NCBI GenBank assembly: GCA_963701965.1
Contig: OY969695.1
Coordinates: forward strand, 480,001 to 544,000
Reading direction: 5' to 3'
Length of the DNA stretch: 64,000 bases
Source of the DNA: an uncultured Gemmatimonadales bacterium
Lineage (GTDB): Bacteria > Gemmatimonadota > Gemmatimonadetes > Gemmatimonadales > Gemmatimonadaceae
In this document: positions 1-64,000 of the stretch, in pieces
Layout: the number at the start of each line of letters is the position of its first letter
How positions within the stretch are numbered: position 1 is the stretch's first letter
Notes under the pieces: model-generated
Told to the model about the DNA's origin: nothing
The model's database searches: none
The model's input: the letters and a program-made list of their open reading frames with translations, nothing else
Position numbers and translations under genes: made by a program

Positions 1-2
1 GT

Positions 3-1847
3 CGTTACTCCGGCATCCTGTCGCTTTCGCTGTACGGGATCTCGATCACCGCGATCGGGCTCCTCGACACGAAGCTCCCCGACGGGCAGTCCGGCTACTC
101 GTTCCTGATCATCATCAGCGCCACGTTCACGCCGATCCAACTCTCGTTCGGATTCACGCTGAACGGCGTCGGCGGGCTCTGTGGCGTCAATCGCTCGATG
201 ATCACCGATGCGATCCAGGCCGGCCTCAAGACCGGGTCGATCTCGGACATCCTGTTCCCGCCGGACCCTGTCGCCGACGCGCCGCAGATCATCTCGGAGC
301 TGAGCACGATCTTCCCGCCGGCGACCGGTCAGTACGTCTTCGGCCCGATCCTCGAGCTGGGCTGGGGCACGCCGTCACTGATCACCGCCAAGCTGGGCGT
401 GATCATCGAGCTGCCCAACCCGATCGTGATCGCGATTCTCGGCCAGTTGAGCATGGCGCTCCCCACCGAGGACGACGCGCTCGTCGAAATCCACGTCGAC
501 GTGCTCGGCGTCCTCGACGTCGCCAAGCAGCTCTTCGAGATCATCGCCGACATCTACGACTCGCGGATTGTCACGTTCACGATCTCGGGCGGCATGGCGC
601 TCATGCTCACCTGGGGCGATGACGCGAACTTCATTTTCTCGGTGGGCGGATTCAATCCGCACTACCAGCCGCCCGCGGGTTTTCCCTCCGTCGATCGCAT
701 CACGCTCGCCCTGGGCTCGGGCGACGATCTCCGCCTCACGCTCCAGGCGTACCTCGCGGTCACCAGCAATTCGTTCCAGATCGGCGCCAAGCTCGAGCTG
801 TACATGGGCTTGAGCTCGTTCAACATCGACGGCTGGCTCGGGTTCAATGCGCTGATCACGTACTCGCCATTCTCGTTTATCGTCGACTTCACGGCGGGAT
901 TGGCGCTGCGCAGCGGCACCAGCGTGCTGATGGGCATCTCCGTGAACGGCACGCTGTCGGGACCCACGCCGTGGCACGCCGAAGGCGAGGCGAGCATCTC
1001 GATCCTGTTCTTCTCGATCAGCGCCCACGTCAGCTTCACGATCGGGAATGCGCAGTCCAACCCGCTGCCGTCGATTAATGCCTGGACGCCACTGCAAGCG
1101 GCGATTCAACTCCCGGGCAACTGGACGGGCGCTCTCCCCGCTGACGTCCAACAGATCGCGACGCTATCGCCACCGGAGAAGAACGCCGCCCCCATTCTGA
1201 TCGACCCCAGCGGGACGCTCACCTTTCAGCAGAAGGTACTGCCGCTCGACCAACCGCTCGACACGGTCGGGAACGCGATCCCCGAGCAGCAGAGTGAGTT
1301 CGACCTCGCCGGTGTCACCCTGGGTGGGGCCTCCGTGCCGTATACCGTCATCGAGGGCGAGTTCGCGCCGGGTCAGTACCGCAACCTGTCCGACGGCGAC
1401 AAGCTCTCGCTCCCCTCGTTCGAGCCAATGGATGCGGGTTTCACCGTGGGCGGCGGGACGGTCGATTTCGGCAAGCAGTACGACGTCAACATCGTCTATG
1501 AGACGACCATCATCGATCGGACCCGCCCGATTCTCGCGCTCCCGTATCAAATCGCGCGCGATGACACGCTGGCCTGGGCGAAGGCCGGCGCCGCGGCCCA
1601 CGCGCCGCTCCGTACGACGGGCTTGGCCGCGTCCATGCCGGATCCTCGCGCGCCCAAGCTGGTCACGATGCCCGCCGAGCAGTACGTGATCGTCAGCACG
1701 GTCGATCTCACCCCGCGTCCGGACATCGCCGCCGCCGGCACCAAAGGCGACACCTTCGCCGCCCTGTCGGCGCACGTGGCCCGGAACCCGGCGGACCAAG
1801 GCACGCTGCAGGTCATCCCACTCTACGAGCTCGCGGAGGTCGCATGA
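3..1847 (+). CDS. DUF6603-like large beta-rich protein, 5'-truncated by window edge
   Basis: Frame is open from base 3 (RYSGILSLSLYGISITAIG...PIQLSFGFTLNGVGGLCGVNR). Motifs FSVGGFNPHY, YLAVTSNSFQIGAKLEL, F-N-ALI-PFSF and LSGPTPW resemble DUF6603 proteins. Many alternating-hydrophobic beta strands. Confidence 0.75.
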   Translation, partial: RYSGILSLSLYGISITAIGLLDTKLPDGQSGYSFLIIISATFTPIQLSFGFTLNGVGGLCGVNRSMITDAIQAGLKTGSISDILFPPDPVADAPQIISELSTIFPPATGQYVFGPILELGWGTPSLITAKLGVIIELPNPIVIAILGQLSMALPTEDDALVEIHVDVLGVLDVAKQLFEIIADIYDSRIVTFTISGGMALMLTWGDDANFIFSVGGFNPHYQPPAGFPSVDRITLALGSGDDLRLTLQAYLAVTSNSFQIGAKLELYMGLSSFNIDGWLGFNALITYSPFSFIVDFTAGLALRSGTSVLMGISVNGTLSGPTPWHAEGEASISILFFSISAHVSFTIGNAQSNPLPSINAWTPLQAAIQLPGNWTGALPADVQQIATLSPPEKNAAPILIDPSGTLTFQQKVLPLDQPLDTVGNAIPEQQSEFDLAGVTLGGASVPYTVIEGEFAPGQYRNLSDGDKLSLPSFEPMDAGFTVGGGTVDFGKQYDVNIVYETTIIDRTRPILALPYQIARDDTLAWAKAGAAAHAPLRTTGLAASMPDPRAPKLVTMPAEQYVIVSTVDLTPRPDIAAAGTKGDTFAALSAHVARNPADQGTLQVIPLYELAEVA

Positions 1848-4800
1848 GCAACGGCAACGGCAACGGCGACTCCGAACTGGGCTATCATACCTTTCTGCCG
1901 TGGCTGCGCCGCGGGATCGGCATCGAGATCAGTCGCACTGACGATGATCCCACGCCGGCGCCACGCGCTACGCTCGACATTGGCGTCACCATCGGCCCCG
2001 GCCCGCTGTCCACGGGGGCGACCAATGTCTCACTCGCCCTCTACGGCCCGGGCAATGTCGCCACGCTGGATCCCCGCACGGTGATCCGCACCTGGCCGCG
2101 CCCCAATGTCTATCAGTCGGAGCCCAACTACTTCCCGTTGATCGAGCTCCAACCGGCTGACGTGCCGTGGCGCTTCACGCCGGCCCGCCGCAGCGCGGCC
2201 GACCGGTTGCGACCGTGGATCGTGCTCATCGTACTCGCCGACGGCGAGTACGCCAGCGCCGCGGGGTCGATCACCGTCAACTCGGCGGCTACGCTCCCGG
2301 CGCTCGACCAATCCTGGGCCTGGAGCCACGTGCAGATCACGGGCGAGCAGTCGGTGGACGCGGCGACCGTGCTGGATCTCTTGGACAACGACCCCGATCG
2401 CATCCTGGCGCGCCTCCTGTGTCCGCGACAGCTCGCCCCCGATACGGCGTACACGGCGTTCCTCGTGCCGGCGCTCGAGCGCGCGCGCCTCGCCGGGTTG
2501 TCGCAGAACGTGCCCGACACGATCGACGGGCTCGCGCCCGCTTGGACGAGCGGCGAGAGCAACGTCCAACTGCCGGTGTACTATCAGTGGCGGTTCCAGA
2601 CGGGTGACGATGGCGATTTTGCGTCCCTCGTCGAGCGCGTCCAGCCCCGCCCCATGCCGGCGACCGTGGGATCGCGTCCGATGGACGTGAGTGCGGCGGG
2701 CTACATGCTGCCGCCCGCCGCGCCGGCGGCGCCGCTACAGGCGCTCAACGTCGAAGCCGCGCTCCGCGCCCTGGACAGCGCCAGCACGACGTGGGCCACC
2801 GGCGACCGCACGGCTTGGACGAACGCGCTCGCGACGTTGCTCGACACACCAGCCACGCTCCTGGCGTCGCCAGGGGCGGAGCGCGCCGTCGCTCCGCCCC
2901 TCTATGGCCAGTGGTACGCCGCCACCAACCAGCTTGGCGCCGCAGCGGATCCGACGCGCTGGTTTCCGGATCTCAACGCCGACCCCCGCCTCCGCGTGGC
3001 CGCCGGTCTCGGGACGGTCGCCATCCAGGAGAACCAGCAGCAATACCTCGCCGGCGCCTGGGCGCAGGTCGGCGCGATCCGGTCGATCAACGCCAGGCTC
3101 AAAGCCGCGCAACTGGCGCGCGAGACCGCGGTCAGCCTCTATCAGCGCCATCTCACTGTCCTGAGCGATTCGACGCTCATCGCGGTGACGGCTCCCGTCC
3201 ACCCGCGCATCCTCGCCAGCCCGACCACCGTCGCTGCCGTGCTGGCGAATAGTCCGCTGCGTGCCGGGCTGCTGCGTCCAGCCTGGCGTCGCCTCATGCG
3301 GCCCGGCGGCCAGCTCGGCCGGCGCATCGCGAACGCCGGCCGACTCGCCGGCCCCACCGTCGTCGAGCGCGTCAATCTGGGCGCGTTGCGCGTCGCGCCG
3401 CCGCCCACCACGCCGGCGCAACTCACGACGTTGACCACCGCGACGCAGCATACCGTGCCATCCTGGGCGACACCGGGTTGGATGGCGCTCCTGAGCGCGT
3501 TCAGCCATCTGAGTCTCATCGAGTTGATCGTCGCGCTCCTGCTGGCCGTGATCCTGTTTCTCGTGGGCGGGGGCGCGATCGCCATGGTGTTGGGGATCAT
3601 CGTGGTCGCTGGTCAGCTCCTGGGCAGCCAACTCATGGCGAGCGCGCCCATCGCCGATCTCCAGCGTCGCATGGCGCTCCACAACGGCACGCTGACATCC
3701 AGCCAGATCCAAGGGGCTCCGGCCCGCCCGGCGTTCGTTCCGCAGGAGTACAACGGCGCCGTGCCGACGCCGGCACCCGTCGCCGCGATCGGCGCGGCCG
3801 ACTCGGCGAGTGGCGCCCGGTTCCGCTCCGCTGCCGCCGCAATGTTCGCCGAGGTTCAGACGGCGCCGGCCGCCGGCCCGGTGCTCGTGACCGCCGATCT
3901 GGCATCGATCCGATCGAAGGTTGTGGCGGCGCTCGACCCCAAGCTCACGGTGGCCGTGAGCTATCTCCAGCGGTTGACGCTGGCCACCGGAATCGTGTGG
4001 CAACCGAAGGATCCGATCGAGCCGATCATGGCGGCGCCGAGCTTCCCCGATCCCATGTACAAGCCCCTGTTAGCGGTCTCGCAAGATTGGCTATTGCCGG
4101 GACTCGATCAGGTGCCGGCCGACACGATTTCGCTCGTGCAGACGAACGAGCCGTTCATCGAGGCGTACATGGTGGGCGTCAACCACGAGATGACGCGCAC
4201 GCTTCTCTTCAACGAATACCCGATCGATCAACGGGGCACGTATTTCCGGCAGTTCTGGGACTCGTCGACCGCGATCCCACCGGGACAGCCCGAGCCCGAG
4301 AGTCTCAAAGACCTTACGCCGATCAACACATGGGCCGCGGCATCGCTCCTCGGTACGCATTCGAGTCGGGCCACGCCGCCGGGCGGAAGCTATCTGGTGT
4401 TGCTGCTGCGCGCGGAGCTCCTGCGGCGCTACCCGAACACGATCGTGTACGCGAGCCATGCGAAGTGGAACCCGGACGGCTTCACGCGCTCCGTCGACGA
4501 CACCAACCAATCCAAACCACTGTTCTCGGGGACGCTCGGCGCCGGCGTGGGATTCTGGGGGTTTGCGCTCACGGCGGACCAGGTGCGCGGCGCCGACAAG
4601 CCGCCCGGCGATCCGGGGTGGTTCTTCATTCTCCAGGAAGCGCCCACGGAGCCGCGTCTCGGTCTCGAACCCGCTGGCACGACCTTCGGAGGGCCCGTCG
4701 CCAGCTGGCCGGGCATGGCGTGGAGTGATCTCGCGGCCAGCCCGGCGTCGCTCGCCAGCGTCCAGTTCATCGACCTCTCCGCGGCGCTACCCAATACCTC

Positions 4801-4942
4801 GACGGTGACCGATCCGGATCACGCCGTGTGGCACGCGGGCGACGGGGCGCGGGCGTCGGATATCGCCTACATCACGTATCGCGTGCCGATGCGCGTCGCG
4901 GTCCACGGCTCGACCATGATCCCACCCGACGTCGCGCCATGA
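1844..4942 (+). CDS. large conserved hypothetical protein (1032 aa), gene 2 of DUF6603 operon
   Basis: Long ORF with an ATGA overlap on the upstream stop and GGAGG RBS. Motifs EPNYFPLIE, PWRFTP, YYQWRFQTG-GDF-SLV, FIEAYMVG-NHE, DQRGTYFRQFWD and LLRRYPNT. Internal hydrophobic hairpin; no signal peptide. Confidence 0.85.
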   Translation: MSNGNGNGDSELGYHTFLPWLRRGIGIEISRTDDDPTPAPRATLDIGVTIGPGPLSTGATNVSLALYGPGNVATLDPRTVIRTWPRPNVYQSEPNYFPLIELQPADVPWRFTPARRSAADRLRPWIVLIVLADGEYASAAGSITVNSAATLPALDQSWAWSHVQITGEQSVDAATVLDLLDNDPDRILARLLCPRQLAPDTAYTAFLVPALERARLAGLSQNVPDTIDGLAPAWTSGESNVQLPVYYQWRFQTGDDGDFASLVERVQPRPMPATVGSRPMDVSAAGYMLPPAAPAAPLQALNVEAALRALDSASTTWATGDRTAWTNALATLLDTPATLLASPGAERAVAPPLYGQWYAATNQLGAAADPTRWFPDLNADPRLRVAAGLGTVAIQENQQQYLAGAWAQVGAIRSINARLKAAQLARETAVSLYQRHLTVLSDSTLIAVTAPVHPRILASPTTVAAVLANSPLRAGLLRPAWRRLMRPGGQLGRRIANAGRLAGPTVVERVNLGALRVAPPPTTPAQLTTLTTATQHTVPSWATPGWMALLSAFSHLSLIELIVALLLAVILFLVGGGAIAMVLGIIVVAGQLLGSQLMASAPIADLQRRMALHNGTLTSSQIQGAPARPAFVPQEYNGAVPTPAPVAAIGAADSASGARFRSAAAAMFAEVQTAPAAGPVLVTADLASIRSKVVAALDPKLTVAVSYLQRLTLATGIVWQPKDPIEPIMAAPSFPDPMYKPLLAVSQDWLLPGLDQVPADTISLVQTNEPFIEAYMVGVNHEMTRTLLFNEYPIDQRGTYFRQFWDSSTAIPPGQPEPESLKDLTPINTWAAASLLGTHSSRATPPGGSYLVLLLRAELLRRYPNTIVYASHAKWNPDGFTRSVDDTNQSKPLFSGTLGAGVGFWGFALTADQVRGADKPPGDPGWFFILQEAPTEPRLGLEPAGTTFGGPVASWPGMAWSDLAASPASLASVQFIDLSAALPNTSTVTDPDHAVWHAGDGARASDIAYITYRVPMRVAVHGSTMIPPDVAP

Positions 4943-7900
4943 GCCCTGTCGAGCTCTCCAACGTCCAGCAGGCGCGGACGGCGCACGCCAGCGCGCAGGC
5001 CGCGGTCGACGCGGCGCGCGCGCGCGTCACGGCGGCAGCCGCCGGCTCCGACGCCTATGCGCAGGCCACCCGGACGTTGGGCGCCGCCCAAGCGACGCTG
5101 GCCAGCGCGCGCAACACGCTCAATCAGACGATCGGTCAACAACTCTCGACGAACAACCCCCCGGGAGACGTCCAACGGCTGGACGCCGACCATCCGATCG
5201 TGTTGTTTCCCGTGCGCGTCGAGACGCGATTTTCATCGGCGCAGTCGGCGTTGCTCATTCGGGTGTATCCCGACGAGATCCTGGCGAACAGCTTCGAGCC
5301 AGAGTTGACCGCCGATGAGCTGGCGTGTGGCCAACTGTACTGGACCGAAGCCGCGGGCACGGTGGGACCGAACAATGCCTGGCGTCACCTGTTGGGGACC
5401 TACCCGTCGCCGCGTGCGGCGTGGATCGTGCTGCAGACGAATCCGGCGAACCCGGCGCCACCGCTTCGCGCGACGTCGTGGACGAAGCCCGCGGTGGCTC
5501 CGCTGTTGCCGGACCGCTGGATCGCGGTCGCGTATCGGGGAGGCGCCGAGATCGCCCGCGCGTGGAGCAGCCCGGTTCTCGAACCGCTGCCACTCACCAT
5601 CGCACCAGACACTCCGGCGGCGTCGTTGGTCGACATCTCCGGCGCCCTCAATTTGGGCGTCGACTATGACCCGGCGGTGCTCTGGACGGTCGACTACCCG
5701 ACCGCCGTCGCGGCCGGTATGGCGTTCGCCCTGCCGCTGCAATCGGCCGACTTCACCGCCGGGATCGACCGACTGCTGGTGCTCGGGGTCAAAACCACGA
5801 TCGCGCCCGCGGACGCCGCCACGGCGATCCGCTCCCTGATCGACGGTCATCACTATACGCGGGGGATCGCGTTCGTGCCGCAGGGCACGCCGACGCACGA
5901 TTCGCGCGAGGTGCCGTCGGGCTATCCGCCGCCGGACCCTAACGGGGCGATCAGCTTCGCCGTGGAAGAAGGACCGGGCTTGGCGACGCCCGACGGCGAT
6001 GGCGTCCTCTGGTCGCGCGCGCTTGGGCTGGCCGATGATACGGTCGCCCACATCGCCGGTGCCGACCGGACGGAGCAAGCGTCGGCCGCCGCGATGAACC
6101 GGGCGCTCTTCCCGGCGACGTGGGAGTACTTTCTGGAGACGATGATGGCGCCGATCGTGAGTGAAGGCACCATCGACGCCACGCGCGAGTACTTCGCGAA
6201 CCGGGTGCGTGCCCGGGGGCACTTTCCGAATTTTCGCATCGGGAACGTGCCGTATGGACTGCTTCCCGTGTCGTCACTCGCCCTATGGAAAGCGATACCG
6301 ACCCGACAACCGGGCGCATCGCCGATCACGAGCGTGTTGCCCGGGATCCTGCGCGCCGCGCAGCCGTTCTGGTCGGCGCAGATCGGCGCGGCCCCGCACT
6401 TGGGCCGGACGAACGACGGCGAAGGCGACGTGCTGGACGCCTTGAGTATGGACGCGAGTGCGCGCACGCTGCGTTTCCGACGGCTGTTGGGCGCCGAGAC
6501 GCTCGCCAACCTGGTGGGGCTGCTGGGCGTCGACTGGGCGCTGGTGACGCTCTTCGGCGATATGACCGCGGCGAACCTGCTGCGCAGCATGGGGTGGTCG
6601 GGCGCCAACCCCCGGGCGTTGACGAACGTGTTCGCGGCCAATGCGCTGCCATTTCGCTTTCCGTTCGTCGCCACGACGTTGTCGGAGACCGACCCGCTCG
6701 CGCCGAACTTCATCACGTGGGTGCGCACGGCGTCGATCGACGATCTGCGCGCCGGCGCGACGCCGTTCCCTGCCCCATCGGTGCTGCTGTTCCGGCTCCT
6801 GAGCTACGCCGCGCTCACCGAGTCTTGGCGAGAAGGCCGGCGCATTCTCCTCGCGGCGGGCGCGGCGGTGGACGATCTCGCGGTCCGCGAGTTGACCGGT
6901 ATCGTCGCGGGCACCGAGACGCGTCCCACCCCGTGGGATTATCTCGGGGCACCGGTGTCATCGGTCACGCACGCGTTGACGCTGGCGCATTTTCTGTCGC
7001 CGATTCAGCCGGGCGAGGCTACGCGGACGCTGCCGCCGGCGATCGTCGCCTATCGCGAGGCGCTGGGCGTGCTCGAGACACTCCCGACCGCCGAGCTGGA
7101 TCGCTTCTGCACGGAGACGTTGGATCTGGCGTCGAACCGCATCGATGCGTGGACCTCGGCGCTCTACGCCGAGCGCTTGGACACGATGCGCTCGACCACG
7201 CCGACGGGCAGTCATGTGGGCGCGTACGCGTGGGTCGAGTCGCTCAAGCCGGGCGGACAGCCGGCCATCCGGCTGAGCGACCGGCGTGCGGCGCTCGACT
7301 CGACCGGCGGATACATCCAAGCGCCGTCCATGGCGCACGCCGCCGCGGCCGCCGTGCTCCGCAACGCGTATCTCAGTTACGCGGGGGACAGCGGCGCGAA
7401 CCCTTACGCGGTCGACCTCTCGTCCGCCCGCGTGCGTGCCGCGCGGTTTGTGCTGGAAGCCGTCGCCGAGGGACAGCAAGTCGGCGCGGTGTTCGGCTAT
7501 CAGATCGAGAGCGGTCTCCATGCCCGTCTAGCGGATGCGCTCATCGACCCGCTGCGCAACGTGTATCCGCTCGTGGCCAACAAAGCCTTCGACTCCGGGG
7601 AGCAAGCCGAAGCGATCGCGGCGCGCAACGTCGTCGACGGACTGGCCTTGCGCACCGCCTGGAAAGCGAACGCGATCCCGTGGGGCACGGCAGGCCTTCC
7701 GGCCGCGGCGTCCGGCGCATTGTACGATGCCCTCATCGCCGAGCTGGGAGCGCTGGACACGACCGTCGACTCCGTCGCCAATGTCCTGCTGGCCGACTCC
7801 GTGTATCAGCTCGTGCAGGGTAGCACGGCGGGAGCATCGGCGAGCCTGGACACGATGGCGCAGGGCGCGCGCCCACCGGACCCCGGCGTTGTGCATCCCG

Positions 7901-9489
7901 TGACTGGCGGCGTCAATGTCACCCATCGCGTGGCGATCGTCATCGGCGACCCCGCCGTCGCCATCAGCACGGGTTGGCCGTCGACCGCCACGCCGCGCGC
8001 TGCCGCCGAGCCCCGGCTCGACGCGTGGGTGGGCAGTCTTCTGGGCGATCCGGGCAACGTGCGCTGCATCGTGCGGGTGACCGACAACTCCGGCGCCTCG
8101 CCGGTCGTGACCGACCACACGGTGACGATGGACCAACTCGGCTTGCGGCCGATCGACATGCTGGCGCTGGCCGCATCGGTCACGGATCAACCCGCGGCGT
8201 CGGAGTTGGACCGGCGGTGCATCACCGCGGCGCTCGGCGACACGCCGGTGAGCGGGACGATCTCCGTCATCTATGCCCGTGATCCGGGCTGGGATCGCGA
8301 CACCGTCCGCGCGGTGCCCGAGCTCCTGCAGGCGGCGCAAGCGCTGCTCCGACTCATCGGTGGCGCGCGGACCATGGCGTGGCAGGATCTCGTGCGCGCG
8401 GCGGACGTCTCGACGACGACGCTGGGAGTCTTGGCGGTCGCGGATGCGGAAGCGCGCGCGACCGCCGCCGAGGCCGGGTTGGCGGCGATCAAGACCCAGT
8501 TGGACGCTGCCGTAGCGCCCGGCGCCACGCGCGCGGCGCTCGTAGCGGCGCTGCGTGCGACGGCGGCGTACGGCGTCACCGGCGCGTACCCCGTACCGGG
8601 CGCGGGCGCGAACGAAGGGGACGTGGCGACGACGCTGATCGACCAGGCGCAGCGGACGCAGGCCGCGGTCAATGCGCGCATTGCCGCGGCCACAGCGGCG
8701 CATCTTCCCCCGACGCCGCCCCCGACGGATGCCGCGCGCGTGGCCGCGGCGGTGGAGATCGCACAGCAGATCTTCGGGCAGGGATTTGTGTTGGTGACGG
8801 GGTTTGCCCCGTCGCCTGCTGCGACGGTGGGGTCGGCGTTGGCGGCGGGGCCGGCATTGGTGGGCGACCCACACGCGCCGATCAAGTGGCTGCAGCAGGC
8901 GAGCCGGGTGCGAACGGCACTTGGCCGTTGGCGCCGCGTCCGATTGCTCACCGAGGCGATGGGTGCGCCGCCCGTCGCGTTGGACATCGCGCAGTTCCCC
9001 GTGGTCGCCGGCGCGCCGCCGCCGCACTGGGTGGGCTTGCCCTTCGCGTCCGAAGCCGATCGCGTGAGCGGACGCCTGTCGGTGGCGCTGGCGCGGCCCT
9101 CGACGCCGGCGGCGACCGCCACGTGGTACGGGCTCACCATCGATGAGTGGGTGGAGCTCATCCCGAACGCGACGGAGATGACCGGTCTCGCGTTCCACTA
9201 CGACGTCGCGAAAGCCGAAGCGCCGCACGCCGTGTTGGTCGCCGTACCACCGGCGTCCGTGGAGCAGTGGGATTTCAATACGCTGGCCACGATCGTCGGC
9301 GAGACGCTGGATCTGGCCAAGATGCGGGGGGTGGACGGCCGTCTTCTCGGTAGCCTGTCACAGCTCATTCCCGCGATCTACTTCACCGCCAACGCCAATG
9401 ACGACACGGTGACGTTCCCATGGCGGGGAACGCTCCGCGCCGAGACGACGATCACGGCGGCGACGATCGCCGCGGGAGCCACCGGGTGA
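4939..9489 (+). CDS. very large conserved hypothetical protein (~1516 aa), gene 3 of DUF6603 operon
   Basis: ATG at 4939 overlaps the upstream TGA. Ala-rich N-terminal helix. Motifs PIVLFPVRVETRF, LLIRVYPD, LPDRW, RIG-PYGLLPV, ETLDL-RIDAW, GGYIQAPS, EPRLDAW and IDEWVELIP...GLAFHYD. Confidence 0.85.
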   Translation: MSPVELSNVQQARTAHASAQAAVDAARARVTAAAAGSDAYAQATRTLGAAQATLASARNTLNQTIGQQLSTNNPPGDVQRLDADHPIVLFPVRVETRFSSAQSALLIRVYPDEILANSFEPELTADELACGQLYWTEAAGTVGPNNAWRHLLGTYPSPRAAWIVLQTNPANPAPPLRATSWTKPAVAPLLPDRWIAVAYRGGAEIARAWSSPVLEPLPLTIAPDTPAASLVDISGALNLGVDYDPAVLWTVDYPTAVAAGMAFALPLQSADFTAGIDRLLVLGVKTTIAPADAATAIRSLIDGHHYTRGIAFVPQGTPTHDSREVPSGYPPPDPNGAISFAVEEGPGLATPDGDGVLWSRALGLADDTVAHIAGADRTEQASAAAMNRALFPATWEYFLETMMAPIVSEGTIDATREYFANRVRARGHFPNFRIGNVPYGLLPVSSLALWKAIPTRQPGASPITSVLPGILRAAQPFWSAQIGAAPHLGRTNDGEGDVLDALSMDASARTLRFRRLLGAETLANLVGLLGVDWALVTLFGDMTAANLLRSMGWSGANPRALTNVFAANALPFRFPFVATTLSETDPLAPNFITWVRTASIDDLRAGATPFPAPSVLLFRLLSYAALTESWREGRRILLAAGAAVDDLAVRELTGIVAGTETRPTPWDYLGAPVSSVTHALTLAHFLSPIQPGEATRTLPPAIVAYREALGVLETLPTAELDRFCTETLDLASNRIDAWTSALYAERLDTMRSTTPTGSHVGAYAWVESLKPGGQPAIRLSDRRAALDSTGGYIQAPSMAHAAAAAVLRNAYLSYAGDSGANPYAVDLSSARVRAARFVLEAVAEGQQVGAVFGYQIESGLHARLADALIDPLRNVYPLVANKAFDSGEQAEAIAARNVVDGLALRTAWKANAIPWGTAGLPAAASGALYDALIAELGALDTTVDSVANVLLADSVYQLVQGSTAGASASLDTMAQGARPPDPGVVHPVTGGVNVTHRVAIVIGDPAVAISTGWPSTATPRAAAEPRLDAWVGSLLGDPGNVRCIVRVTDNSGASPVVTDHTVTMDQLGLRPIDMLALAASVTDQPAASELDRRCITAALGDTPVSGTISVIYARDPGWDRDTVRAVPELLQAAQALLRLIGGARTMAWQDLVRAADVSTTTLGVLAVADAEARATAAEAGLAAIKTQLDAAVAPGATRAALVAALRATAAYGVTGAYPVPGAGANEGDVATTLIDQAQRTQAAVNARIAAATAAHLPPTPPPTDAARVAAAVEIAQQIFGQGFVLVTGFAPSPAATVGSALAAGPALVGDPHAPIKWLQQASRVRTALGRWRRVRLLTEAMGAPPVALDIAQFPVVAGAPPPHWVGLPFASEADRVSGRLSVALARPSTPAATATWYGLTIDEWVELIPNATEMTGLAFHYDVAKAEAPHAVLVAVPPASVEQWDFNTLATIVGETLDLAKMRGVDGRLLGSLSQLIPAIYFTANANDDTVTFPWRGTLRAETTITAATIAAGATG

Positions 9490-11216
9490 CCCTCTCCGTG
9501 CGAGCCGGCCCCACGTTCGTGTTGCGTCCGCCATCGATCACCTATTGGGTGCGCGGAGAGCCCGATGCCCGCGGCGAGACATTTGTCGATGCGATGTGCG
9601 CGCGGCTCCGCGATCCGCTGTGGACGCTGACGCGGCAGTGGCAGCTTGGCGAGTTCCTGGGAGGCGACGCCGGTTCGCCAGCCTTCGTGGAAATGGCGGA
9701 GCGTTTCGGCGCGCTGACCGCGTGGCAGGCCACGGGACAGGCGGTGGAGCCGCTGGGCGGCGGGCCGCTCGAGTACGAGAGCGAGCGCGAGCCATTGGAC
9801 GCGGATCTGGCGACGGCGATCGAGCTCGGGCAGACCGCCGAGCGGTTGCTCACCGAGCGCGGGGTGGCCGCGCTCATTCCGGCATTTCGGACAGCGTATT
9901 CGGTGAGCGCGACACCCGTCGACGCCAGCGACCCGTCCGACGTCACGTTTCGCAGTGTGTGCGCGTCGCGCGCGATCAATGGGGTGGCGTTGGCCGCGGC
10001 GGCCCAAGCGGCGCAGCCCGCTCTGCCGGCGACGCCGGCGATCCCGACGGCGGACCAACCGCAGGCGCTGGCCGCGATCAACGACTTTCTGGCCTGGGTC
10101 GCGGCGACCGTCGGGACGCTGGGCACTAGCGATCCCGGTGCGTGGCAACCGGCGACGCTCGGGTACGGGTTGGGGATCACGGGAACCGCGCCCGACGGCA
10201 GCGCGATCACTCTGCAAGCCAGCCCGGCCGACGATGGGCTGCTGGAGTGGTCGGCGCTGGACCTCACGCCTCCAACGGCGCCTGGATCCGCCGCGGCGAA
10301 GGCGCGGGGCGTGATGCCGGCCCACCTGCGATTCCCGGGCATGCCGAACGCCCGCTTCTGGGATTTCGAGACGTCGGGGTCGGATATTGGGTCGGTCGTG
10401 CCCGACAAGCGCGATCTGGCGCGGCTGGCGGTGATGGATCTCATGCTGGTGCACGGGAACGACTGGTTCGTGATCCCGGTCTCGCTGGCGCCCGGCGCGC
10501 TATACGAGGTCACGCAGCTCTTGGTGCACGATGTCTTTGGCGTGATCACGCGGGTCACGCGTGCGGATCAAGAGGCGATCTCGGCGGGCGCGTGGGCGGC
10601 GTTCACCACCAACATCGTTGGCCAGACCGCGCGCGCGCCGTTTTTCGTCTTTCCGCCGAGCGTTGGGGTGGCGATGCAGCGCGGGGCGCCGGTGGAGGAG
10701 GTGCAGTTCGCGCGCGACGAGCAGGCGAACATGGTGTGGGCGCTGGAGCTCGCGACCCAGAACGCGATCGGCGAGGGGTGGTCGGGTCACGAGCGCGATA
10801 TCGCGCGGAACGGCGGGGCGGCACCGCGGCCGCCCGCGCCCCAAGCGGCCGCGATCCCGCTCGTGTACGACATCCAGACTCGTGTTCCGGAGTACTGGAT
10901 TCCGTTTCTGCCGGCGCGAGTCAATGCGGTGACCGGCGCCGCGGCCCTCGAACGCGCCGCGATGCTGCGGGCCGATGGGACGCCGATTGAACCTGTGGGA
11001 CGCATCCTCCGGCCGTCGAGCATCACCGCCGGGTCGCCGTACCGCGTGCCGGAGGAGGAGGTCGCGCGCACCGGCGTCCGCATCGTGCGGTCGGTGTGTC
11101 GGAGCCGCTGGGTCGACGGCACGACCTGGCTGTGGGGCATGCGGCAGAGCGGCCCGTCGCGCGGCGAGGCGAACAGCGCGCTCCGGTTCGACGTCGCTCA
11201 GCCGAACAGCTCGTGA
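9486..11216 (+). CDS. conserved hypothetical protein (~576 aa), gene 4 of DUF6603 operon
   Basis: GTG at 9486 overlaps the upstream TGA. Motifs RDPLW-L-RQWQLGEF-G-DAGSP, FPGMPN-RFWDFE, GNDWFVIP, EEV-F-RDE-ANMVW, VPEYWIPF and EEEV-RTG...RW-DG...LRFD. Confidence 0.85.
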   Translation: MTLSVRAGPTFVLRPPSITYWVRGEPDARGETFVDAMCARLRDPLWTLTRQWQLGEFLGGDAGSPAFVEMAERFGALTAWQATGQAVEPLGGGPLEYESEREPLDADLATAIELGQTAERLLTERGVAALIPAFRTAYSVSATPVDASDPSDVTFRSVCASRAINGVALAAAAQAAQPALPATPAIPTADQPQALAAINDFLAWVAATVGTLGTSDPGAWQPATLGYGLGITGTAPDGSAITLQASPADDGLLEWSALDLTPPTAPGSAAAKARGVMPAHLRFPGMPNARFWDFETSGSDIGSVVPDKRDLARLAVMDLMLVHGNDWFVIPVSLAPGALYEVTQLLVHDVFGVITRVTRADQEAISAGAWAAFTTNIVGQTARAPFFVFPPSVGVAMQRGAPVEEVQFARDEQANMVWALELATQNAIGEGWSGHERDIARNGGAAPRPPAPQAAAIPLVYDIQTRVPEYWIPFLPARVNAVTGAAALERAAMLRADGTPIEPVGRILRPSSITAGSPYRVPEEEVARTGVRIVRSVCRSRWVDGTTWLWGMRQSGPSRGEANSALRFDVAQPNSS

Positions 11217-12265
11217 CGCCTGGCGGCCGTTGGGGAACCCGCGTTGGCCTGGCGTGGGCGGTCGCGGCGTCCGCGGCGGGAGCTCAGGCGCCGCCCTCGC
11301 CCGGCCTCGACACGGGCGCGCTCCGGGCCGCGGACGACCCGACGCATACGATGCGGGCGGTGCTGGTCCAGCGGCACGGCCGGCTGGTCGCCGAGCAGTA
11401 CTTCAACGGCGAGACGGCGGACTCCCTGCACGACATCCGCTCGGCCACCAAGACGATCACGTCGATGCTGATCGGGATCGCGATCGACCAAGGGCGCATC
11501 GCGAGCGTGCATAGCCGTCTCGCGACGCTCCTGTCGGTCCCGCAGGGTTGGCAGCCCGTGACGCTGGCCAATGTCTTGTCGATGAGCTCGGGGCTCGATG
11601 CGGACGATAACACCGCCGACTCGCCCGGCAACGAAAATCGCATGGACGGGCACGGCGATTGGCTGGCGTTCGCCCGGACGATTCCATTGGCGCGTCCGCC
11701 CGGCACCCGTTGGGCTTACGCCTCGCTCAACTACATGCTGCTCGGCGCCATACTTACCGAGGCCACGCACCAACCAGTCCCAGCATTCGCCCAGGCGTCG
11801 CTCTTCGATCCGCTGGGCATCCGCGACGTGCGCTGGACGGCCGATGCAGCCGGTCACACGTCGACGCAGGGCAACTTCCGCATCCGCGCCCGCGACCTGG
11901 TCGCGCTCGGACAGCTCGCGCTCGATCACGGCGTCTGGCACGGCCGCCGCGTGATCTCACGCGCGTGGTTGGACTCGGCCACCGTCCCCCGATTCCCCAC
12001 ACCGTTCGCGGGGTACGACGGGTACGGCTATGGGTGGTGGACCAACACGATGCCCGTCGCCGACCGCCGGATCTTCTACTACTTCATGTCGGGCAACGGC
12101 GGCCAGAAGGTCTACGTGGTGCCGTCCTTGGATCTGGTCGTCGTCGTGACGAGCGCCGGCTACAATCAGCGCTCGGCGCAGGACCGCTCGGAGCGGATCC
12201 TTCGCGACTATTCTGGGTGCGGTGCGCTAGGGATCGACTTACGCTGCTACGTCTACGTAGGCTGA
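11213..12265 (+). CDS. serine hydrolase, beta-lactamase/AmpC-like family
   Basis: SxxK (IRSATKT), WAY-S-N-LLG, YGYGWW and GNGGQ-VYVVP-LDLVVV. GTGA coupling to the upstream gene; signal-like N-terminus. Confidence 0.85.
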   Translation: MTPGGRWGTRVGLAWAVAASAAGAQAPPSPGLDTGALRAADDPTHTMRAVLVQRHGRLVAEQYFNGETADSLHDIRSATKTITSMLIGIAIDQGRIASVHSRLATLLSVPQGWQPVTLANVLSMSSGLDADDNTADSPGNENRMDGHGDWLAFARTIPLARPPGTRWAYASLNYMLLGAILTEATHQPVPAFAQASLFDPLGIRDVRWTADAAGHTSTQGNFRIRARDLVALGQLALDHGVWHGRRVISRAWLDSATVPRFPTPFAGYDGYGYGWWTNTMPVADRRIFYYFMSGNGGQKVYVVPSLDLVVVVTSAGYNQRSAQDRSERILRDYSGCGALGIDLRCYVYVG

Positions 12266-12454
12266 CGTCGAGACCGGACGCGGGATCGGCTGTCCGGCTT
12301 CCTGCAGTCCCTCGATGTGGAATGAAATGGCGTCACGCATGCTCTGCTCCACCTCGGCGCGATTGTGTCCCGTCGCAATGCAACCCGGCAGGTCGGGCGA
12401 ATACGCCGAGTAACCCGTTGGGGTTTCCTCGATCACAATCAGGTAGCGGCTCAT
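12239..12454 (-). CDS. hicB: type II TA antitoxin, HicB family
   Basis: MSRYLIVIEETPTGYSAYSPDLPGCIATG...EGL-E-G-PIP matches the short HicB signature. Confidence 0.9.
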   Translation of the reverse strand: MSRYLIVIEETPTGYSAYSPDLPGCIATGHNRAEVEQSMRDAISFHIEGLQEAGQPIPRPVSTSAYVDVAA

Positions 12455-12456
12455 AG

Positions 12457-12590
12457 TCACAGGCTTGCCTGCCTCAGCACGCTGTTCAACGCCCCGAGCT
12501 AGATGATCGTCTTCGCGGCCAGCGACTGTTATCGCTCCCGATCTCGTTAGGGGCTTGACCTGCCGGTGACAGTCGCGCGTGCGAGCGGCC
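12457..12590 (-). pseudogene. hicA: degenerate HicA toxin remnant
   Basis: CHRQVK-TRSGAITVAG-DDHLARG in one frame, then LNSVLRQASL* in a shifted frame ending 2 nt before the hicB ATG. No N-terminus. Confidence 0.7.
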
Positions 12591-12596
12591 GTGCTC

Positions 12597-12794
12597 TTAG
12601 GCGGCCCGAAAGTCCATCTTCCTGGCGTCAGTGACGCGACGGGAGGCGTCGAGGATTTCCAGACTGACCAGGTTGCCCGCCTCGTCATAGTCCAGAATGA
12701 TCCCGGGCTTGTCCTCGTCGCTCTCAGCGATCGGCCGACCCTCTTGCAAGAGTACCGATAATGTGTCGGTCCGTGAGTCGTAGGTCACTTTCAT
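12597..12794 (-). CDS. DUF2283 domain protein (putative antitoxin)
   Basis: MKVTYD-TD-L...ESDE-PGIILDYDE-GNLV-LEILDAS. Confidence 0.85.
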   Translation of the reverse strand: MKVTYDSRTDTLSVLLQEGRPIAESDEDKPGIILDYDEAGNLVSLEILDASRRVTDARKMDFRAA

Positions 12795-13048
12795 GTGCCC
12801 CCCTTCCAGTATTTCGCGATCTTGCTGCTACGGTATACCGTAACGACTTCCGCGGGTTGGCGCAGAACATCGACGAACACCCGAACGATATATCGACTCG
12901 GCGGGTCGCCGAAGTCAACCAGAGACTGGAGGACATCCCTGCCCGGCCGATGCGGGTGTCGCTCTCCGGGATCGCGAAGTACATCGCCAACCGTGTCGGC
13001 CGAAATCCCTCGTTGTGCCATCTCCTCCACAGCGTGCGGAGTAAGCAA
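12791..13048 (-). CDS. DUF4258 domain protein (putative RelE-like toxin)
   Basis: LTPHAVEEMAQRGIS...RVFVD...VVTVY-SSKIAKYW; 4-nt overlap with DUF2283. The true start may be ~13074 with a frameshift. Confidence 0.8.
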   Translation of the reverse strand: MLTPHAVEEMAQRGISADTVGDVLRDPGERHPHRPGRDVLQSLVDFGDPPSRYIVRVFVDVLRQPAEVVTVYRSSKIAKYWKGGT

Positions 13049-13265
13049 TACGACACGATCGGCTCGCCGGACACACAGCCAATTTACGTGGCCGTAGTGT
13101 GCCCGCCACGTGCGATTGCAACCGTCAGCTCGTTGGCCCTAGCGTAGCGAATTCTCGCGCGACACTGGCCAACACGGACAGACACGAACGTCCCGCGACC
13201 CGACGGCTATCGATCCCACCCAGGAGCGCCGGCCGACGTCGGCGTACCATCTCGCTCACAACCAA

Positions 13266-13352
13266 CGGAGGGGGCGGGATTCGAACCCGCGAGACCCTTG
13301 CGAGCCCACACGCTTTCCAGGCGTGCGCCTTAAACCACTCGGCCACCCCTCC
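13266..13352 (-). tRNA. tRNA-Ser (anticodon GGA)
   Basis: GGAGGGGTGGCCGAGTGGTTTAAGGCGCACGCCT-GGA-AAGCGTG, long variable arm, GGTTCGAATCC. CCA not encoded. Confidence 0.97.
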
Positions 13353-13385
13353 CTGGGACACGCGCAGGAGCGCGTGGACCGACAA

Positions 13386-13475
13386 CGGATGGGGTGAGAT
13401 TCGAACTCACGATACCGGGTTCACCGGTATGCCGGTTTTCGAGACCGGTGCCTTCAACCACTCGGCCACCCATCC
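13386..13475 (-). tRNA. tRNA-Ser (anticodon CGA)
   Basis: GGATGGGTGGCCGAGTGGTTGAAGGCACCGGTCT-CGA-AAACCGG, long variable arm, GTTCGAATC. CCA not encoded. Confidence 0.97.
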
Positions 13476-13526
13476 AAGTACTACGGAGCGCGAAACTTAG
13501 ACGATTCAGCCCCTGCCCCACAACCC
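13449..13526. repeat. direct repeat copy 1 (tRNA-Ser 5' end + upstream promoter), att-like
   Basis: 78 bp, 3 mismatches to 20692-20769 by manual alignment. Confidence 0.9.
13494..13523 (-). promoter_or_regulatory. putative sigma70 promoter of the tRNA-Ser pair
   Basis: TTGTGG-N18-TAAGTT followed by a GC-rich discriminator, ~18 nt upstream of the mature tRNA. Confidence 0.4.
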
Positions 13527-13765
13527 AGCGTGGGGATCGCTGGTCGCGCTCCCTCTTTAATTTACGAGATGACGGATCTCGCTTCACACCCAGGTCACTT
13601 AGGATGGACCTCCCGCGGGGCCATCCTGCTTCATGCTAACTGGCCGATCTATCCCGCCGAGCACGGGCCGGAGACGGCACTATTGACTCTCGGTCGTGCG
13701 CCTGAGCGAGGTATTCGCTTGGGTTGATTCGATGGTACCGAAGTCGTAAGATCAACCCGTTTCTT

Positions 13766-14224
13766 CTAAGGCGACATAGGCCAGGGCGGCACGAACTCGA
13801 ACGGTACGATGCGACGTAGCCGCCGGAAATCACTCTCGTTCTCGGTGACGACCGTCACACCGGCCTCTCGGCAAGAGAGTGCGATCATGATGTCGTTCAC
13901 GGTGTGCTTCGGAACACGACGGAGTTCAAGACCATCTTCGGCCACCAATGTGGCGAGCACTCGGCCAGAGTCTCGCCACACGGCAAAACTGGGCGTGATC
14001 ATTCGACCGCGTCGTTGAAACGGTTCGACGACAGTGCGATCAAATTGCTTCACGCCACCGGCGCTGCTGAGTCCCGCGCGTAACTCTTGAACGACTACCG
14101 CGCTGAGAAACTCGTACGGCGCGAAAACCGCGTGAAAATGCTTCAGCTGCTCAGCGCCCGCACGATCGCGATACCCGCGAATGAACAGGTTCGTGTCAAG
14201 CGCGTACTTCGTTGGAACTGACAA
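13766..14224 (-). CDS. vapC: PIN-domain toxin (VapC family)
   Basis: YALDTN, SAVVVQEL-AG, NDIMIA, VVTEN-SDF acidic PIN residues. Confidence 0.9.
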   Translation of the reverse strand: MSVPTKYALDTNLFIRGYRDRAGAEQLKHFHAVFAPYEFLSAVVVQELRAGLSSAGGVKQFDRTVVEPFQRRGRMITPSFAVWRDSGRVLATLVAEDGLELRRVPKHTVNDIMIALSCREAGVTVVTENESDFRRLRRIVPFEFVPPWPMSP

Positions 14225-14235
14225 CCGCGCAAATC

Positions 14236-14454
14236 CTAACGGTCAAACGCTGCGATCGGAGTGCCGACAAGCGCATCCACACCATCAACCAGTTCCTTAC
14301 GAAACAGAACCAAGTCGAGAGCAGTTTCGATGGCTTCGGTTTCCGTACTAGCGCCGAGAGCTTCGCGAGCGGCATCGAGGCGCGCCTGATCGAGCCGGAA
14401 ATTTTTTCGAACCGACTTGGGGCGCTTGGATTTGGGACGTCGGGTAGTAGGCAT
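14236..14454 (-). CDS. VapB-like antitoxin
   Basis: 72 aa, RKNFRLDQARLDAAREALGASTETEAIETAL (RHH-like); directly upstream of the PIN gene. Confidence 0.75.
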   Translation of the reverse strand: MPTTRRPKSKRPKSVRKNFRLDQARLDAAREALGASTETEAIETALDLVLFRKELVDGVDALVGTPIAAFDR

Positions 14455-14471
14455 CAGATTCCGTTGTCGTA

Positions 14472-14498
14472 TGTACAAATCAATGTATCGTCTGTACA
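14472..14498. promoter_or_regulatory. putative TA operator: two TGTACA palindromes 21 bp apart
   Basis: TGTACA at 14472 and 14493 in an AT-rich stretch just upstream of the antitoxin ATG. Confidence 0.45.
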
Positions 14499-14604
14499 AG
14501 AAGCGAGCAAGATGGCTATGGGCACATTTCTGGGCACATTTCGCTGCCGACGGGCGGCACCAGACGCAAAGCGGCGCTGACGATCAGCTGCGTCAGCGCC
14601 GCAA

Positions 14605-14700
14605 TGGCTCCAACGACACCGCCGCTCCGTGGGATAGCAGCCGCTGCGGATGCTGACCACGGGGAACCATGCTGTTGGGCACCAGCCGGCGAGCAACACG
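14605..14700 (+). pseudogene. internal fragment paralogous to the alpha/beta-hydrolase at 20920-21939
   Basis: WLQRHRRSVG*QPLRMLTTGNHAVGHQPASNT versus WLQQHRRSLGARPVRVLTTGNHAVGHLPASNA (21667-21762). Confidence 0.8.
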
Positions 14701-14745
14701 AGTCACTTCCTGGGCGCCACTCTTGCCCAGCCGCATCGCGACTCG

Positions 14746-15420
14746 CTAGAGGATCGAGATGGCATCCAGTATCGCGTGCGCGATCATGTTGCCACGGAGG
14801 CCCTTGCGGAGCCACGCGGCGAGGCCGAGCACTACGCCCCACACGCCGATCAGTATCACGTTCTTCCAGCCTTGATACGTGTGGAAGCCGGCGAAGATAA
14901 TGGCCTGTCCGATGATGCCTGCGCTCGTGAGGCCAGTCCATGCGGTGAGCTGCTGCTGGAGATAGCCACGAAAGATCGTCTCCTCGCAGACGCCGGCGGT
15001 GATCGCCATAAGGATCCAGCCCGCAACCTCGGCGCCGTTGTTGGGGATCATGCCGCGTGTCGATACCCAATCGGAGGGGCCCATCAATAGTATGATGAGC
15101 GGGGTGACGCCGAGGAGCACGGCGGCTAACACCAATGACGTCAGAATATCCCACGGAAGCGACCGTGGCTCTCGCAACACGCGAGCGATGGAGGCATTGA
15201 ACACGGCGTCCGATCCCCAGAGCGTGAGTGCGAACGTCGCCCATTCGAACAGCATGACGATCGCGTACATCGGCAGGTGGGGCAGTCGAGAGTCGGCCGA
15301 GGCCAGCCGAAGATAGACGGCCAGCGTCGAGAGCGTCGCGAGGAGCAGCAGCACCGCCAGCGTGTGCCACGCCGGCGCGATCGGTCGCGGACGCTCAGAA
15401 AGCGAAAACGATAAGCTCAT
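14746..15420 (-). CDS. CPBP/CAAX (Abi) family intramembrane protease
   Basis: EETIFRGY, FAGFH-YQG and AHAILD motifs; multiple TM helices. Confidence 0.9.
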   Translation of the reverse strand: MSLSFSLSERPRPIAPAWHTLAVLLLLATLSTLAVYLRLASADSRLPHLPMYAIVMLFEWATFALTLWGSDAVFNASIARVLREPRSLPWDILTSLVLAAVLLGVTPLIILLMGPSDWVSTRGMIPNNGAEVAGWILMAITAGVCEETIFRGYLQQQLTAWTGLTSAGIIGQAIIFAGFHTYQGWKNVILIGVWGVVLGLAAWLRKGLRGNMIAHAILDAISIL

Positions 15421-15678
15421 GTTGGCCCCATCCTGCCGTGTTATTCCCGTATGCCGACGAGATCAAACGTCCGCATTCGGTCGCCCGACAACAGTATAAC
15501 TGCTTGGGGTCGCTTAGAGGCGAGCACAACGCGACACATCCGTGACGTTCCCCCCGATGTGAGCCCGCTTAGGTTCGCCTTTGGTTCCGCGGCTCGCGGG
15601 CTCTGTACGAGAGATCGCAAGTGCTCTTTGGCCAGGTGGGTTGATCGACAAGGCAAAGGCCACTTTGGCATCAACTGA

Positions 15679-18600
15679 TCACTCGGCGCGCATCGCCGAC
15701 ATCGGGTCCACGGCTGCCGCCCGCAACGACGGCAGCAGTGTGGCCAGGAGTCCCATCGCGACGAGCGCCAGCGTTGCGACCAGCCAGGTTGGCGTGTCGA
15801 GTGGACTGAGCCCGTAGAGGTTCGCCGAGAGCACGCGGGTCACGAGCGCACTGCCAACCAGCCCGAAGGCTACCCCCACCAGAATCAGGCGGAACCCGCC
15901 ATTCACGACCAAGCCGACCGTGCGGGCCGGTGTGCTCCCGAGCGCCGTTCTGATGCCCAGCTCGCGGGTGCGTTGCGCCACGACGTAGCTCAGCACGCCG
16001 TGCAATCCCGCGACGACCAACACGACCGCGATGCCGGCGAAGAGTGTGATCGACACCAGGAAAAATCGCTGGCGGCGCACACTGTCGAGAATGACGTCCT
16101 TCATCGGCATGACCCGCGTCACAGCGGCCTGGGGATCGATCGAGTGCACGGCGGCCGCGACGCTACGGTTCACGCTCAGCGGATCCCCACGCACGCGGAC
16201 CATGATGTTATAGACCGAGGAGGAGGTGTACGGAGTATAGAACTCCGGCCGCGGCTCCATGAGAGGTCCCATGTTGCGGATCGTGCTCACGACTCCGACG
16301 ATGGTCGCCAGTGAGGTGTCGTTCGCGTACCATCGCTTGCCGATCGGGTCCTCGTTGGGGAAGTCGCGCTTCACCAGCGCTTTGTTGACGACGACTACCT
16401 TCGGTGCTCCCTCCTGCACGTCCGCCTCCTGCAGCAAGCGTCCCTCGAGGAGACGCTGTTGGGTGACGGCGAAGAATCCGGGGGTGACGTCGCGCACTTC
16501 GACGACTGGGAGGCGCGTAGGGACCTCCTTTGGCCGGTTTTCGTACTGCGCACCCGTATTCATGCCCCAGCGTCGAAATGGGATCTCGGAGATGGCGCCG
16601 ACCGCGACCACGCCCGGCACGCGGCCGATCGCATTGATCGTTGGGTTCAGAAACCGTTGCACCGATGTGCCCGGTGCGTACGCGACGGGCGAGATCGCGG
16701 TCTCCATGGTCAGCACGTGAGTCGGATCGAACCCCGGGTCACGATCGAGCAGCCGCGTGAACGCCTTTATGACGAGCCCGGCAGCGATCACGAGAATGAG
16801 TGAGAGCGCGACCTCGACGACGACGAGCGTGCCGAACGCGCGCCGAGCGCTCTGGCGCACCCCGCCGCCGCGTCCGCCGCGCAGCACGTCCTGCGGATCG
16901 ACTCGTGTCCCACGCCAAGCCGGCAGCGCTCCAGCCACGACGGCCACGAGGCCAGAGAGCACGAGCGCGAAGGGGATCGCCCGGACGCCGACAAAGACAT
17001 TGGAGAGTTGTGGCAGATCCTCGGACAGGTGCACGCCGGTCGCGCGGATGCCGATCCACGCGAGGAGCACGCCGCACGTCACGCCCGCGATCGCCAGTGC
17101 GAGGCTTTCGACGAGAACCGGACGCACGACATCCCACCGGGAGGCGCCGAGTGCGGTGCGGATCGCGTACTCCTGCTGGCGATGGACGCCGCGCGCGAGG
17201 AGCAGGCAAGCGACGTTGCTCGTCGCCACGAGAAGAACCAATGAGACGGCGCCGAAGAGGAGCATCAGGGGTCCGCGGACGTGGGCGATATCGTCGGCCT
17301 GCATCGGCACGGCGCGCACCGATTCCAGCCGGAAGTCCGGGTAGATTTTGGCGATGTCGGCGAAGCGCTGAGCCAATTCGCGATCGGCATCACTGGCGGA
17401 GGTCCCCGGTGCGAGCCGGCCGAACGCGCACAGGAAGTCCGACCCGCGCGTATTGAGCTCCCTCGGTGTGAACACCAGCGGGATCCAGACATCGGCTTCG
17501 AGACGGCGGTCACCGTGGGGCAGCCGAAATGCCGGCGGGAGCACGCCGATCACGGTCCGGGAGCGGCCATCCAATTGGATCGAGCGTCCGATGAGCGTCG
17601 TGTCGCCTCCAAACCGTGTCTGCCACAGTTCGTGGCTCAGGACGACGACGGGCGCATCGGTCGCGGCGTCGGCGCTGTCGAGTAGCCGGCCATGGGATGC
17701 CGACACGCCCAACGCGGAGAACGTGTTGCCGCTCGCTCGCATGAGATTGAGACGCTCGGCGGCATCCGGCAGCGTCACCAGTCCCGATGTCTGATACACC
17801 GCCGCGAGATCACGCAGTGTGTGGACCGAGCGCCCGAGATCCACGAAGTTGGGTGCCGATATGGGGCTGGTATCGAACTTCAACGCTTTGCGATAGACGG
17901 TGACCAATTCGCGCGCGTGGGCGAACGGGAGCGGTTGGATCAGCGCCCGGTCGATGGCGCTGTAGACCGCGGTCATCGCGCCGGTGCCGAGCGCGAGGCA
18001 GATGAGCGCGTAGACGGTGACGCTCGGGCTGCGGATAAGACCGCGCAGGCCGCCACGGACGTCGGCGGCGGTGACGAACGTGCGCGGTGTGCTCAGCGCC
18101 TCGGGATCTTGAAGCACGCGCATGACATCGACCGCTGAGCGGGGACGCTGACTGGGCTCTTTGGCGAGGCACTGGAGCAGAATGCGCTCCACGCCGGGCG
18201 GTACGTCGGACCGTCGCTTGGCGATCGGCTGCGGCGCTTCGGTGAGGTGCGCCGCCATGAGCTTTCGGACCGTCGGTCCCGTGAACGGCGGGGTGCCGAC
18301 CAGCATCTCGTATCCCACGACACCGAGCGCGTATAGGTCCGTTCGCGCGTCGACATCGCTGTCGCCGGCGATCTGCTCCGGCGCCATGTACACCGGCGTG
18401 CCAATGGACGTGCCTTCGCTGGTCATCGGCGCCCGCGTCCGCGATTTCGCGATACCGAAATCGGAGAGGACGGCGGAGTGCGCCGTGAGCAGAATGTTGT
18501 CGGGCTTGATGTCGCGATGGACGACGCCGTTTTGGTGGGCGAACGCCAGGGCGCGCGCGATGTCGATCAGGATGCTCGCGGTCTCGCGGACCGACATCGG

Positions 18601-18903
18601 GCCGCGGGCGAGTCGGGTCCGGAGCGATTCGCCTTCGACATACGCCATCACGAAGTACGGCAGGCCATCGAGCTCGCCGGACCCGATCACTGGAACGATC
18701 TGTGGGTGCGACAGCTTCGCGATGAGCGCGATCTCGGCTAGGAAACGGTCGGTCGCGAGCGGGTTGGCAAGGTCCCGTGGCAGAACCTTGATGACGACCC
18801 GGCGGTCGAGTGATTCGTCGTGCGCGAGGAAGACGGCGGACATGCCGCCGCCTTCCAGTCGCCGCGTGACGCGGTAGCGTCCTTCAATCAGCTGTTCTTC
18901 CAT
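15679..18903 (-). CDS. Hanks-type Ser/Thr kinase fused to duplicated MacB/FtsX-type ABC permease (ADOP)
   Basis: N-terminal GGGMSAV, VIKVL, HRDIKPDN, DFG and GTPVYMAPEQ, then ALGTGA-TAVYS, LL-A-SNVA-LLLARG-R-E-AIR-ALGA, DPGFDP, SY-VAQRTRELGIR-ALG and DPM-AMRAE, all in one frame. Confidence 0.9.
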   Translation of the reverse strand: MEEQLIEGRYRVTRRLEGGGMSAVFLAHDESLDRRVVIKVLPRDLANPLATDRFLAEIALIAKLSHPQIVPVIGSGELDGLPYFVMAYVEGESLRTRLARGPMSVRETASILIDIARALAFAHQNGVVHRDIKPDNILLTAHSAVLSDFGIAKSRTRAPMTSEGTSIGTPVYMAPEQIAGDSDVDARTDLYALGVVGYEMLVGTPPFTGPTVRKLMAAHLTEAPQPIAKRRSDVPPGVERILLQCLAKEPSQRPRSAVDVMRVLQDPEALSTPRTFVTAADVRGGLRGLIRSPSVTVYALICLALGTGAMTAVYSAIDRALIQPLPFAHARELVTVYRKALKFDTSPISAPNFVDLGRSVHTLRDLAAVYQTSGLVTLPDAAERLNLMRASGNTFSALGVSASHGRLLDSADAATDAPVVVLSHELWQTRFGGDTTLIGRSIQLDGRSRTVIGVLPPAFRLPHGDRRLEADVWIPLVFTPRELNTRGSDFLCAFGRLAPGTSASDADRELAQRFADIAKIYPDFRLESVRAVPMQADDIAHVRGPLMLLFGAVSLVLLVATSNVACLLLARGVHRQQEYAIRTALGASRWDVVRPVLVESLALAIAGVTCGVLLAWIGIRATGVHLSEDLPQLSNVFVGVRAIPFALVLSGLVAVVAGALPAWRGTRVDPQDVLRGGRGGGVRQSARRAFGTLVVVEVALSLILVIAAGLVIKAFTRLLDRDPGFDPTHVLTMETAISPVAYAPGTSVQRFLNPTINAIGRVPGVVAVGAISEIPFRRWGMNTGAQYENRPKEVPTRLPVVEVRDVTPGFFAVTQQRLLEGRLLQEADVQEGAPKVVVVNKALVKRDFPNEDPIGKRWYANDTSLATIVGVVSTIRNMGPLMEPRPEFYTPYTSSSVYNIMVRVRGDPLSVNRSVAAAVHSIDPQAAVTRVMPMKDVILDSVRRQRFFLVSITLFAGIAVVLVVAGLHGVLSYVVAQRTRELGIRTALGSTPARTVGLVVNGGFRLILVGVAFGLVGSALVTRVLSANLYGLSPLDTPTWLVATLALVAMGLLATLLPSLRAAAVDPMSAMRAE

Positions 18904-19510
18904 GCCTGCTGAGACAACGAAGAGCTCCTAAGGGTTTAGTCGGTACGCTCCACTACCTTCGCGTCCGAGGACCGCGGAGTTTCAAGACATCCCGCATCAA
19001 TGCCGGTCCCAAACCGGCGATGCGGATCCAACATTGTAACGTCTCCGGTTTCAGTGCGCTTTGATCGCGATGGCGTGATCGACGGGGATCAGGGTGACGG
19101 TGAACGGTGTTGCCGCATCATGGGACACGAGCGGGGTGGGGCCAGCCCCTGCCCCACAACCCGCCCGAGGGTGCGCATCCCTGCCGCCGTTCGGCAAGGC
19201 CACCCACCCAAGTACCACTGCGCGCGACACTTGGACGATTCGCGCCTCGCCCCACCATTGACGCCGTGCCCCTGGACGCGCCCGTGCGAGCGTAATGCGC
19301 TGCGGCGGCGGGTCTCGTGCCGTACCAACGCGCGCGCCTGATCCCTGTAACGACGGCCGACCACTGGATTCATCGACGACGCGCGGCGACTCCGCGGCGG
19401 AGCCCGACCTCTGCACCTGGCGGCGTACGAACAGCGGGCTCGTATGCCGAACGCTGCGCCACTAAGTTTGACGAACTCCTGCGGCGTCGTTCCCGTCCTC
19501 CCTTGACATC

Positions 19511-20575
19511 ATGAACCTGATTATCGGTATCGCGCTGCTCGCGCAGACGCAGCTCGTCTTTGGCATGGTTGGGCATCCCGGGACGCGGCGGCCGCCGGAG
19601 GCGAAGGCGCTCTGGGAAGATCCCGAGGTCCAGCTCACCACGCTTCAGGAACGTGGATTGCGGAGCTATCGGGTCAACATCATCCTCGACGACGACAGCC
19701 TCGCCGCGGCGGCGTACCTCCAACAGTTGGCCGACCTGGCGGATGCGCGTCACGTCACGCTGCATCCGATCTTGGTCGTCGCGGACCACGGATACGACCG
19801 CGTGCATCCGTTTGTGCGCCGTTTCGCCCATCGGATCAGGGATTGGGAGCTCGAGAACGAGGTCGATCACCGGCCAGGACTCAAGAGCATGACAGGGCCG
19901 CGCTCGGGTCTGTCCCCGGGCGACTACGACACCCCCCTGGCGCGTCAGTGGGCCGCTGTCATGCGCGACATGGCCCGCGCGGTCGCCGACGTTCGGACAG
20001 AGACAGGAGAGCCGCTCCGAACCGTCGTGGACTTCACGGCATTCGATTTTGGGTTGATCCCGTTTCTCGAACGAGAGGGCGTCACGATCGACGTCGTGGC
20101 GTACCACTACTACTTCGGACTCGGCGTCGATCCCTACCACGTCCGCGTCGTACCCGGGACGACGATCGACCTCTTCGCGAAACTCGGCGAGTTTCGCCGG
20201 CCCGTGATCATCAACGAGATGAACGCCGGCGAGATCCACGCGCCGAAACAGGGGAAACCGTACGACGACGAGCGAGCGCTCGCGAGCCTCGAGAAGCACA
20301 TCGACTACATCGTCGGACAACGAGAAGCGCGCATCGAAGGCATTGAGTTCTATGAGCTCTACGACGAGCCGTGGAAGGACGCCGTGGAGTCGAACTTTGG
20401 ATTCCTCGAAGCGCCTGGCCACACCAAGATCCAGATCCTGGTTGCGGCGGTCTATGCCTGCGGCCGGATCTCCAATGAGGAGCGGGCGACGCTGATCGCG
20501 CACCGTCTCTTTACCGAGCGGGAGCTTGCAACCCGGCGCGCCGCGTGCCGGGACTCGTCAGCGCACACCGGCTGA
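19511..20575 (+). CDS. secreted protein, possible clan GH-A glycoside hydrolase fold
   Basis: Signal-like N-terminus; WELENE, DVVAYHYY, PVIINEMN and YELYDEP...FG. Confidence 0.55.
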   Translation: MNLIIGIALLAQTQLVFGMVGHPGTRRPPEAKALWEDPEVQLTTLQERGLRSYRVNIILDDDSLAAAAYLQQLADLADARHVTLHPILVVADHGYDRVHPFVRRFAHRIRDWELENEVDHRPGLKSMTGPRSGLSPGDYDTPLARQWAAVMRDMARAVADVRTETGEPLRTVVDFTAFDFGLIPFLEREGVTIDVVAYHYYFGLGVDPYHVRVVPGTTIDLFAKLGEFRRPVIINEMNAGEIHAPKQGKPYDDERALASLEKHIDYIVGQREARIEGIEFYELYDEPWKDAVESNFGFLEAPGHTKIQILVAAVYACGRISNEERATLIAHRLFTERELATRRAACRDSSAHTG

Positions 20576-20691
20576 CGGATCAACTCGCGGCATCAGGGGC
20601 CGTTCGGTCGCTAACCGAACGGCCCTTGTCGTTTTGGCGATTCTGTGGGTGCCCATAGCCCCGGGGGGCGAGGCGGCGAGGGTGGCTCCGA

Positions 20692-20769
20692 TGCCTTCAA
20701 CCACTCGGCCACCCATCCAAGTACCACGGAGCGCGAGATTTAGACGATTCAGCCCCTGCCCCACAACCC
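20692..20769. repeat. direct repeat copy 2 (27-nt tRNA-Ser 5' fragment + upstream region)
   Basis: tgccttcaaccactcggccacccatccaagta...cagcccctgccccacaaccc matches 13449-13526. Confidence 0.9.
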
Positions 20770-20919
20770 GCGCTCAGGCCCCGTCGCGTGCCACGTGGGG
20801 CGCCAGATCACCGAAGATGCACCGGAAATCACTGGGTAGTGTCATGCTGCCGGCGTGGAGTGGTCCGCCAGACGAGTGTGCTCGTATCCTGCCACATTCA
20901 CTCGAACGAGGAGGAAAAA

Positions 20920-21939
20920 ATGAAAGCGCTGGCGCCTGTCGTTGCCCTTTGTGTGCTCCTCGGCGCGCGGGCACGCGTCGCTCCGGGTGACAGTGTCTAC
21001 ACGCGACCTGGACAAATAGTGGCGGCCGCGGATGGAGCGCGGCTCAACTTTTACTGCATGGGCACCGGGTCGCCCACCGTCGTCTTCGAATCGGGCTGGG
21101 GGGACTGGGCACCGGCTTGGGCGACCGTTCAGCCGAGGATTGGGGCGTGGACCCGAGCATGTAGCTACGACCGTGCGGGCGCCGGGTTCAGTGGCCCCGG
21201 TCCGCTGCCCCGTACCAGTGTGCGCATCGCCGAGGAACTGCATAGCGCGCTCCGAAACGCCGGCATCGCTGGGCCGTACATCCTGGTCGGCCACGCATTC
21301 GGGGGCGATCCCGCCCGCACGTTTGCCGATCTCTACACGCCGGATGTTGCGGGGCTCGTGCTCGAAGAGGCGGATGCCGGCGACGTCGAGCCCAAGACAC
21401 TGCAGGACGAGGATCACAGGGGTCAAGCCGCCTTCCTGCCCGACATCCGGGCCTGTCGCGATTCCGTAGCCGGTGGCAAGACCCTGCCGTCGGTGTCGCG
21501 GTACGGCGTGCGTCGCACGTGCGCGCAAAACACGTTCTTTCGCGGACTCCCCGAGAGCGAGTGGTCACCAGAGCTGAACGCCTCGCTGCTCCACATCGCG
21601 GAGACCAAGGCAGCGATGTACGACGCATTCTATTCCGAGATGGAGGAGGTCCCGTCGGACGAAGCCTGGCTCCAACAACACCGCCGCTCCCTGGGAGCGC
21701 GGCCAGTGCGCGTCCTGACCACCGGCAACCACGCGGTTGGGCATCTACCCGCGAGCAATGCGCGAGAGCCCAAGCACATAGAGTACGAGCACCAGATCGC
21801 GCTGGCGCAGGCGCGTTGGTTGACGCTGTCCTCGAACGCGAAGCAGATATTCGTGCCACAGAGCTCGGAATACATCCAGTTCGATCAGCCCGACGCGTTG
21901 ATCAGTGCCATCCGCGAAGTATATGACCAGAGCAAATGA
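20920..21939 (+). CDS. secreted alpha/beta-hydrolase fold protein with substituted catalytic residues
   Basis: GAGGAGG RBS; C-GTGSPTVVFESG-G and CSYDRAG-GFS. Elbow reads GHAFGG; the C-terminal His motif reads SSEYIQFDQP. Confidence 0.85.
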   Translation: MKALAPVVALCVLLGARARVAPGDSVYTRPGQIVAAADGARLNFYCMGTGSPTVVFESGWGDWAPAWATVQPRIGAWTRACSYDRAGAGFSGPGPLPRTSVRIAEELHSALRNAGIAGPYILVGHAFGGDPARTFADLYTPDVAGLVLEEADAGDVEPKTLQDEDHRGQAAFLPDIRACRDSVAGGKTLPSVSRYGVRRTCAQNTFFRGLPESEWSPELNASLLHIAETKAAMYDAFYSEMEEVPSDEAWLQQHRRSLGARPVRVLTTGNHAVGHLPASNAREPKHIEYEHQIALAQARWLTLSSNAKQIFVPQSSEYIQFDQPDALISAIREVYDQSK

Positions 21940-21946
21940 CCTGGCG

Positions 21947-22783
21947 TCAGCGCTTCGTGGGCGAGGTCGTGGGACGCACGGGGCGTGACAGTGTCGGATG
22001 ATCTCCCTCCGGACTCAATGTCGGCGACCGAATTTCACGTTGCAGTGAAAGGGACTCGAAGATGACCCAGGAGGCGCCCGCCAGGGCGAAGGTGAAAAGA
22101 AACTCGACCCAGTTTGACGGGAGCGACGGCTTCGTGATGACGGCGGGGATCCACACGAGCAGGGTGAAGAGACTCATCATCGACGCTTCCGACGCGGCCG
22201 CCAAACGCGGAAGGACCGAGAACACGACACCCAGTCCGGCCGCAATCTGTCCGGCCCCCGCCAGGTCGGCCCAGGCCGTCCGGTACGGCAGCCACGCCGG
22301 CACCAACGAAACCGTGCGGGCGGCAAACTCGAAAAAATGCGAGAGGCCGTAAGTCACCAGCGAGAGTCCGAAGACGATCTGCGCTACCCTCACGCCGCGC
22401 TCGAAGCGCGCCCCCGACCCGGAGAGCCAGACAAAGAGCACGGTGGCGGCCGCCGCGAGGACGGCGATCTCTCCAATCGCGAACCAGCTGATCTCCCGGG
22501 CGGGATCCAATACCGTGACCGGGACCCTCGACAGGGTCCACAAGAGCAGGAATGGGAGCAGGATGCGGATGGAAACTCGAGCCGTCTGGTCGAATAGCAG
22601 CCCGGCGCCCGTACCCAGCGTGATGATGACGGACAGGTAGCCGACCCACTTGAGTGCGGGAATCCACGCGGGCGCCGGCGGCCCAAACAGCAAGACCTGA
22701 TAGCCGTAGACGAGCAGAAGGCCGCCAATGCTCATCATCCCCAGCGCGAACACAATTCGGACGATCCTCTGGTTGGTACCCAT
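21947..22783 (-). CDS. multi-pass membrane protein (DoxX-like)
   Basis: About 8 TM segments; GLSHF...LVPAWLP...W-DLAG-G-IAAG. Confidence 0.7.
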   Translation of the reverse strand: MGTNQRIVRIVFALGMMSIGGLLLVYGYQVLLFGPPAPAWIPALKWVGYLSVIITLGTGAGLLFDQTARVSIRILLPFLLLWTLSRVPVTVLDPAREISWFAIGEIAVLAAAATVLFVWLSGSGARFERGVRVAQIVFGLSLVTYGLSHFFEFAARTVSLVPAWLPYRTAWADLAGAGQIAAGLGVVFSVLPRLAAASEASMMSLFTLLVWIPAVITKPSLPSNWVEFLFTFALAGASWVIFESLSLQREIRSPTLSPEGDHPTLSRPVRPTTSPTKR

Positions 22784-22857
22784 AGTCTTAACAACTTGTG
22801 GGCTCTGGACCGAACTGAGAAGCACCAAGTTCTTAGCACGCTATCATACCAAAAACG

Positions 22858-23814
22858 TCAGTGCTGCAGTGGCGGCGGTCGCATCAAGAACGAAATGCCG
22901 TCGCCCGCATCGTACGTGACCTTCCCATCGCCGGCCGGCTTGGCCTGTACGCGGCCCGCGCGGACCGCGCGGATGGCCGTCAGGAGCTCGGGAAGGATCG
23001 ACGGTTCGGCGATAGGCGCGTTGTGCGACCCGAGCACCTGGTGCAGGTGCGGCGCCAGGGCGGCCAAGCGCGCGACCGAGCGTTCGTATGCGTCGATGTC
23101 GGTCTCCGGACGATACAGCCAGATGGGTCCCGGGTAATACGTATCGCCAGTCCACAAGAGTCCGGCCGCCTCGTCGATCAGCGAAATCGAGTCCGGGGTG
23201 TGGCCGGGCGTCGAAAGGATGCGAAGGACGCGACCGCCCAGGTCCACCGTGTCGCCATCGTGGATCCAACGCGTAATACGAAACGGCCGCGTCGCGTACA
23301 GCTTCGCATCGAAGCCCGGCGGCAGATGCCCGCAGATAGACCCCGGCGTCAACTCGCCCTGCGCATCCGCGACCGAGCCCCGCGCGTTCGCGCGCGTGAA
23401 CGGGGTATCCATGCCGAGGATGGTCCCGAACTGCCAGTTGTCACCGACGTGATCGTCGTGCGTGTGGGAATTGAGCACCACGATCGGCAGCGCCGTGAGC
23501 GCGGTCACGACTTTCTTCAGGTTCCCGATCCCGAGCCCTGTATCGAACAGCGCCGCGCGATCGCGGCCGATGATGAGGTACGAGATGGCCTCTTCGGCCT
23601 GGTGCGGCTCGTAGACGGCGTACACGCCGGGCGCGACGGCGTAGACCTCGAACCATGGGTCCGCGGATGGGACGCGGTGAAGCAGCCGATACGCCGGCCG
23701 CGGGAGCTGCCGGCACCAGTCCGGCGTTTGCGCGTCGGCGCAGCCCGCCAGCCACAGCATGGCGATCGCGACCAGTCGCGAGCCAACTTTCAATGGGAAC
23801 GGTCCGGGCCACAT
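22858..23814 (-). CDS. MBL-fold metallo-hydrolase, probable lipoprotein (start uncertain)
   Basis: SHTHDDHVGD, TPGHTPDS, LWTGD, GSH; LAGC lipobox. Confidence 0.9.
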   Translation of the reverse strand: MWPGPFPLKVGSRLVAIAMLWLAGCADAQTPDWCRQLPRPAYRLLHRVPSADPWFEVYAVAPGVYAVYEPHQAEEAISYLIIGRDRAALFDTGLGIGNLKKVVTALTALPIVVLNSHTHDDHVGDNWQFGTILGMDTPFTRANARGSVADAQGELTPGSICGHLPPGFDAKLYATRPFRITRWIHDGDTVDLGGRVLRILSTPGHTPDSISLIDEAAGLLWTGDTYYPGPIWLYRPETDIDAYERSVARLAALAPHLHQVLGSHNAPIAEPSILPELLTAIRAVRAGRVQAKPAGDGKVTYDAGDGISFLMRPPPLQH

Positions 23815-23876
23815 GAGCCGGGAAACCTACACGCGAAGGTGGCGCTTCCGGGATAATCTGGCTACCATGGGCGTCC

Positions 23877-24512
23877 ATGACTACCGGGCCCAGCAGCCTC
23901 AATGCCTTCGTCCGCGACGCACTAACGATCGGACAGCCGCGGGCCGAGATCGCGCGCGTGCTCGCGGAGGCAGGCTGGTCCAAGGAGCAGGTGACGCTGG
24001 CCCTTGGCACTTATGCCGACGTCGCCTTCCCCATCGCAGTCCCCCGGCCTCGCGCCTCGCTTTCGGCCCGCGAAGCGTTTCTCTATCTCGTGCTGTTCAC
24101 TGCGCTCTACCTCAGCGCGTTCAATCTGGGAACAGCACTCTACGATTTGATCGATCGCGCGCTGCCCGATCCTGCGATGCAGAGCTACGGCGCCGGCGCG
24201 TCGATTCGCTGGGCCCTCGCTGGACTCGTCGTCGCGTTCCCAATATTCCTCTGGATCAGCAACTACGTCGGCCGCGAGGTGGCGGCAAACCCGGCGGGCC
24301 GGCTGTCGCCCGTCCGGCGCTGGTGCACATACCTGACACTGTTCATCGCGGTCACGTTCCTGATCGGCGATGCGACGACGCTCGTGTACAACGTCCTGAG
24401 CGGAGAGCTCACGACACGGTTCCTGCTCAAGGCGCTCGTCGTCGCGGCCATCGCGGGAAGCGCACTCGCGTACTACTTGCGCGACCTTCGTCAGAGCGAG
24501 CGGGAGAGCTGA
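23877..24512 (+). CDS. DUF5671-like membrane protein
   Basis: SAREAFLYLVLF-ALY, IRWALA-LVVAFP, RRW-TYLTLFIA and L-GELT-RFLLK. Confidence 0.75.
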   Translation: MTTGPSSLNAFVRDALTIGQPRAEIARVLAEAGWSKEQVTLALGTYADVAFPIAVPRPRASLSAREAFLYLVLFTALYLSAFNLGTALYDLIDRALPDPAMQSYGAGASIRWALAGLVVAFPIFLWISNYVGREVAANPAGRLSPVRRWCTYLTLFIAVTFLIGDATTLVYNVLSGELTTRFLLKALVVAAIAGSALAYYLRDLRQSERES

Positions 24513-24943
24513 TGGCGACGGGTGGCTTCTCTGTCGCGGCGATCGCCGCGACGGCAGTGGTGGCGGCCACGGTCATCGCCACGGTGGTCGTGACCGGCGG
24601 CCCATCGACGCAGCGCGAGATTCGCCTCGACGAGGGGCGGGCCAGGGATCTGACTCGGATCACGTCGGCAGTCAACGCCTATGCACTGCGCCACAACGTG
24701 CTTCCCACGTCGCTCGACTCAATGGTCCCCGACCATCAACTCAATGTCGTACCCAGCGACCCGATGACGCACAAGCCGTACACGTACACCACAACCGGTG
24801 TGACCACGTATCGACTCTGCGCGACGTTCCAGCGAGCCGTCGAGAAGGAAGACGACGGGATCGGTCGCTACGGGAAAGAATGGGACTATCACGGCCGCGG
24901 GCCCGCGTGCTACGATCTCCAGACGAATAAGCGCCCCCAGTAG
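24512..24943 (+). CDS. single-TM hypothetical protein with pilin/pseudopilin-like features
   Basis: TGATG coupling; N-terminal TM, GGP-QR-RLD-R-DL-I, LP-SL, DP-T-PYTY, YRLCATF, Cys pair. Confidence 0.7.
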   Translation: MATGGFSVAAIAATAVVAATVIATVVVTGGPSTQREIRLDEGRARDLTRITSAVNAYALRHNVLPTSLDSMVPDHQLNVVPSDPMTHKPYTYTTTGVTTYRLCATFQRAVEKEDDGIGRYGKEWDYHGRGPACYDLQTNKRPQ

Positions 24944-24974
24944 CGGCGAACGCGCCCAGAGCAGCGGCCGCCGA

Positions 24975-25296
24975 CTAGTCGTATCGCAACGCCTGTATGG
25001 GATCGATGCGGCTGGCGCGAATGGCCAGCACGAGGCCCGCACCCAGCGCGACCAGAGCGAGCAGGAGCGCCGACGTGGCGAAGACCACTGGGTCGGTGTT
25101 GGTAGAGCAATGCCGCGGCACAACGGCCCAGCACGAACGATCCCGGCATGCCGATCGATCCACCGATCGCCGTCATCAGGCCCACTTGGCCGAGCACCAT
25201 CCGGCGCACCCGGGCACGGTCGGCGCCGAGTGCCATGCGGACGCCGATCTCGCGGGTGCGTTGTGCCACGGAGTACGCGAGCGCGGACGCGATCAC
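24975..25296 (-). pseudogene. C-terminal fragment of ADOP/FtsX-type permease, frameshifted
   Basis: LAYSVAQRTREIGVRMALGA in one frame; DPVVF...RASRIDPIQALRYD in another. Confidence 0.8.
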
Positions 25297-25567
25297 CGAT
25301 ACGATCGTCGGCGTCGCGCGTCGCCCTGTCGTCTGAGTAAACGCCGGGAGGGAACGCTAAGGCTTCCGCGGCGTCACATTCTCGTAGAGGGCGTCCCGTT
25401 CGTGTTTCGATGCCTACACATTCCTCGGAAACGGGAGCGATTTCGACGAGGATCATCACGAGGATCATCATGTGTCGACGCCGAAGCGCCGCGAGATGCC
25501 GACGGAGAACCCGGTCGTCGGTTTCCCGTGAGGCATGCGAGCTGTCCCTCGGTCCTGCCCCCTTCCC

Positions 25568-27118
25568 CTAATTCGCGAAGAAGCCCGTAAACCTCGTCTT
25601 TGCGTTGAGCAGCGACTGGAACGCGTTCACCACGTCATCCCCGGACTTCCCTCCGATGACGAATACGTAGGTGGAGGGGAAGCGCTGAATGGCATACACC
25701 CAGGAGCTGCTTCTGTCGAATTGCCGCTTCATGACATCGAGATCGTTCGGCGATACCCATGTCGTTCGGTCCGCCAAGAGCGGCAGCGTGGCCGGCGACA
25801 CAACGATCATGGCATTCATCTTGTGGTAGAGCTTGAGCATGGTCCACGACGCGTCGTTCGCGACTCCTGCGGAGGGATAGATACCTCCGCTGAGGCGACG
25901 CCTGATGGGGTTGTTGACGACGTCGCTGAACGCCGTGTCATGAATGATCACTAGCTCGGTCAAGAGCCTGGCCGGCATCTGAAGAAGAGGTCCCATCCTG
26001 TGCTCGAGGGCGCTCAGGTACGACGCAGCAAAGGCCTGATCATACAGCGTCTTGCCGGTCGCAAGCTGACTCTTCAGAAACGGCAGAATGGCTTTCGCGG
26101 CCGCATCAATGGCGGAGTCGTTATACAGACCCCGATCGGATTCCAGCTTTGCCTTGAAGGTGGCGGGATCGAGCAGAAGCTCGCCGGCGATCCCGTTTCC
26201 CAGAGCAGTGGCCAGGGCTTCATTCAGAATGTTCAGTCCGGCCAAGGACAGAGAGTCCGGCGAGTCCGCGAAAGACTGGGAGAGAGCGCGCTTGTCTGCC
26301 TCTGACCCGCTGGCGTGAAAGAAATGACATAGTTCGTGGATCACCACGCCCAACCGGAAATTGACATCTTCGTCTGGTAAGAACTCCACGACAGCGTGGT
26401 TTTCCAGTTGCGTCCCCTTGGTGTGGTTGTCAGTCCCCTTGGGGCGATAAAAGAGATTGAGATAGATGGGATATTCACCCGGTAGATCGACATCGTAGAA
26501 CCGGGCGAACGATAGAATCGCGTCCTTGACGCTCTTTTGTGCCAGTCGGCTTTGCACGGTTCGCCGGTAGTGCTCGCAGGGGCCCTGCGCTTCCTCTTTC
26601 CACCACTTGGAAAAGCGTGGTTGGAAATGATCGATCACCGATTCAAGGGCCGGCAGGTCCGTCGGGGCGACGATTGCTTCCCAATGGCTGCGAAGCGCCA
26701 GCTCATCCCGGGCGTGGAACGTGGCGATGGCGAATTTGTCCTCCAACTCGATTCCGGTGGGGCCACTCCACGGAAGCGCCATCGGTTCGGCTCTCGACAC
26801 ATCCAGCACGATCTCGCCACGGTACTTCCGACGGAGGGCCCTCCAGCGGTCCAGGTGAACGTCGTCTTCTGCGGTCCAACCGATTCGCGTTTTCCAAAGA
26901 TTCAGATAGGTCGCCTGACTGCAGTTGATAGTCCCGGCCAGGCAATCGAGTTGGTAGACCAGGTTACTGAGCGGTAAGACCTGCACGATAAAATTGAGAC
27001 CTACCGTGTGCGCGGCGAACAGGTTGGGCGCGAGCAATGAGCCCAAGAGAGGCACAAGTGCGAGCCGACGCGTGGCGTTACCGCCGAGGGATCGCGTTGA
27101 CCTGACCATTTCTGTCAT
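25568..27118 (-). CDS. hypothetical zincin-like metallopeptidase
   Basis: VIHELCH followed by NILNEALATALG; signal-like segment; visibly lower GC. Start uncertain. Confidence 0.6.
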   Translation of the reverse strand: MTEMVRSTRSLGGNATRRLALVPLLGSLLAPNLFAAHTVGLNFIVQVLPLSNLVYQLDCLAGTINCSQATYLNLWKTRIGWTAEDDVHLDRWRALRRKYRGEIVLDVSRAEPMALPWSGPTGIELEDKFAIATFHARDELALRSHWEAIVAPTDLPALESVIDHFQPRFSKWWKEEAQGPCEHYRRTVQSRLAQKSVKDAILSFARFYDVDLPGEYPIYLNLFYRPKGTDNHTKGTQLENHAVVEFLPDEDVNFRLGVVIHELCHFFHASGSEADKRALSQSFADSPDSLSLAGLNILNEALATALGNGIAGELLLDPATFKAKLESDRGLYNDSAIDAAAKAILPFLKSQLATGKTLYDQAFAASYLSALEHRMGPLLQMPARLLTELVIIHDTAFSDVVNNPIRRRLSGGIYPSAGVANDASWTMLKLYHKMNAMIVVSPATLPLLADRTTWVSPNDLDVMKRQFDRSSSWVYAIQRFPSTYVFVIGGKSGDDVVNAFQSLLNAKTRFTGFFAN

Positions 27119-27265
27119 CCGGCCTCCGTAGTGGGACGGCGTTCGCGCCGTGGTCGGAACCGATAGCCCACGAGGGTGGCCAGCACCGCCCTGTCGGGTT
27201 GGGCGGTCTGCGCGTGCGCCGCCGGGGCCACCGCAACGATTCCCGCAGCCAAGAGTGATCCACAA
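27115..27265 (-). pseudogene. 5' fragment of a secreted protein (paralog of 28394-28664)
   Basis: LLAAGIVAVAPAAHAQTAQPDRAVLATLV. Confidence 0.55.
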
Positions 27266-27393
27266 ATGTGTCTCCTCACGTCGTTGCCGTACGAATCGGC
27301 ATCGAAGGTGGTTTCACCCACGAACCAGATGGCCGGAAGCATCTGATATACGTCCTTGTGGCCATCCGCTCACCGCCGTATCGTGTCGATCGG

Positions 27394-28359
27394 ATGACAC
27401 AACCGAAGCGTATAGGCTTTCTCGGATTCGACGGCGTCACGGCGCTCGACCTGGTCGGGCCGCTCGAGGCCTTCTCCGTCGCCGCACAGGACGAGCACTT
27501 CTACGAACCGATCGTCATCGGACTGACCGCGCGGGCGTTCACCGCCGCGTCCGGGATCGTGTTCAAACCGCATCGGACGATCGACAACGCGCCGTCGCTC
27601 GATACGATCGTGATTCCCGGCGGGCCCGGTTTGCGCCAACCGGCGACGAACGCGCGCGCCGCCGCGTGGCTCGCCGTGCGGGCGCCGCGGTGCCGGCGGG
27701 TCGCCACGGTGTGCACCGGGATCTATGGCTTGGCGCCGACCGGGCTGCTCGACGGGCGGCGCGTCACGACGCACTGGCGCTATGCGCGCGACGTAGCCGC
27801 CAAGTTCCCCAAGCTCCGCGTCGACCCCACCCCCCTTTTCTTGAGTGATGGGCCGTTCTATACCGCGGCCGGCATCACCGCCGGCATCGATCTGGCGCTG
27901 GCGCTGATCGAGGAGGACCGCGGCCCGGCAATTTCGCTCAACGTGGCGCGCGAGCTCGTGGTGTTTTTGAAACGTCCCGGCGGGCAGGACCAATTCTCCG
28001 AGCCGTTGCACTTTCAGATGCAGGCAACGGACCGGTTCGCCGACATCGGCGCCTGGATCGCGACGCACTTGCATCAGGAGATCTCAGTCGACGATCTCGC
28101 CAAGCGCGTCCATCTGTCGCATCGCCACTTCCGACGGCGATTCAAGGAAGTGTTCGGCACGACGCCAGCCGCGTTCGTCGAGTCCCTGCGCCTCTCCGAG
28201 GCCCGCCGGCGACTCACAGCGCGCGCCACGAGCATCAAAAGTGTCGGCACCGCGGTCGGCTATTCCAGCGTCGACGTGTTTCGTAAAGCGTTCGAGCGCC
28301 GGTTTGGCGTGGCGCCGAGCGCCTATCGGAGCCGGTTCATGTCCACGACGCGGGGCTAA
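27394..28359 (+). CDS. GlxA family transcriptional regulator (DJ-1/PfpI + AraC)
   Basis: VCTG, TTHW, TAAGITAGIDLAL, KRPGGQ-QFS and AraC HTH. Confidence 0.93.
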   Translation: MTQPKRIGFLGFDGVTALDLVGPLEAFSVAAQDEHFYEPIVIGLTARAFTAASGIVFKPHRTIDNAPSLDTIVIPGGPGLRQPATNARAAAWLAVRAPRCRRVATVCTGIYGLAPTGLLDGRRVTTHWRYARDVAAKFPKLRVDPTPLFLSDGPFYTAAGITAGIDLALALIEEDRGPAISLNVARELVVFLKRPGGQDQFSEPLHFQMQATDRFADIGAWIATHLHQEISVDDLAKRVHLSHRHFRRRFKEVFGTTPAAFVESLRLSEARRRLTARATSIKSVGTAVGYSSVDVFRKAFERRFGVAPSAYRSRFMSTTRG

Positions 28360-28393
28360 CAGCATGCGCCTCCTTCTCGCCGCCATCCTGTGC

Positions 28394-28664
28394 CTACAGC
28401 AAGCGCCCGTGCGACAGACCCGGCCACAGCTTCGTCAGCAGTGCCGGGATCTCATTGTCTCCGTGTAACTCCCCCAGCAGGAAGAAGTCGTGTCGCTCCG
28501 CTTCGTGGACGAGGAAATCCTGTCCGGCACTATCAAGGTTGTACTGATGACTCACAAGAGCAGCGAGCACCGCACTATCGGGTTGGGCTGTCTGCGCCTG
28601 CGCGGCGGGCACCACCGCCACAATTCCAGAAGCCAGGAGCAATCGATAAGCGGGCCGCCGCATG
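28394..28664 (-). pseudogene. truncated secreted protein (N-terminal part only)
   Basis: MRRPAYRLLLASGIVAVVPAAQAQTAQPDSAVLAALV...FFLLGELHGDNEIPALL, then an abrupt end. Confidence 0.55.
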
Positions 28665-28744
28665 CCTTGGTTACGAACGGGCGTTGGTCCTGGTTTCAAT
28701 GAACCGGACACCATGGCACTATTGGCGGCGCCGTCGCCCTAACG

Positions 28745-29836
28745 CTAAGCGGCGACGGCGTCCATCTCCGGATAGTCCGTGTAGCCAGCCGCGCCGCCGC
28801 CGTACCATTTCGCCTTGTCGGTCTCCTCGAACAGCGGCGCTCCCTTGGCGAATCGCTCGACGAGATCGGGATTGGTGATGAACGGCCGCGCGAAGCTCGC
28901 GAGATCAATGTCGCCATTCGCGAGGGTCGCGTTCGCGGCGTCCAGCGTCAGACTGTCGTTGAGCGCGAGCGGCCCGTGGAATGTGCGCCGGATGAGATGC
29001 AGCATGTCGCGCCCGGCCGCGCTCGCGTCACCGACCGTCTGTGTGCGCAGCTCGAGGAAGGCCAGCTTGAACCGGTCGAGTCCGTCCGCGACCACACGGA
29101 ACGTCTCGGCCGGGTGACTGTCGCCGATGCTGTACGGGCTATTGAGCGGCGAGATGCGGACACTCACGCGGTCACCGCCCCAAACACCGACGACGGCTTC
29201 CATGACCTCGAACAGGAAGCGCGCGCAATGAAGCGCCGAGCCGCCATAGGCGTCGGTGCGATGGTTCGCGCTGTCGCGCAGGAACTGGTCGATCAAGTAG
29301 CCGTTGGCACTGTGCACCTGGACGCCATCGAAGCCCGCCTCGCGCGCGTTCCGCGCGGCCTGCTCGAAGTCCCGAACAATGCCAGGGATCTCCTCGATGC
29401 CGAGCGCGCGCGGTGTGACGAACGGCTGCAGCCCAGTCCACGTCACCGCGTTGCCCTCGGGTTTGATCGCTGAAGGCGCGACGGGAAGCGCGCCGCCGGG
29501 CTGCACCGACGGATGCGAGACCCGCCCGGTATGCCAGATCTGCGTGATGATCCGGCCACCGCGCGCGTGCACCGCGTCAGTCACGAGCCGCCAGCCGGCG
29601 ACTTGTTGGGGCGACCAAATGCCCGGCGCGCCGGCGTATCCCGCCGCTTGCGCCGAGATGTCGGTCGCTTCGGTAATGATCAGCCCCGCGCTCGCGCGCT
29701 GCGCGTAGTAGGTCGCGTTCAGCGCGGTCGGTGTCGCACCTTCCGCGGCGCGAAGCCGCGTCATCGGCGCCATCACAACCCTGTTCGGCAGGTCCAAAGG
29801 TCCAATTCGTACCGGACTCAGCACTGTATCAGCCAA
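28745..29836 (-). CDS. alkene reductase, Old Yellow Enzyme/NemA family
   Basis: NRVVMAPMTR, QIWHTGRVSH, AGFDGV-VH-ANGYLIDQFL, NPDLVER and GYTDYP. Confidence 0.95.
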   Translation of the reverse strand: MADTVLSPVRIGPLDLPNRVVMAPMTRLRAAEGATPTALNATYYAQRASAGLIITEATDISAQAAGYAGAPGIWSPQQVAGWRLVTDAVHARGGRIITQIWHTGRVSHPSVQPGGALPVAPSAIKPEGNAVTWTGLQPFVTPRALGIEEIPGIVRDFEQAARNAREAGFDGVQVHSANGYLIDQFLRDSANHRTDAYGGSALHCARFLFEVMEAVVGVWGGDRVSVRISPLNSPYSIGDSHPAETFRVVADGLDRFKLAFLELRTQTVGDASAAGRDMLHLIRRTFHGPLALNDSLTLDAANATLANGDIDLASFARPFITNPDLVERFAKGAPLFEETDKAKWYGGGAAGYTDYPEMDAVAA

Positions 29837-29893
29837 CGTTTCCTCATAGACGGTTTACACGTGTAGCTTCGGAGCGACCACAAAGTTCCGGGG

Positions 29894-30175
29894 TCATACG
29901 CCCAAGGCCAATGCAATCCGCCCTGCGATCCAGAAGAGCGCCGCGCCCGCGAACTGCGTGCGCCCGGAAACGGTGAGACCCAGGTAGCGCCTGAGGACGA
30001 TCGCGGTGAGCGGGCAGGCCGAGAGTCCCGAGAAAAGCGCGAACCAGCCATTCGTGAGCGGCCAGGGGCCGCGCGTCACGAGAAGCCACAGGCCGCCGCC
30101 TCCGGCGACGATCGCGTAGAGCCAGCCCACGAGCCACCCAATGCGTCGCCAGCTCTGTGCGGTCAATGTCTCCAT
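29894..30175 (-). CDS. small membrane protein (93 aa)
   Basis: Three hydrophobic segments (…GGGLWLLVTRGPWPLTNGWFALFSG…). Confidence 0.55.
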   Translation of the reverse strand: METLTAQSWRRIGWLVGWLYAIVAGGGGLWLLVTRGPWPLTNGWFALFSGLSACPLTAIVLRRYLGLTVSGRTQFAGAALFWIAGRIALALGV

Positions 30176-30259
30176 CTTGCTAGCGACTACGACGCATCCT
30201 CCTTCCGGTTTCAACGCAATGGCGACCCGTGCGGCACTGCCTCTGCATTGCCGCGCCAT

Positions 30260-32470
30260 ATGGCGCGGACCGGCGCACTGGTGCTGGCGGCCGTTGGCGT
30301 GGTGGTCGCCTGCTCGGAGGCGACCACCAGCCCGAATGCGCATGGCATCGCCGACGTCATCATGTCCCCGGACAGTCTGGCGATCGCCGTCGGCGACGTC
30401 GTCACCATCCAGGCACGCCCGGTAACCGCCAGCGGCGCAACCGTGGACAGTGCCCCGCTCTTCTGGTCGACCAGCGACTCCCTGATCGCCACCGTCGACC
30501 AGCACGGCGTCGTCACCGCCTTGGGGCTCGGCGCCGTCAACATCGACGCCAGCTCGGCCGGCGTGTCGCCCAAGCACCCGACGCGCCTGGTCGTCGGGCA
30601 GGTTCCCGTCGCGTCGATCGTGGTCGCGCCCACCGGGGCCACGCTCCGCGTCGGCGCCGCGTTCCAGTTCTCCGACACCACCAAGGACGCCGATGGGAAC
30701 GTCATCACCGGACGCGTCGTCTCCTGGGCCACGAGCGACTCGGCCGTGGCCTCCGTCGATCAGTCCGGGTTCGTGCTGGCCAAAAAGACGGGATCGACGA
30801 CGATCAGCGCCAGCGCCGGCAATGCAAAAGCGACCGCGACCGTGACCGTGAGCCGCACGCGCGTCGCCAAGGTCATCATCGCCCCGACCCAGCCGAACGT
30901 GGTCAATGGCGAACAGACCCAGCTGTCCGCGACAACCGAAGACTCGGCCGGCAATGTCCTGGTCGGGCGGGCGGTGAGCTGGGCGTCGTCGGAGGCCACG
31001 ATCGCCACCATCGACCAGACCGGCACGGTGACCGGCAAGAAACCCGGCAGCGTCACCATCACCGCCACCAGCGAGAGCGCGTCGAGCGCGACCACCCTCA
31101 CCGTCCAATCGGTACCCGTGGACGCCGTCGCCATCTCGCCAGGCGCGTCGACGCTCCACGTCGGGCAGACCATCACCCTGACCGCGGTCGTCACGGACAA
31201 AGCCGGCAAACCCGTCTCCGGCGCAACGGTGGCGTTCGCCAGCGCCGCGCCGGCCGTGGCGACGGTCGCGTCGACCGGCCCGCTGACCGCGACCGTCACC
31301 GCGGTCGCCAGCGGGCACGCGCAGATCACCGGTACCAACGGCACCAAGACCGGGACGGCGACGGTGACCGTCACTCCCGTCCCCGTGGGCTCGGTCACCG
31401 TGGCGCCCGCCAACGAGCGGATCACCGTCGGCGCCACGGTCCAACTGAACGCCACGATAAAAGACTCGACCGGCAAGGTCGAGAAGAACCCCACCGTGAC
31501 GTGGTCGACCAGCAACGCGGCCGTGGCCGCCGTGTCGCCCGCGGGACTCGTCAACGCCTCCGGCGTGGGTAGCGCCGTCATCACGGCCACGAGCGGCGGC
31601 CAACTCGGGTTCGCCACTGTCACCGTCGCCCCGGTCCCCGTCGGTTCCGTCACCGTGACCCCCAAGCGCGACACCGTCGCCGTCCACGCCCAGCAGCAGC
31701 TCAACGTCCGCGTCGTCGACTCGCTCGGACGCGCCATCGCGAACCCGGCCGTCACTTGGTCGTCCACGAACAACGCGGTCGCCGTGGTCTCGAGCACGGG
31801 CCTCGTACTCGGGCTGGGCGCCGGCACGTCGCGCATCATCGCCCAGAGTGGCGCCAAGGCCGACACGAATACGACGGTCGTCATCGCGCCCGTCACCAGT
31901 GTCGTCGTCACGCCCGCTGCCGATACGCTCTTCGCCGCCGCCCCGGGCAATGCCGTGACACTGGCCGCGAAAACCACCCCCGCGGGCACCGCCGTCACGT
32001 GGTCCAACGGCGGCTCGCCGCTGGCGACCGTCGATCAAAACGGCCACGTCACCGCGACGGGATCGGGCGCCGGAGCGGCGACTATTACCGCGGCCGCCAC
32101 AGGCGGCGCCTCCGGATCCTCCGCGGTCACCATCATCGGTCACGTCCGCACCGTCACCCCGCAGGCGGGTACCACGACCCTGGGCGGCGACGCCACCAGC
32201 ACCTCGGCGACCGCCCAACTCCTCGACTCATTCGGCACCGACGTCTCGGCCACGCGGGCCGTGACCTGGACGACGTCCGACAAGAACACCGTGACCATCA
32301 ACAACAGCGGGCAGCCCGTCGTCGCCAACCCCGCGACGACACCGGTCACCCTAACCCTCGTGTCGTCGATGGGCCCAATGGGGCCGGACAAGCAGCCCAA
32401 GACCGTGACGATCACGGCGACGAGCAGCGACGGCGCGAAGGGATCGATCGCGATCACTGTCAGTCCTTGA
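30260..32470 (+). CDS. lipoprotein with ~8 tandem bacterial Ig-like (Big_2) domains
   Basis: VVAC lipobox; repeated V-SV-V-P...V-W-SS---VA-V---G-V-G--G---ITA units. Confidence 0.9.
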   Translation: MARTGALVLAAVGVVVACSEATTSPNAHGIADVIMSPDSLAIAVGDVVTIQARPVTASGATVDSAPLFWSTSDSLIATVDQHGVVTALGLGAVNIDASSAGVSPKHPTRLVVGQVPVASIVVAPTGATLRVGAAFQFSDTTKDADGNVITGRVVSWATSDSAVASVDQSGFVLAKKTGSTTISASAGNAKATATVTVSRTRVAKVIIAPTQPNVVNGEQTQLSATTEDSAGNVLVGRAVSWASSEATIATIDQTGTVTGKKPGSVTITATSESASSATTLTVQSVPVDAVAISPGASTLHVGQTITLTAVVTDKAGKPVSGATVAFASAAPAVATVASTGPLTATVTAVASGHAQITGTNGTKTGTATVTVTPVPVGSVTVAPANERITVGATVQLNATIKDSTGKVEKNPTVTWSTSNAAVAAVSPAGLVNASGVGSAVITATSGGQLGFATVTVAPVPVGSVTVTPKRDTVAVHAQQQLNVRVVDSLGRAIANPAVTWSSTNNAVAVVSSTGLVLGLGAGTSRIIAQSGAKADTNTTVVIAPVTSVVVTPAADTLFAAAPGNAVTLAAKTTPAGTAVTWSNGGSPLATVDQNGHVTATGSGAGAATITAAATGGASGSSAVTIIGHVRTVTPQAGTTTLGGDATSTSATAQLLDSFGTDVSATRAVTWTTSDKNTVTINNSGQPVVANPATTPVTLTLVSSMGPMGPDKQPKTVTITATSSDGAKGSIAITVSP

Positions 32471-32760
32471 GCCTTGCTAGTTTTCTAGCATACCGCCATA
32501 TCGCTCGCATGTCACGTCGTTACGCCGCCGCCGCCGCGGGCATCCTGGCGTTGCGCTCGCCATCGGGCGATTTCGCGCGGCGCCCATGGCGTCGGTGTTG
32601 GGACTCATCTTCACGGTGATGTTCGTGATGGTCGTCTCGCCAGCACGTTCTTCGGGCAGACGTGGCTCGACGGGCTCAACGGCAGCGCGTACTATCCGGT
32701 GGTCCTGATCGTAAACGCAATGCTGTTCGCGTGGTTCGTTCTCCAGGCACGAGGAGCCCT

Positions 32761-34227
32761 ATGCGAAGTGCGGTCGGCCTCTCGACCGTCGCCCTGACGG
32801 TCGTCTCCTTCTCGGCGTGCGCGCCAACCAAAGACCCTGCCCCTGCATCCGCGCCGAAGAGCGCGGCAACGGGTTACGCCATCGTCGGGAGCGTCCCCGC
32901 CCCACCGGCCCTCAATACCGCGCGGATCGACAGCATGATCCGGAAGACGGTGAGCGACAAGCATCTCGTCGGCCTGTCGGTCAGCATCGCACAGGACGGC
33001 AAGATCGCGTTCGCCAAAGGCTACGGTCTCAAAACCCTCGGCGGCCACGACTCGGTGTCCACGGAGACGCAGTTCGCGATCGGCTCCGTGACCAAGCAGT
33101 TCACCTGTTCGGCGGTGCTGCTCCTGGCGCAGGATGGGAAGGTCGCGCTGACCGATCCGGTCGCCAAATACTTCCCCAAACTCACGCACGCCGCCGACAT
33201 CACGCTCCTCGACCTCGGCCAGCACGTCTCCGGGTACCGCGACTTCTACCCGCTCGATTTCGTCGACCGGGAAATGCAGAAGCCGGCGACCGCGGATGCC
33301 ATCATCGACGAGTACGCGACGCGACCGCTCGACTTCGATCCCGGGACCCGCTGGTCCTACAGTAACACCAATTTCCTGATCCTGGGCCGGGTCGTCGAGC
33401 AGGTGAGTGGCCAGCCGTTCGGCGCGTTTCTCACCCAGCGCATCTTCGCGCCGGTCGGCATGTCCCACACCCTGTTCGACCCCGAGCAGCACACCGGCGC
33501 CATGGCGACGGGGTATACCACGTTCGCCCTTGGGCCCCCGTATCCGGCCGAGCCGGAAGGACGCGGCTGGGCCGGGAGCGCGGGGGCCATCTGGTCCACG
33601 CCGACCGATCTCGCGACGTGGGATCTGGCGCTCATCGGCGGCAAGGTGCTCTCCGCGGACTCGTATCGCATGTTGACGACGCCACGCCATCTGAGCGATG
33701 GCCGGTCGACCGCCTATGGGTGCGGGGACGGCGTCCGGGAAGTCGGGCCCGCCGTGGTGTTCTCGCATGGCGGCGCCGTGGCTGGATTCGTCGCCGCGAA
33801 CGTTGTCATCCCGGCCACGCGGTCGGCGATCGTGATGCTGGCGAACACCGACTTTGCGTCGCTCAACAACCTCGCCGAGAACATCGTCGCCACGCTGGTG
33901 CCCCACGTGGACGTCCCCGCCATCACGGGGGCCACGGCCGCCGACGCGGCACGGCGGTTTCTGGTCGCCCTCCGCCAAGGCAACGTCGACCGCTCGACAC
34001 TGGCCGACGACTACAACGCCTTTCTCACTCCTGAGCTGGCAGCGGCCGCCCACGCGTCATTGACCGCGTTGGGCCCCATCACCGCCGTCGAAGTCGTGAG
34101 CACGCGAGAGCGCGGCGGCATGGAGGTCGCCGAGATTCACTTCCGCGCCGGCAGCACGCCGGCCGGGGCCTTCATGTATCGCACGCCGGACGGCAAGATT
34201 CAGGAAGTGCTCTTTCAGCGACAGTGA
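32761..34227 (+). CDS. serine hydrolase (beta-lactamase family) lipoprotein
   Basis: IGSVTKQF, WSYSNTN, HGG; FSAC lipobox. Confidence 0.9.
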   Translation: MRSAVGLSTVALTVVSFSACAPTKDPAPASAPKSAATGYAIVGSVPAPPALNTARIDSMIRKTVSDKHLVGLSVSIAQDGKIAFAKGYGLKTLGGHDSVSTETQFAIGSVTKQFTCSAVLLLAQDGKVALTDPVAKYFPKLTHAADITLLDLGQHVSGYRDFYPLDFVDREMQKPATADAIIDEYATRPLDFDPGTRWSYSNTNFLILGRVVEQVSGQPFGAFLTQRIFAPVGMSHTLFDPEQHTGAMATGYTTFALGPPYPAEPEGRGWAGSAGAIWSTPTDLATWDLALIGGKVLSADSYRMLTTPRHLSDGRSTAYGCGDGVREVGPAVVFSHGGAVAGFVAANVVIPATRSAIVMLANTDFASLNNLAENIVATLVPHVDVPAITGATAADAARRFLVALRQGNVDRSTLADDYNAFLTPELAAAAHASLTALGPITAVEVVSTRERGGMEVAEIHFRAGSTPAGAFMYRTPDGKIQEVLFQRQ

Positions 34228-34234
34228 GGGCCGA

Positions 34235-35134
34235 TCACGCGACCGCCGACTGCGCGGCCGGGCCGTAACGGCTGCGGTGCCCGCGATCACCCACCAGGTA
34301 GTAGCGCGGAGGCTCGTACAGGGCCTCCGCGCTGAACGGCCCGGCGAACTGATCGTCTACCAAGTCTTGGCGCACAAAGAACGCGTTCGTGCCACTCAGC
34401 TCGCAGGCCACCAGCACGTAGCCGAGCTCCCGGCCCAGGATCTCCAACCGCTTGAGACTCGCGCCGAAATAATTCGAGTCCTCCCACGCGGCGTCGGACC
34501 GGTACTCGACCTCCCATTCGTCGCTGGGGGGAATCGACGCATTGTACTCGATGACCACAATGCGAGGCGCGAACGTCCGGAGGGCGCGCCAGACGTGCGA
34601 CGTGTTGAGGTCAATGTCCAGCGACAACAAGTCGAACGCGGACGGGACGTGGTGCTGCTGCAGGAGCGGCGCCACGTTCTCCGCCGTCAGCCGGGCCTCG
34701 ACGACGCGGAGGCGCTGCGCCGCGATCTCCTTGGGGACGACCTGCCCAATGCGCCGCAGGTTACCGGGGTCGGCCTCGAACCAGTGACCCGACCACCCCA
34801 GCGACAGGCGATACAGCGTGTTGTTCTCACGCCCGCTCCCGGCTCCCATCTCGACGAAGTGCCGGTTCGTCTCCCCGACGCGCCGGAGGATCTCGGAGAT
34901 GATCCCATCCTCGCCGTGTTGGGCGTACACTTGGGCCTCGAAATGGCACAGGTGTCGCGGGTCGCGATACCGGGGACTGGAGAGGACATTTGTGATCAGC
35001 AGCGCATTCTGCACGCGGTCAATGCGCGCCCGGAGATCGCGTCGCAGCTTACCGACGCGACGGTGCGTATCGACGGCGTAACCCAGGGCCACCGCGATCA
35101 GCAACACGACGCAAACCGAGATCAGAATCAGCAT
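34235..35134 (-). CDS. FkbM-like SAM-dependent methyltransferase-fold protein
   Basis: YAQHGEDGII, FVEMGAGSG-ENNT, DLLSLDID, IEYN and GTNAFFVR; N-terminal TM. Confidence 0.7.
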   Translation of the reverse strand: MLILISVCVVLLIAVALGYAVDTHRRVGKLRRDLRARIDRVQNALLITNVLSSPRYRDPRHLCHFEAQVYAQHGEDGIISEILRRVGETNRHFVEMGAGSGRENNTLYRLSLGWSGHWFEADPGNLRRIGQVVPKEIAAQRLRVVEARLTAENVAPLLQQHHVPSAFDLLSLDIDLNTSHVWRALRTFAPRIVVIEYNASIPPSDEWEVEYRSDAAWEDSNYFGASLKRLEILGRELGYVLVACELSGTNAFFVRQDLVDDQFAGPFSAEALYEPPRYYLVGDRGHRSRYGPAAQSAVA

Positions 35135-35192
35135 AGTCTTGGATGCTAGCGACCCCGCGCACTTTCATTAATACCAAGATACGCCTTTCGAC

Positions 35193-35648
35193 TCAGACCA
35201 TTTCCCGGCGCGCCGCGAAGAAATCCACCAGCAGCGCCGAGCACGCCGACTCCGAGACGCCGCTGGCGACTTCCGGCCGGTGGTTGAGACGCGGGTGGCG
35301 CAGGATGTCCCCGAGAGACCCACCCATGCCCGCCTTGTCATCCCAGGCACCAAAGACCACCCGGTCCAAGCGGGCCAAAACGATGGCGCCCGCGCACATG
35401 GCGCACGGCTCCAGCGTCACGTAGAGCGTCGCGCCGCCGAGCAGCGGACGCCCCAGCGCCGTGCACGCCGCGCGAATGGCCACGATCTCGGCGTGCGCGG
35501 TCGCATCGACGTCCCGGCGCGTCCGGTTGGCGGCGCGGGCAATGATCGCCCCGTCGTGCACGACGACGGCGCCGACGGGAACATCCCCCGCCGACGCCGC
35601 CTCGACCGCCTGCTCGATCGCCGCCGCCATATAGGCGATGTCGCTCAC
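35193..35648 (-). CDS. tadA: tRNA adenosine(34) deaminase
   Basis: [27 protein letters not shown]. Confidence 0.92.
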
Positions 35649-38270
35649 ACGCTCGCCCCAATGGGCGCCGGCTCCGCCAATGACGCCACGGCAAACCGCA
35701 GCGTCCCATCGTCCCCGGCCGTGACGGCGATCGTGTCGCCCTCCTTGAATCGGCCGTCGAGCACCCCCAACGCCAGCGGATTCTGCACCAGCCGCTGCAA
35801 CGCCCGCTTGAGCGGGCGCGCGCCATAGGCCGGGTCGTAGCCATCCGCGGCGATGACCCGCTTCGCTTCCGGGGTCAGATCCAACGTGAGCCGCCGGTCG
35901 GCCAAGAGTTTCTCCAGCCGCCCAACCTGGATATCGATGATGCGGCTGATGTCGTCAGCCGACAACGGCCGGAACACGATCACATCGTCGACCCGATTCA
36001 GGAACTCCGGACGGAAATGCTGCCGCAGCGCCCCCAGCACCTGCGCCTCGGTGACCTCCCAGTCCGCCGTCCCCCGGTCGAGGATGTACTGACTCCCGAT
36101 GTTCGACGTCATGATGATCACCGCGTTGCGGAAATCCACGGTCCGGCCTTGCGAGTCCGTGAGGCGCCCGTCGTCCAGGATCTGGAGCAAGATGTTGAAC
36201 ACATCCGGGTGCGCCTTCTCGATCTCGTCGAACAGGATCACCGAATACGGGCGACGGCGCACCGCCTCCGTCAGCTGCCCGCCTTCCTCGAACCCGACGT
36301 AGCCCGGCGGCGCGCCAATGAGGCGGGCGACCGCATGCTTCTCCATGTACTCCGACATGTCGATCCGGACCATGGCCGTCTCATCGTCGAACAAGAACTC
36401 CGCCAACGCCCGCGCCGTCTCCGTCTTCCCCACGCCCGTGGGGCCCAGGAAGATGAACGAGCCAATCGGCCGGTTCGGGTCCTGGAGTCCCGCGCGCGAG
36501 CGCCGAACGGCGTTGGCGACGGCGGTCACCGCTTCCCGTTGGCCGATGACGCGCGCGGCCAACTCCGCTTCGAGCTTGGTCAGTCGCTCCTTCTCGCTTT
36601 CCAGCATGCGGGCGACGGGAATCCCCGTCCACTTCGCGACCACATCGGCGATGTCGTCGGCTGTCACCTCCTCGTGGAGGAACCGCACCCCGCCCTCCTG
36701 CCGGCTGGCGAGCTGCCGCTCCGCGTCCCGCATCTCGGCGCTCCAGCTCCGGGATCTTCCCATAGGTGATCTCGGCGGCGCGCCCCAGATCGCCGGCCCG
36801 TGTGGCCTGGTCGGCCTGCCCCCGCGCCTCGTCGATCTGTTGCTTGAGTTTGCCCACGGCGCCGAGCGTGTCCTTTTCGCGCTGCCACTGGGCTTTCATC
36901 ACGGAGGAGCGTTCCCGCAAGTCGCCCAGCTCCCGCTCCAGCGCCTCGCGCCGCGCCTTCGACTCCGCGTCCTTCTCCTTCCGCAGCGCTTCCCGCTCGA
37001 TCTCCAGCTGCATGATGCGGCGCTCGACCTCGTCGATCTCCTGCGGCATCGAGTCGATTTCGATTCTGAGGCGGGACGAGGCTTCATCGAGCAAATCGAT
37101 GGCCTTGTCCGGCAGGAACCGGTCGCCGATGTAGCGGTTGGAGAGCGTCGCCGCCGCCACGACGGCGCCGTCCGTGATGCGCACGCCATGGTGCGCCTCG
37201 TACCGCGCCTTGAGTCCGCGCAGGATGGCGATCGTGTTCTCGACCGTCGGCTCCCCGACGTAGACCGGCTGGAATCGCCGCTCCAGCGCCGCGTCCTTCT
37301 CGACGTACTTGCGGTACTCATCGAGCGTCGTGGCGCCGATGACCCGAAGCTCGCCGCGCGCCAGCATGGGCTTGAGCATGTTGCCCGCGTCCATCGACCC
37401 CTCGGCCTTCCCGGCGCCGACGATGGTGTGCAACTCGTCGATGAACATGATGAACAGGCCCTGCCCGTCCGTGATCTCCTTGAGCACAGCCTTGAGGCGT
37501 TCCTCGAACTCTCCCCGGAACTTGGCGCCCGCGATCAGGGCACCCATGTCCAGCGCCAAGAGACGCCGGTTCCGGAGCCCTTCGGGGACATCGCCATTCA
37601 CGATGCGCTGCGCCAGGCCCTCGGCGATCGCCGTCTTGCCGACCCCCGGCTCGCCGATGAGCACCGGGTTGTTCTTGGTGCGGCGCGACAGCACCTGCAC
37701 CACGCGCCGAATCTCCTCGTCGCGGCCGATCACCGGATCCAGCTTGCCCCGCCGCGCGGCCTCGGTGAGATCGCGGGTATAGCGCTGCAACGCCTGATAT
37801 TGGTTCTCGGGCGTCTGGTCGGTGACGCGGTGGGAACCCCGCACCGCCTGCAGCGCCTCGAGGAGCGCGCGCTTGTCGACGCCCATGCTCTTGAGCATCT
37901 CATGGCTCTCGGTCCCGCGGGTGTCCGCCAGGCCCAGCAGCATGTGCTCGGTCGACACGAATTCATCGCCAAGCGCCTTGGCCTCGGACTCGGCGCGATC
38001 GAGCACCATGTTCAGCTCGCGCGACAGCGAGGGCTGCGCGTTGCTCTGCCGGGGAAAGCGCGCCATCTCGCGCTGCACGCGCTCGCGCAGCGCTTCGACG
38101 CCCACGCCGAGCTTGTGCAGCAGCGGCGTCACGATGCCCTCGTCCTGGTCGAGCAGCGCGTTCAGCAGATGGGTATCGTACACGAGCGGATTCCCCGCCC
38201 GCCGCGCTTCATCGATCGCGGTGTTGAGCGCTTCGGCGCTCTTGACCGTGAGTTTGTCAGGGTTGATCAT
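35645..38270 (-). CDS. clpB: ATP-dependent chaperone ClpB, one extra base at ~36737 (probable sequencing error)
   Basis: [24 protein letters not shown]-domain and GPTGVGKTE, split over two frames at gag cgc [c] gag atg. Confidence 0.95.
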
Positions 38271-38334
38271 GCTCTCACCAATGCGCAATCCAGAGGCCCG
38301 CACCCCTACGCGGAAACGGCACCTTTCGCACCAC

Positions 38335-38676
38335 GTGATATGCCGCATTGGCGCCGTGCTCGCCATGCTGGCGTGCCGACACCCTCCCGCCGACGGCGTC
38401 AGCGACTCGACCTTTGTGCAGATGATGACGAGTCTCCGGCTCGTCGCCTCCGATACCGGGCTCGACAGCGCGAAACGTGTGTTGGCGCGGGACTCCGTGC
38501 TGCGGCGCTATCGGGTCACGGCCGTGCAGTTGGAGAGCGCCGCCAGCCGGCTGGCCGAGCGACCCGATCACGCCGCGCAGTTGCTGCACGCCATAGATAA
38601 CAAAGTGGCCGTCGCGCAGAATCGCGCACGGCCACCAGTGCCTGTGGTCAAGCCGCCGGCGAAGCCGGCTACTTGA
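38335..38676 (+). CDS. small lipoprotein (DUF4296-like)
   Basis: AVLAMLAC lipobox, [20 protein letters not shown]. Start uncertain. Confidence 0.55.
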
Positions 38677-39130
38677 CGACGATCATCTTGCGGACGTCCT
38701 TCTGGCCGTCCACTTCCAACTGATACAGATACAACCCCGACGCGACCGGATGCTTGTCGGCCAACGACGCGCCATTCCAGTACGCGGTATACCTGCCACA
38801 GGTGAGTTGTACCTCTTCGAGCGGCTGCCCGCCGGCCAGCGTGATGGTGCCATTTTGGAGCACCGGGACCGCGACCAACTGGGCCAACAAGTTGTATATC
38901 CGGAGACTGACCTTGTACTGCCGCGCCGGTTCCGCACACGTCGAGTCACCGACCGTGAACGGGATCCGTGTCTCCGAAACGAAGGGGTTTGGGTAGTTCG
39001 GCCCCAGAAATAACCCAGTACCGCGCTTCCCCGGCGCCGCGGGCGGACCTGCCCCCTGCGCCGAGCTTTGCCGCGGTACCAACGCACCGAGAGCAAGCAC
39101 GAATATCAGTGCCGCCCAACGGTTGACCAT
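38669..39130 (-). CDS. secreted protein made almost only of a T9SS type-A sorting/FlgD-Ig-like domain
   Basis: Signal peptide, then LGPNYPNPF-ETRIPF, VSLRIYNLLAQLV, YWNG, VASGLYLYQL and RKMIVVK. Confidence 0.8.
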   Translation of the reverse strand: MVNRWAALIFVLALGALVPRQSSAQGAGPPAAPGKRGTGLFLGPNYPNPFVSETRIPFTVGDSTCAEPARQYKVSLRIYNLLAQLVAVPVLQNGTITLAGGQPLEEVQLTCGRYTAYWNGASLADKHPVASGLYLYQLEVDGQKDVRKMIVVK

Positions 39131-39217
39131 GTTGACGCTCCGACTGACGAAGAAAAGCTGCCCGAAGACTCCTGGATACGTTAGAGCAATGGTGGAGTGC
39201 TGCCTTGTGTAAAAGCT

Positions 39218-39247
39218 ACGATAGAACTCCACCCATGGGACTGTCAA
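39218..39247 (-). promoter_or_regulatory. putative sigma70 promoter
   Basis: TTGACA-N18-TATCGT in AT-rich intergenic DNA upstream of 39130. Confidence 0.45.
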
Positions 39248-39275
39248 GCACGATAAACAGACGTTGACACGTAAT

Positions 39276-41120
39276 TTACGCCGGTTGCACGATGCGACCC
39301 GATTCGCGCCGCACGGTCACCATCTGGCGATCACAATATTCCAACAAGGGAATCAAATACTTCCGCGAAACGCGCAACACGTCCCGTAATTCTGACGGCC
39401 CATAGGCCCGTCCGGTCTCAGTGCCCCGACGGAGATCGGCCACCACGGCCTCGAGAGCCGACACCGCATAATATCGGTCCGGCTCAACTTGAACGACGAT
39501 TCCACGACGGTCGAGATAGCGTAGCACGAGCCCCACCTCCTGACCGAGCGTCGCCGCCAATTCGCTCACGCTCGGCGGCTCCCGACCCGACTCATGCAGG
39601 ACCCGGTCCACCGCCGCAATGGTCGACTGCTGCGCCGCCGATGGGGTCGGCGACCACCCCCTCCGGTACACCAATCCCCGCTCCACGACCACGTCACCAT
39701 GCTCCACCAGCTGGCGAACCGCCGCATCCGCCACCGCTACGGGCAGCCCAACCGCACTGCGCAATGACTGTAATGACAACCCATCCTCGAGCGGCTCCCG
39801 CTTGTGGAAATCGTTCACGTCCGCCTTGATGCGGTCGGCCGCATCGCGAATCAACATTATATCAAACAGCCTATCACCAATACAGACAACAGTATCGCTA
39901 GCCTGATGGAATGTTGATTGGATATCACGATTCGTGATACCCAGACGCACGGGCAGGCTCGTCGCGGCCACGCCCGCACCGCCCGCGTCCCCCACCAAGA
40001 GCGCGAGCCGCTCGCGGATACTCAATCCCGCACGCGACCACACCCGAACCCGACGGCCCGACGGAGCGGGATCCGTGATGGTACCGCCACCAAGAGTGGA
40101 CACTGGAGAGACGGTTCGGAGGACAAAGCGATCCCCCGCCCTCCCTACCACCGGATCGTCCAACACTACCCGGACCGGACGAGGATCCTCGCCGATCTCG
40201 AGCGGACCACCCGCCGACACGACCCGCGCGCCCACGTCGCGCGTGCCGAGATGAAATCGCACGCGCGTCCGGGGACCGAGCGGCGGCCCGCCGCGCCGCA
40301 CGACGTCGGCACGCAGGACGCGGGTCTCGACCCACCCCGCATCGTCCACCAGCGTCGAACCGCGCGGCACATCCGCGACCTCGACCCCACTGAGACCGAT
40401 CGCGGCGCGCATACCCGACGTCACCCGGTCCACCGGCCGGCCGTGCGACTCGAGGCCGCGAACTCGCGCTTCGCGGTCACCCGGGAAAATGCGCACGACG
40501 GCGTCACGCTCCAGCGTCCCGCTCCACACCGTTCCGGTCACGACGGTGCCGGTGCCGCGGATGGTGAAGGCGCGGTCGACCGGCAGCCGAAAGAGATCGG
40601 CGCCATCCCGGGGCAGCGCCGCGCGCGCCGCATCGGCCAGCGCCACGCGCAGGTCGGCGAGACCGGCGCCGCTCGACGCCGACGTCGCGACAATGGGCGC
40701 GGCAGCCAATGGCGTCCCCTGGAGCATGACACGCACATCGTCCTCGACCAGCGCCAACCACTCCGCGTCGACGAGATCCATCTTGGTCAGGGCAATGGCC
40801 CCCCATTGGATCCCCAGCAGCTCCAGAATGGCCAGATGCTCGCGGGTCTGCGGCATCGGCCCCTCGTCGGCCGCGACCACCAGGAGCGCCAGGTCGATGC
40901 CGCTGGCGCCCGCCAACATCGTGCGCACGAAGGCCTCGTGGCCCGGTACATCGACGACGCCGACCGTGCCGACGCCGTCCAGCACCAAGGGCGCGAACCC
41001 GAGCTCGATCGTGATCCCGCGCCGCCGTTCCTCCGGCAGACGGTCGGTGTCGACTCCGGTCAGGGCTTTCACCAGGGCGGTCTTCCCGTGATCGATATGA
41101 CCCGCGGTGCCGACGATCAT
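39276..41120 (-). CDS. selB: selenocysteine-specific elongation factor
   Basis: GTAGHIDHGKT, RGITIELGFA, DVPGHE-FV, C-terminal SRKYLIPLLEY-D winged helix. Confidence 0.95.
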   Translation of the reverse strand: MIVGTAGHIDHGKTALVKALTGVDTDRLPEERRRGITIELGFAPLVLDGVGTVGVVDVPGHEAFVRTMLAGASGIDLALLVVAADEGPMPQTREHLAILELLGIQWGAIALTKMDLVDAEWLALVEDDVRVMLQGTPLAAAPIVATSASSGAGLADLRVALADAARAALPRDGADLFRLPVDRAFTIRGTGTVVTGTVWSGTLERDAVVRIFPGDREARVRGLESHGRPVDRVTSGMRAAIGLSGVEVADVPRGSTLVDDAGWVETRVLRADVVRRGGPPLGPRTRVRFHLGTRDVGARVVSAGGPLEIGEDPRPVRVVLDDPVVGRAGDRFVLRTVSPVSTLGGGTITDPAPSGRRVRVWSRAGLSIRERLALLVGDAGGAGVAATSLPVRLGITNRDIQSTFHQASDTVVCIGDRLFDIMLIRDAADRIKADVNDFHKREPLEDGLSLQSLRSAVGLPVAVADAAVRQLVEHGDVVVERGLVYRRGWSPTPSAAQQSTIAAVDRVLHESGREPPSVSELAATLGQEVGLVLRYLDRRGIVVQVEPDRYYAVSALEAVVADLRRGTETGRAYGPSELRDVLRVSRKYLIPLLEYCDRQMVTVRRESGRIVQPA

Positions 41121-41881
41121 GCGTCCCACCCGCCGTGCTCCCACACGGCGAACGCCTTGAGCTCGCGCCCCTCGGTCAGATGCTCGGCCACGAACTCGCG
41201 GAGCAGTCGCTGGTGGGCCCGGGCGTCCCCGTCCTCCACGCACGCCGTTCTCCGGCCCGCGATCCACTGTCCGAGCGCCGCGCGCGCGCGCGGAGGCAGC
41301 ATGCGCGACACCGTCACCGATCGCTCACAGTTCCCACAAACCACGCCACCCGCTGGGTAGCTGAACGCCGCCGCCACCTCCGGCGGCAGCGACGCGTGGC
41401 ACGCGCTGCAGGACTCCACGACAGGCGCGAACCCCAGCTCGGCGACCAACGCCCAGGCACCGGCCAGGGCAGCCTCGCGCACGGTCTCCCGCGTCGCGCC
41501 GGCGATGCCGTCGATCGCCATGATGAACGTGTCGTAGAGCGACGATCCCTCCGCCGCGTCCTCCCGGACAAACCGGAGGACCAGCTCCGCCAATGCGGTG
41601 GCCCCCGTGAACCGCCCCGGCACGTCGGCGAGCGCGGTGCGCGAGCGGGTCGGGTCGAACGCCGCCAGGAGCTGCAGGTCGCGCCCGGGCTTGAGGTAGA
41701 GTTGGATGGGCCCTTGGGCAAAGAGATCGACGGCGCTGCCGATCTTTCCCCGTGCCCGCCGCGCGCCCTTGGCGAGGACCGACTGCACGCCAAGATCCCG
41801 CGTCAACAGCCGGTAGATGCGCGAGGATTCGAGGTAGTCGAAGGCATGCAGGACAACGGCCTCGGTCGTGACGAGCGCCAT
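41117..41881 (-). CDS. recO: DNA repair protein RecO
   Basis: AVVL-DY-ESSRI-LLT-G...AKGARR; CxxC...GGVVCxxC. Confidence 0.93.
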   Translation of the reverse strand: MALVTTEAVVLHAFDYLESSRIYRLLTRDLGVQSVLAKGARRARGKIGSAVDLFAQGPIQLYLKPGRDLQLLAAFDPTRSRTALADVPGRFTGATALAELVLRFVREDAAEGSSLYDTFIMAIDGIAGATRETVREAALAGAWALVAELGFAPVVESCSACHASLPPEVAAAFSYPAGGVVCGNCERSVTVSRMLPPRARAALGQWIAGRRTACVEDGDARAHQRLLREFVAEHLTEGRELKAFAVWEHGGWDA

Positions 41882-41890
41882 TCCCCAAAG

Positions 41891-43160
41891 CTAACGGAGC
41901 GCGGCCTCCACCGACGCGAGCCGCCGCTCGAGAAAGCGCCGCTCAGGCACGAGACTGGTCAGCGCCAGGGCCCGGCGGTACGCGCGCGCCGCCTCCTGCC
42001 ACCGCCCGAGACGCCGGTTGAGATCGGCCTGCGCCGACGGCAAGAGGTGGTGGGCGGCGAGCTCCCCGTCCCGCTCCAACGCCTCCAGCAGCTCGAGCCC
42101 GCGTTCCGGCCCATCGGCCATCGCCACCGCCACGGCGCGATTGAGCCCGACGACCGGCGTCGGCGTCAGGCGGTACAAGTGATCGTAGAGGGCCGCGATC
42201 TGCGGCCAGTCGGTGTCGGTGGCCCGCGCGGCGCGCGCGTGCAGCGCCGCGATGGCCGCCTGCAAGGCATAGGTGTCGGCCCGTCCCGCGCGCAACACGG
42301 CCTCGGTTCGGGCCAACCCCTCGGCGATCTCCGCGCCATCCCAGAGTGCCCGATTCTGCTCCTCCAGCAACACGATCTCGCCGTCCGATCCGATGCGCGC
42401 CGCCCGGCGGGAATCGTGCAACAGCATGAGCGCGAGCAATGCCTCGGCCTCGGTGACAGCCGGCAAGAGCTCCACGACGAGCCGCCCCAGCCTGATCGCT
42501 TCCGCGCACAGCTCCCGCCGGACCAGCGCGTCCCCGGCCGTCGCCGCGTAGCCCTCGCTGAAGACGAGATAGATGACGGCCAACACCACCGTCACGCGCT
42601 CCGGCAGCGCGTCGGCCGATGGCACGTGGTACGGGATCCCGGCCTCCCGGATCTTCGCCTTGGCCCGCACCAACCGCTGCGCCATCGTCGGCACCGGCAC
42701 GAGGAAGAGCCGCGCGATCTCCTCGGTCCCCAGCCCGCAGACCGTCCGCAGCGTGAGCGCCACCTGGGCGTCCGGCGACAGCGCGGGGTGACAGCACGTG
42801 AAGATCAATCGCAACCGGTCGTCGGCGACAGTGGCGTCGATCGGGATGGCCTGCTCGGCATCATCAGTGGGACCCTCGGCGAGCAGCGCCATGAGCTCCG
42901 GCCTCTTCTCGGCGAACCGCGCTTCCCGCCGCATTCTGATCGATGGCCCGATGCCGCCCGGCGCTCACCAACCAGGCCCGCGGATTGTTGGGCACGCCGT
43001 CGCGGGGCCACCGTTCGGCAGCCGCGGCGACGGCATCTTGCAGCGCCTCCTCGGCGAGATCGAAATCGCCGAGGAGACGGATGAGCGTCGCCAGAATGCG
43101 CCGGGACTCGTCGCGATAGATGCGCCCGAGCGCCTCCGTCGCGACGGTCGCCCGATTCAC
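41891..43160 (-). CDS. ECF sigma factor with C-terminal TPR-like extension (ECF42-type), frameshift at ~42934
   Basis: [10 protein letters not shown]...[38 protein letters not shown] and LNRAVA. Confidence 0.88.
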
Positions 43161-43513
43161 ATCTTGGGCGTCGGCCACAGCGGGCGCACCTCGATGGAAC
43201 CGCCACGCGCCGAGGGCACCTTGGCCGCGACCTGCAGGGCGTCGTCCAGGTTCTGGGCCTCGATGATGTAGTAGCCGCCCAGCTGCTCGCGGGTCTCGGC
43301 AAATGGCCCGTCGGTCGACTGCACCTTGCCGTTCCGGACGCGCACCGTCGTCGCGGCCCGGACGGGATGGAGACGGCCGGAGGCGCGGTGCTGGCCCGTT
43401 TTGATGACGGCCTCGCTGAACGCCCGGTACTCCTTGACCATGCCGCCTTGCTGCTCCTCGGTCATGTTGTTCCAGTTGGCTTCGTTCTCGTAAATCATCA
43501 GCATGTATTCCAT
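43157..43513 (-). CDS. YciI/DGPF family protein
   Basis: ATTVR...TDGPFAETREQLGGYYII...IEVRP. Confidence 0.92.
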   Translation of the reverse strand: MEYMLMIYENEANWNNMTEEQQGGMVKEYRAFSEAVIKTGQHRASGRLHPVRAATTVRVRNGKVQSTDGPFAETREQLGGYYIIEAQNLDDALQVAAKVPSARGGSIEVRPLWPTPKM

Positions 43514-43530
43514 GATACGCTCCGTGAGAG

Positions 43531-44340
43531 TCACCCCTTAGTCGAACGGGACCCCCGGGGATCGACAGCCGTGCGTAACGGGACGAGCATCGGAGCCCCA
43601 ACGGCCGGATCCCGGGTCACGACCAGGGGCCACTCGTAGACCGCCTCCAGAACGGCCCCCTGCATGACGTCGGCGACCCCGCCCGCCGCCGCCACGCGTC
43701 CGTGGTGCAACAGAACGACGGCGTCGGCGAACCGGGCCACGAGATTGAGCTGATGGCTCACCAGGAGGACGGCGAGACCGCCCCGCGCCAGCTCGGCCAG
43801 GAGCTCAAACAGCGCCATCTCGTGGGCGACGTCCAGGAATGTGGTCGGCTCGTCGAGCACGAGGGCGTCCCCGCCCTGCGCCAGCGCCCGGGCGATCCGG
43901 AGCCGCTGCCATTCGCCGCCGGAGAGTTGATCCGTGCGCCGCGTGAGGAGCGCCGCGACGCCCGCCCGCTCGGCAGCCGCGTCGATGGCGGGGTCGTCGG
44001 CGCGGGGCCCAAGAAAGAGCCCGCCGTGCGCATAGCGTCCCAGCGCGACGTACTCGCGGCCTACCAGCGGGAACGCGGGCTCGTCGCGCTGCGTCACCAC
44101 CGCCACGCGTCGGGCCACCTCGCGGCGTGTGAGTTCCCTCACATCCGTCCCGTGCAATAGGATCGAGCCATCGGCGATGGCGACACGTCCGATGAGCGCG
44201 CGCACGAGCGTGCTCTTGCCGCTGCCATTCGGTCCCACGACGGCGGTGAGCGCGCCCCGGCCGGCGGTCAGGGTGACGCCGTCGAGCGCCGCGGTGACGG
44301 CGCCGGGATACCGCACGACGAGACGGTCGACGGCGATCAT
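43531..44340 (-). CDS. ABC transporter ATPase (BtuD/FecE type)
   Basis: GPNGSGKST, LSGGEWQR, LDEPT-FLD, SHQLN. Confidence 0.93.
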   Translation of the reverse strand: MIAVDRLVVRYPGAVTAALDGVTLTAGRGALTAVVGPNGSGKSTLVRALIGRVAIADGSILLHGTDVRELTRREVARRVAVVTQRDEPAFPLVGREYVALGRYAHGGLFLGPRADDPAIDAAAERAGVAALLTRRTDQLSGGEWQRLRIARALAQGGDALVLDEPTTFLDVAHEMALFELLAELARGGLAVLLVSHQLNLVARFADAVVLLHHGRVAAAGGVADVMQGAVLEAVYEWPLVVTRDPAVGAPMLVPLRTAVDPRGSRSTKG

Positions 44341-45311
44341 TCCCCGCGCCGGAGCCGGGTGAGAAAGAACGGCACACCGATGAGCGCCGTGATGGCGCCC
44401 AGTGGCAAATCCGCCGGCGGCCGGAGCGCGCGCGCCGCGATGTCCGCCGCGACGACGAGCGAGGCGCCGGTGAGCGCGGAGGCAGCCAGAATCGCGCGGT
44501 GCCGGCGCGCGCCGGCGCTGCGCGCGACGTGCGGCACGACGAGCCCCACAAAGCCGACGAGACCGGCCGCCGCGACCGTGGCGGCGGCGACCAACGCCGC
44601 GGCCAGAAAGATCCGGCGACTCGCGCGGTCGACGTCGACGCCGACCGCCGCGGCGGCGTCGGGCCCCAACGCCAATGCGTCGATCTCGGGCGCCCAGATG
44701 AGCAGCAGGACGGCGCCGACGCCGAGATAGCCGGCCAACCACGCGACGCGCGGCCAATCGGCGTCGGCCACCGACCCCATCATCCACCAAATCGCCCCGC
44801 GCACGGTGTCGGGCGGGGCCGAGGCGAGCGCCACCATGATGGCGGCATTGGCGAACGCGCCCACGATCACGCCGGCCATGAGCAGCACCCGGGGGTCGCC
44901 ATGGCCGCCGCTGGCGCGGGCGATGCCCAACACCACGACGACCGCGACCACCGCGCCCAGGAGCGCGGCGACCGGCGTGGCGGCGGGGCTGGTCAGCCCG
45001 GCGGCGACGGCGACGACCGCGCCGACGGCGGCGCCGCCGGAGACGCCGAGCAGATACGGTTCGGCCAACCCATTTCTGAGGACGCCCTGCAGCGCGCCAC
45101 CGCTCATGCCCAGCGCGGCCCCGACGAGCGCGGCCAGGACGGCGCGCGGCAGTCGCACGGTGCGCACAATCTCGCGGGTCGTCGTATCCCCTCCGCCCAA
45201 GAGGGCGAGCCAGACGGCATGGAGTGGAATCGCCACCGTGCCAACGACGATCGCCAGGGCGACCAACACGACGAGCACCACGATCGCCGCCACCCAGAGC
45301 CGGCGCGTCAT
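44337..45311 (-). CDS. ABC transporter permease (BtuC/FecCD family)
   Basis: RLPR, RNGLAEPYLLGVSGGA, GFVGLVVPH and LPLG-ITALIGVPFF. Confidence 0.93.
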   Translation of the reverse strand: MTRRLWVAAIVVLVVLVALAIVVGTVAIPLHAVWLALLGGGDTTTREIVRTVRLPRAVLAALVGAALGMSGGALQGVLRNGLAEPYLLGVSGGAAVGAVVAVAAGLTSPAATPVAALLGAVVAVVVVLGIARASGGHGDPRVLLMAGVIVGAFANAAIMVALASAPPDTVRGAIWWMMGSVADADWPRVAWLAGYLGVGAVLLLIWAPEIDALALGPDAAAAVGVDVDRASRRIFLAAALVAAATVAAAGLVGFVGLVVPHVARSAGARRHRAILAASALTGASLVVAADIAARALRPPADLPLGAITALIGVPFFLTRLRRGE

Positions 45312-46174
45312 TGGACGGCGCCCGGATGGAGCAGCGCGGCCAGCGACATCGCGGCCTCGCCGAGACGCACCGAGGGATGGCCGATCAACGTCGTATCGGG
45401 CACGAGCACGCGGGCAGCGCGGAAGCGCCGATCGGCGCGATACTGGTCGGCCGCCGTCGGAGAGACGAAGATCACGGATGGGCGCCGCTCCAACACATCC
45501 TCCACCGACACGACCGGGGACGGCTGCGGCAGCGGGCCATAGACGTTCCGTGCGCCCGCGATCGAGAGCAGCTCGTCGAGGTAGCTGCCGCCGCCGACTG
45601 CCATGAGCGGCGACTGCCAGAGAACCCAGAAGACCGTGGGATGCGGGAGGGGCGCGGTGGCGGCGCGGACCCGCGCCAACGTCCGGTCGACCGAGTCCAC
45701 GACCGTCGCCGCGGCCGCCGAGTCGTCGAGCAGGCGGCCGAGGAGCGTCGCGGCTCGTCGGAAGTCGCTGATGTGATCGACCTTGAGGGAGAGCGTCGCG
45801 ATCCCTAACGCGTGCAGGCGCTGCGCGACCGGGTGATTGTCGGCGCTGGCGTAGAGGAGCACCAGGTCCGGGTGCGCCGAAAGGATCGTCTCGACATTGG
45901 GCCGGAGACCGTCGCCGAGATCGGGGACGGCCCGCGCGGCATCCGGATACGTATCCCATCGGGTACGGCCCACCACGCGGGCACCGGCGCCCATCGTGAA
46001 CAGCAGCTCGGTGGTCGTCGGGTTGAGCGACACAATGCGGGCGAACCGCCCTGCGGCCGGGACCGCGTCGCCAAAATCGTCGACCGCGCCGGCTCGGCCC
46101 GACGACTTGGCGCCGGCGCACGCGGTCGTTGCGGCAAGCACCGCGGCGAGCAGGAGGGTCGGGCGGCGCAGCAC
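45308..46174 (-). CDS. helical-backbone substrate-binding lipoprotein (BtuF-like)
   Basis: TTAC lipobox, DDFG, RIVSL-P-TELLF, PNVE-I and PSVRL. Confidence 0.88.
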   Translation of the reverse strand: MLRRPTLLLAAVLAATTACAGAKSSGRAGAVDDFGDAVPAAGRFARIVSLNPTTTELLFTMGAGARVVGRTRWDTYPDAARAVPDLGDGLRPNVETILSAHPDLVLLYASADNHPVAQRLHALGIATLSLKVDHISDFRRAATLLGRLLDDSAAAATVVDSVDRTLARVRAATAPLPHPTVFWVLWQSPLMAVGGGSYLDELLSIAGARNVYGPLPQPSPVVSVEDVLERRPSVIFVSPTAADQYRADRRFRAARVLVPDTTLIGHPSVRLGEAAMSLAALLHPGAVQ

Positions 46175-46182
46175 CGCGCGCG

Positions 46183-47310
46183 CTATGGCGCCGGCGCGCG
46201 AACGGGCAACATCGCGGTCAGCCGGGATTTGAGGGCGTCCCGCTCCGCGGCGTATGCGGCGCGCTCCTCCTCCGACGGGTTCACCTTCCCCGCGAACGCG
46301 TTGTCGAGCGCCACAATGGCGCCAGCGAGGCGCTCGGTCTCCGACGGCATCACGGCGGCGCCGGCCGCCGTGGCCAGGACCGGCCGCCGGGTGAAGGCGA
46401 GGGCGAGACCCACGAGCATCGCCGCGCCGAGACCGGCAATGAGCATGGCGATGACCAGCGGATGCGGATCCTGGGCCGCCGCCGGCACATCGACATCGAG
46501 CAAGGCGCTGGCCGGGGCGTTCTGCGCGAGAAACCTCCGGAACGTCCGGCCTTCGACGGCCACGGGATTGGTCTCGTGGAGCCCGGGCGCGCGCACCGTG
46601 ACGGCGGGCTCCTCGACGAGCACCTCGAGGACGGATGCCGCCGCGCCGAGGGGCAGGCGCAGCGGAAACGACGTCGGCGGGAGACCGTAGGAGACCGAAA
46701 ACTGTTTCACGCCGGGCGCGAACGGCGCGAACACGTCGGCCCGATGGTGGACCAGTGCGACGGCGTCGGCCGGTACGTCCCCCTGCCCGACGCGAAATCG
46801 CGTCACTTCGTCGGGGACGATCGTGGACCAGGTCGGCCGTTCCGCTTTCGCGCCTCCCGCGATCAAGGTCAACGACGTGTCGTTCGAGATCTCGAAGACC
46901 TCGACGATCGTGCGGAGCTGATCGGCGCCTGGCGCGGCGACAATGAGATGCCGGCCGCGCACGGAGAGCGGCAGCGGTCGCGACGTCGTGTCGAACACGG
47001 TGATCGCCGCGTCGTCGCCCGTCTCGTTGGCGGTGCGCAACGGCTGACTGAAGTAGGCGATCCCATCGTGTGATGACGACACGAAGTAGATCGCTTGGGC
47101 GCTCCCCACCCGGCGATACCGGAACGCATAGTGGCCGTCGGCGTTGGTCCGCATCGAATCGAGCGGCCCGGCGCTGTCCGGGCCGACGCAATGCAGGGTC
47201 ACCCAGGCGCTGGCGACGGGGCGAAATTCCTTGCCGACCTGCCGCATGACCCGGCCGTCGACATGGTTGACGATCTGAAGGAGAAGAAAGCCGAGCACGA
47301 CGGCGTTCAA
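46183..47310 (-). CDS. hypothetical membrane-anchored protein
   Basis: Long ORF in the operon; beta-rich domain, late TM helix, helical tail. Confidence 0.7.
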   Translation of the reverse strand: MNAVVLGFLLLQIVNHVDGRVMRQVGKEFRPVASAWVTLHCVGPDSAGPLDSMRTNADGHYAFRYRRVGSAQAIYFVSSSHDGIAYFSQPLRTANETGDDAAITVFDTTSRPLPLSVRGRHLIVAAPGADQLRTIVEVFEISNDTSLTLIAGGAKAERPTWSTIVPDEVTRFRVGQGDVPADAVALVHHRADVFAPFAPGVKQFSVSYGLPPTSFPLRLPLGAAASVLEVLVEEPAVTVRAPGLHETNPVAVEGRTFRRFLAQNAPASALLDVDVPAAAQDPHPLVIAMLIAGLGAAMLVGLALAFTRRPVLATAAGAAVMPSETERLAGAIVALDNAFAGKVNPSEEERAAYAAERDALKSRLTAMLPVRAPAP

Positions 47311-47828
47311 ATATTGAACTTGCCGAGATCCTCGGGCCGGAGGTTCTCCAACCGCTCCTTGAGCTGTTCCGCCGTCATCTTGAGCTCATCGAGTCGCGCC
47401 TGCGACTCGGCCGCCGGGACCGACTCGTCGCCGTCTTCCTCGACGACGGCCGTCAGGAGCGATTCCTGGGCGAAGATGGGTGCCGAAAGGCGCAGCGCGA
47501 TGGCAATGCTGTCCGACGGCCGGGCATCGATCTGTACCAGCCCTTCGGGCCGCGCGACGTGCAACTCGGCGAAATAGGTGTTCTTCTGGACTTTCGTGAT
47601 CTGCACGCGCCGCAGGGTGCCGCCCAGGCCCACGATCAGATTCTTGCACAGATCGTGGGTCAACGGCCGCTCCCGGCGCACGTTCTTCATCTCCATGACG
47701 ATCGAATCAGCCTCCGGCTGCCCGATCCAGATCGGGAGCAGCCGGTGCCCGTCTTTTTCCTGAAGAATGACGACGTGGCTGTTCGTGGAACTGTCGAGTC
47801 CGAGCTTGGCGACGATGACCTCGACCAT
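47307..47828 (-). CDS. bifunctional nuclease (DUF151) family protein
   Basis: LPIWIG-EA, RPLTHDL and DARPSDSIAIALR. Confidence 0.92.
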   Translation of the reverse strand: MVEVIVAKLGLDSSTNSHVVILQEKDGHRLLPIWIGQPEADSIVMEMKNVRRERPLTHDLCKNLIVGLGGTLRRVQITKVQKNTYFAELHVARPEGLVQIDARPSDSIAIALRLSAPIFAQESLLTAVVEEDGDESVPAAESQARLDELKMTAEQLKERLENLRPEDLGKFNI

Positions 47829-47855
47829 GTGCCCCTTCCCTCCTGCTGCTTCCCG

Positions 47856-50380
<2,525 letters not shown>

Positions 50381-50397
50381 CTTGGGATTTTACGCCC

Positions 50398-52176
50398 CTA
50401 CGCGGACCCCGGCAACCCGTTGTTGGTGTGTAGAAACGGATCGCCCGCGAGTGCGGCCAGCAGGCGGCGGCGCAAGCCACGTTCCGACGCCGACGCGGTG
50501 GACGCCGCGAGTGCCTCTTTCGCGGCCGCAGTGGCCGCATCGGCGTCAATGCCGCGGATGAGCCGCTTGACCAAAGCCACGGCGCGCGGCGCGACGCTCA
50601 GCTGGCGTAGCCCGAGGCCGATCAGCGCGAAGGCCATCAACGGCTCCGACGCCATCTCACCGCACACGCCGACTTCCAGTCCGTGGCTGTCTCCCACTTC
50701 GGCAATGCGCTGGATGAGGCGCAGGACGGCCGGATGCAAGGGCGTGAACCGCGACGCCATATTGGCGTTTCCGCGATCCACGGCCAGCGTGTACTGCACC
50801 AGGTCGTTGGTCCCAATGCTGAAAAACGTCACGTCGTGCGCGAAGGTGTCGGCGGCGACGGCCGCCGCCGGCGTTTCCATCATGACGCCCAGCGGGACGA
50901 CTTCGCGGTACGGAACGCCGCGGCGGGCCAACTCCTCGCCGGCCTCGGCGATCAACGTGCGCGCTTGCCGCACTTCGTCCAGCGTCACGACCATGGGCAG
51001 CATGATGCGCACGTCGCCGTGCAGGGCCGCCCGCAGCACGGCGCGCAACTGCGTCTTGAACAACTCCGGCTCGTCGAGGCACATGCGAATGGCCCGCCAC
51101 CCGAGGAACGGGTTGGCCTCGAGCGGATAGTTGCCCGCGGGCAGTTTGTCGCCGCCGACATCGAAGGTGCGAATGATGACCGGCCGCCCCTCGAATGCGG
51201 CGACGACGCGGGCATAGGCGCGATACTGCTCCTCTTCGTCCGGCATCACGGCGCGGCCGATCACGAGAAACTCCGTGCGCATGAGCCCGACACCTTCCGC
51301 GCCGCTGTTGGCGGCCAGGTCGGCTTCTTCGGGCAGATCGACGTTCGCCAGCACCGTGATCCGCACGCCATCCTTCGTGACCGGCACCGCGGTGGCGAAA
51401 TGGCGCAACTCGGCCTGGCGCTCCACCTCGCGCCGGGCCCGCGCGCGATAGGCGTCGACCTCGGTCTCCGTGGGATTCACCACCAACGTGCCGGTGAAGC
51501 CGTCCAACACGACGCGTTCGTCGCCCGAGAGACGCGTCGTCGCGTCGCGCAATCCGAGCACGGCCGGGAGGCCCAACGAGCGCGCCAGAATGGCGACGTG
51601 CAATGTCGCCGTGCCGCCGTCGGTCGCGATCCCCACAATGGCTTCGCGATCCAGTTGGACCGTCAGGCTGGGCGTGAGATCGTGCGTGAGCAGGATCGCG
51701 TTGGCGCCCTTGGGGACGTCGACCGGGTCGTGGTCGGGCAACCCGAGCAACGCCGTCAACACGCGAATGTGCACGTCGGTGAGATCGGACACCCGCTCCC
51801 GCAGAAAAGGCTGCGCGTGTCGCGCGAAGTGCTGCCGGTGCTCCAGCATCACCAGGTCGAACGCCTTTTCCGCGCCGTAATTGCGCTGAATGACCGACTC
51901 GACTTCCTGGACCAGCGTCTCATCTTCCAGGATCATGAGCTGCGCGTCGAAGATGCGCGCTTCTTCGGGCCCCGCGTGCGCTTCGGCCCGCGCCCGGACG
52001 AGCCGCAGGCGCTCCTTGGCCCGCGCGAACGCCCCGTGCAGACGGGCGATCTCGGCCGGCACCACGTCATCGGCGATGATGCGGTACTCGACCTCCGGGA
52101 CCTCCCACCGCAGGAGATACACGGGACCGACGACGATCCCGGGCGACGCGGGGAGTCCGGCGATCGTGTGCTCCAT
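50398..52176 (-). CDS. ptsI: PTS enzyme I (PEP-protein phosphotransferase)
   Basis: H-AILARSLG, GVGL-RTEFL, E-NPFLG-RAIR, SIGTNDL-QY and CGEMA. Confidence 0.96.
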   Translation of the reverse strand: MEHTIAGLPASPGIVVGPVYLLRWEVPEVEYRIIADDVVPAEIARLHGAFARAKERLRLVRARAEAHAGPEEARIFDAQLMILEDETLVQEVESVIQRNYGAEKAFDLVMLEHRQHFARHAQPFLRERVSDLTDVHIRVLTALLGLPDHDPVDVPKGANAILLTHDLTPSLTVQLDREAIVGIATDGGTATLHVAILARSLGLPAVLGLRDATTRLSGDERVVLDGFTGTLVVNPTETEVDAYRARARREVERQAELRHFATAVPVTKDGVRITVLANVDLPEEADLAANSGAEGVGLMRTEFLVIGRAVMPDEEEQYRAYARVVAAFEGRPVIIRTFDVGGDKLPAGNYPLEANPFLGWRAIRMCLDEPELFKTQLRAVLRAALHGDVRIMLPMVVTLDEVRQARTLIAEAGEELARRGVPYREVVPLGVMMETPAAAVAADTFAHDVTFFSIGTNDLVQYTLAVDRGNANMASRFTPLHPAVLRLIQRIAEVGDSHGLEVGVCGEMASEPLMAFALIGLGLRQLSVAPRAVALVKRLIRGIDADAATAAAKEALAASTASASERGLRRRLLAALAGDPFLHTNNGLPGSA

Positions 52177-52443
52177 TCAGGCTTCGCCGAACTTGGCCGT
52201 GATCAGCTTCGCAATGGCGTCGACCGCCGCGCTCTCATCGGGACCGGAGGCGCGGAGAATGATGGTCGCTCCGCACTCGGCGGCCAACATCATGACTCCC
52301 ATGATGCTTTTGCCGTTCACCTCCAACTCATCGCGCACGATGATGATATCGCTGGTGAACTTCGAGGCGGTCTTCACGATCTCGGCGGCCGGCCGGGCGT
52401 GAAGTCCGTTCTTGTTGACGATCCGCACGCTCCGCTCAGCCAT
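52177..52443 (-). CDS. ptsH: phosphocarrier protein HPr
   Basis: GLHARPAA (His15) and NGKSIMGVM (Ser46). Confidence 0.96.
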   Translation of the reverse strand: MAERSVRIVNKNGLHARPAAEIVKTASKFTSDIIIVRDELEVNGKSIMGVMMLAAECGATIILRASGPDESAAVDAIAKLITAKFGEA

Positions 52444-53221
52444 GCCAGAATACCGCGTAAAGGACGAATGCCGCCAGGACTCCCAGTGCGATACGCCACC
52501 CATCGACGCGGCCGTGCATGCGAATCAGCACGACCCCGCCCAGAACGGTTCCGATGACGACACCCACATACAGCATGGTCGATCCTGGCGCTGGACCGTG
52601 CCGCACCACTCGGGCCAGCGCCGCCGGAATCGCCGCGCCGGCGAGGAGCGCGCCCGCCCGCGCGACATACTCCGGCCCCCGCCGGAACACCGGGCCGGCC
52701 AACGCCTTGGCCACGTGCATGCCCCGGTCGAGTCCCGTGGTCAGCCCCCACGCGCGAAGCGCCAGGTGCCCGGCGTTGTACATCCCGAGGAACACGACCA
52801 CCACGACCCACGCCGGAGCGCCGATGCCAAAGATCACCAGCGCCAGCAACGAGCACACGGGGAGCCACCCGGCCCAGATCAGCCGGTCGCCGACGCTTCC
52901 CAGCGGTCCGCACAGGGCCGTGCGGAATCGCTCGATTTTCGGTCCGGGCACACCGTCGAGCTCCGCCCGCACGAGCGAGCCGACCGCGAGGGACGCCAGA
53001 TAGGGGTGCGCGTTAAAATATCCCGCCTCCCGGGCCAGCGCCTCCCGGTACGCGGGCCCGCCACGGCCGCCCGGCAGCCGCCTGAGGGCGGGCTCGGCGC
53101 AGAACGCAATGCCCGTCCCCATCAAGCTCTCGTAGTTCCACGAGCCCTGAATCGCCAGCAACCGCAGGAACATCGCGCCGCGCGTGGAGGCCGGCACCGG
53201 CACCGGCAGGGGCTCGCTCAT
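52436..53221 (-). CDS. PTS mannose/fructose/sorbose family IID
   Basis: QGSWNYE, FNAHPY and GPLGSVGD-LIW. Confidence 0.9.
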   Translation of the reverse strand: MSEPLPVPVPASTRGAMFLRLLAIQGSWNYESLMGTGIAFCAEPALRRLPGGRGGPAYREALAREAGYFNAHPYLASLAVGSLVRAELDGVPGPKIERFRTALCGPLGSVGDRLIWAGWLPVCSLLALVIFGIGAPAWVVVVVFLGMYNAGHLALRAWGLTTGLDRGMHVAKALAGPVFRRGPEYVARAGALLAGAAIPAALARVVRHGPAPGSTMLYVGVVIGTVLGGVVLIRMHGRVDGWRIALGVLAAFVLYAVFWHG

Positions 53222-53916
53222 CGCCCCGCCGCCAGCACGGCGCCAATCGCGACGCCGACCACGAAGAACCACGTCGCGAAGCGCGTGGTGTGGAACACTT
53301 TCCAGGCCGCCGCCACCGCGACCGTCGCCGAGACGCCGACGACCACCGCGCGCGACTCGGCCGGCGCGACGCGCCACGCGCCGACCGCGCGGTCGACAAT
53401 GGGCGTCAACACGAGGAGCGCGACGGCCGTAATCAGGGCGCCGCGCGCCAGATCCGCGCAGAGGCCGCGGAGCTGGAGCCCGACGACCGTCTCGGCCGAC
53501 CCGCCGTCCAGCCGCGCGCGCGCCGCGCGCGCCCAGATGGCGTTCAACCGCCGCAGCTGCACCATCGTCCAACCGCCGGCCCACGAGGTGGCCAGGGTCG
53601 CGACGACGGCCAGGACCATAGCGCTCGACGTCGCCGCGGGCACGGTGGCGGCCGCCGGCGCGCCCGCGAGCAGCGCGCCGCCGACCACCGAGGCCGAACC
53701 CCACTCGGGGTAGCGCGAGGCCCCGAACGGCAGCATCTCGAGGGCGATCAGCTCCAACGTCGCGCCCAGGGCCAGCCCCAGACCGGCGTGTCCGCCGATC
53801 GCGCCGCTCGCCGTGGCCGCCACGATCGGCCGCGAGATCATGGCCTGCGGAAAACCCACCACGTCCAGACCGACCACGCCACCGAGCAAGACGAACGGAA
53901 TCAGGTCGACGATCAC
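53218..53916 (-). CDS. PTS mannose-family IIC
   Basis: GLD...Q-MISRPIVA...G-LELI...PFGA. Confidence 0.88.
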   Translation of the reverse strand: MIVDLIPFVLLGGVVGLDVVGFPQAMISRPIVAATASGAIGGHAGLGLALGATLELIALEMLPFGASRYPEWGSASVVGGALLAGAPAAATVPAATSSAMVLAVVATLATSWAGGWTMVQLRRLNAIWARAARARLDGGSAETVVGLQLRGLCADLARGALITAVALLVLTPIVDRAVGAWRVAPAESRAVVVGVSATVAVAAAWKVFHTTRFATWFFVVGVAIGAVLAAGR

Positions 53917-54407
53917 CGGCCGGCGACTCCGTGCGCCGCCAGCACCTCCTCGAGGGGCACGGGCCGCGTCGCCGGCACATCTTGCGCGCTGATCGCGATC
54001 CCGCACGCCGCCAGGGCGCGGAGCGCCGCGGCCTCGGAGTCCTCCAGAAAGACGTAGCGGAGCTTGGGCGCGCGTCCCGGTCGATGATGAATGCCACCGA
54101 GGGTGATGGACCGGATGGGCACCTGCTTGGCCAGGCGCTGCATGGTCTCGATATCGCTGGTCAGCACAATCCCCGCCCGGGCATTGCCGCTGAAGCGCCC
54201 GAAGTCGGCGGCCACGGAGTCGACGCTCTCGAAGTACACGTCCATCTCCGGCGGCACCCCCATGCGATACAGCTCCTGCTCCCAGTCACTGTCGGCGATC
54301 TCGTCGTCGACCAACACGATGAAACCCAGATTGAGCGGCTGGCCCCAGCCGACGACGACCTGGCCGTGAATGCGGCGGTCGTCGATGCGAAATAGCTCAA
54401 CGGGCAC
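53913..54407 (-). CDS. PTS mannose-family IIB
   Basis: RIDDR-IHGQVVVGW. Confidence 0.92.
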   Translation of the reverse strand: MPVELFRIDDRRIHGQVVVGWGQPLNLGFIVLVDDEIADSDWEQELYRMGVPPEMDVYFESVDSVAADFGRFSGNARAGIVLTSDIETMQRLAKQVPIRSITLGGIHHRPGRAPKLRYVFLEDSEAAALRALAACGIAISAQDVPATRPVPLEEVLAAHGVAGR

Positions 54408-54789
54408 CGACCGCTCCGACCACGGCGAGGGCGCCGTGCCCCTTCTCCACGGCGTGGCGCGCGGCCTCCGCCGCCGCGACGTCGCCTTGAAACGCGAAGT
54501 CGAGCAAGACCGGCAAGCTGATCGCGGTCACGACCACGAGCGTGGGCCGATCGCGCTGCACGCGGCGGGCGGCGACCGTGGCACTCCCCGCGGGCAGGTC
54601 GGTGAACACCACCCCCGCGCCGGTGCGCTCGATGACCTCGCCGATGAGGCGCGCGATGTCATCGACGCCGAGATCCCGGTTGGTGAGCGCGATGAAGACG
54701 TCGCCGCGCCCGGTGATCTGATCGACGGCCGAGATCATGCCGGCGGCGAAGTCTCCGTGCCCCGCGACAATGGCGCGCGGATTACTCAT
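54397..54789 (-). CDS. PTS mannose-family IIA
   Basis: IVAGHG-FA-GM, VFTDLPAGS and LPVLLD. Confidence 0.88.
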   Translation of the reverse strand: MSNPRAIVAGHGDFAAGMISAVDQITGRGDVFIALTNRDLGVDDIARLIGEVIERTGAGVVFTDLPAGSATVAARRVQRDRPTLVVVTAISLPVLLDFAFQGDVAAAEAARHAVEKGHGALAVVGAVGAR

Positions 54790-55765
54790 CGTCATCCTGG
54801 AGATAGCGGCGGACCGACGTCGCGTCGCGCATCCGCGCAATGAGGCGCTCGTTGAACGCCTCGGCGGCGTCGACGCCCGAGTAGCGAAGCAAATGGTTCA
54901 TGGCAATGACTTCCGCGACCACGGTGATGTTCTTTCCGGGGTTCAAGGGGACGGTGATCTTCGGAATGGCGACCCCCAGGATGTCCATCGTGACGCCGTC
55001 GAGGCCCGTGCGGTCGACGACCGCGTCGAAATTCCACTCCTCGAGCTGCACCACGACCTCGATGCGCTTTTGCTGCCGCACCGCGCGAATGCCGAAGATC
55101 GCCCGCACGTCCACCAACCCAATGCCCCGCACCTCCATGAAGTGCCGTTGCAGCTCGTGCCCGCGACCGACGAGGACATCGGTGCCGCGGCGCGTGACCA
55201 GCACCAGATCATCCGCGACCAACCGGTGCCCGCGCTCGACCAGGTCCAGCACGCACTCCGATTTGCCGATGCCGCTCTTGCCGATGAACAGGAGTCCGAC
55301 CCCGAACACATCGGCCAGCGATCCGTGGATCGTGGCCGACGGCGCGAACGCCTCCTCCAGCATGGGCCAGAGCCGCCGGTAAAACTCGTTCGTCTTGAGC
55401 GGCGACCGGAACACCGGCACGCCGGCACCGGCGGCGATCTCGCCCAGCCCCCTCGGCAACGACTGGGCCTTGGTCACGAACAACGCCGGGATGGGAAATT
55501 GGAAGAATCGCCGGAGGCTTGCCAGGCGCTCTTCGGTGGGAAGGGATTCCAGATAGGAAATCTCCGTCTCGCCCAGCACGAGCAACCGGTTGCCGGCGAA
55601 CCGCTCGACGTACCCGGCCAGGACGAGGCCGGGGCTGGAGACTTCCGGATTGGTAATGGGTCGATCGAGACCCCTGGCATCGCCACCCGGGACGACCACC
55701 TGCTCGAGTTCCAGTACATCGTGGAGACGCTCGAACAGGTGGCCGACCGTGATCGTGGCGCTCAC
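54782..55765 (-). CDS. hprK: HPr(Ser) kinase/phosphorylase
   Basis: HG-L-DVFGVG, G-SGIGKSE, GHRLVADD and MEVRGIG. Confidence 0.96.
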   Translation of the reverse strand: MSATITVGHLFERLHDVLELEQVVVPGGDARGLDRPITNPEVSSPGLVLAGYVERFAGNRLLVLGETEISYLESLPTEERLASLRRFFQFPIPALFVTKAQSLPRGLGEIAAGAGVPVFRSPLKTNEFYRRLWPMLEEAFAPSATIHGSLADVFGVGLLFIGKSGIGKSECVLDLVERGHRLVADDLVLVTRRGTDVLVGRGHELQRHFMEVRGIGLVDVRAIFGIRAVRQQKRIEVVVQLEEWNFDAVVDRTGLDGVTMDILGVAIPKITVPLNPGKNITVVAEVIAMNHLLRYSGVDAAEAFNERLIARMRDATSVRRYLQDDDE

Positions 55766-55771
55766 GTGCGC

Positions 55772-56077
55772 TCAGGCCGTCGCGCGCGCACGGGCTTTGG
55801 GTGTGCGTTTTATGCTACGCAATTGCGCTTCCAGGCACCGGACGGCATCGCCCAGTGCGGCGTTGAAGAATGGGGCTCGCCCCTCGGCAATGAGCCGTCA
55901 ATGCCGGGGCGCGTGGAGGACAATCTCGACGCGTCGAGTTCGGCCGTCTCCTTCAAAGCGCACGACGGCGTCGACCGTCCTCTTGAGTCGCGAGGCCACG
56001 CGCTCGACGGCGCGTTCGGCTTTCGCGCGAACCCGATCGGACACGACGGCGTGGTGTGCATGAAAAATGACGTCCAT
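55772..56077 (-). pseudogene. hpf: HPF/RaiA ribosome-associated protein interrupted by in-frame TGA at 55898-55900
   Basis: MDVIFHAHHAVVSDRVR...RRVEIVLHAPRH*RLIAEG...ALGDA-LEAQL; typical position upstream of hprK. Confidence 0.7.
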
Positions 56078-56081
56078 AAGC

Positions 56082-57203
56082 CTACCCTCTCTGCTTGAGG
56101 TTGTTGAGGACGTGCGTGAGATGTGCTGCGGTCTCGGTAGCGGCGCGGTTCCAGGTGAAGGTTTCGGCGAAGCGGCGGCCGGATGCACCCATGGTGCGAA
56201 CACGGCCGGGGTCGCCAGCGAATCGACCCAAGGCGTCAGCGAGGGTCTCAATGTCACCGTGCGGGACGAGGTATCCGGTCTGACCGTCGACAACGGATTC
56301 CCGAATGCCTGGCGAATTCGAAGCCACCACGGGAGTTCCGCACGCCGCCGCCTCCAGATTCGTGATCCCCCACCCCTCCTTCGGCGACGCGAAGGTCAGT
56401 GCCCACGACCGCCGCAGGAGTGCGAGCTTCTCCTGCTCGGACACTCGTCCAAGAAACCGTACGCTGTCCGCCAGGTCAAGCGAGCGCGTGAGGCGTTCCA
56501 AATTGGGCCGATAATTGCCAGCCCCGGCAATATCGAGTGTCGCCGTCGGGAATCGCCCCCTGAGACACGCAAACGCGCGGATCACCAGATGCACCCCCTT
56601 GTACTTCTTGAGACGACCCAGATAGGCAAATCGTGGCTCGGGCGTGCGATCGGTATCACAAGGGGTGTACCACTCGGTATCGACGCCCTGGAAGATGACC
56701 TTGACGTTCCGTCTCTGAATACCGCGCGCGACGAGATCATCCGCCGTGCTCTCGCTCACAGCCTGAAACGGGACCGACCGGTATATGTGCGGGAGCGGCC
56801 GCTCGGCCAGCCACACCGCTGCCGCCAGCGGTGGGGCGAGCTCGCGGAATGCTGTCAAGCCGAAGAGATGGTGCACGAGCCCCACGACCTGGGGGCCGCC
56901 CCAGCGCGGGGTGTTGAGCGGGATCTTATTGAGGTCCTCCACGAGGACATCGTACCTGGCGGGCGCGAACTGGGCGTGATAGGCGCGGCGGGCCAGGAGC
57001 GGGTACGTGTGGCGCGTGCCGACTCGATGCACGTCAATGCCGTCCAGCACGACCCGCGGGGCGCAGCCCGGCCAGCCGGCGCACAAGAGCGCCACCTGAT
57101 GCCCGCGCTCGACCAGCCGCCCAAAGATCTCGTGCAGATGGGTCTCGGCGCCGCCCGCTTGGGGATTTTCGCGGTCCTGCCAATTGACGACGGCTATGCG
57201 CAC
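56082..57203 (-). CDS. glycosyltransferase family 4
   Basis: NP-AGGAE, GRLKKYKG and EGWGITNLEAAACGTPVV. Confidence 0.92.
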   Translation of the reverse strand: MRIAVVNWQDRENPQAGGAETHLHEIFGRLVERGHQVALLCAGWPGCAPRVVLDGIDVHRVGTRHTYPLLARRAYHAQFAPARYDVLVEDLNKIPLNTPRWGGPQVVGLVHHLFGLTAFRELAPPLAAAVWLAERPLPHIYRSVPFQAVSESTADDLVARGIQRRNVKVIFQGVDTEWYTPCDTDRTPEPRFAYLGRLKKYKGVHLVIRAFACLRGRFPTATLDIAGAGNYRPNLERLTRSLDLADSVRFLGRVSEQEKLALLRRSWALTFASPKEGWGITNLEAAACGTPVVASNSPGIRESVVDGQTGYLVPHGDIETLADALGRFAGDPGRVRTMGASGRRFAETFTWNRAATETAAHLTHVLNNLKQRG

Positions 57204-57256
57204 ACAAATGTTATGGAAGAGTTCGAGTCCGCCTGGAGCAGTCGGGAGTATCGCCG

Positions 57257-57892
57257 TTGCGTCACGCCATTGCCATTGTATTGCTGGTGTCGGTGGTCGC
57301 CTGTGGCGGCAGTACAGCGCCACGACCGCCAACCGCCGCGCGCGTGGCGCAGCACCTGGACAGTCTTTACGAGTCGGCCTGTGTCGCGGGGCAAGCGCAA
57401 CGGTGCAACTTCCTGGCGTTCTTCGTCACACCGCCCGCCGCCGGGGCGCAACCCACGACAATCTCCCTCGGCGCCCCGGGCGGCACAGAATCGTGGCACG
57501 CCTTCGTTCGGGAGACGTACGACACCAACGCCAGCGGCCAGCCGATCGACTCGTCGTTCATCGTGATGGCGTACCGGGACGACGCGTTCACCACGGGCAT
57601 CCTGGCGCTCGTCTCTCACGTCAACACATCGCCGCAAGTCATCGCCAATCTCCTCTCGGCCGACACGCTCGTCTCGCCCCAACTCTCGGGCAACGGCACG
57701 GTGTCGACGCAAACGGTGGGCGCGGCCTGCACATCGACCCCGGGACTGTACCAGGACGCCGGCGTGCCGTCCGCTCACTGCACCGTCGGCACCTTCGGGG
57801 TTCTGATCAACGTCGGGTTCGCTGATTCCACCTGGCGCTCCGTCGCCATCGGCCCCGCCACCATCAACGGCATCCGCGAGATCACGCCCTAG
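57257..57892 (+). CDS. hypothetical lipoprotein
   Basis: MRHAIAIVLLVSVVAC lipobox; fills the gap between genes. Confidence 0.7.
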   Translation: MRHAIAIVLLVSVVACGGSTAPRPPTAARVAQHLDSLYESACVAGQAQRCNFLAFFVTPPAAGAQPTTISLGAPGGTESWHAFVRETYDTNASGQPIDSSFIVMAYRDDAFTTGILALVSHVNTSPQVIANLLSADTLVSPQLSGNGTVSTQTVGAACTSTPGLYQDAGVPSAHCTVGTFGVLINVGFADSTWRSVAIGPATINGIREITP

Positions 57893-57898
57893 GCGCGA

Positions 57899-58327
57899 TC
57901 ACAGCCGCCCGCTGCGCCGCGCCAACGCGTCGACGACGCCGTTGACGAACGCGGCGCTTTTGGCGGACCCATACCGTTCGGCCAGACGAATGGCCTCCTG
58001 AATCACCACCCGCGGTGGCGTGTCGCCCCGCGACAGCTCGGCCGCGGCCAAACGCAGCACGGAGCGCTCGATCGCGCCCAGCCGGTCCAGTCGCCAGTTG
58101 GTGGTGACGTCGGCGAGCGCGGAATCGAGATCGGCGCCCTCGCGCGTCACGGTCCGCACCAGGTTCGCCGCCAACACGCGCTCGTCGGCCGGCACGGCCA
58201 GGTCGTCCCATACCGCCGCGGCAATGCGCGGCAAGTTCTCACGCGCGCTGGGCGCGCGCACGTCCCAAGCGTACAACGCTTGCAACGCGCGCGAACGGGC
58301 GCGGGTCTCGACGCGCGTGCGGCGCAT
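57899..58327 (-). CDS. nusB: transcription antitermination factor NusB
   Basis: AR-RALQALY, NWRL-RL-IER-VLRL, EAI-LA-YG and FVNGV-D. Confidence 0.95.
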   Translation of the reverse strand: MRRTRVETRARSRALQALYAWDVRAPSARENLPRIAAAVWDDLAVPADERVLAANLVRTVTREGADLDSALADVTTNWRLDRLGAIERSVLRLAAAELSRGDTPPRVVIQEAIRLAERYGSAKSAAFVNGVVDALARRSGRL

Positions 58328-58815
58328 CAGTCGACGTCCGCGCCTTCATCGACCGCCAAGCGCGCGAACAGGTCGGCCATCTCGACGGCGGCCCGCGCCG
58401 CATCGGCGCCCTTGTTGCCATGGAGTCCACCGGCCCGCGCCTCCGCCTGCTCCACGGTGTCGCACGTCAAGACCCCAAAGCCGATCGGCACATGGTATTC
58501 GGCGCTGGCGTCGGCGATCCCGCGCGACGCCTCGCCCGCGACGAAATCAAAATGGGGGGTGTCGCCCCGTATCACCGCACCGACCGCCACCAACGCATCG
58601 TAGCGGTCCGACGCCAGCAAGGCCCGGGCTGCCGCCGGTAGCTCCCAGGCGCCGGGGACCCAGACCAGATCGACATCCTCGTAGCGGGCGCCGGCATCGA
58701 TCAATGCCGACACGGCGCCCTCGGCGAGCTTGTGCGTGATACTCTCATTGAAGCGGCTGGCCACCACGGCAAACCGCCGACCGTGGGCCTCGACCGCGCC
58801 CGTGAATTCGGCCAC
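58327..58815 (-). CDS. ribH: 6,7-dimethyl-8-ribityllumazine synthase
   Basis: SRFN, VPGAWELP, GAVIRG-TPHFDFV and GNKG-AA. Confidence 0.96.
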   Translation of the reverse strand: MAEFTGAVEAHGRRFAVVASRFNESITHKLAEGAVSALIDAGARYEDVDLVWVPGAWELPAAARALLASDRYDALVAVGAVIRGDTPHFDFVAGEASRGIADASAEYHVPIGFGVLTCDTVEQAEARAGGLHGNKGADAARAAVEMADLFARLAVDEGADVD

Positions 58816-58819
58816 GCGG

Positions 58820-60025
58820 CTATGAGGCCAAGAGGTGACCGAGCTTGGCCCGCTTGGTCTCGAGATACGACGCGTTCTCTTCGGTCGCCGGCGCCTCAAT
58901 GCGCACGCCGTCGACGATGCGGAGCCCATACCCCTCGAGACCAACCAACTTGCGCGGATTGTTGGTGAGGACACGGATCGACTTGAGCCCCAGGTCGAGC
59001 AGGATCTGGGCGCCGATGCCGTAGTCGCGGAGATCGGGCTTGAACCCCAGCCGCTCGTTGGCCTCGACCGTGTCCGCCCCCTGATCCTGCAACGCGTAGG
59101 CCTTGAGCTTGTTGAGCAGCCCGATGCCGCGCCCTTCCTGATCGAGGTACACCAAAACACCGCGGCCGGCCTCGGCGATCATCGCCATCGCCCGGTCCAA
59201 CTGCCACCCGCAATCGCACCGCTGGGAGTGGAACACATCGCCCGTCAGACACTTGGAGTGCATCCGCACCAGAATGCTCTCGCCGCCCGCGACGTCGCCG
59301 TGGACGAGCGCCACGTGCTCGTGGGCGTCGACGTCATTGCGATATCCGACGATGCGCCATTCGCCGTGCCCGGTCGGCAGCCGCGCTTCCGCGACCCGAT
59401 GCACCAGCCGTTCCGTGCGCAGCCGATACGACACGAGCTGGGCGATCGTGACGAACGTGATGCCGTGCGTCGCCGCGAACTGCTCCAGCTGCGGACGCTT
59501 GGCCATCGTGCCATCGGCGTTCATGACTTCGCAGATCACGCCCGCCGGCACGAGGCCGGCCAGCCGCGCCAGATCGATCGCCGCCTCCGTGTGCCCCACC
59601 CGCTCCAGCACGCCGCCCTGTCGGGCGCGCAGCGGATTGATATGTCCGGGGCGCGTCAGGTCGGACGGCAGCGTCTTGGGATCGACCGCGACGCGGATCG
59701 TGGTCGCGCGGTCGCTGGCACTGACGCCCGTGGTCACCCCGAAACGCGGCGCCGCGTCGACCGTGGTCGTGAACGCGGTGCGCATGGTCTCGGTGTTGAC
59801 GTCGGACTGCGGCGCCAACCGCAAATGGTCGACGCGGTCCGGCGTCAGTGCCAGGCAAATCAACCCGCGGGCATTGAGCAGGAGAAAATTCACCATGTCC
59901 GGCGTCACGCGTTCCGCGGCGCAGATCAGATCGCCCTCGTTCTCGCGATCTTCGTCGTCGGCGACGAGCACGAACTTTCCGGCGCGGATGTCGGCGATCG
60001 CCTGCTCGATCGATCCGAAGCTCAC
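58820..60025 (-). CDS. ribBA: DHBP synthase / GTP cyclohydrolase II
   Basis: DDEDRENEGD, GHTEA, RMHSKCLTGD...RCDCG and QEGRGIG. Confidence 0.97.
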   Translation of the reverse strand: MSFGSIEQAIADIRAGKFVLVADDEDRENEGDLICAAERVTPDMVNFLLLNARGLICLALTPDRVDHLRLAPQSDVNTETMRTAFTTTVDAAPRFGVTTGVSASDRATTIRVAVDPKTLPSDLTRPGHINPLRARQGGVLERVGHTEAAIDLARLAGLVPAGVICEVMNADGTMAKRPQLEQFAATHGITFVTIAQLVSYRLRTERLVHRVAEARLPTGHGEWRIVGYRNDVDAHEHVALVHGDVAGGESILVRMHSKCLTGDVFHSQRCDCGWQLDRAMAMIAEAGRGVLVYLDQEGRGIGLLNKLKAYALQDQGADTVEANERLGFKPDLRDYGIGAQILLDLGLKSIRVLTNNPRKLVGLEGYGLRIVDGVRIEAPATEENASYLETKRAKLGHLLAS

Positions 60026-60628
60026 GGTAGGACGCTCCCGGAATACGGCGCGACCAGACGCCGGACATACTTGCCGATGACGTCGGCCTCGACCTGCACC
60101 AGATCGCCGGGCTCGAGGGCACCGAGCGTGGTGTGCCGCATCGTGTACTCGATGATGGAAAGTTGCAGCTGATTCGCTGCTGGCAGCTCGTTCACCGTCA
60201 GGCTCACGCCATCCACGGCCACGGCGCCATGCGGGACCAGCAGCTCGGCAATGTCGTCCGGCACGACGACGTCGATCAGAAACGCGTCGCCCCGCATCTG
60301 GGTCGCCGCCACGCGTCCAACGCCGTCGACGTGCCCCTGCACGATATGGCCCCCAAACCGGTCCCCGGCCCGCATCGACCGCTCGAGATTGAGGCGCGTG
60401 CCCGCGCCCCACTGCCCGATCGTCGTGCGATCGAGCGTGGTGACGACGGCGGCCGCCGTGAACCAACCGGGTCCGCATTCCCGCACCGTGAGGCACGCGC
60501 CGTTGACGGCGATGCTCTCGCCCGCGGCCAGGTGCCCATAGCCGCACGCGATCCTGAGCTCGCGCCCCGCGGGTCCGTCGAGCACGCGCTCGATGGTCCC
60601 GAATGTCGTCGATCAATCCCGTGAACAC
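60022..60628 (-). CDS. ribE: riboflavin synthase, frameshift near 60600
   Basis: MFTGLI start, GESIAVNGACLTV, NLER, GGHIVQGHVDG and DGVSLT. Confidence 0.93.
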
Positions 60629-61683
60629 TGATAAACCGTCATGGTGTCATCATCCAGCGTACGCCGCGCGAGTACCGGGAGCCGCACCGCATCCGCCGCC
60701 GCCCGCGGCGGCGCGAACGCGAATGCCCCCAATGCCCCAGCACCAAGAATGCGGGGTGACTGAAAGATAACGAGTCGGTCGACCAGTGACGCCGTGAGAA
60801 GCGCGCCGCCGAGCCGCGCGCCACCTTCGACCAGCAACCCCCGCACGCCGAGCTCGCGGAGCGATTGCAGCGCGTCGGCCGGAGTCGGCGCCTCGATGAC
60901 GCTGACGCCGGCCGCGGTCAGCCGGGCCACGCGCCCTGGATCCGGATCATGCGCCATCACGATCACGGGCGCTTCGCGCCCCGTGTCGACCAACCGGCTA
61001 TCCAGGGGGAGGCGCGCCTTCCGGTCGAAGACCACCCGGCGGGGCGCGACGCGCGGGGCGGCGGCGTCCCGGACCGTCAGCGAGGGATCATCGGCCAGCA
61101 CGGTGCCGATGCCGACGGCGACGGCGTCGCTCCCGGCGCGCATCCGGTGCACCTCGCGCCGTGAGGCCGCATTCGTGATCCAGGCGCTTTGGCCCTCGGC
61201 GTCGGCGAGCGCGCCATCCAGCGAGAGGGCGAGCTTGAGCGTCACCCACGGCCGGTCGGAGACGAACGCATGAAAGAACGCGGCGTTCAGCTCCCGGGCG
61301 GCCCGTTCCTCGACGCCGAAAGTGATCTCCACGCCGGCGTCCCGGAGGCGTCCGGCGCCGCCCCGCGCGACCGGATTGGGGTCCGGGACGGCGATGACGA
61401 CCCGGCGAACACCCGCCGCGAGAAGCGCATCGGCGCACGGCGGCGTCTGTCCGTGATGCGCGCATGGTTCGACCGTGACGTACACGGTCGCCCCGGCCGC
61501 GCGATCGCCCGCGGCGCGCAAGGCGACCACCTCGGCGTGATCCCCACCGTACCGCGCGTGGAAGCCCTCGCCGACGATCTCACCGTCACGCACGACAACG
61601 GCGCCGACCATCGGGTTCGGCGCCGTTTGTCCCCACCCCAGCTCCGCGAGCGCGAGCGCCCGCTGCATGAGCTCGTGATCCAT
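60613..61683 (-). CDS. ribD: riboflavin biosynthesis deaminase/reductase
   Basis: PNPMVG, HAE, EPCAH-G-TPPC, SLDG and VEGG. Confidence 0.96.
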   Translation of the reverse strand: MDHELMQRALALAELGWGQTAPNPMVGAVVVRDGEIVGEGFHARYGGDHAEVVALRAAGDRAAGATVYVTVEPCAHHGQTPPCADALLAAGVRRVVIAVPDPNPVARGGAGRLRDAGVEITFGVEERAARELNAAFFHAFVSDRPWVTLKLALSLDGALADAEGQSAWITNAASRREVHRMRAGSDAVAVGIGTVLADDPSLTVRDAAAPRVAPRRVVFDRKARLPLDSRLVDTGREAPVIVMAHDPDPGRVARLTAAGVSVIEAPTPADALQSLRELGVRGLLVEGGARLGGALLTASLVDRLVIFQSPRILGAGALGAFAFAPPRAAADAVRLPVLARRTLDDDTMTVYQCSRD

Positions 61684-61692
61684 GCCTCGAAA

Positions 61693-62697
61693 TCAGAACT
61701 TGAACAGGAACCCCACCGAGCCGTAGAGGCGGCTGTCGCCGGCCATTTGGCCGTCGAACGTATTGAACGTCGAAATCGTCTTTCCCGCAACGTCGCCGAC
61801 CTCGAACACGATGTGGAAGATCGCCATGTTGAGCGACAGGTCGCCGAAATAGTTGGTGCGGGTGATGTTGAACGCGGGGCTGGCGACCGTGCCGGAGCAC
61901 GCGCCGACCTGGCCGCAGCCGGACGCCGGGGAGAGCGCCACGTCGACGGTGGTCGAGCCCCGATAGTTGTCCGAGCCCGCGCCCAACGCCAAGCCCAGAA
62001 TGAGAAAGTTCTTGCTGGCCACGATGCGCCACGCGGTCGTCTTGAGGCTCAGGTCACGCACCGTCAACGTGTCGCTCTGGCCATCCGTCCCGGAGAGCGT
62101 CGTCGTCGGCAGGTCGCGCTCCATGAACGTCACCGACACCGCGGGGGAGACGGGCGTCTCCTGCACGATACCGAGCCGGCCGCCGTATCCGATCTGGACG
62201 GGCGTCTTGGGCTTGAGCGAGACGTTGTTGGTCGTCACGCTGGGGATGTAGATCGCGCTCACCATGGCGTCGAGCGACGCCACCTTCACAATGCCGAGCG
62301 GCAGACCGCCGAACAAACCGATCCCGGCGACCGCCGACGGCATGGGGACCGGAAAGACCGTGGTGTTGAAATCGGTCTGCTGCGCGCCGTTGATCGACGT
62401 CGAGATGTTGTCGAACTTGGGCACGTTGCCCTTCACGATGTTGGTCTGGACGCCGATCGCGAAGTGGCCGAGTCCACCGAGCGTCCCACCCTGGCCGAGG
62501 ACGGCGTTGCCGCCGGCGACGGCGGTGGCGAGCTGGGGGACGAGATAGTTGAAGAGGTCGACGGTCTTCTGGCACCCGTCCTGAAGCTCGACAGCGGCCG
62601 TAGCGCAGGCGGCTGTTTGAGCGCGCGCGGACGTCGCAAGGAATGGCGCCGAGGCAAGGGCGAGAACTGCGAGCTGACAACGTACGCGGGCTGGCAT
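61693..62697 (-). CDS. putative outer-membrane beta-barrel protein
   Basis: Signal peptide (ARAQ), amphipathic beta strands, C-terminal GSVGFLFKF. Confidence 0.65.
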   Translation of the reverse strand: MPARVRCQLAVLALASAPFLATSARAQTAACATAAVELQDGCQKTVDLFNYLVPQLATAVAGGNAVLGQGGTLGGLGHFAIGVQTNIVKGNVPKFDNISTSINGAQQTDFNTTVFPVPMPSAVAGIGLFGGLPLGIVKVASLDAMVSAIYIPSVTTNNVSLKPKTPVQIGYGGRLGIVQETPVSPAVSVTFMERDLPTTTLSGTDGQSDTLTVRDLSLKTTAWRIVASKNFLILGLALGAGSDNYRGSTTVDVALSPASGCGQVGACSGTVASPAFNITRTNYFGDLSLNMAIFHIVFEVGDVAGKTISTFNTFDGQMAGDSRLYGSVGFLFKF

Positions 62698-62708
62698 TCC
62701 GATCTCCG

Positions 62709-63725
62709 TTACGTGAGTATGACCCGTCCCTCCCCCTGGACCACGCGTCCGAGAGGCCAACAGTCGATGCCGGCGCGGCGCGCGGATGCCGCAACGAGAT
62801 CGGCCGACGACGGGTCGGCGAACACCACCATCCCCACACCCATGTTGAAGGCGCGGTACATCTCTTCTTCGCCAATGCCACCGGCCTCGGCGAGCACTCC
62901 GAACACGCGCGGCACCGGCCAACTCCCGCGCGCGATCTCCGCATCGAGCGACGGCGGCAACACCCGCCCCACGTTGCCCGGCAGTCCGCCGCCGGTCACG
63001 TGCGCCATCGCGTGGACGCGATCGAGAATCGGACGCATCACTGGCAAGTAGGAGCGGTGAACGGCCAGCAGGACATCGGCCACCGTGCCGGTGTCATCCG
63101 GGAACCGGTCCGTCGCGCGAAGATGCAGCCGATCGCTCACCACGCGCCGTGCCAGCGAATACCCGTTCGTGTGCAGCCCTGTGCTTGCCAGACCGAGCAC
63201 CACATCGCCTTTCCGCACCCGCTCGGCGCCCAGCACTCGATCCTCGTCCACGATACCGACGATGAACCCGGCCAGGTCGTAATCGGGAGGCGTATAAACA
63301 CCAGGCATTTCCGCGGTCTCGCCGCCAATGAGAGCGCACTCATTTTCGCGGCAGCCGGCCGCCACGCCGGAGACGATGGCCTCGGCCACGGTCGGATCCA
63401 ACCGCCCGAACGCCACGTAGTCCAGGAAGAACAGCGGGAGCGCGCCCTGGACCAGAATGTCGTTGACGCAGTGGTTCACGAGATCGTGCCCGATCGTCTC
63501 GTGCCGGCCCGCCTCAATGGCGACTTTGACCTTGGTCCCCACCCCATCGGCGCTGGCCACCAAGAGCCGGGGTGTCTCGCCCGCCGGGACCTTGAACATG
63601 CCGCCAAAGCCACCGAACGCCCCGCGCGCTCCGGCCGTGAACGTCGACTCGACCAGGCGCTTGATCCGGCGTTTGGCGTCGTCGGCCGCGTCCAGGTTCA
63701 CACCGGCCGCGCGATAGTCGATCAC
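62709..63725 (-). CDS. purM: phosphoribosylformylglycinamidine cyclo-ligase
   Basis: Y-AAGV, DGVGTK, GGETAEMP, GLHTNGYSL and FNMGVGM. Confidence 0.97.
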   Translation of the reverse strand: MIDYRAAGVNLDAADDAKRRIKRLVESTFTAGARGAFGGFGGMFKVPAGETPRLLVASADGVGTKVKVAIEAGRHETIGHDLVNHCVNDILVQGALPLFFLDYVAFGRLDPTVAEAIVSGVAAGCRENECALIGGETAEMPGVYTPPDYDLAGFIVGIVDEDRVLGAERVRKGDVVLGLASTGLHTNGYSLARRVVSDRLHLRATDRFPDDTGTVADVLLAVHRSYLPVMRPILDRVHAMAHVTGGGLPGNVGRVLPPSLDAEIARGSWPVPRVFGVLAEAGGIGEEEMYRAFNMGVGMVVFADPSSADLVAASARRAGIDCWPLGRVVQGEGRVILT

Positions 63726-64000
63726 CGCGGCATCTCGGTCTGGAAGGCGACCAGCCGATGAAATTCCGCGACCCGGCGGTCAATGTCGGTGCGCGAGAGC
63801 TCGAGGAGGCGGGTGTTCGAGAACTGCTCGACCGCGAACGAACCGAGCGCCGACCCGTACACCACGGCCCGGCGCATGTTGGCTTCGCTCAGGTCGCCAG
63901 TCCGCGCCAGGTAGCCGATGAAGCCCCCCGCGAACGAATCCCCGGCCCCAGTCGGGTCGAAGATCTGCTCCAACGGATAGGCGGGAGCGTAGAAGACCGA
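63722..64000 (-). CDS. PfkB family carbohydrate kinase, partial
   Basis: DPTGAGDSFAGGF; runs off the window end. Confidence 0.9.
   Translation of the reverse strand, partial: SVFYAPAYPLEQIFDPTGAGDSFAGGFIGYLARTGDLSEANMRRAVVYGSALGSFAVEQFSNTRLLELSRTDIDRRVAEFHRLVAFQTEMPR

Follow-up and report, generated by a model that had tools for sequence, protein, structure and literature searches.

What might four giant, translationally coupled genes of an uncharacterised bacterial operon build together? The locus that raises this question opens a 64,000-nucleotide stretch of an uncultured Gemmatimonadales genome (hereafter the window), where a first-pass annotation had seen a four-gene "DUF6603 system" and proposed a multi-subunit, membrane-targeting machine, i.e., a Tc-toxin-like or pore-forming complex or a beta-groove lipid conduit, beside a tRNA/toxin-antitoxin hotspot. 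For DUF6603 (PF20248), no function, structure or paper was found in a literature search that left subscription journals and bioRxiv supplements uncovered, and RefSeq names its neighbours mostly "hypothetical protein".

Operon layout and upstream genes

The four ORFs (g1 to g4; Table 1) are joined as annotated, with 4-nt overlaps of ATGA, ATGA and GTGA at the g1/g2, g2/g3 and g3/g4 junctions, and have a GC3 of 0.85-0.89. The assignment of g1 to DUF6603 was confirmed by Pfam (E 3e-132, 442 bits, cut-off 27), and all four motifs quoted for these proteins were found and are conserved in homolog alignments. For g2-g4, Pfam gave no match at E ≤ 0.1, and neither NCBIfam nor PHROGs nor PADLOC gave one at E ≤ 0.01. 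No sigma-70 promoter-like site was found in positions 1-12500, and the nine terminator-like sites there (3.9 expected) all lie within ORFs.

The four-subunit cassette is ~13 kb long, and its operon starts ~3.2 kb 5' of the window. Recovering the upstream contig, as the first-pass annotation had suggested, added the other, 5' half of g1, an M14 peptidase gene (E 1e-30, 107.8 bits) and a 95-aa ORF that likely encodes a separate pro-domain. In the peptidase, H72, E75, H265 and E397 are all present, which we take to be the HxxE (H72/E75), His and catalytic Glu residues of M14 enzymes. A frame break interrupts g1 near codon 180 (genome position ~478,955 in this assembly). The DUF6603 of the closest relative is unbroken at 1143 aa, and that relative's assembly has a comparable break, but in g2. 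Since the sole DNA run covers 8 of 30 bins and the break site lies outside them, an assembly error and a genuine break in g1 are indistinguishable.

Table 1. Features of the operon (window positions, or genome positions where prefixed G000:C1)
Feature	Position	Strand	Length	Basis and remarks
95-aa ORF, first of the unit	G000:C1:476779-477066, upstream of window		95 aa	ORF call; no Pfam match
M14 zinc carboxypeptidase, intact	G000:C1:477059-478402, upstream of window		447 aa	Pfam PF00246
Whole DUF6603 gene (g1)	G000:C1:478415-481847		~1143 aa	helical bundle, beta-meander, C-terminal region
g1 3' part (DUF6603, last 614 codons)	3..1847, 5'-open	+	614 aa	ORF call
g2	1844..4942	+	1032 aa	ORF
g2 hydrophobic helical hairpin (variable tip)	3482..3628 (aa 547-595)	+		AlphaFold2 model, homolog comparison
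g3	4939..9489	+	1516 aa	ORF; largest subunit
g3 helical domain	7357..7776 (aa 807-946)	+		hhalign; homologous to g4 aa 90-208
g4	9486..11216	+	576 aa	ORF
g4 helical insert	9753..10109 (aa 90-208)	+		AlphaFold2 model, hhalign; common to g3

Conservation and spread

Among 52 g4-centred loci examined, 24 had sufficient upstream DNA, and the order DUF6603-g2-g3-g4 was kept in all 24. Pairwise distances of g3 and g4 were correlated (rho 0.85 over 101 pairs, inflated by kin and some duplicates; shuffled maximum 0.18). The helical domains of g3 and g4 are homologous by hhalign (90.9%, E 1.2e-6; reversed control 0.3%), the only link that hhalign found across the core proteins, and one locus (L117) encodes an in-frame g3-g4 fusion of 2101 aa in which ~25 residues separate the two matches. 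Gene order, shared domain and fusion thus give good support to the four genes being one co-inherited unit, the part of the multi-subunit proposal that stands; fusion and shared domain also argue for a single complex, which g1-g4 would presumably form.

The cassette is patchy and mobile, with integrases nearby: it occurs in Gemmatimonadota, myxobacteria, Actinomycetota and haloarchaea, at frequencies of 5/301, 7/401 and 20/151 in three genome sets. DUF6603 itself varies in length from ~740 to 2775 aa. It is a large family, of which 10,160 representatives match at E ≤ 0.001 and 4,245 still do so at E ≤ 1e-30, and it is also found with other partners (L074-L076, L086). Viral data sets yielded a single unannotated g2 relative among 50,697 phage records and no g4 relative in IMG/VR. 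Two tRNA-Ser genes and HicB- and PIN-type genes do lie 1-3 kb downstream here, but this neighbourhood is local, and the proposed hotspot is not supported: only 3 of 56 related stretches scanned have a tRNA within ~3 kb downstream. Export, holin or endolysin genes do not recur beside annotated cassette loci.

An enzyme slot ahead of DUF6603

The main clue to function is the enzyme gene in front, which lay outside the view of the first-pass annotation. Thirty of the 43 genes coupled immediately 5' of DUF6603 are enzymes or cluster with enzymes: PhoD-like or PhoD/peptidoglycan-binding fusions (12/43), M64-like (9/43), S8, PLD and trypsin-like (2/43 each), and M14, galactose-oxidase-like and esterase (1/43 each). 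Slot enzymes retain their catalytic motifs, and 0/43 slot genes match nuclease, deaminase or ADP-ribosyltransferase families. The enzyme gene abuts DUF6603 with no immunity gene in between. By ORF caller, 15 of 58 DUF6603 cassette genes have no coupled gene in front (3 of the 15 being caller or frame-break artefacts), so the enzyme is optional.

We searched 151 genomes with profiles of the two commonest classes, both built from other genomes. The M64-like profile gave three matches, all ahead of a cassette, and the PhoD-like profile gave six strong ones (≥450 bits; next 100), five of them ahead of a cassette. These profile matches showed that slot enzymes of the two classes come from cassette-specific clades. 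As for the local M14 enzyme, a search of 300 further genomes from the phylum turned up no close relative (best of the others, 83 bits). The remaining strong PhoD-like match, an orphan that is split, has no cassette in 36 kb.

The families to which the slot enzymes belong are normally exported. A crude signal-peptide screen picked out 3 of 4 controls known to be secreted, but only 5 of 30 slot enzymes, those weakly and none with a Tat motif; the core families gave at most four weak flags each, and no Tat-type or hydrophobic N-terminus was found in 77 g4 ORFs. No common terminal targeting motif was visible by eye among slot enzymes. Two haloarchaeal slot genes (L071, L073) without a Pfam match encode hydrophobic C-terminal helices and, by motif, look like pore-forming effectors.

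Architecture of the subunits

DUF6603 runs from an N-terminal amphipathic helical bundle through a long beta-meander to a C-terminal region. Covariation across 198 sequences links neighbouring antiparallel hairpins (24 of the 30 top ladders within 40 residues) and packs a helical excursion onto the sheet; with strands assigned manually, the same sequences give a continuous antiparallel meander with one hydrophobic face. This face is 2.5-3.5% charged with few W/Y, and alternating windows number 5.8 per 100 aa, versus 3.8 in TamB and 1.6-2.0 in g2-g4. Overall, the protein resembles an extended beta-meander that is greasy on one side. Aligning it with TamB from one phylum gave 0.6% (hhalign; reversed control 0.7%), and hhalign found no internal repeat; the suggested beta-groove conduit is plausible from the architecture, with no profile link to TamB. 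In a PDB sequence-profile search, the N-terminus matched mainly designed helical bundles. Face asymmetry alone is non-diagnostic; strands of g2 have it as well.

The g2 model (AlphaFold2; pLDDT 90, pTM 0.74) has conserved N- and C-terminal alpha/beta domains, a long helical middle and a variable tip, and predicts a head, a helical stalk and a variable end. Here the tip is a hydrophobic helical hairpin, found in 72 of 119 close homologs and in only 8 of 76 diverse ones; FG-GAP/propeller inserts occur in the tips of other homologs. Membrane targeting thus falls away as a core property, the hairpin being one tip among several. The hairpin had not been listed in the first-pass annotation. By sequence, the PDB profile search gave a single weak match (98 residues, E 0.008), hhalign found no link between the N- and C-terminal domains, and the ESM Atlas returned no usable named match for a g2 homolog.

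The g4 model (pLDDT 84, pTM 0.78) combines a beta-rich body with the helical insert; two conserved segments, the N-terminal motif at aa 17-62 and aa 286-330, have low confidence in this monomer. The helical region (aa 113-207) reached a best VIA Z of 5.0 (rmsd 2.5, 63 aligned), a value within the tool's noise, and many top rows for the g3/g4 helical domain are SAM domains, with no Pfam SAM match. Foldseek returned nothing at E ≤ 0.001 for g2 in the PDB or for g4 in the PDB or BFVD; the best VIA row for g2 was generic helices (Z 5.3), and CopC-like Ig rows reached Z 4.4 (aa 77-263). Because whole chains were searched, these results establish neither that a fold is new nor that a known one is lacking. 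PDB sequence-profile searches found nothing for g3 and nothing significant for g4, and the ESM Atlas placed g3 only among unnamed clusters. An adenovirus penton/hexon-like capsid was dropped as a candidate when the fold searches (g4: PDB, BFVD; g2: PDB) gave no support.

Homologs carry surface-binding add-ons of peptidoglycan-binding, propeller, Ig or Hcp type on core subunits: PG_binding_1 and FG-GAP/DUF346 on g3, and lamin-tail, Ig-like (weak) and Hcp domains on g4, Hcp being a C-terminal add-on of one clade (4 of 120 among the homologs listed). Kelch add-ons occur on DUF6603. Propeller, fibre and wall-binding add-ons are all missing from the copy in this genome.

A possible enzyme carrier and its alternatives

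We tentatively read the cassette as an enzyme-delivery particle without signal peptides, and give this reading a substantial chance that stays short of even. In the cytoplasm, the g1-g4 proteins would likely come together as a large scaffold that takes up the product of the enzyme gene ahead of it (here the M14 zinc carboxypeptidase). The scaffold would likely bring this enzyme, which has no signal peptide, to a cell surface, there to break down envelope protein, lipid or wall polymer. In such a particle, g3 and g4 would form the body and g2 an arm whose tip chooses the surface, here by dipping its hairpin into a membrane and elsewhere through carbohydrate-binding propellers, while DUF6603 would be a greasy groove that holds lipid and docks the enzyme; release would follow lysis or another route. 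The add-ons on homologs of g1-g4 are typical of outside surfaces and count for delivery, as do the constant gene order, the correlated g3 and g4 distances, the g3-g4 fusion, the catalytic motifs and cassette-specific clades of the slot enzymes and the few, weak signal-peptide flags in families that are normally exported. Against it, no export, holin or endolysin gene recurs beside the loci, the enzyme is optional, the slot enzymes show no common targeting motif, one strong PhoD-like match is an orphan, the g1 frame break in this genome may be genuine, this copy has no binding add-on, and DUF6603 also has other partners. Somewhat less likely is that the cassettes form a whole new signal-peptide-free class of such particles shared by bacteria and archaea, with a lipoprotein-like body, a lipid-filled DUF6603 groove, a g3/g4 lattice joined by the shared helical domain, dedicated hydrolases and swappable arms aimed at the envelopes of other cells.

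With Tc complexes, eCIS/tailocins and T6SS the cassette shares large subunits that lack signal peptides, a cargo gene at the locus edge and, in one clade, an Hcp domain on g4. However, we found no TcA, TcB (SpvB) or RHS/YD-repeat TcC domains in Pfam, NCBIfam or PDB profiles, which leaves the Tc-like proposal without sequence support, and no sheath, tube, baseplate, spike or VgrG matches in the core (Pfam, PHROGs). The best functional analogy is with the umbrella particles of Streptomyces (UmbA/B/C), large multi-protein particles that have a stalk of coiled coil, beta-propeller lectin tips that can be exchanged, and cargo that varies; UmbC has a Tat signal as well as ALF repeats, and its toxin is fused at the C-terminus (PMC11062931). 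The cassette product would likewise be large and multi-protein, with a stalk, swappable tips and variable cargo; it differs in having no Tat motif or ALF match and in encoding cargo as a separate hydrolase gene, and propeller tips occur only in homologs (FG-GAP/DUF346 in g2, g3) and are absent here. Repeating beta-groove bridges (VPS13, ATG2; bacterial AsmA, TamB) are built of five-strand repeats (PMC7613979). DUF6603 shares with them a long antiparallel meander that is aliphatic on one face and has helices or loops as excursions, amphipathic helices at one end and a variable length, but its excursions come after 6-8 strands (manual assignment) and not 5, it has neither a TamB profile link nor an N-terminal membrane anchor, and it is tied to three unrelated partners and occurs in monoderms and archaea. 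In clusters of the orfX-p47 type (PMC7020563), a conserved set of accessory proteins travels with interchangeable cargo genes, as the cassette does. Those clusters lie beside known toxins and have TULIP-type members, and PDB profile searches with cassette proteins gave no match to them.

Other readings have to be set against an enzyme carrier. One is a machine that handles lipid inside the cell: g2-g4 would hold DUF6603 as a bridge-like lipid groove spanning from the inner membrane to a second lipid phase, and the enzyme would remodel what the groove carries. The covarying hairpins and helical excursion, the frequent alternation with an aliphatic, low-charge face, the N-terminal amphipathic helices, the variable length, the PLD and PhoD-like slot enzymes and the g2 hairpin of close homologs would all suit it, yet we consider it unlikely: TamB similarity and internal repeats are missing from the DUF6603 profiles, the face asymmetry recurs in g2, slot peptidases are as frequent as lipid enzymes, the hairpin is rare among diverse g2 homologs, and wall-binding or propeller add-ons are hard to explain in the cytoplasm. 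A toxin injector comparable to Tc or umbrella particles, whose scaffold binds a competitor and passes cargo through the membrane, is an improbable reading too. It would account for the g2 stalk and hairpin, the lectin-like and wall-binding domains of homologs, the mobile spread near integrases, the L071 and L073 helices and the Hcp fusions; it sits poorly with a slot without nuclease, deaminase or ADP-ribosyltransferase matches, the missing immunity gene, the mostly non-hydrophobic g2 tips and a core without Tc, RHS or ALF domains.

Equally improbable is an encapsulin-like compartment of new fold, a g3/g4 shell that would sequester the hydrolase inside the cell until needed. Encapsulin operons place an enzyme gene before structural genes and have no signal peptides, as here, and SAM domains polymerise, so that the weakly SAM-like g3/g4 domain (Z 5.0) and the conserved g4 segments left unfolded in the monomer model could fit such a shell. 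That Z falls within the noise stated for the tool, however, Pfam and PHROGs gave no encapsulin or capsid family match, no common cargo-loading peptide was seen in slot enzymes, and one would not expect a storage shell to have four distinct giant subunits and add-ons that bind surfaces on its outside. Least probable, and by our reckoning a slim prospect, is an anti-phage defence system or four proteins outside a single complex. The patchy, mobile distribution and the nearby tRNA and toxin-antitoxin genes would favour it, but PADLOC models recognised 0 families for six proteins, the core proteins matched no Pfam domain of NTPase, nuclease or sensor type, tRNA adjacency is rare elsewhere, and the g3-g4 fusion and shared domain speak for a complex.

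New here are the g3/g4 shared domain and fusion, the g2 architecture, the core add-ons, the slot enzyme clades and the DUF6603 beta-meander. Kept together in no fewer than three bacterial phyla as well as in haloarchaea, and equipped with enzyme clades of its own, the cassette very likely encodes a machine that nobody has studied. If it is indeed an enzyme-carrying particle, it would represent a type of microbial machine not yet described, a modular enzyme carrier by which folded enzymes leave cells without Sec or Tat, aimed by exchangeable tips, and a new export and targeting route in microbial competition and nutrient capture. Culturable organisms that carry the cassette on plasmids include Gemmatirosa, Streptomyces, Nocardia and haloarchaea.

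The DUF6603 cassette in the source genome

The first-pass annotation had claimed four translationally coupled ORFs; these are present, with junction overlaps of ATGA, ATGA and GTGA and a GC3 of 0.85–0.89 across all four. The window spans positions 480001–544000 of a single contig of 5.1 Mb, and g1 (DUF6603, PF20248) and the unnamed giant-protein genes g2–g4 each occur once in the genome; the nearest relative is another Gemmatimonadales assembly (~80% identity). Recovery of the upstream DNA, proposed in the same annotation, yielded a 95-aa ORF, an M14 gene whose sequence retains the zinc ligands and the catalytic glutamate, and the 5′ end of g1, which begins 12 bases past the peptidase stop. 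The 95-aa ORF had no Pfam match and is presumably a separate pro-domain. In the relative, g1 is preceded by the corresponding small ORF–M14 pair, and a second such pair lies behind g4. The relative's g1 is unbroken at 1143 aa; the source-genome g1 shows a putative frame break near codon 180, and the source-genome copy may be damaged. The serine hydrolase gene directly 3′ of g4 is probably outside the cassette, since none was seen after g4 in the relative.

Table. Features of the window and of related stretches.
Feature	Stretch	Position	Strand	Description
95-aa ORF and M14	source genome	upstream of window, before g1		95-aa ORF; 447-aa M14 zinc carboxypeptidase
g1, 3′ part	window	3..1847	+	DUF6603 ORF, 5′-open
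g2	window	1844..4942	+	ORF, 1032 aa
g3	window	4939..9489	+	ORF, 1516 aa
g4	window	9486..11216	+	ORF, 576 aa
Serine hydrolase	window	11096–12265	+	Beta-lactamase family
Toxin–antitoxin/tRNA setting	window	12239–14499		HicB-like, DUF4258, PIN-domain genes and small partner around two tRNA-Ser genes
Kinase–permease	window	15679–18903	-	1074 aa
Extended DUF6603	L120	3674–11998	-	2775 aa
Unnamed slot family	L087	7306–8616		
Unnamed slot family	L090	11605–12753		
Unnamed slot family	L092	11419–12699		
Haloarchaeal slot gene	L071	9315–12068		
Haloarchaeal slot gene	L073	10152–12358		
Long-tip locus	L068	7326–11885		
g4–Hcp fusion	L034	10001–12160		
g2 homolog	H14 (MT835531.1)	36271–39231		

Conservation and distribution

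The g1–g4 unit is solid and widespread. We analyzed 52 loci around g4 relatives, fetched in batches of 25 and 27; two of the loci appear to be one data set filed twice. The conserved gene order that the first-pass annotation had suggested looking for, DUF6603-g2-g3-g4, was observed in all 24 g4-centred loci with at least 8.9 kb upstream; every one of the 30 loci testable for g2 had it, and g3 was detected in 41 of 44 (the three without it had <1 kb upstream). In loci found via DUF6603 or g2 the block order is sometimes permuted, with g3-g4 before DUF6603 (L096, L129, L135). DUF6603 also has unrelated partners: in four myxobacterial loci (L074–L076, L086) it is followed by unrelated 540–850-aa genes of no known family, a second type of DUF6603 system.

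Distribution is patchy: g4 was detected in 5 of 301 genomes of its own phylum, g2 in 7 of 401 Actinomycetota genomes and in 20 of 151 from one actinomycete order, and DUF6603 above cut-off in 20 of 251 genomes of a myxobacterial class (all counts including the query-centre genome) and in none of the 14 controls. Of 72,556 plasmids, 13 carry the cassette, including four from haloarchaea; integrases adjoin some cassettes, and the flanks are unlike between source genome and relative.

Architecture of the four proteins

For DUF6603, covariation across 198 sequences suggests an unbroken antiparallel meander of ~28 strands, against which a helical excursion (aa 594–636, numbering of the intact relative) would pack. 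One face of the predicted sheet is aliphatic and nearly devoid of charge and W/Y; alternating-window density exceeds that of TamB and is ~3× that of g2–g4, and no profile link to TamB was detected. Some homologs carry Kelch propellers. The extended L120 protein has a long N-terminal extension without Pfam match, which by eye looks like further beta-meander with an inserted alpha/beta-hydrolase-like stretch, and no enzyme gene precedes it. Short forms (740–790 aa; L072, L116, L137, L138, L139) have a reduced N-terminal part and mostly lack a coupled front enzyme gene, which hints that this part may dock the enzyme.

In the g2 model (pLDDT 90, pTM 0.74), conserved alpha/beta domains cap both ends of a long helical region that includes a hairpin at aa 558–598. 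This central region forms a variable tip, which was hydrophobic in 72 of 119 close homologs; across 76 diverse full-length homologs, 43 tips were short, 20 medium, 8 hydrophobic and 5 longer than 450 residues, with FG-GAP/propeller repeats in four of these five. Four loci (L068, L122, L124, L125) combine a long FG-GAP tip with a 1450–1650-aa PhoD-like protein in the slot directly before DUF6603, three of these proteins having a fused peptidoglycan-binding domain and a lysozyme-looking region. Tip and slot cargo may be matched.

The g4 fold is confidently predicted (pLDDT 84, pTM 0.78): its body is rich in beta structure and carries a helical insert. Its monomer model is low-confidence at the most conserved N-terminal motif and at aa 286–330, as would be expected of segments folding on a partner. 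Residues 807–946 of g3 are homologous to aa 90–208 of g4 (hhalign 90.9%, E 1.2e-6; reversed control 0.3%). A profile of g4 independently picks the same g3 stretch, and one actinomycete has an in-frame g3-g4 fusion. Add-ons comprise PG_binding_1 or FG-GAP in 5 of 120 listed g3 homologs, C-terminal Hcp in 4 of 120 listed g4 homologs (P0094, P0103, P0105, P0117), and lamin-tail and weak Ig-like domains in some g4 homologs. In one case, L034, Hcp (T6SS tube-type) is fused to g4 within a complete cassette, which hints at a possible six-membered ring of g4.

The enzyme slot

Among 67 DUF6603 genes with upstream DNA, g2 came next in 58, and 43 of these 58 had a same-strand front gene ≤200 bases away. 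These 43 comprised 30 enzymes or genes clustering with enzymes, 3 of a family of no known identity, 2 split DUF6603 pieces and 8 unassigned genes. Twelve of the 30 were PhoD-like or PhoD/peptidoglycan-binding fusions and nine M64-like, the remainder being two S8, two PLD, two trypsin-like, the M14, a galactose-oxidase-like protein and an esterase. Many PhoD-like and M64-like members score under curated Pfam cut-offs; HExxH and PhoD metal motifs are retained. For each of these two families, a profile made from six proteins of genomes outside the search's own hit list was run on 151 genomes: the M64-like profile matched three genes, all before a cassette, and the PhoD-like profile six genes far above ordinary PhoD background, of which five stood before a cassette and the sixth was a split orphan. 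The slot enzymes thus form dedicated clades and are no chance neighbours. A crude screen of the 30 enzymes returned no Tat motif and five weak hydrophobic N-terminal flags. No nuclease-type toxin family was seen among slot genes, nor an immunity gene between slot gene and DUF6603.

An unnamed family of 380–440-aa slot proteins in three myxobacterial cassettes had no Pfam match. Two haloarchaeal slot genes, likewise without Pfam match, end in hydrophobic helices that we take to resemble those of pore-forming effectors.

Candidate mechanism

We tentatively favour, at somewhat less than even odds, a signal-less particle bringing a hydrolase to cell surfaces, a reading supported by linkage, the shared g3/g4 domain, the fusion, the variable tip, the add-ons and the dedicated enzymes. 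The g1–g4 proteins would form one complex, assembled in the cytoplasm, in which DUF6603 would hold lipid and dock cargo. Action would be outside the cell, because the wall-binding/propeller domains and slot enzyme families work on surfaces; exit from the cell is the weakest step. With a hydrophobic hairpin as tip and a carboxypeptidase with a presumed pro-domain as cargo, the source-genome copy would therefore be anchored to a membrane, where it would trim peptides.

Such a particle would have its closest functional parallel in the Streptomyces umbrella particles, for which PMC11062931 describes a Tat signal, ALF repeats, lectin tips and fused toxins; the cassette lacks the defining parts given there. 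The orfX-p47 clusters (PMC7020563) offer a looser parallel. DUF6603 resembles in build the repeating beta-groove bridges (PMC7613979), but without detectable homology, and an intracellular lipid bridge is an unlikely reading of the cassette. Slightly more doubtful, and equally so, are a true injector and an encapsulin-like shell, while a defence system, or no complex at all, seems quite improbable. A literature search on DUF6603 (PF20248) and descriptive terms found no paper.

Genomic setting

The placement beside a tRNA/TA hotspot in the first-pass annotation did not generalize: this setting is local to the source genome, since, of 56 related stretches, three (L003, L007, L148) have a tRNA <~3 kb downstream of the cassette. 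Four further stretches have tRNA calls within genes or distant from the cassette, and the HicB-like, DUF4258 and PIN genes are unlinked to the cassette in relatives. The g2 homolog H14 lies in an unannotated 40-kb record filed as phage, which may be a bacterial contig. Further along the window, a single gene joins a Ser/Thr kinase with a duplicated ABC permease of the ADOP family (TIGR03434 above cut-off).

Follow-up and report, generated by a model that had tools for sequence, protein, structure and literature searches.

A Ser/Thr kinase fused in frame to an ADOP duplicated permease is a candidate receptor-type kinase of new architecture in Gemmatimonadales

The window analyzed here is a stretch of 64,000 nucleotides from the genome of an uncultured Gemmatimonadales bacterium. 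Positions 15679..18903, on its minus strand, form one open reading frame that we call P0001. This gene starts with ATG, has no internal stop codon, and is predicted to encode a protein 1074 aa long with a Ser/Thr kinase domain at the N-terminus followed by a linker and an ADOP duplicated permease. The features of the gene, and of the DNA directly upstream of it, are:

15679..18903, minus strand: kinase-ADOP fusion gene (P0001), stop codon included (ORF list, Pfam, NCBIfam)
18910..19037, minus strand: possible promoter or leader, the roughly 130 nt immediately before the start codon (identity of 77.5% over 129 nt with the upstream region of metagenome contig L094)
18139..18873, minus strand: Hanks-type Ser/Thr kinase domain, aa 11-255 (Pfam Pkinase; best matched by PknB in both structure and sequence)
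18496-18519, minus strand: HRDIKPDN, aa 129-136 (translation)
18454-18462, minus strand: DFG, aa 148-150 (translation)
18376-18462, minus strand: activation loop to APE, aa 148-176 (translation)
18070..18138, minus strand: linker, aa 256-278, 23 aa from the kinase end to the first ADOP helix, rich in Ser, Thr and Pro (alignment, model)
15682..18069, minus strand: complete ADOP duplicated permease, aa 279-1074 (TIGR03434)
17953..18024, minus strand: TM1, aa 294-317; the amphipathic helix at the N-terminus of the ADOP (aa 279-291) comes before it (hydrophobicity, model)
17284..17937, minus strand: first periplasmic MacB_PCD domain, about aa 323-540 (best Pfam stretch 297-512; mixed alpha/beta in the model)
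16918..17271, minus strand: TM2-TM4, first FtsX module, aa 545-662 (Pfam FtsX 553-669, model, hydrophobicity)
16837..16917, minus strand: cytoplasmic inter-repeat loop, aa 663-689, Gly/Arg-rich and disordered in the model (model, K/R count)
16084..16836, minus strand: TM5 (aa 690-716) and second periplasmic domain (about aa 721-940) (model, signature positions, hydrophobicity)
15718..16062, minus strand: TM6-TM8, second FtsX module, aa 948-1062 (second Pfam FtsX stretch, model, hydrophobicity)

A preliminary description of this locus proposed that an intact kinase catalytic set (Lys, HRDIKPDN, DFG, APE) is joined in frame to a full duplicated permease of about 800 aa, with no ABC ATPase adjacent. 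Our analysis bears out each of these points. The ORF runs uninterrupted through both parts, and Pfam identified Pkinase at aa 11-255 (E 2.6e-46; 158.6 bits, gathering score 31.7), two stretches of MacB_PCD (1e-30), and two of FtsX (1.3e-22). The NCBIfam model TIGR03434 matched aa 279-1074 over its full length (positions 2-803 of 803) with 757.2 bits, above its cut-off of 622.3. All of the catalytic residues are in the translation. Pfam found no ABC_tran domain inside P0001, and 25.8 kb separate the gene from the nearest such match in the genome. The junction that had been flagged at about 18060-18120 falls within aa 256-291, in the linker and the first helix of the ADOP, and is collinear with homologues of 73-83% identity in the alignment. 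The linker varies in length by about 0-30 residues across aligned homologues and is modelled with a pLDDT of 58-71 (aa 261-280).

Alignment of 27 fusions that are 36-83% identical to P0001 showed that K39 (the catalytic Lys, within VVIKVL), E57, H129-R130-D131, K133, N136, D148-F149-G150, T161, P175-E176 (of the APE at aa 174-176), D189, and R253 are invariant in all of them. G18 in the Gly-rich loop (GGGMSAV, aa 18-24) is nearly invariant. With this complete catalytic set, nothing in the sequence points to an inactive kinase, and the Hanks-type kinase of P0001 is apparently active. The AF2 model of P0001 (pLDDT 83.8) has a bilobal kinase fold that Foldseek matched to PknB structures with TM-scores (target) of 0.78-0.89, and the model's best matches in the PDB were MacB and the kinase PknB, the latter at 38-40% identity with a TM-score reaching 0.89. 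The PASTA kinase model NF033483 reached 283.8 bits, below its cut-off of 450, and only its positions 2-266 of 563 were matched; this match is confined to the kinase part, and P0001 contains no PASTA repeats. In the alignment with PknB, the counterparts of R10 and L33 are kept as R9 and L32, and D76 aligns with G74. We take these three PknB residues to be part of the N-lobe dimer interface, and PDB titles among the structure matches name PknB L33 and D76 mutants.

The remainder of the protein contains eight hydrophobic segments arranged as two MacB_PCD plus FtsX modules in one chain. Short loops on the side of the kinase are rich in Lys and Arg (5/34, 6/25, and 4/23 residues) compared with those on the opposite side (1/12 and 0/8). 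The kinase is cytoplasmic at the N-terminus and the protein has two periplasmic domains. The inter-repeat loop falls below a pLDDT of 50 at aa 677-681 and has six Lys or Arg in 25 residues (aa 666-690). The structure matches found with Foldseek include MacB (5lil, 5gko) and Spr0695 (5xu1), and the MacB equivalog model NF007826 gave 85.9 bits against a cut-off of 966. The cytoplasmic 'coupling' stretch of the first FtsX module lies at about aa 570-600, within its TM2-TM4 part, and the fusions keep the FtsX 'coupling' motifs (R571, R582, A584, G586, R594, and E599; R985, A987, L988, and G989). Of 39 positions that form a signature of the clade, 18 are in TM5 and the second periplasmic part (for example W779, G780, N782, Y787, Q816, D847, N877, and P880). 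All but one of the 39 are largely common to unfused sister ADOPs, being present in at least three of six of these. Thus, there is no obvious adaptation of the permease to the kinase. The single position that sets the fused proteins apart is in the coupling region. Complex prediction with the kinase (aa 1-272) and the first half of the ADOP (aa 279-690) gave a score of 0.00 (mark 0.32), which speaks on neither side of the question of docking.

The source genome contains 31 full-length ADOPs, 30 of which are unfused, and P0001 is the only one of 62 ADOP-like ORFs that also matches a kinase. No ABC_tran match was found within 5 kb of 29 of the 31. Eight MacB/LolD-like ATPases are encoded in the genome, six beside half-size FtsX permeases and two as orphans (at 1217386 and 1338005); we considered an orphan MacB-type ATPase shared among the ADOPs, for which two orphans are too weak a basis. 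The 15 ORFs neighbouring P0001, at 4.8-28.4 kb, include no gene for an ATPase, a MacA/HlyD adaptor, a phosphatase, or an FHA protein, and neither P0001 nor the scanned neighbours contain a histidine-kinase or ABC domain. There are nine FHA-domain and three PP2C matches genome-wide, so the usual partners of this type of signaling exist. A PadR gene lies directly upstream of 10 of the 31 full-length ADOPs, and at one locus a kinase, a PadR, and an ADOP gene follow each other in the same direction. We found no PadR gene near P0001; in one close orthologue, a PadR-ADOP-ADOP operon runs divergently from the fused gene at a distance of 36 bp. The fusions do not share gene neighbours, even at 83% identity (flanks in genomes G255, G084, G383, and G197 and contigs L094 and L095), so that no partner gene can be named. 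The Rce1-like/CPBP protease gene downstream of P0001 in the window adjoins none of the six other fused genes examined. The upstream region that P0001 shares with L094 is absent from L095. An inverted repeat lies upstream of P0001 (19011-19020 / 19042-19051), and a scan for promoters and terminators gave counts at the level of shuffled sequence.

Other assemblies carry the fusion as well, as the domain architecture of matches to P0001 shows. Pkinase, MacB_PCD, and FtsX occur together in 29 of the best 120 matches, comprising the query and 28 other 90%-identity clusters from independent sources, and fusions make up 19 of the best 150 representatives at 50% identity, with Pfam confirming all 18 tested. 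The fusion is present in the genomes of four other species (those named above; at least four fusions among 400 genomes of the phylum, in which five or two candidates per genome were scored) and in the two metagenome contigs, where it is 83% identical. One of the fused clusters bears the name Vicinamibacteria, which is another phylum. Since the fusion is found in independent assemblies, it is real and not an artefact of assembly, and the design recurs in many soil bacteria. A scan of genome contigs with kinase-motif patterns chosen from an alignment returned 76 loci that were mostly ordinary kinases and no new fusion; four ORFs that matched both parts were loci already found in the search of 400 genomes. 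Two candidates for remnants of a fusion were rejected. The N-terminal 320 aa or so of a 1129-aa ORF with an ADOP (G269) contain no kinase; rather than a degenerate one, they most likely reflect over-extension of the ORF in high-G+C DNA. The match of a paralogue in the source genome (C1:4191912-4194428) begins at residue 241 and covers only the linker and first helix.

In the kinase tree, the fused kinases fall into three separate, well-supported clades, and in the ADOP tree the starred branches force at least 6-8 changes between the fused and unfused states. The AU test rejected a single clade of fused kinases (p = 0.0005) and of fused ADOPs (p = 1.5e-74), with groups set by architecture yet tested after a first tree had been seen. 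These trees, made with FastTree or a quick IQ-TREE run without a mixture model, indicate that at least three kinase lineages have been fused to ADOPs and that the fused ADOPs are not one clade, so the link between kinase and ADOP appears to be recurrent. Two proteins, P0086 and P0138, carry kinases of the main fused clade on ADOP modules from other ADOP lineages. The sister clade of the P0001 kinase is a Pkinase-TPR family in which 10 of 11 sampled members have one hydrophobic segment directly after the kinase. Thus, the ADOP sits where these relatives have a transmembrane segment and an outside sensor.

Based on these results, P0001 likely belongs to the known kind of receptor Ser/Thr kinases, with a new architecture and a function predicted from sequence. 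The preliminary description had called it a one-component receptor kinase; the layout is that of a receptor kinase and the analogy with the kinase-TM-TPR sister family supports this, and the role itself is a prediction. We give about even chances to the specific reading that P0001 is a receptor-type kinase in which the ADOP is the probable extracytoplasmic sensor module and the kinase is tethered to a permease that lacks an ATPase. A sensor function is suggested by the architecture. A ligand or a state of the envelope would act on the two periplasmic domains, more likely on the second because most of the conserved clade-specific residues are there. This stimulus would alter the conformation or self-association of the eight-TM module, and the kinase domains would be brought together, or one released, leading to trans-autophosphorylation of the activation loop (at the invariant T161, or T165/S166). 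The active kinase could then phosphorylate cytoplasmic targets encoded elsewhere. In this scheme, the MacB 'mechanotransmission' fold would be run from outside to inside, and the role of the kinase would be to signal the state of the permease, not to drive it. Since an ADOP is a single-chain pseudo-dimer with one kinase per molecule, activation by dimerization would need association of one ADOP with another. The regulatory company kept by ADOPs argues for the sensor reading: their PadR genes, the kinase-PadR-ADOP locus, and a class of fusions with an HTH-like domain. Against it, the variable linker and its low confidence in the model would fit a loose tether better than a rigid conformational coupling. 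The Gly aligned with PknB D76, the scarcity of permease positions specific to the fusions, and the changing gene neighbours also count against it.

A wider proposal, which we make tentatively and regard as possible but doubtful, is that the ADOPs are an overlooked large class of envelope sensors and not transporters. The MacB fold would work from outside to inside throughout this class, output modules (Hanks kinases at least three times, HTH-kinase, PadR) would have been plugged onto it repeatedly, and P0001 would be its single-chain receptor kinase. If so, autophosphorylation of P0001 would show directly, for the first time with any ADOP, what is being sensed.

It is also conceivable, but unlikely, that information runs from the cytoplasm to the permease, the reverse of the direction proposed above. 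The kinase would then be a built-in regulator that phosphorylates the ADOP loops, the linker, or a docked partner and thereby switches an ADOP activity such as export, extraction, or mechanical work. Ser and Thr residues occur in the linker (aa 262-282) as well as in the inter-repeat loop, the short 23-aa tether holds the active site beside the cytoplasmic face of the permease, and the conserved 'coupling' motifs suggest that this face still meets something. There is also a precedent, as PknF of Mycobacterium tuberculosis phosphorylates the ABC exporter Rv1747. However, no Ser or Thr of the cytoplasmic loops or linker is invariant across the 27 fusions, the unfused sisters, at about 50% identity, apparently work without a kinase, and the HTH-like domain of the second fusion class points to an output towards the cytoplasm or DNA. 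The flexible, variable linker and the lack of a fusion-specific surface on the permease would also suit an ADOP that is a mere membrane anchor, with a kinase that is constitutive or controlled from the cytoplasm and a permease with an independent role. We consider this improbable, since a single TM helix suffices in the Pkinase-TPR sisters and since both the fact that three or more independent kinase lineages have kept an ADOP of 800 aa and the attachment of main-clade kinases to other ADOP lineages (P0086, P0138) argue for a functional link.

The preliminary description further placed the kinase in the position of the ABC ATPase. As to location this stands, because the kinase is cytoplasmic and N-terminal to TM1 as is the ATPase of MacB, and no ATPase is encoded within 25.8 kb. 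Functional replacement, with the kinase as a motor whose ATP binding and hydrolysis cycle the conformation of the permease, we judge very improbable. ATPase domains work in pairs in type VII ABC systems, whereas there is one kinase per pseudo-dimer here. The lack of a nearby ATPase in 29 of 31 ADOPs is a trait of the family and not a gap filled in P0001, so there is no ATPase slot to fill. Also, the linker differs among homologues and has low confidence in the model, and only one fusion-specific position occurs, in the coupling region. Finally, although G+C is lower in this stretch and two tRNA genes as well as toxin-antitoxin genes are close to the fusion gene, an assembly chimera or recent non-functional accident is hardly credible given the many independent assemblies that carry the fusion with conserved catalytic residues, the uniform codon-position G+C along the gene (GC3 of 0.82 on both sides of the junction), and the assembly of the genome into one contig of 5.12 Mb.

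Few membrane-protein families of Gemmatimonadota and Acidobacteriota have expanded as much as the ADOPs, which to our knowledge have no known function and almost no literature. A kinase that is recurrently attached to them offers an experimental handle on the family because its autophosphorylation would report ligands or envelope states. Our literature searches turned up no description of a kinase fused to an ADOP or to FtsX; the part of PMC5985334 available to us covers only BceAB-BceS, and the accessible portion of PMC4489315 mentions both Pfam names in unrelated examples only. Databases label the fusions 'ABC transporter permease' or 'ADOP family duplicated permease' with no mention of the kinase, names that would be corrected if the sensor reading is true. 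It would also carry the Bce-type idea over to Ser/Thr kinases and Gram-negative soil phyla, and to signaling free of an ATPase.

Among characterized systems, P0001 resembles the kinases PknB, Stk1, and StkP in having a cytoplasmic kinase at the N-terminus with the same fold (38-40% identity to PknB), the same catalytic residues, an activation-loop Thr, and a juxtamembrane linker followed by membrane and outside parts. These kinases have one TM helix and a soluble sensor, whereas P0001 has an 800-aa duplicated permease with eight TM segments and a Gly in place of D76, presumably an interface residue of PknB. With MacB, LolCDE, and FtsEX, it shares the FtsX-type module of four TM helices and a large periplasmic MacB_PCD domain, and in MacB, too, a cytoplasmic domain is N-terminal to TM1. 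P0001 differs from them in having no fused or nearby ABC ATPase, no adaptor among the scanned neighbours, and a module that is duplicated in one chain, and the direction of signaling that we propose is reversed. In the BceAB-BceRS system of Firmicutes, a MacB-like permease feeds sensory input to a separate histidine kinase that cannot sense alone, and signaling requires an active BceA ATPase, according to the part of the source available to us (PMC5985334). The likeness to P0001 is functional only; the kinase of P0001 is a Ser/Thr kinase that is covalently fused, with no ATPase at hand. Within the ADOP family (TIGR03434), the permease of P0001 is a full member and, unlike the PadR-linked ADOPs, has a kinase at the N-terminus. 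The HTH-kinase-ADOP fusions, 13 of the best 150 representatives, are 1124-1211 aa long with a kinase that starts at about aa 85-96, and 12 of their N-termini share a conserved 'SQNHWA..GLSRGHWS..VNG' segment. They follow the same three-part logic, but P0001 has no N-terminal HTH-like domain and its kinase is of a different clade (kinase tree, AU test). The pair PknF and Rv1747 is alike in that a Hanks kinase is tied functionally to a membrane transporter, but the two are separate proteins, and Rv1747 brings an ATPase and FHA domains of its own and a different permease fold.

The kinase-ADOP fusion gene and the features around it in the window are:

Positions 4828-9489 and 9420-11216, plus strand: two adjacent large ORFs (1553 aa and 598 aa), with no Pfam family at E 0.001
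Positions 12239-14224 and 13266-13476: two tRNA-Ser genes (GGA and CGA anticodons) with flanking ORFs for a HicB-like antitoxin and a PIN-domain protein
Positions 14746-15420, minus strand: Rce1-like/CPBP intramembrane protease gene, 258 bp downstream of the fusion gene and on the same strand
Positions 15679-18903, minus strand: kinase-ADOP fusion gene, a single uninterrupted ORF of 1074 aa with an ATG start
Upstream of the fusion gene, divergent: a gene without family
Positions 24910-25296, minus strand: 128-aa ORF with a partial FtsX (Pfam FtsX positions 15-80)

The product contains a protein kinase domain at aa 11-255 (Pfam, E 2.6e-46) followed by two MacB_PCD and two FtsX stretches. The NCBIfam model of the ADOP family of duplicated permeases, TIGR03434, matches aa 279-1074 along its whole length (positions 2-803 of 803) and scores 757.2 bits against a cut-off of 622.3. 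The ORF and both databases thus bear out the preliminary description of a single in-frame gene in which a kinase runs into a full ADOP. The kinase carries the full Hanks set of residues, with the GGGMSAV loop, K39, E57, HRDIKPDN (aa 129-136) and DFG (148-150) followed by an activation loop with T161/T165, APE (174-176), D189 and R253. There are eight hydrophobic segments, and the short loops are rich in K/R on the kinase side of the membrane and poor in K/R on the opposite side, a pattern that fits a predicted cytoplasmic kinase and two periplasmic domains. An AlphaFold2 model built with 27 homologues as input had a mean pLDDT of 83.8 and a pTM of 0.65; confidence was low only in the activation loop (aa 157-166), in the inter-repeat loop (aa 677-681) and in the linker, where pLDDT was 58-71 (aa 261-280). 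Its top PDB matches were MacB and the kinase PknB, the latter with 38-40% identity and a TM-score of up to 0.89. By all applicable sequence and fold tests, the protein is a Hanks kinase joined to an ADOP family member.

The domain-architecture search that had been proposed (Pkinase+MacB_PCD+FtsX) showed that the fusion is not specific to this assembly. The architecture occurred in 29 of the 120 best database matches, query counted, in proteins of 815-1136 aa from ENA, JGI, NCBI and Logan. Four other species genomes of the phylum carry it, namely G255 (1117 aa), G084 (1136 aa), G383 and G197 (1124 aa), the last from a different family. Searches of 400 genomes, in which only 2-5 candidates per genome were scored, placed the fusion in at least 4 of the 400; none was seen in the unpublished genome G157, which was among those searched. 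Collinear orthologues with 83% identity were found on two metagenome contigs. GC3 is 0.82 in either half of the gene, and its own genome is assembled as a single 5.12-Mb contig. The intact catalytic set claimed earlier is present, and every catalytic residue is invariant across 27 aligned fusions that are 36-83% identical to the query, which indicates that the kinase is maintained by selection as an enzyme.

Beyond the protease gene and the divergent gene, the surroundings of the fusion gene hold toxin-antitoxin genes, the pair of tRNA-Ser genes and various hydrolases. No gene for an ATPase, adaptor, PadR, FHA or PP2C protein was found there. Neither the near nor the farther neighbors are shared with the 83%-identical orthologues or the four genome orthologues, and the protease gene adjoins none of the orthologues examined. 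In the tRNA-Ser region G+C falls to 0.57-0.62 compared with 0.67 for the genome, and this region may be an integration hotspot or island. The 128-aa ORF, in which genome positions 505081-505290 match ADOP model positions 697-766, appears to be what is left of a further ADOP gene, some 6 kb away from the fusion. Over the 129 nt preceding the start codon (window 18910-19037), identity to the stretch upstream of the orthologue on metagenome contig L094 is 77.5%, a conservation similar to that of the coding sequence. This block and one arm of an inverted repeat of 10 nt (19011-19020 / 19042-19051) overlap. On the other metagenome contig (L095, 290 kb), 36 bp separate the orthologue from a divergently oriented PadR-ADOP-ADOP operon (the two together at 1838-6961, minus strand, and 6998-10210, plus strand), and downstream of both metagenome orthologues is a multicopper oxidase whose N-terminal part is RskA_C-like. 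In G197, ORFs of 819 aa and 139 aa, the larger with a LanC-like domain, stand directly upstream of the kinase-ADOP gene (L093 6014-8473, plus strand).

Among 50%-identity representatives, 19 of the best 150 matches were kinase-ADOP fusions, and Pfam confirmed all 18 of the 18 representative fusions scanned. The clusters are named 'ADOP family duplicated permease' or 'ABC transporter permease' in the database and come from Gemmatimonadaceae, Gemmatimonadales and Gemmatimonadota, with one Vicinamibacteria cluster (Acidobacteriota). Two forms exist. The query-like form has the kinase at the extreme N-terminus and is 1067-1145 aa long; the longer form, which accounts for 13 of the 19 (the 12 complete ones 1181-1211 aa), has approximately 85 extra N-terminal residues, and a conserved HTH-like segment is common to the 12 N-termini inspected. 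Trees were built with FastTree and quick IQ-TREE. In the kinase-domain tree, 26 of 29 query-form fusions formed one clade, sister to an abundant Pkinase-TPR family; a second clade of fused kinases comprised the HTH form and the fusion P0223, and a third G197 and the fusion P0124. In the ADOP tree, 28 of 32 query-form fusions fell into one well-supported clade together with seven unfused ADOPs and two of the HTH form. The remaining fusions were scattered, and well-supported branches forced at least 6-8 changes between the fused and unfused states. AU tests, carried out once a first tree was known, rejected the placing of all fused kinases in one clade (p = 0.0005), and likewise of all fused ADOPs (p = 1.5e-74). 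Two fusions, P0086 and P0138, combine query-clade kinases with ADOP modules that branch elsewhere in the ADOP tree. Even so, the overall picture is coherent and indicates that fusion of kinases to ADOPs, and exchange of modules, has happened several times.

The own genome contains 31 full-length ADOP genes over the family cut-off and 42 kinase ORFs, and the fusion is the only ORF with both. A PadR gene lies directly upstream of 10 of the 31 ADOPs. By eye, 13 of 15 PadR matches over cut-off immediately preceded a match to the ADOP model, which was full-length in 10 cases and partial in 3, and PadR-ADOP pairs look like the standard unit of ADOP genes in this genome. At G000:C1:4741669-4747413 (locus L174 669-6416), genes for a Ser/Thr kinase (709 aa), a PadR (109 aa) and an ADOP run in the same direction, with a second ADOP convergent downstream; this row resembles a 'split' counterpart of the fused forms. 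Elsewhere in the genome there are nine FHA and three PP2C matches; FHA proteins and regulators of the PadR or XRE type would be candidate substrates of the kinase. Two orphan MacB-type ATPases, at C1:1217386 and C1:1338005, are candidates for an ATPase that might bind the ADOP part.

Among sampled members of the Pkinase-TPR sister family, 10 of 11 have one hydrophobic segment immediately behind the kinase and then TPR repeats, the arrangement classically seen in receptor kinases; in the fusion the ADOP takes the same slot. The regulators associated with ADOPs include PadR genes, an HTH-like domain and independently recruited kinases, and clade-signature residues are concentrated in the second periplasmic domain (18 of 39), among them W779, Y787, Q816, D847 and N877. 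Based on this receptor-like slot, regulatory company and residue distribution, we give an even chance to the fusion being a receptor Ser/Thr kinase with the ADOP as its sensor. Activation could occur by a conformational change passed inward through the ADOP to the kinase, or stimulus-dependent self-association could lead to trans-autophosphorylation. That ADOPs in general are sensors is more doubtful.

Several observations count against the ADOP as sensor. Each pseudo-dimeric permease carries a single kinase, the linker varies and forms a loose tether, no fusion-specific cytoplasmic surface was found on the permease, and Gly aligns with D76 of PknB, a residue of the PknB dimer interface. The coupling helices of the permease lie at about aa 570-600 and 979-990; complex prediction of the kinase with a half-permease carried no weight for or against docking. 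The kinase might instead regulate the permease, which we judge unlikely, or the ADOP might be a mere membrane anchor, which seems improbable. The preliminary description had the kinase taking the place of the ATPase. An adjacent ABC ATPase is indeed absent, with the nearest ABC_tran match 25.8 kb off, and the kinase's position agrees with that proposal. However, for 29 of the 31 ADOPs no ABC_tran match lies within 5 kb; the ATPase-less state is thus the norm here, leaving no gap for the kinase to fill, and a substitute motor is very improbable. That the fusion is an artefact is barely credible given the independent assemblies carrying the same architecture.

We found no description of a kinase-ADOP fusion in the open-access main texts searched, and the phrase 'duplicated orphan permease' occurred in only two papers there. 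The fusion is not a PASTA kinase. Having no ATPase, adaptor or histidine kinase, it is neither a complete MacB-type transporter nor a Bce module. As a receptor Ser/Thr kinase, it would be new in its sensor module. In its proposed working it would be closest to the Bce module, where, according to PMC5985334, a kinase takes its sensory input from a MacB-like permease; unlike that system, the one here lacks an ATPase, and its kinase is of the Ser/Thr type and fused to the permease.
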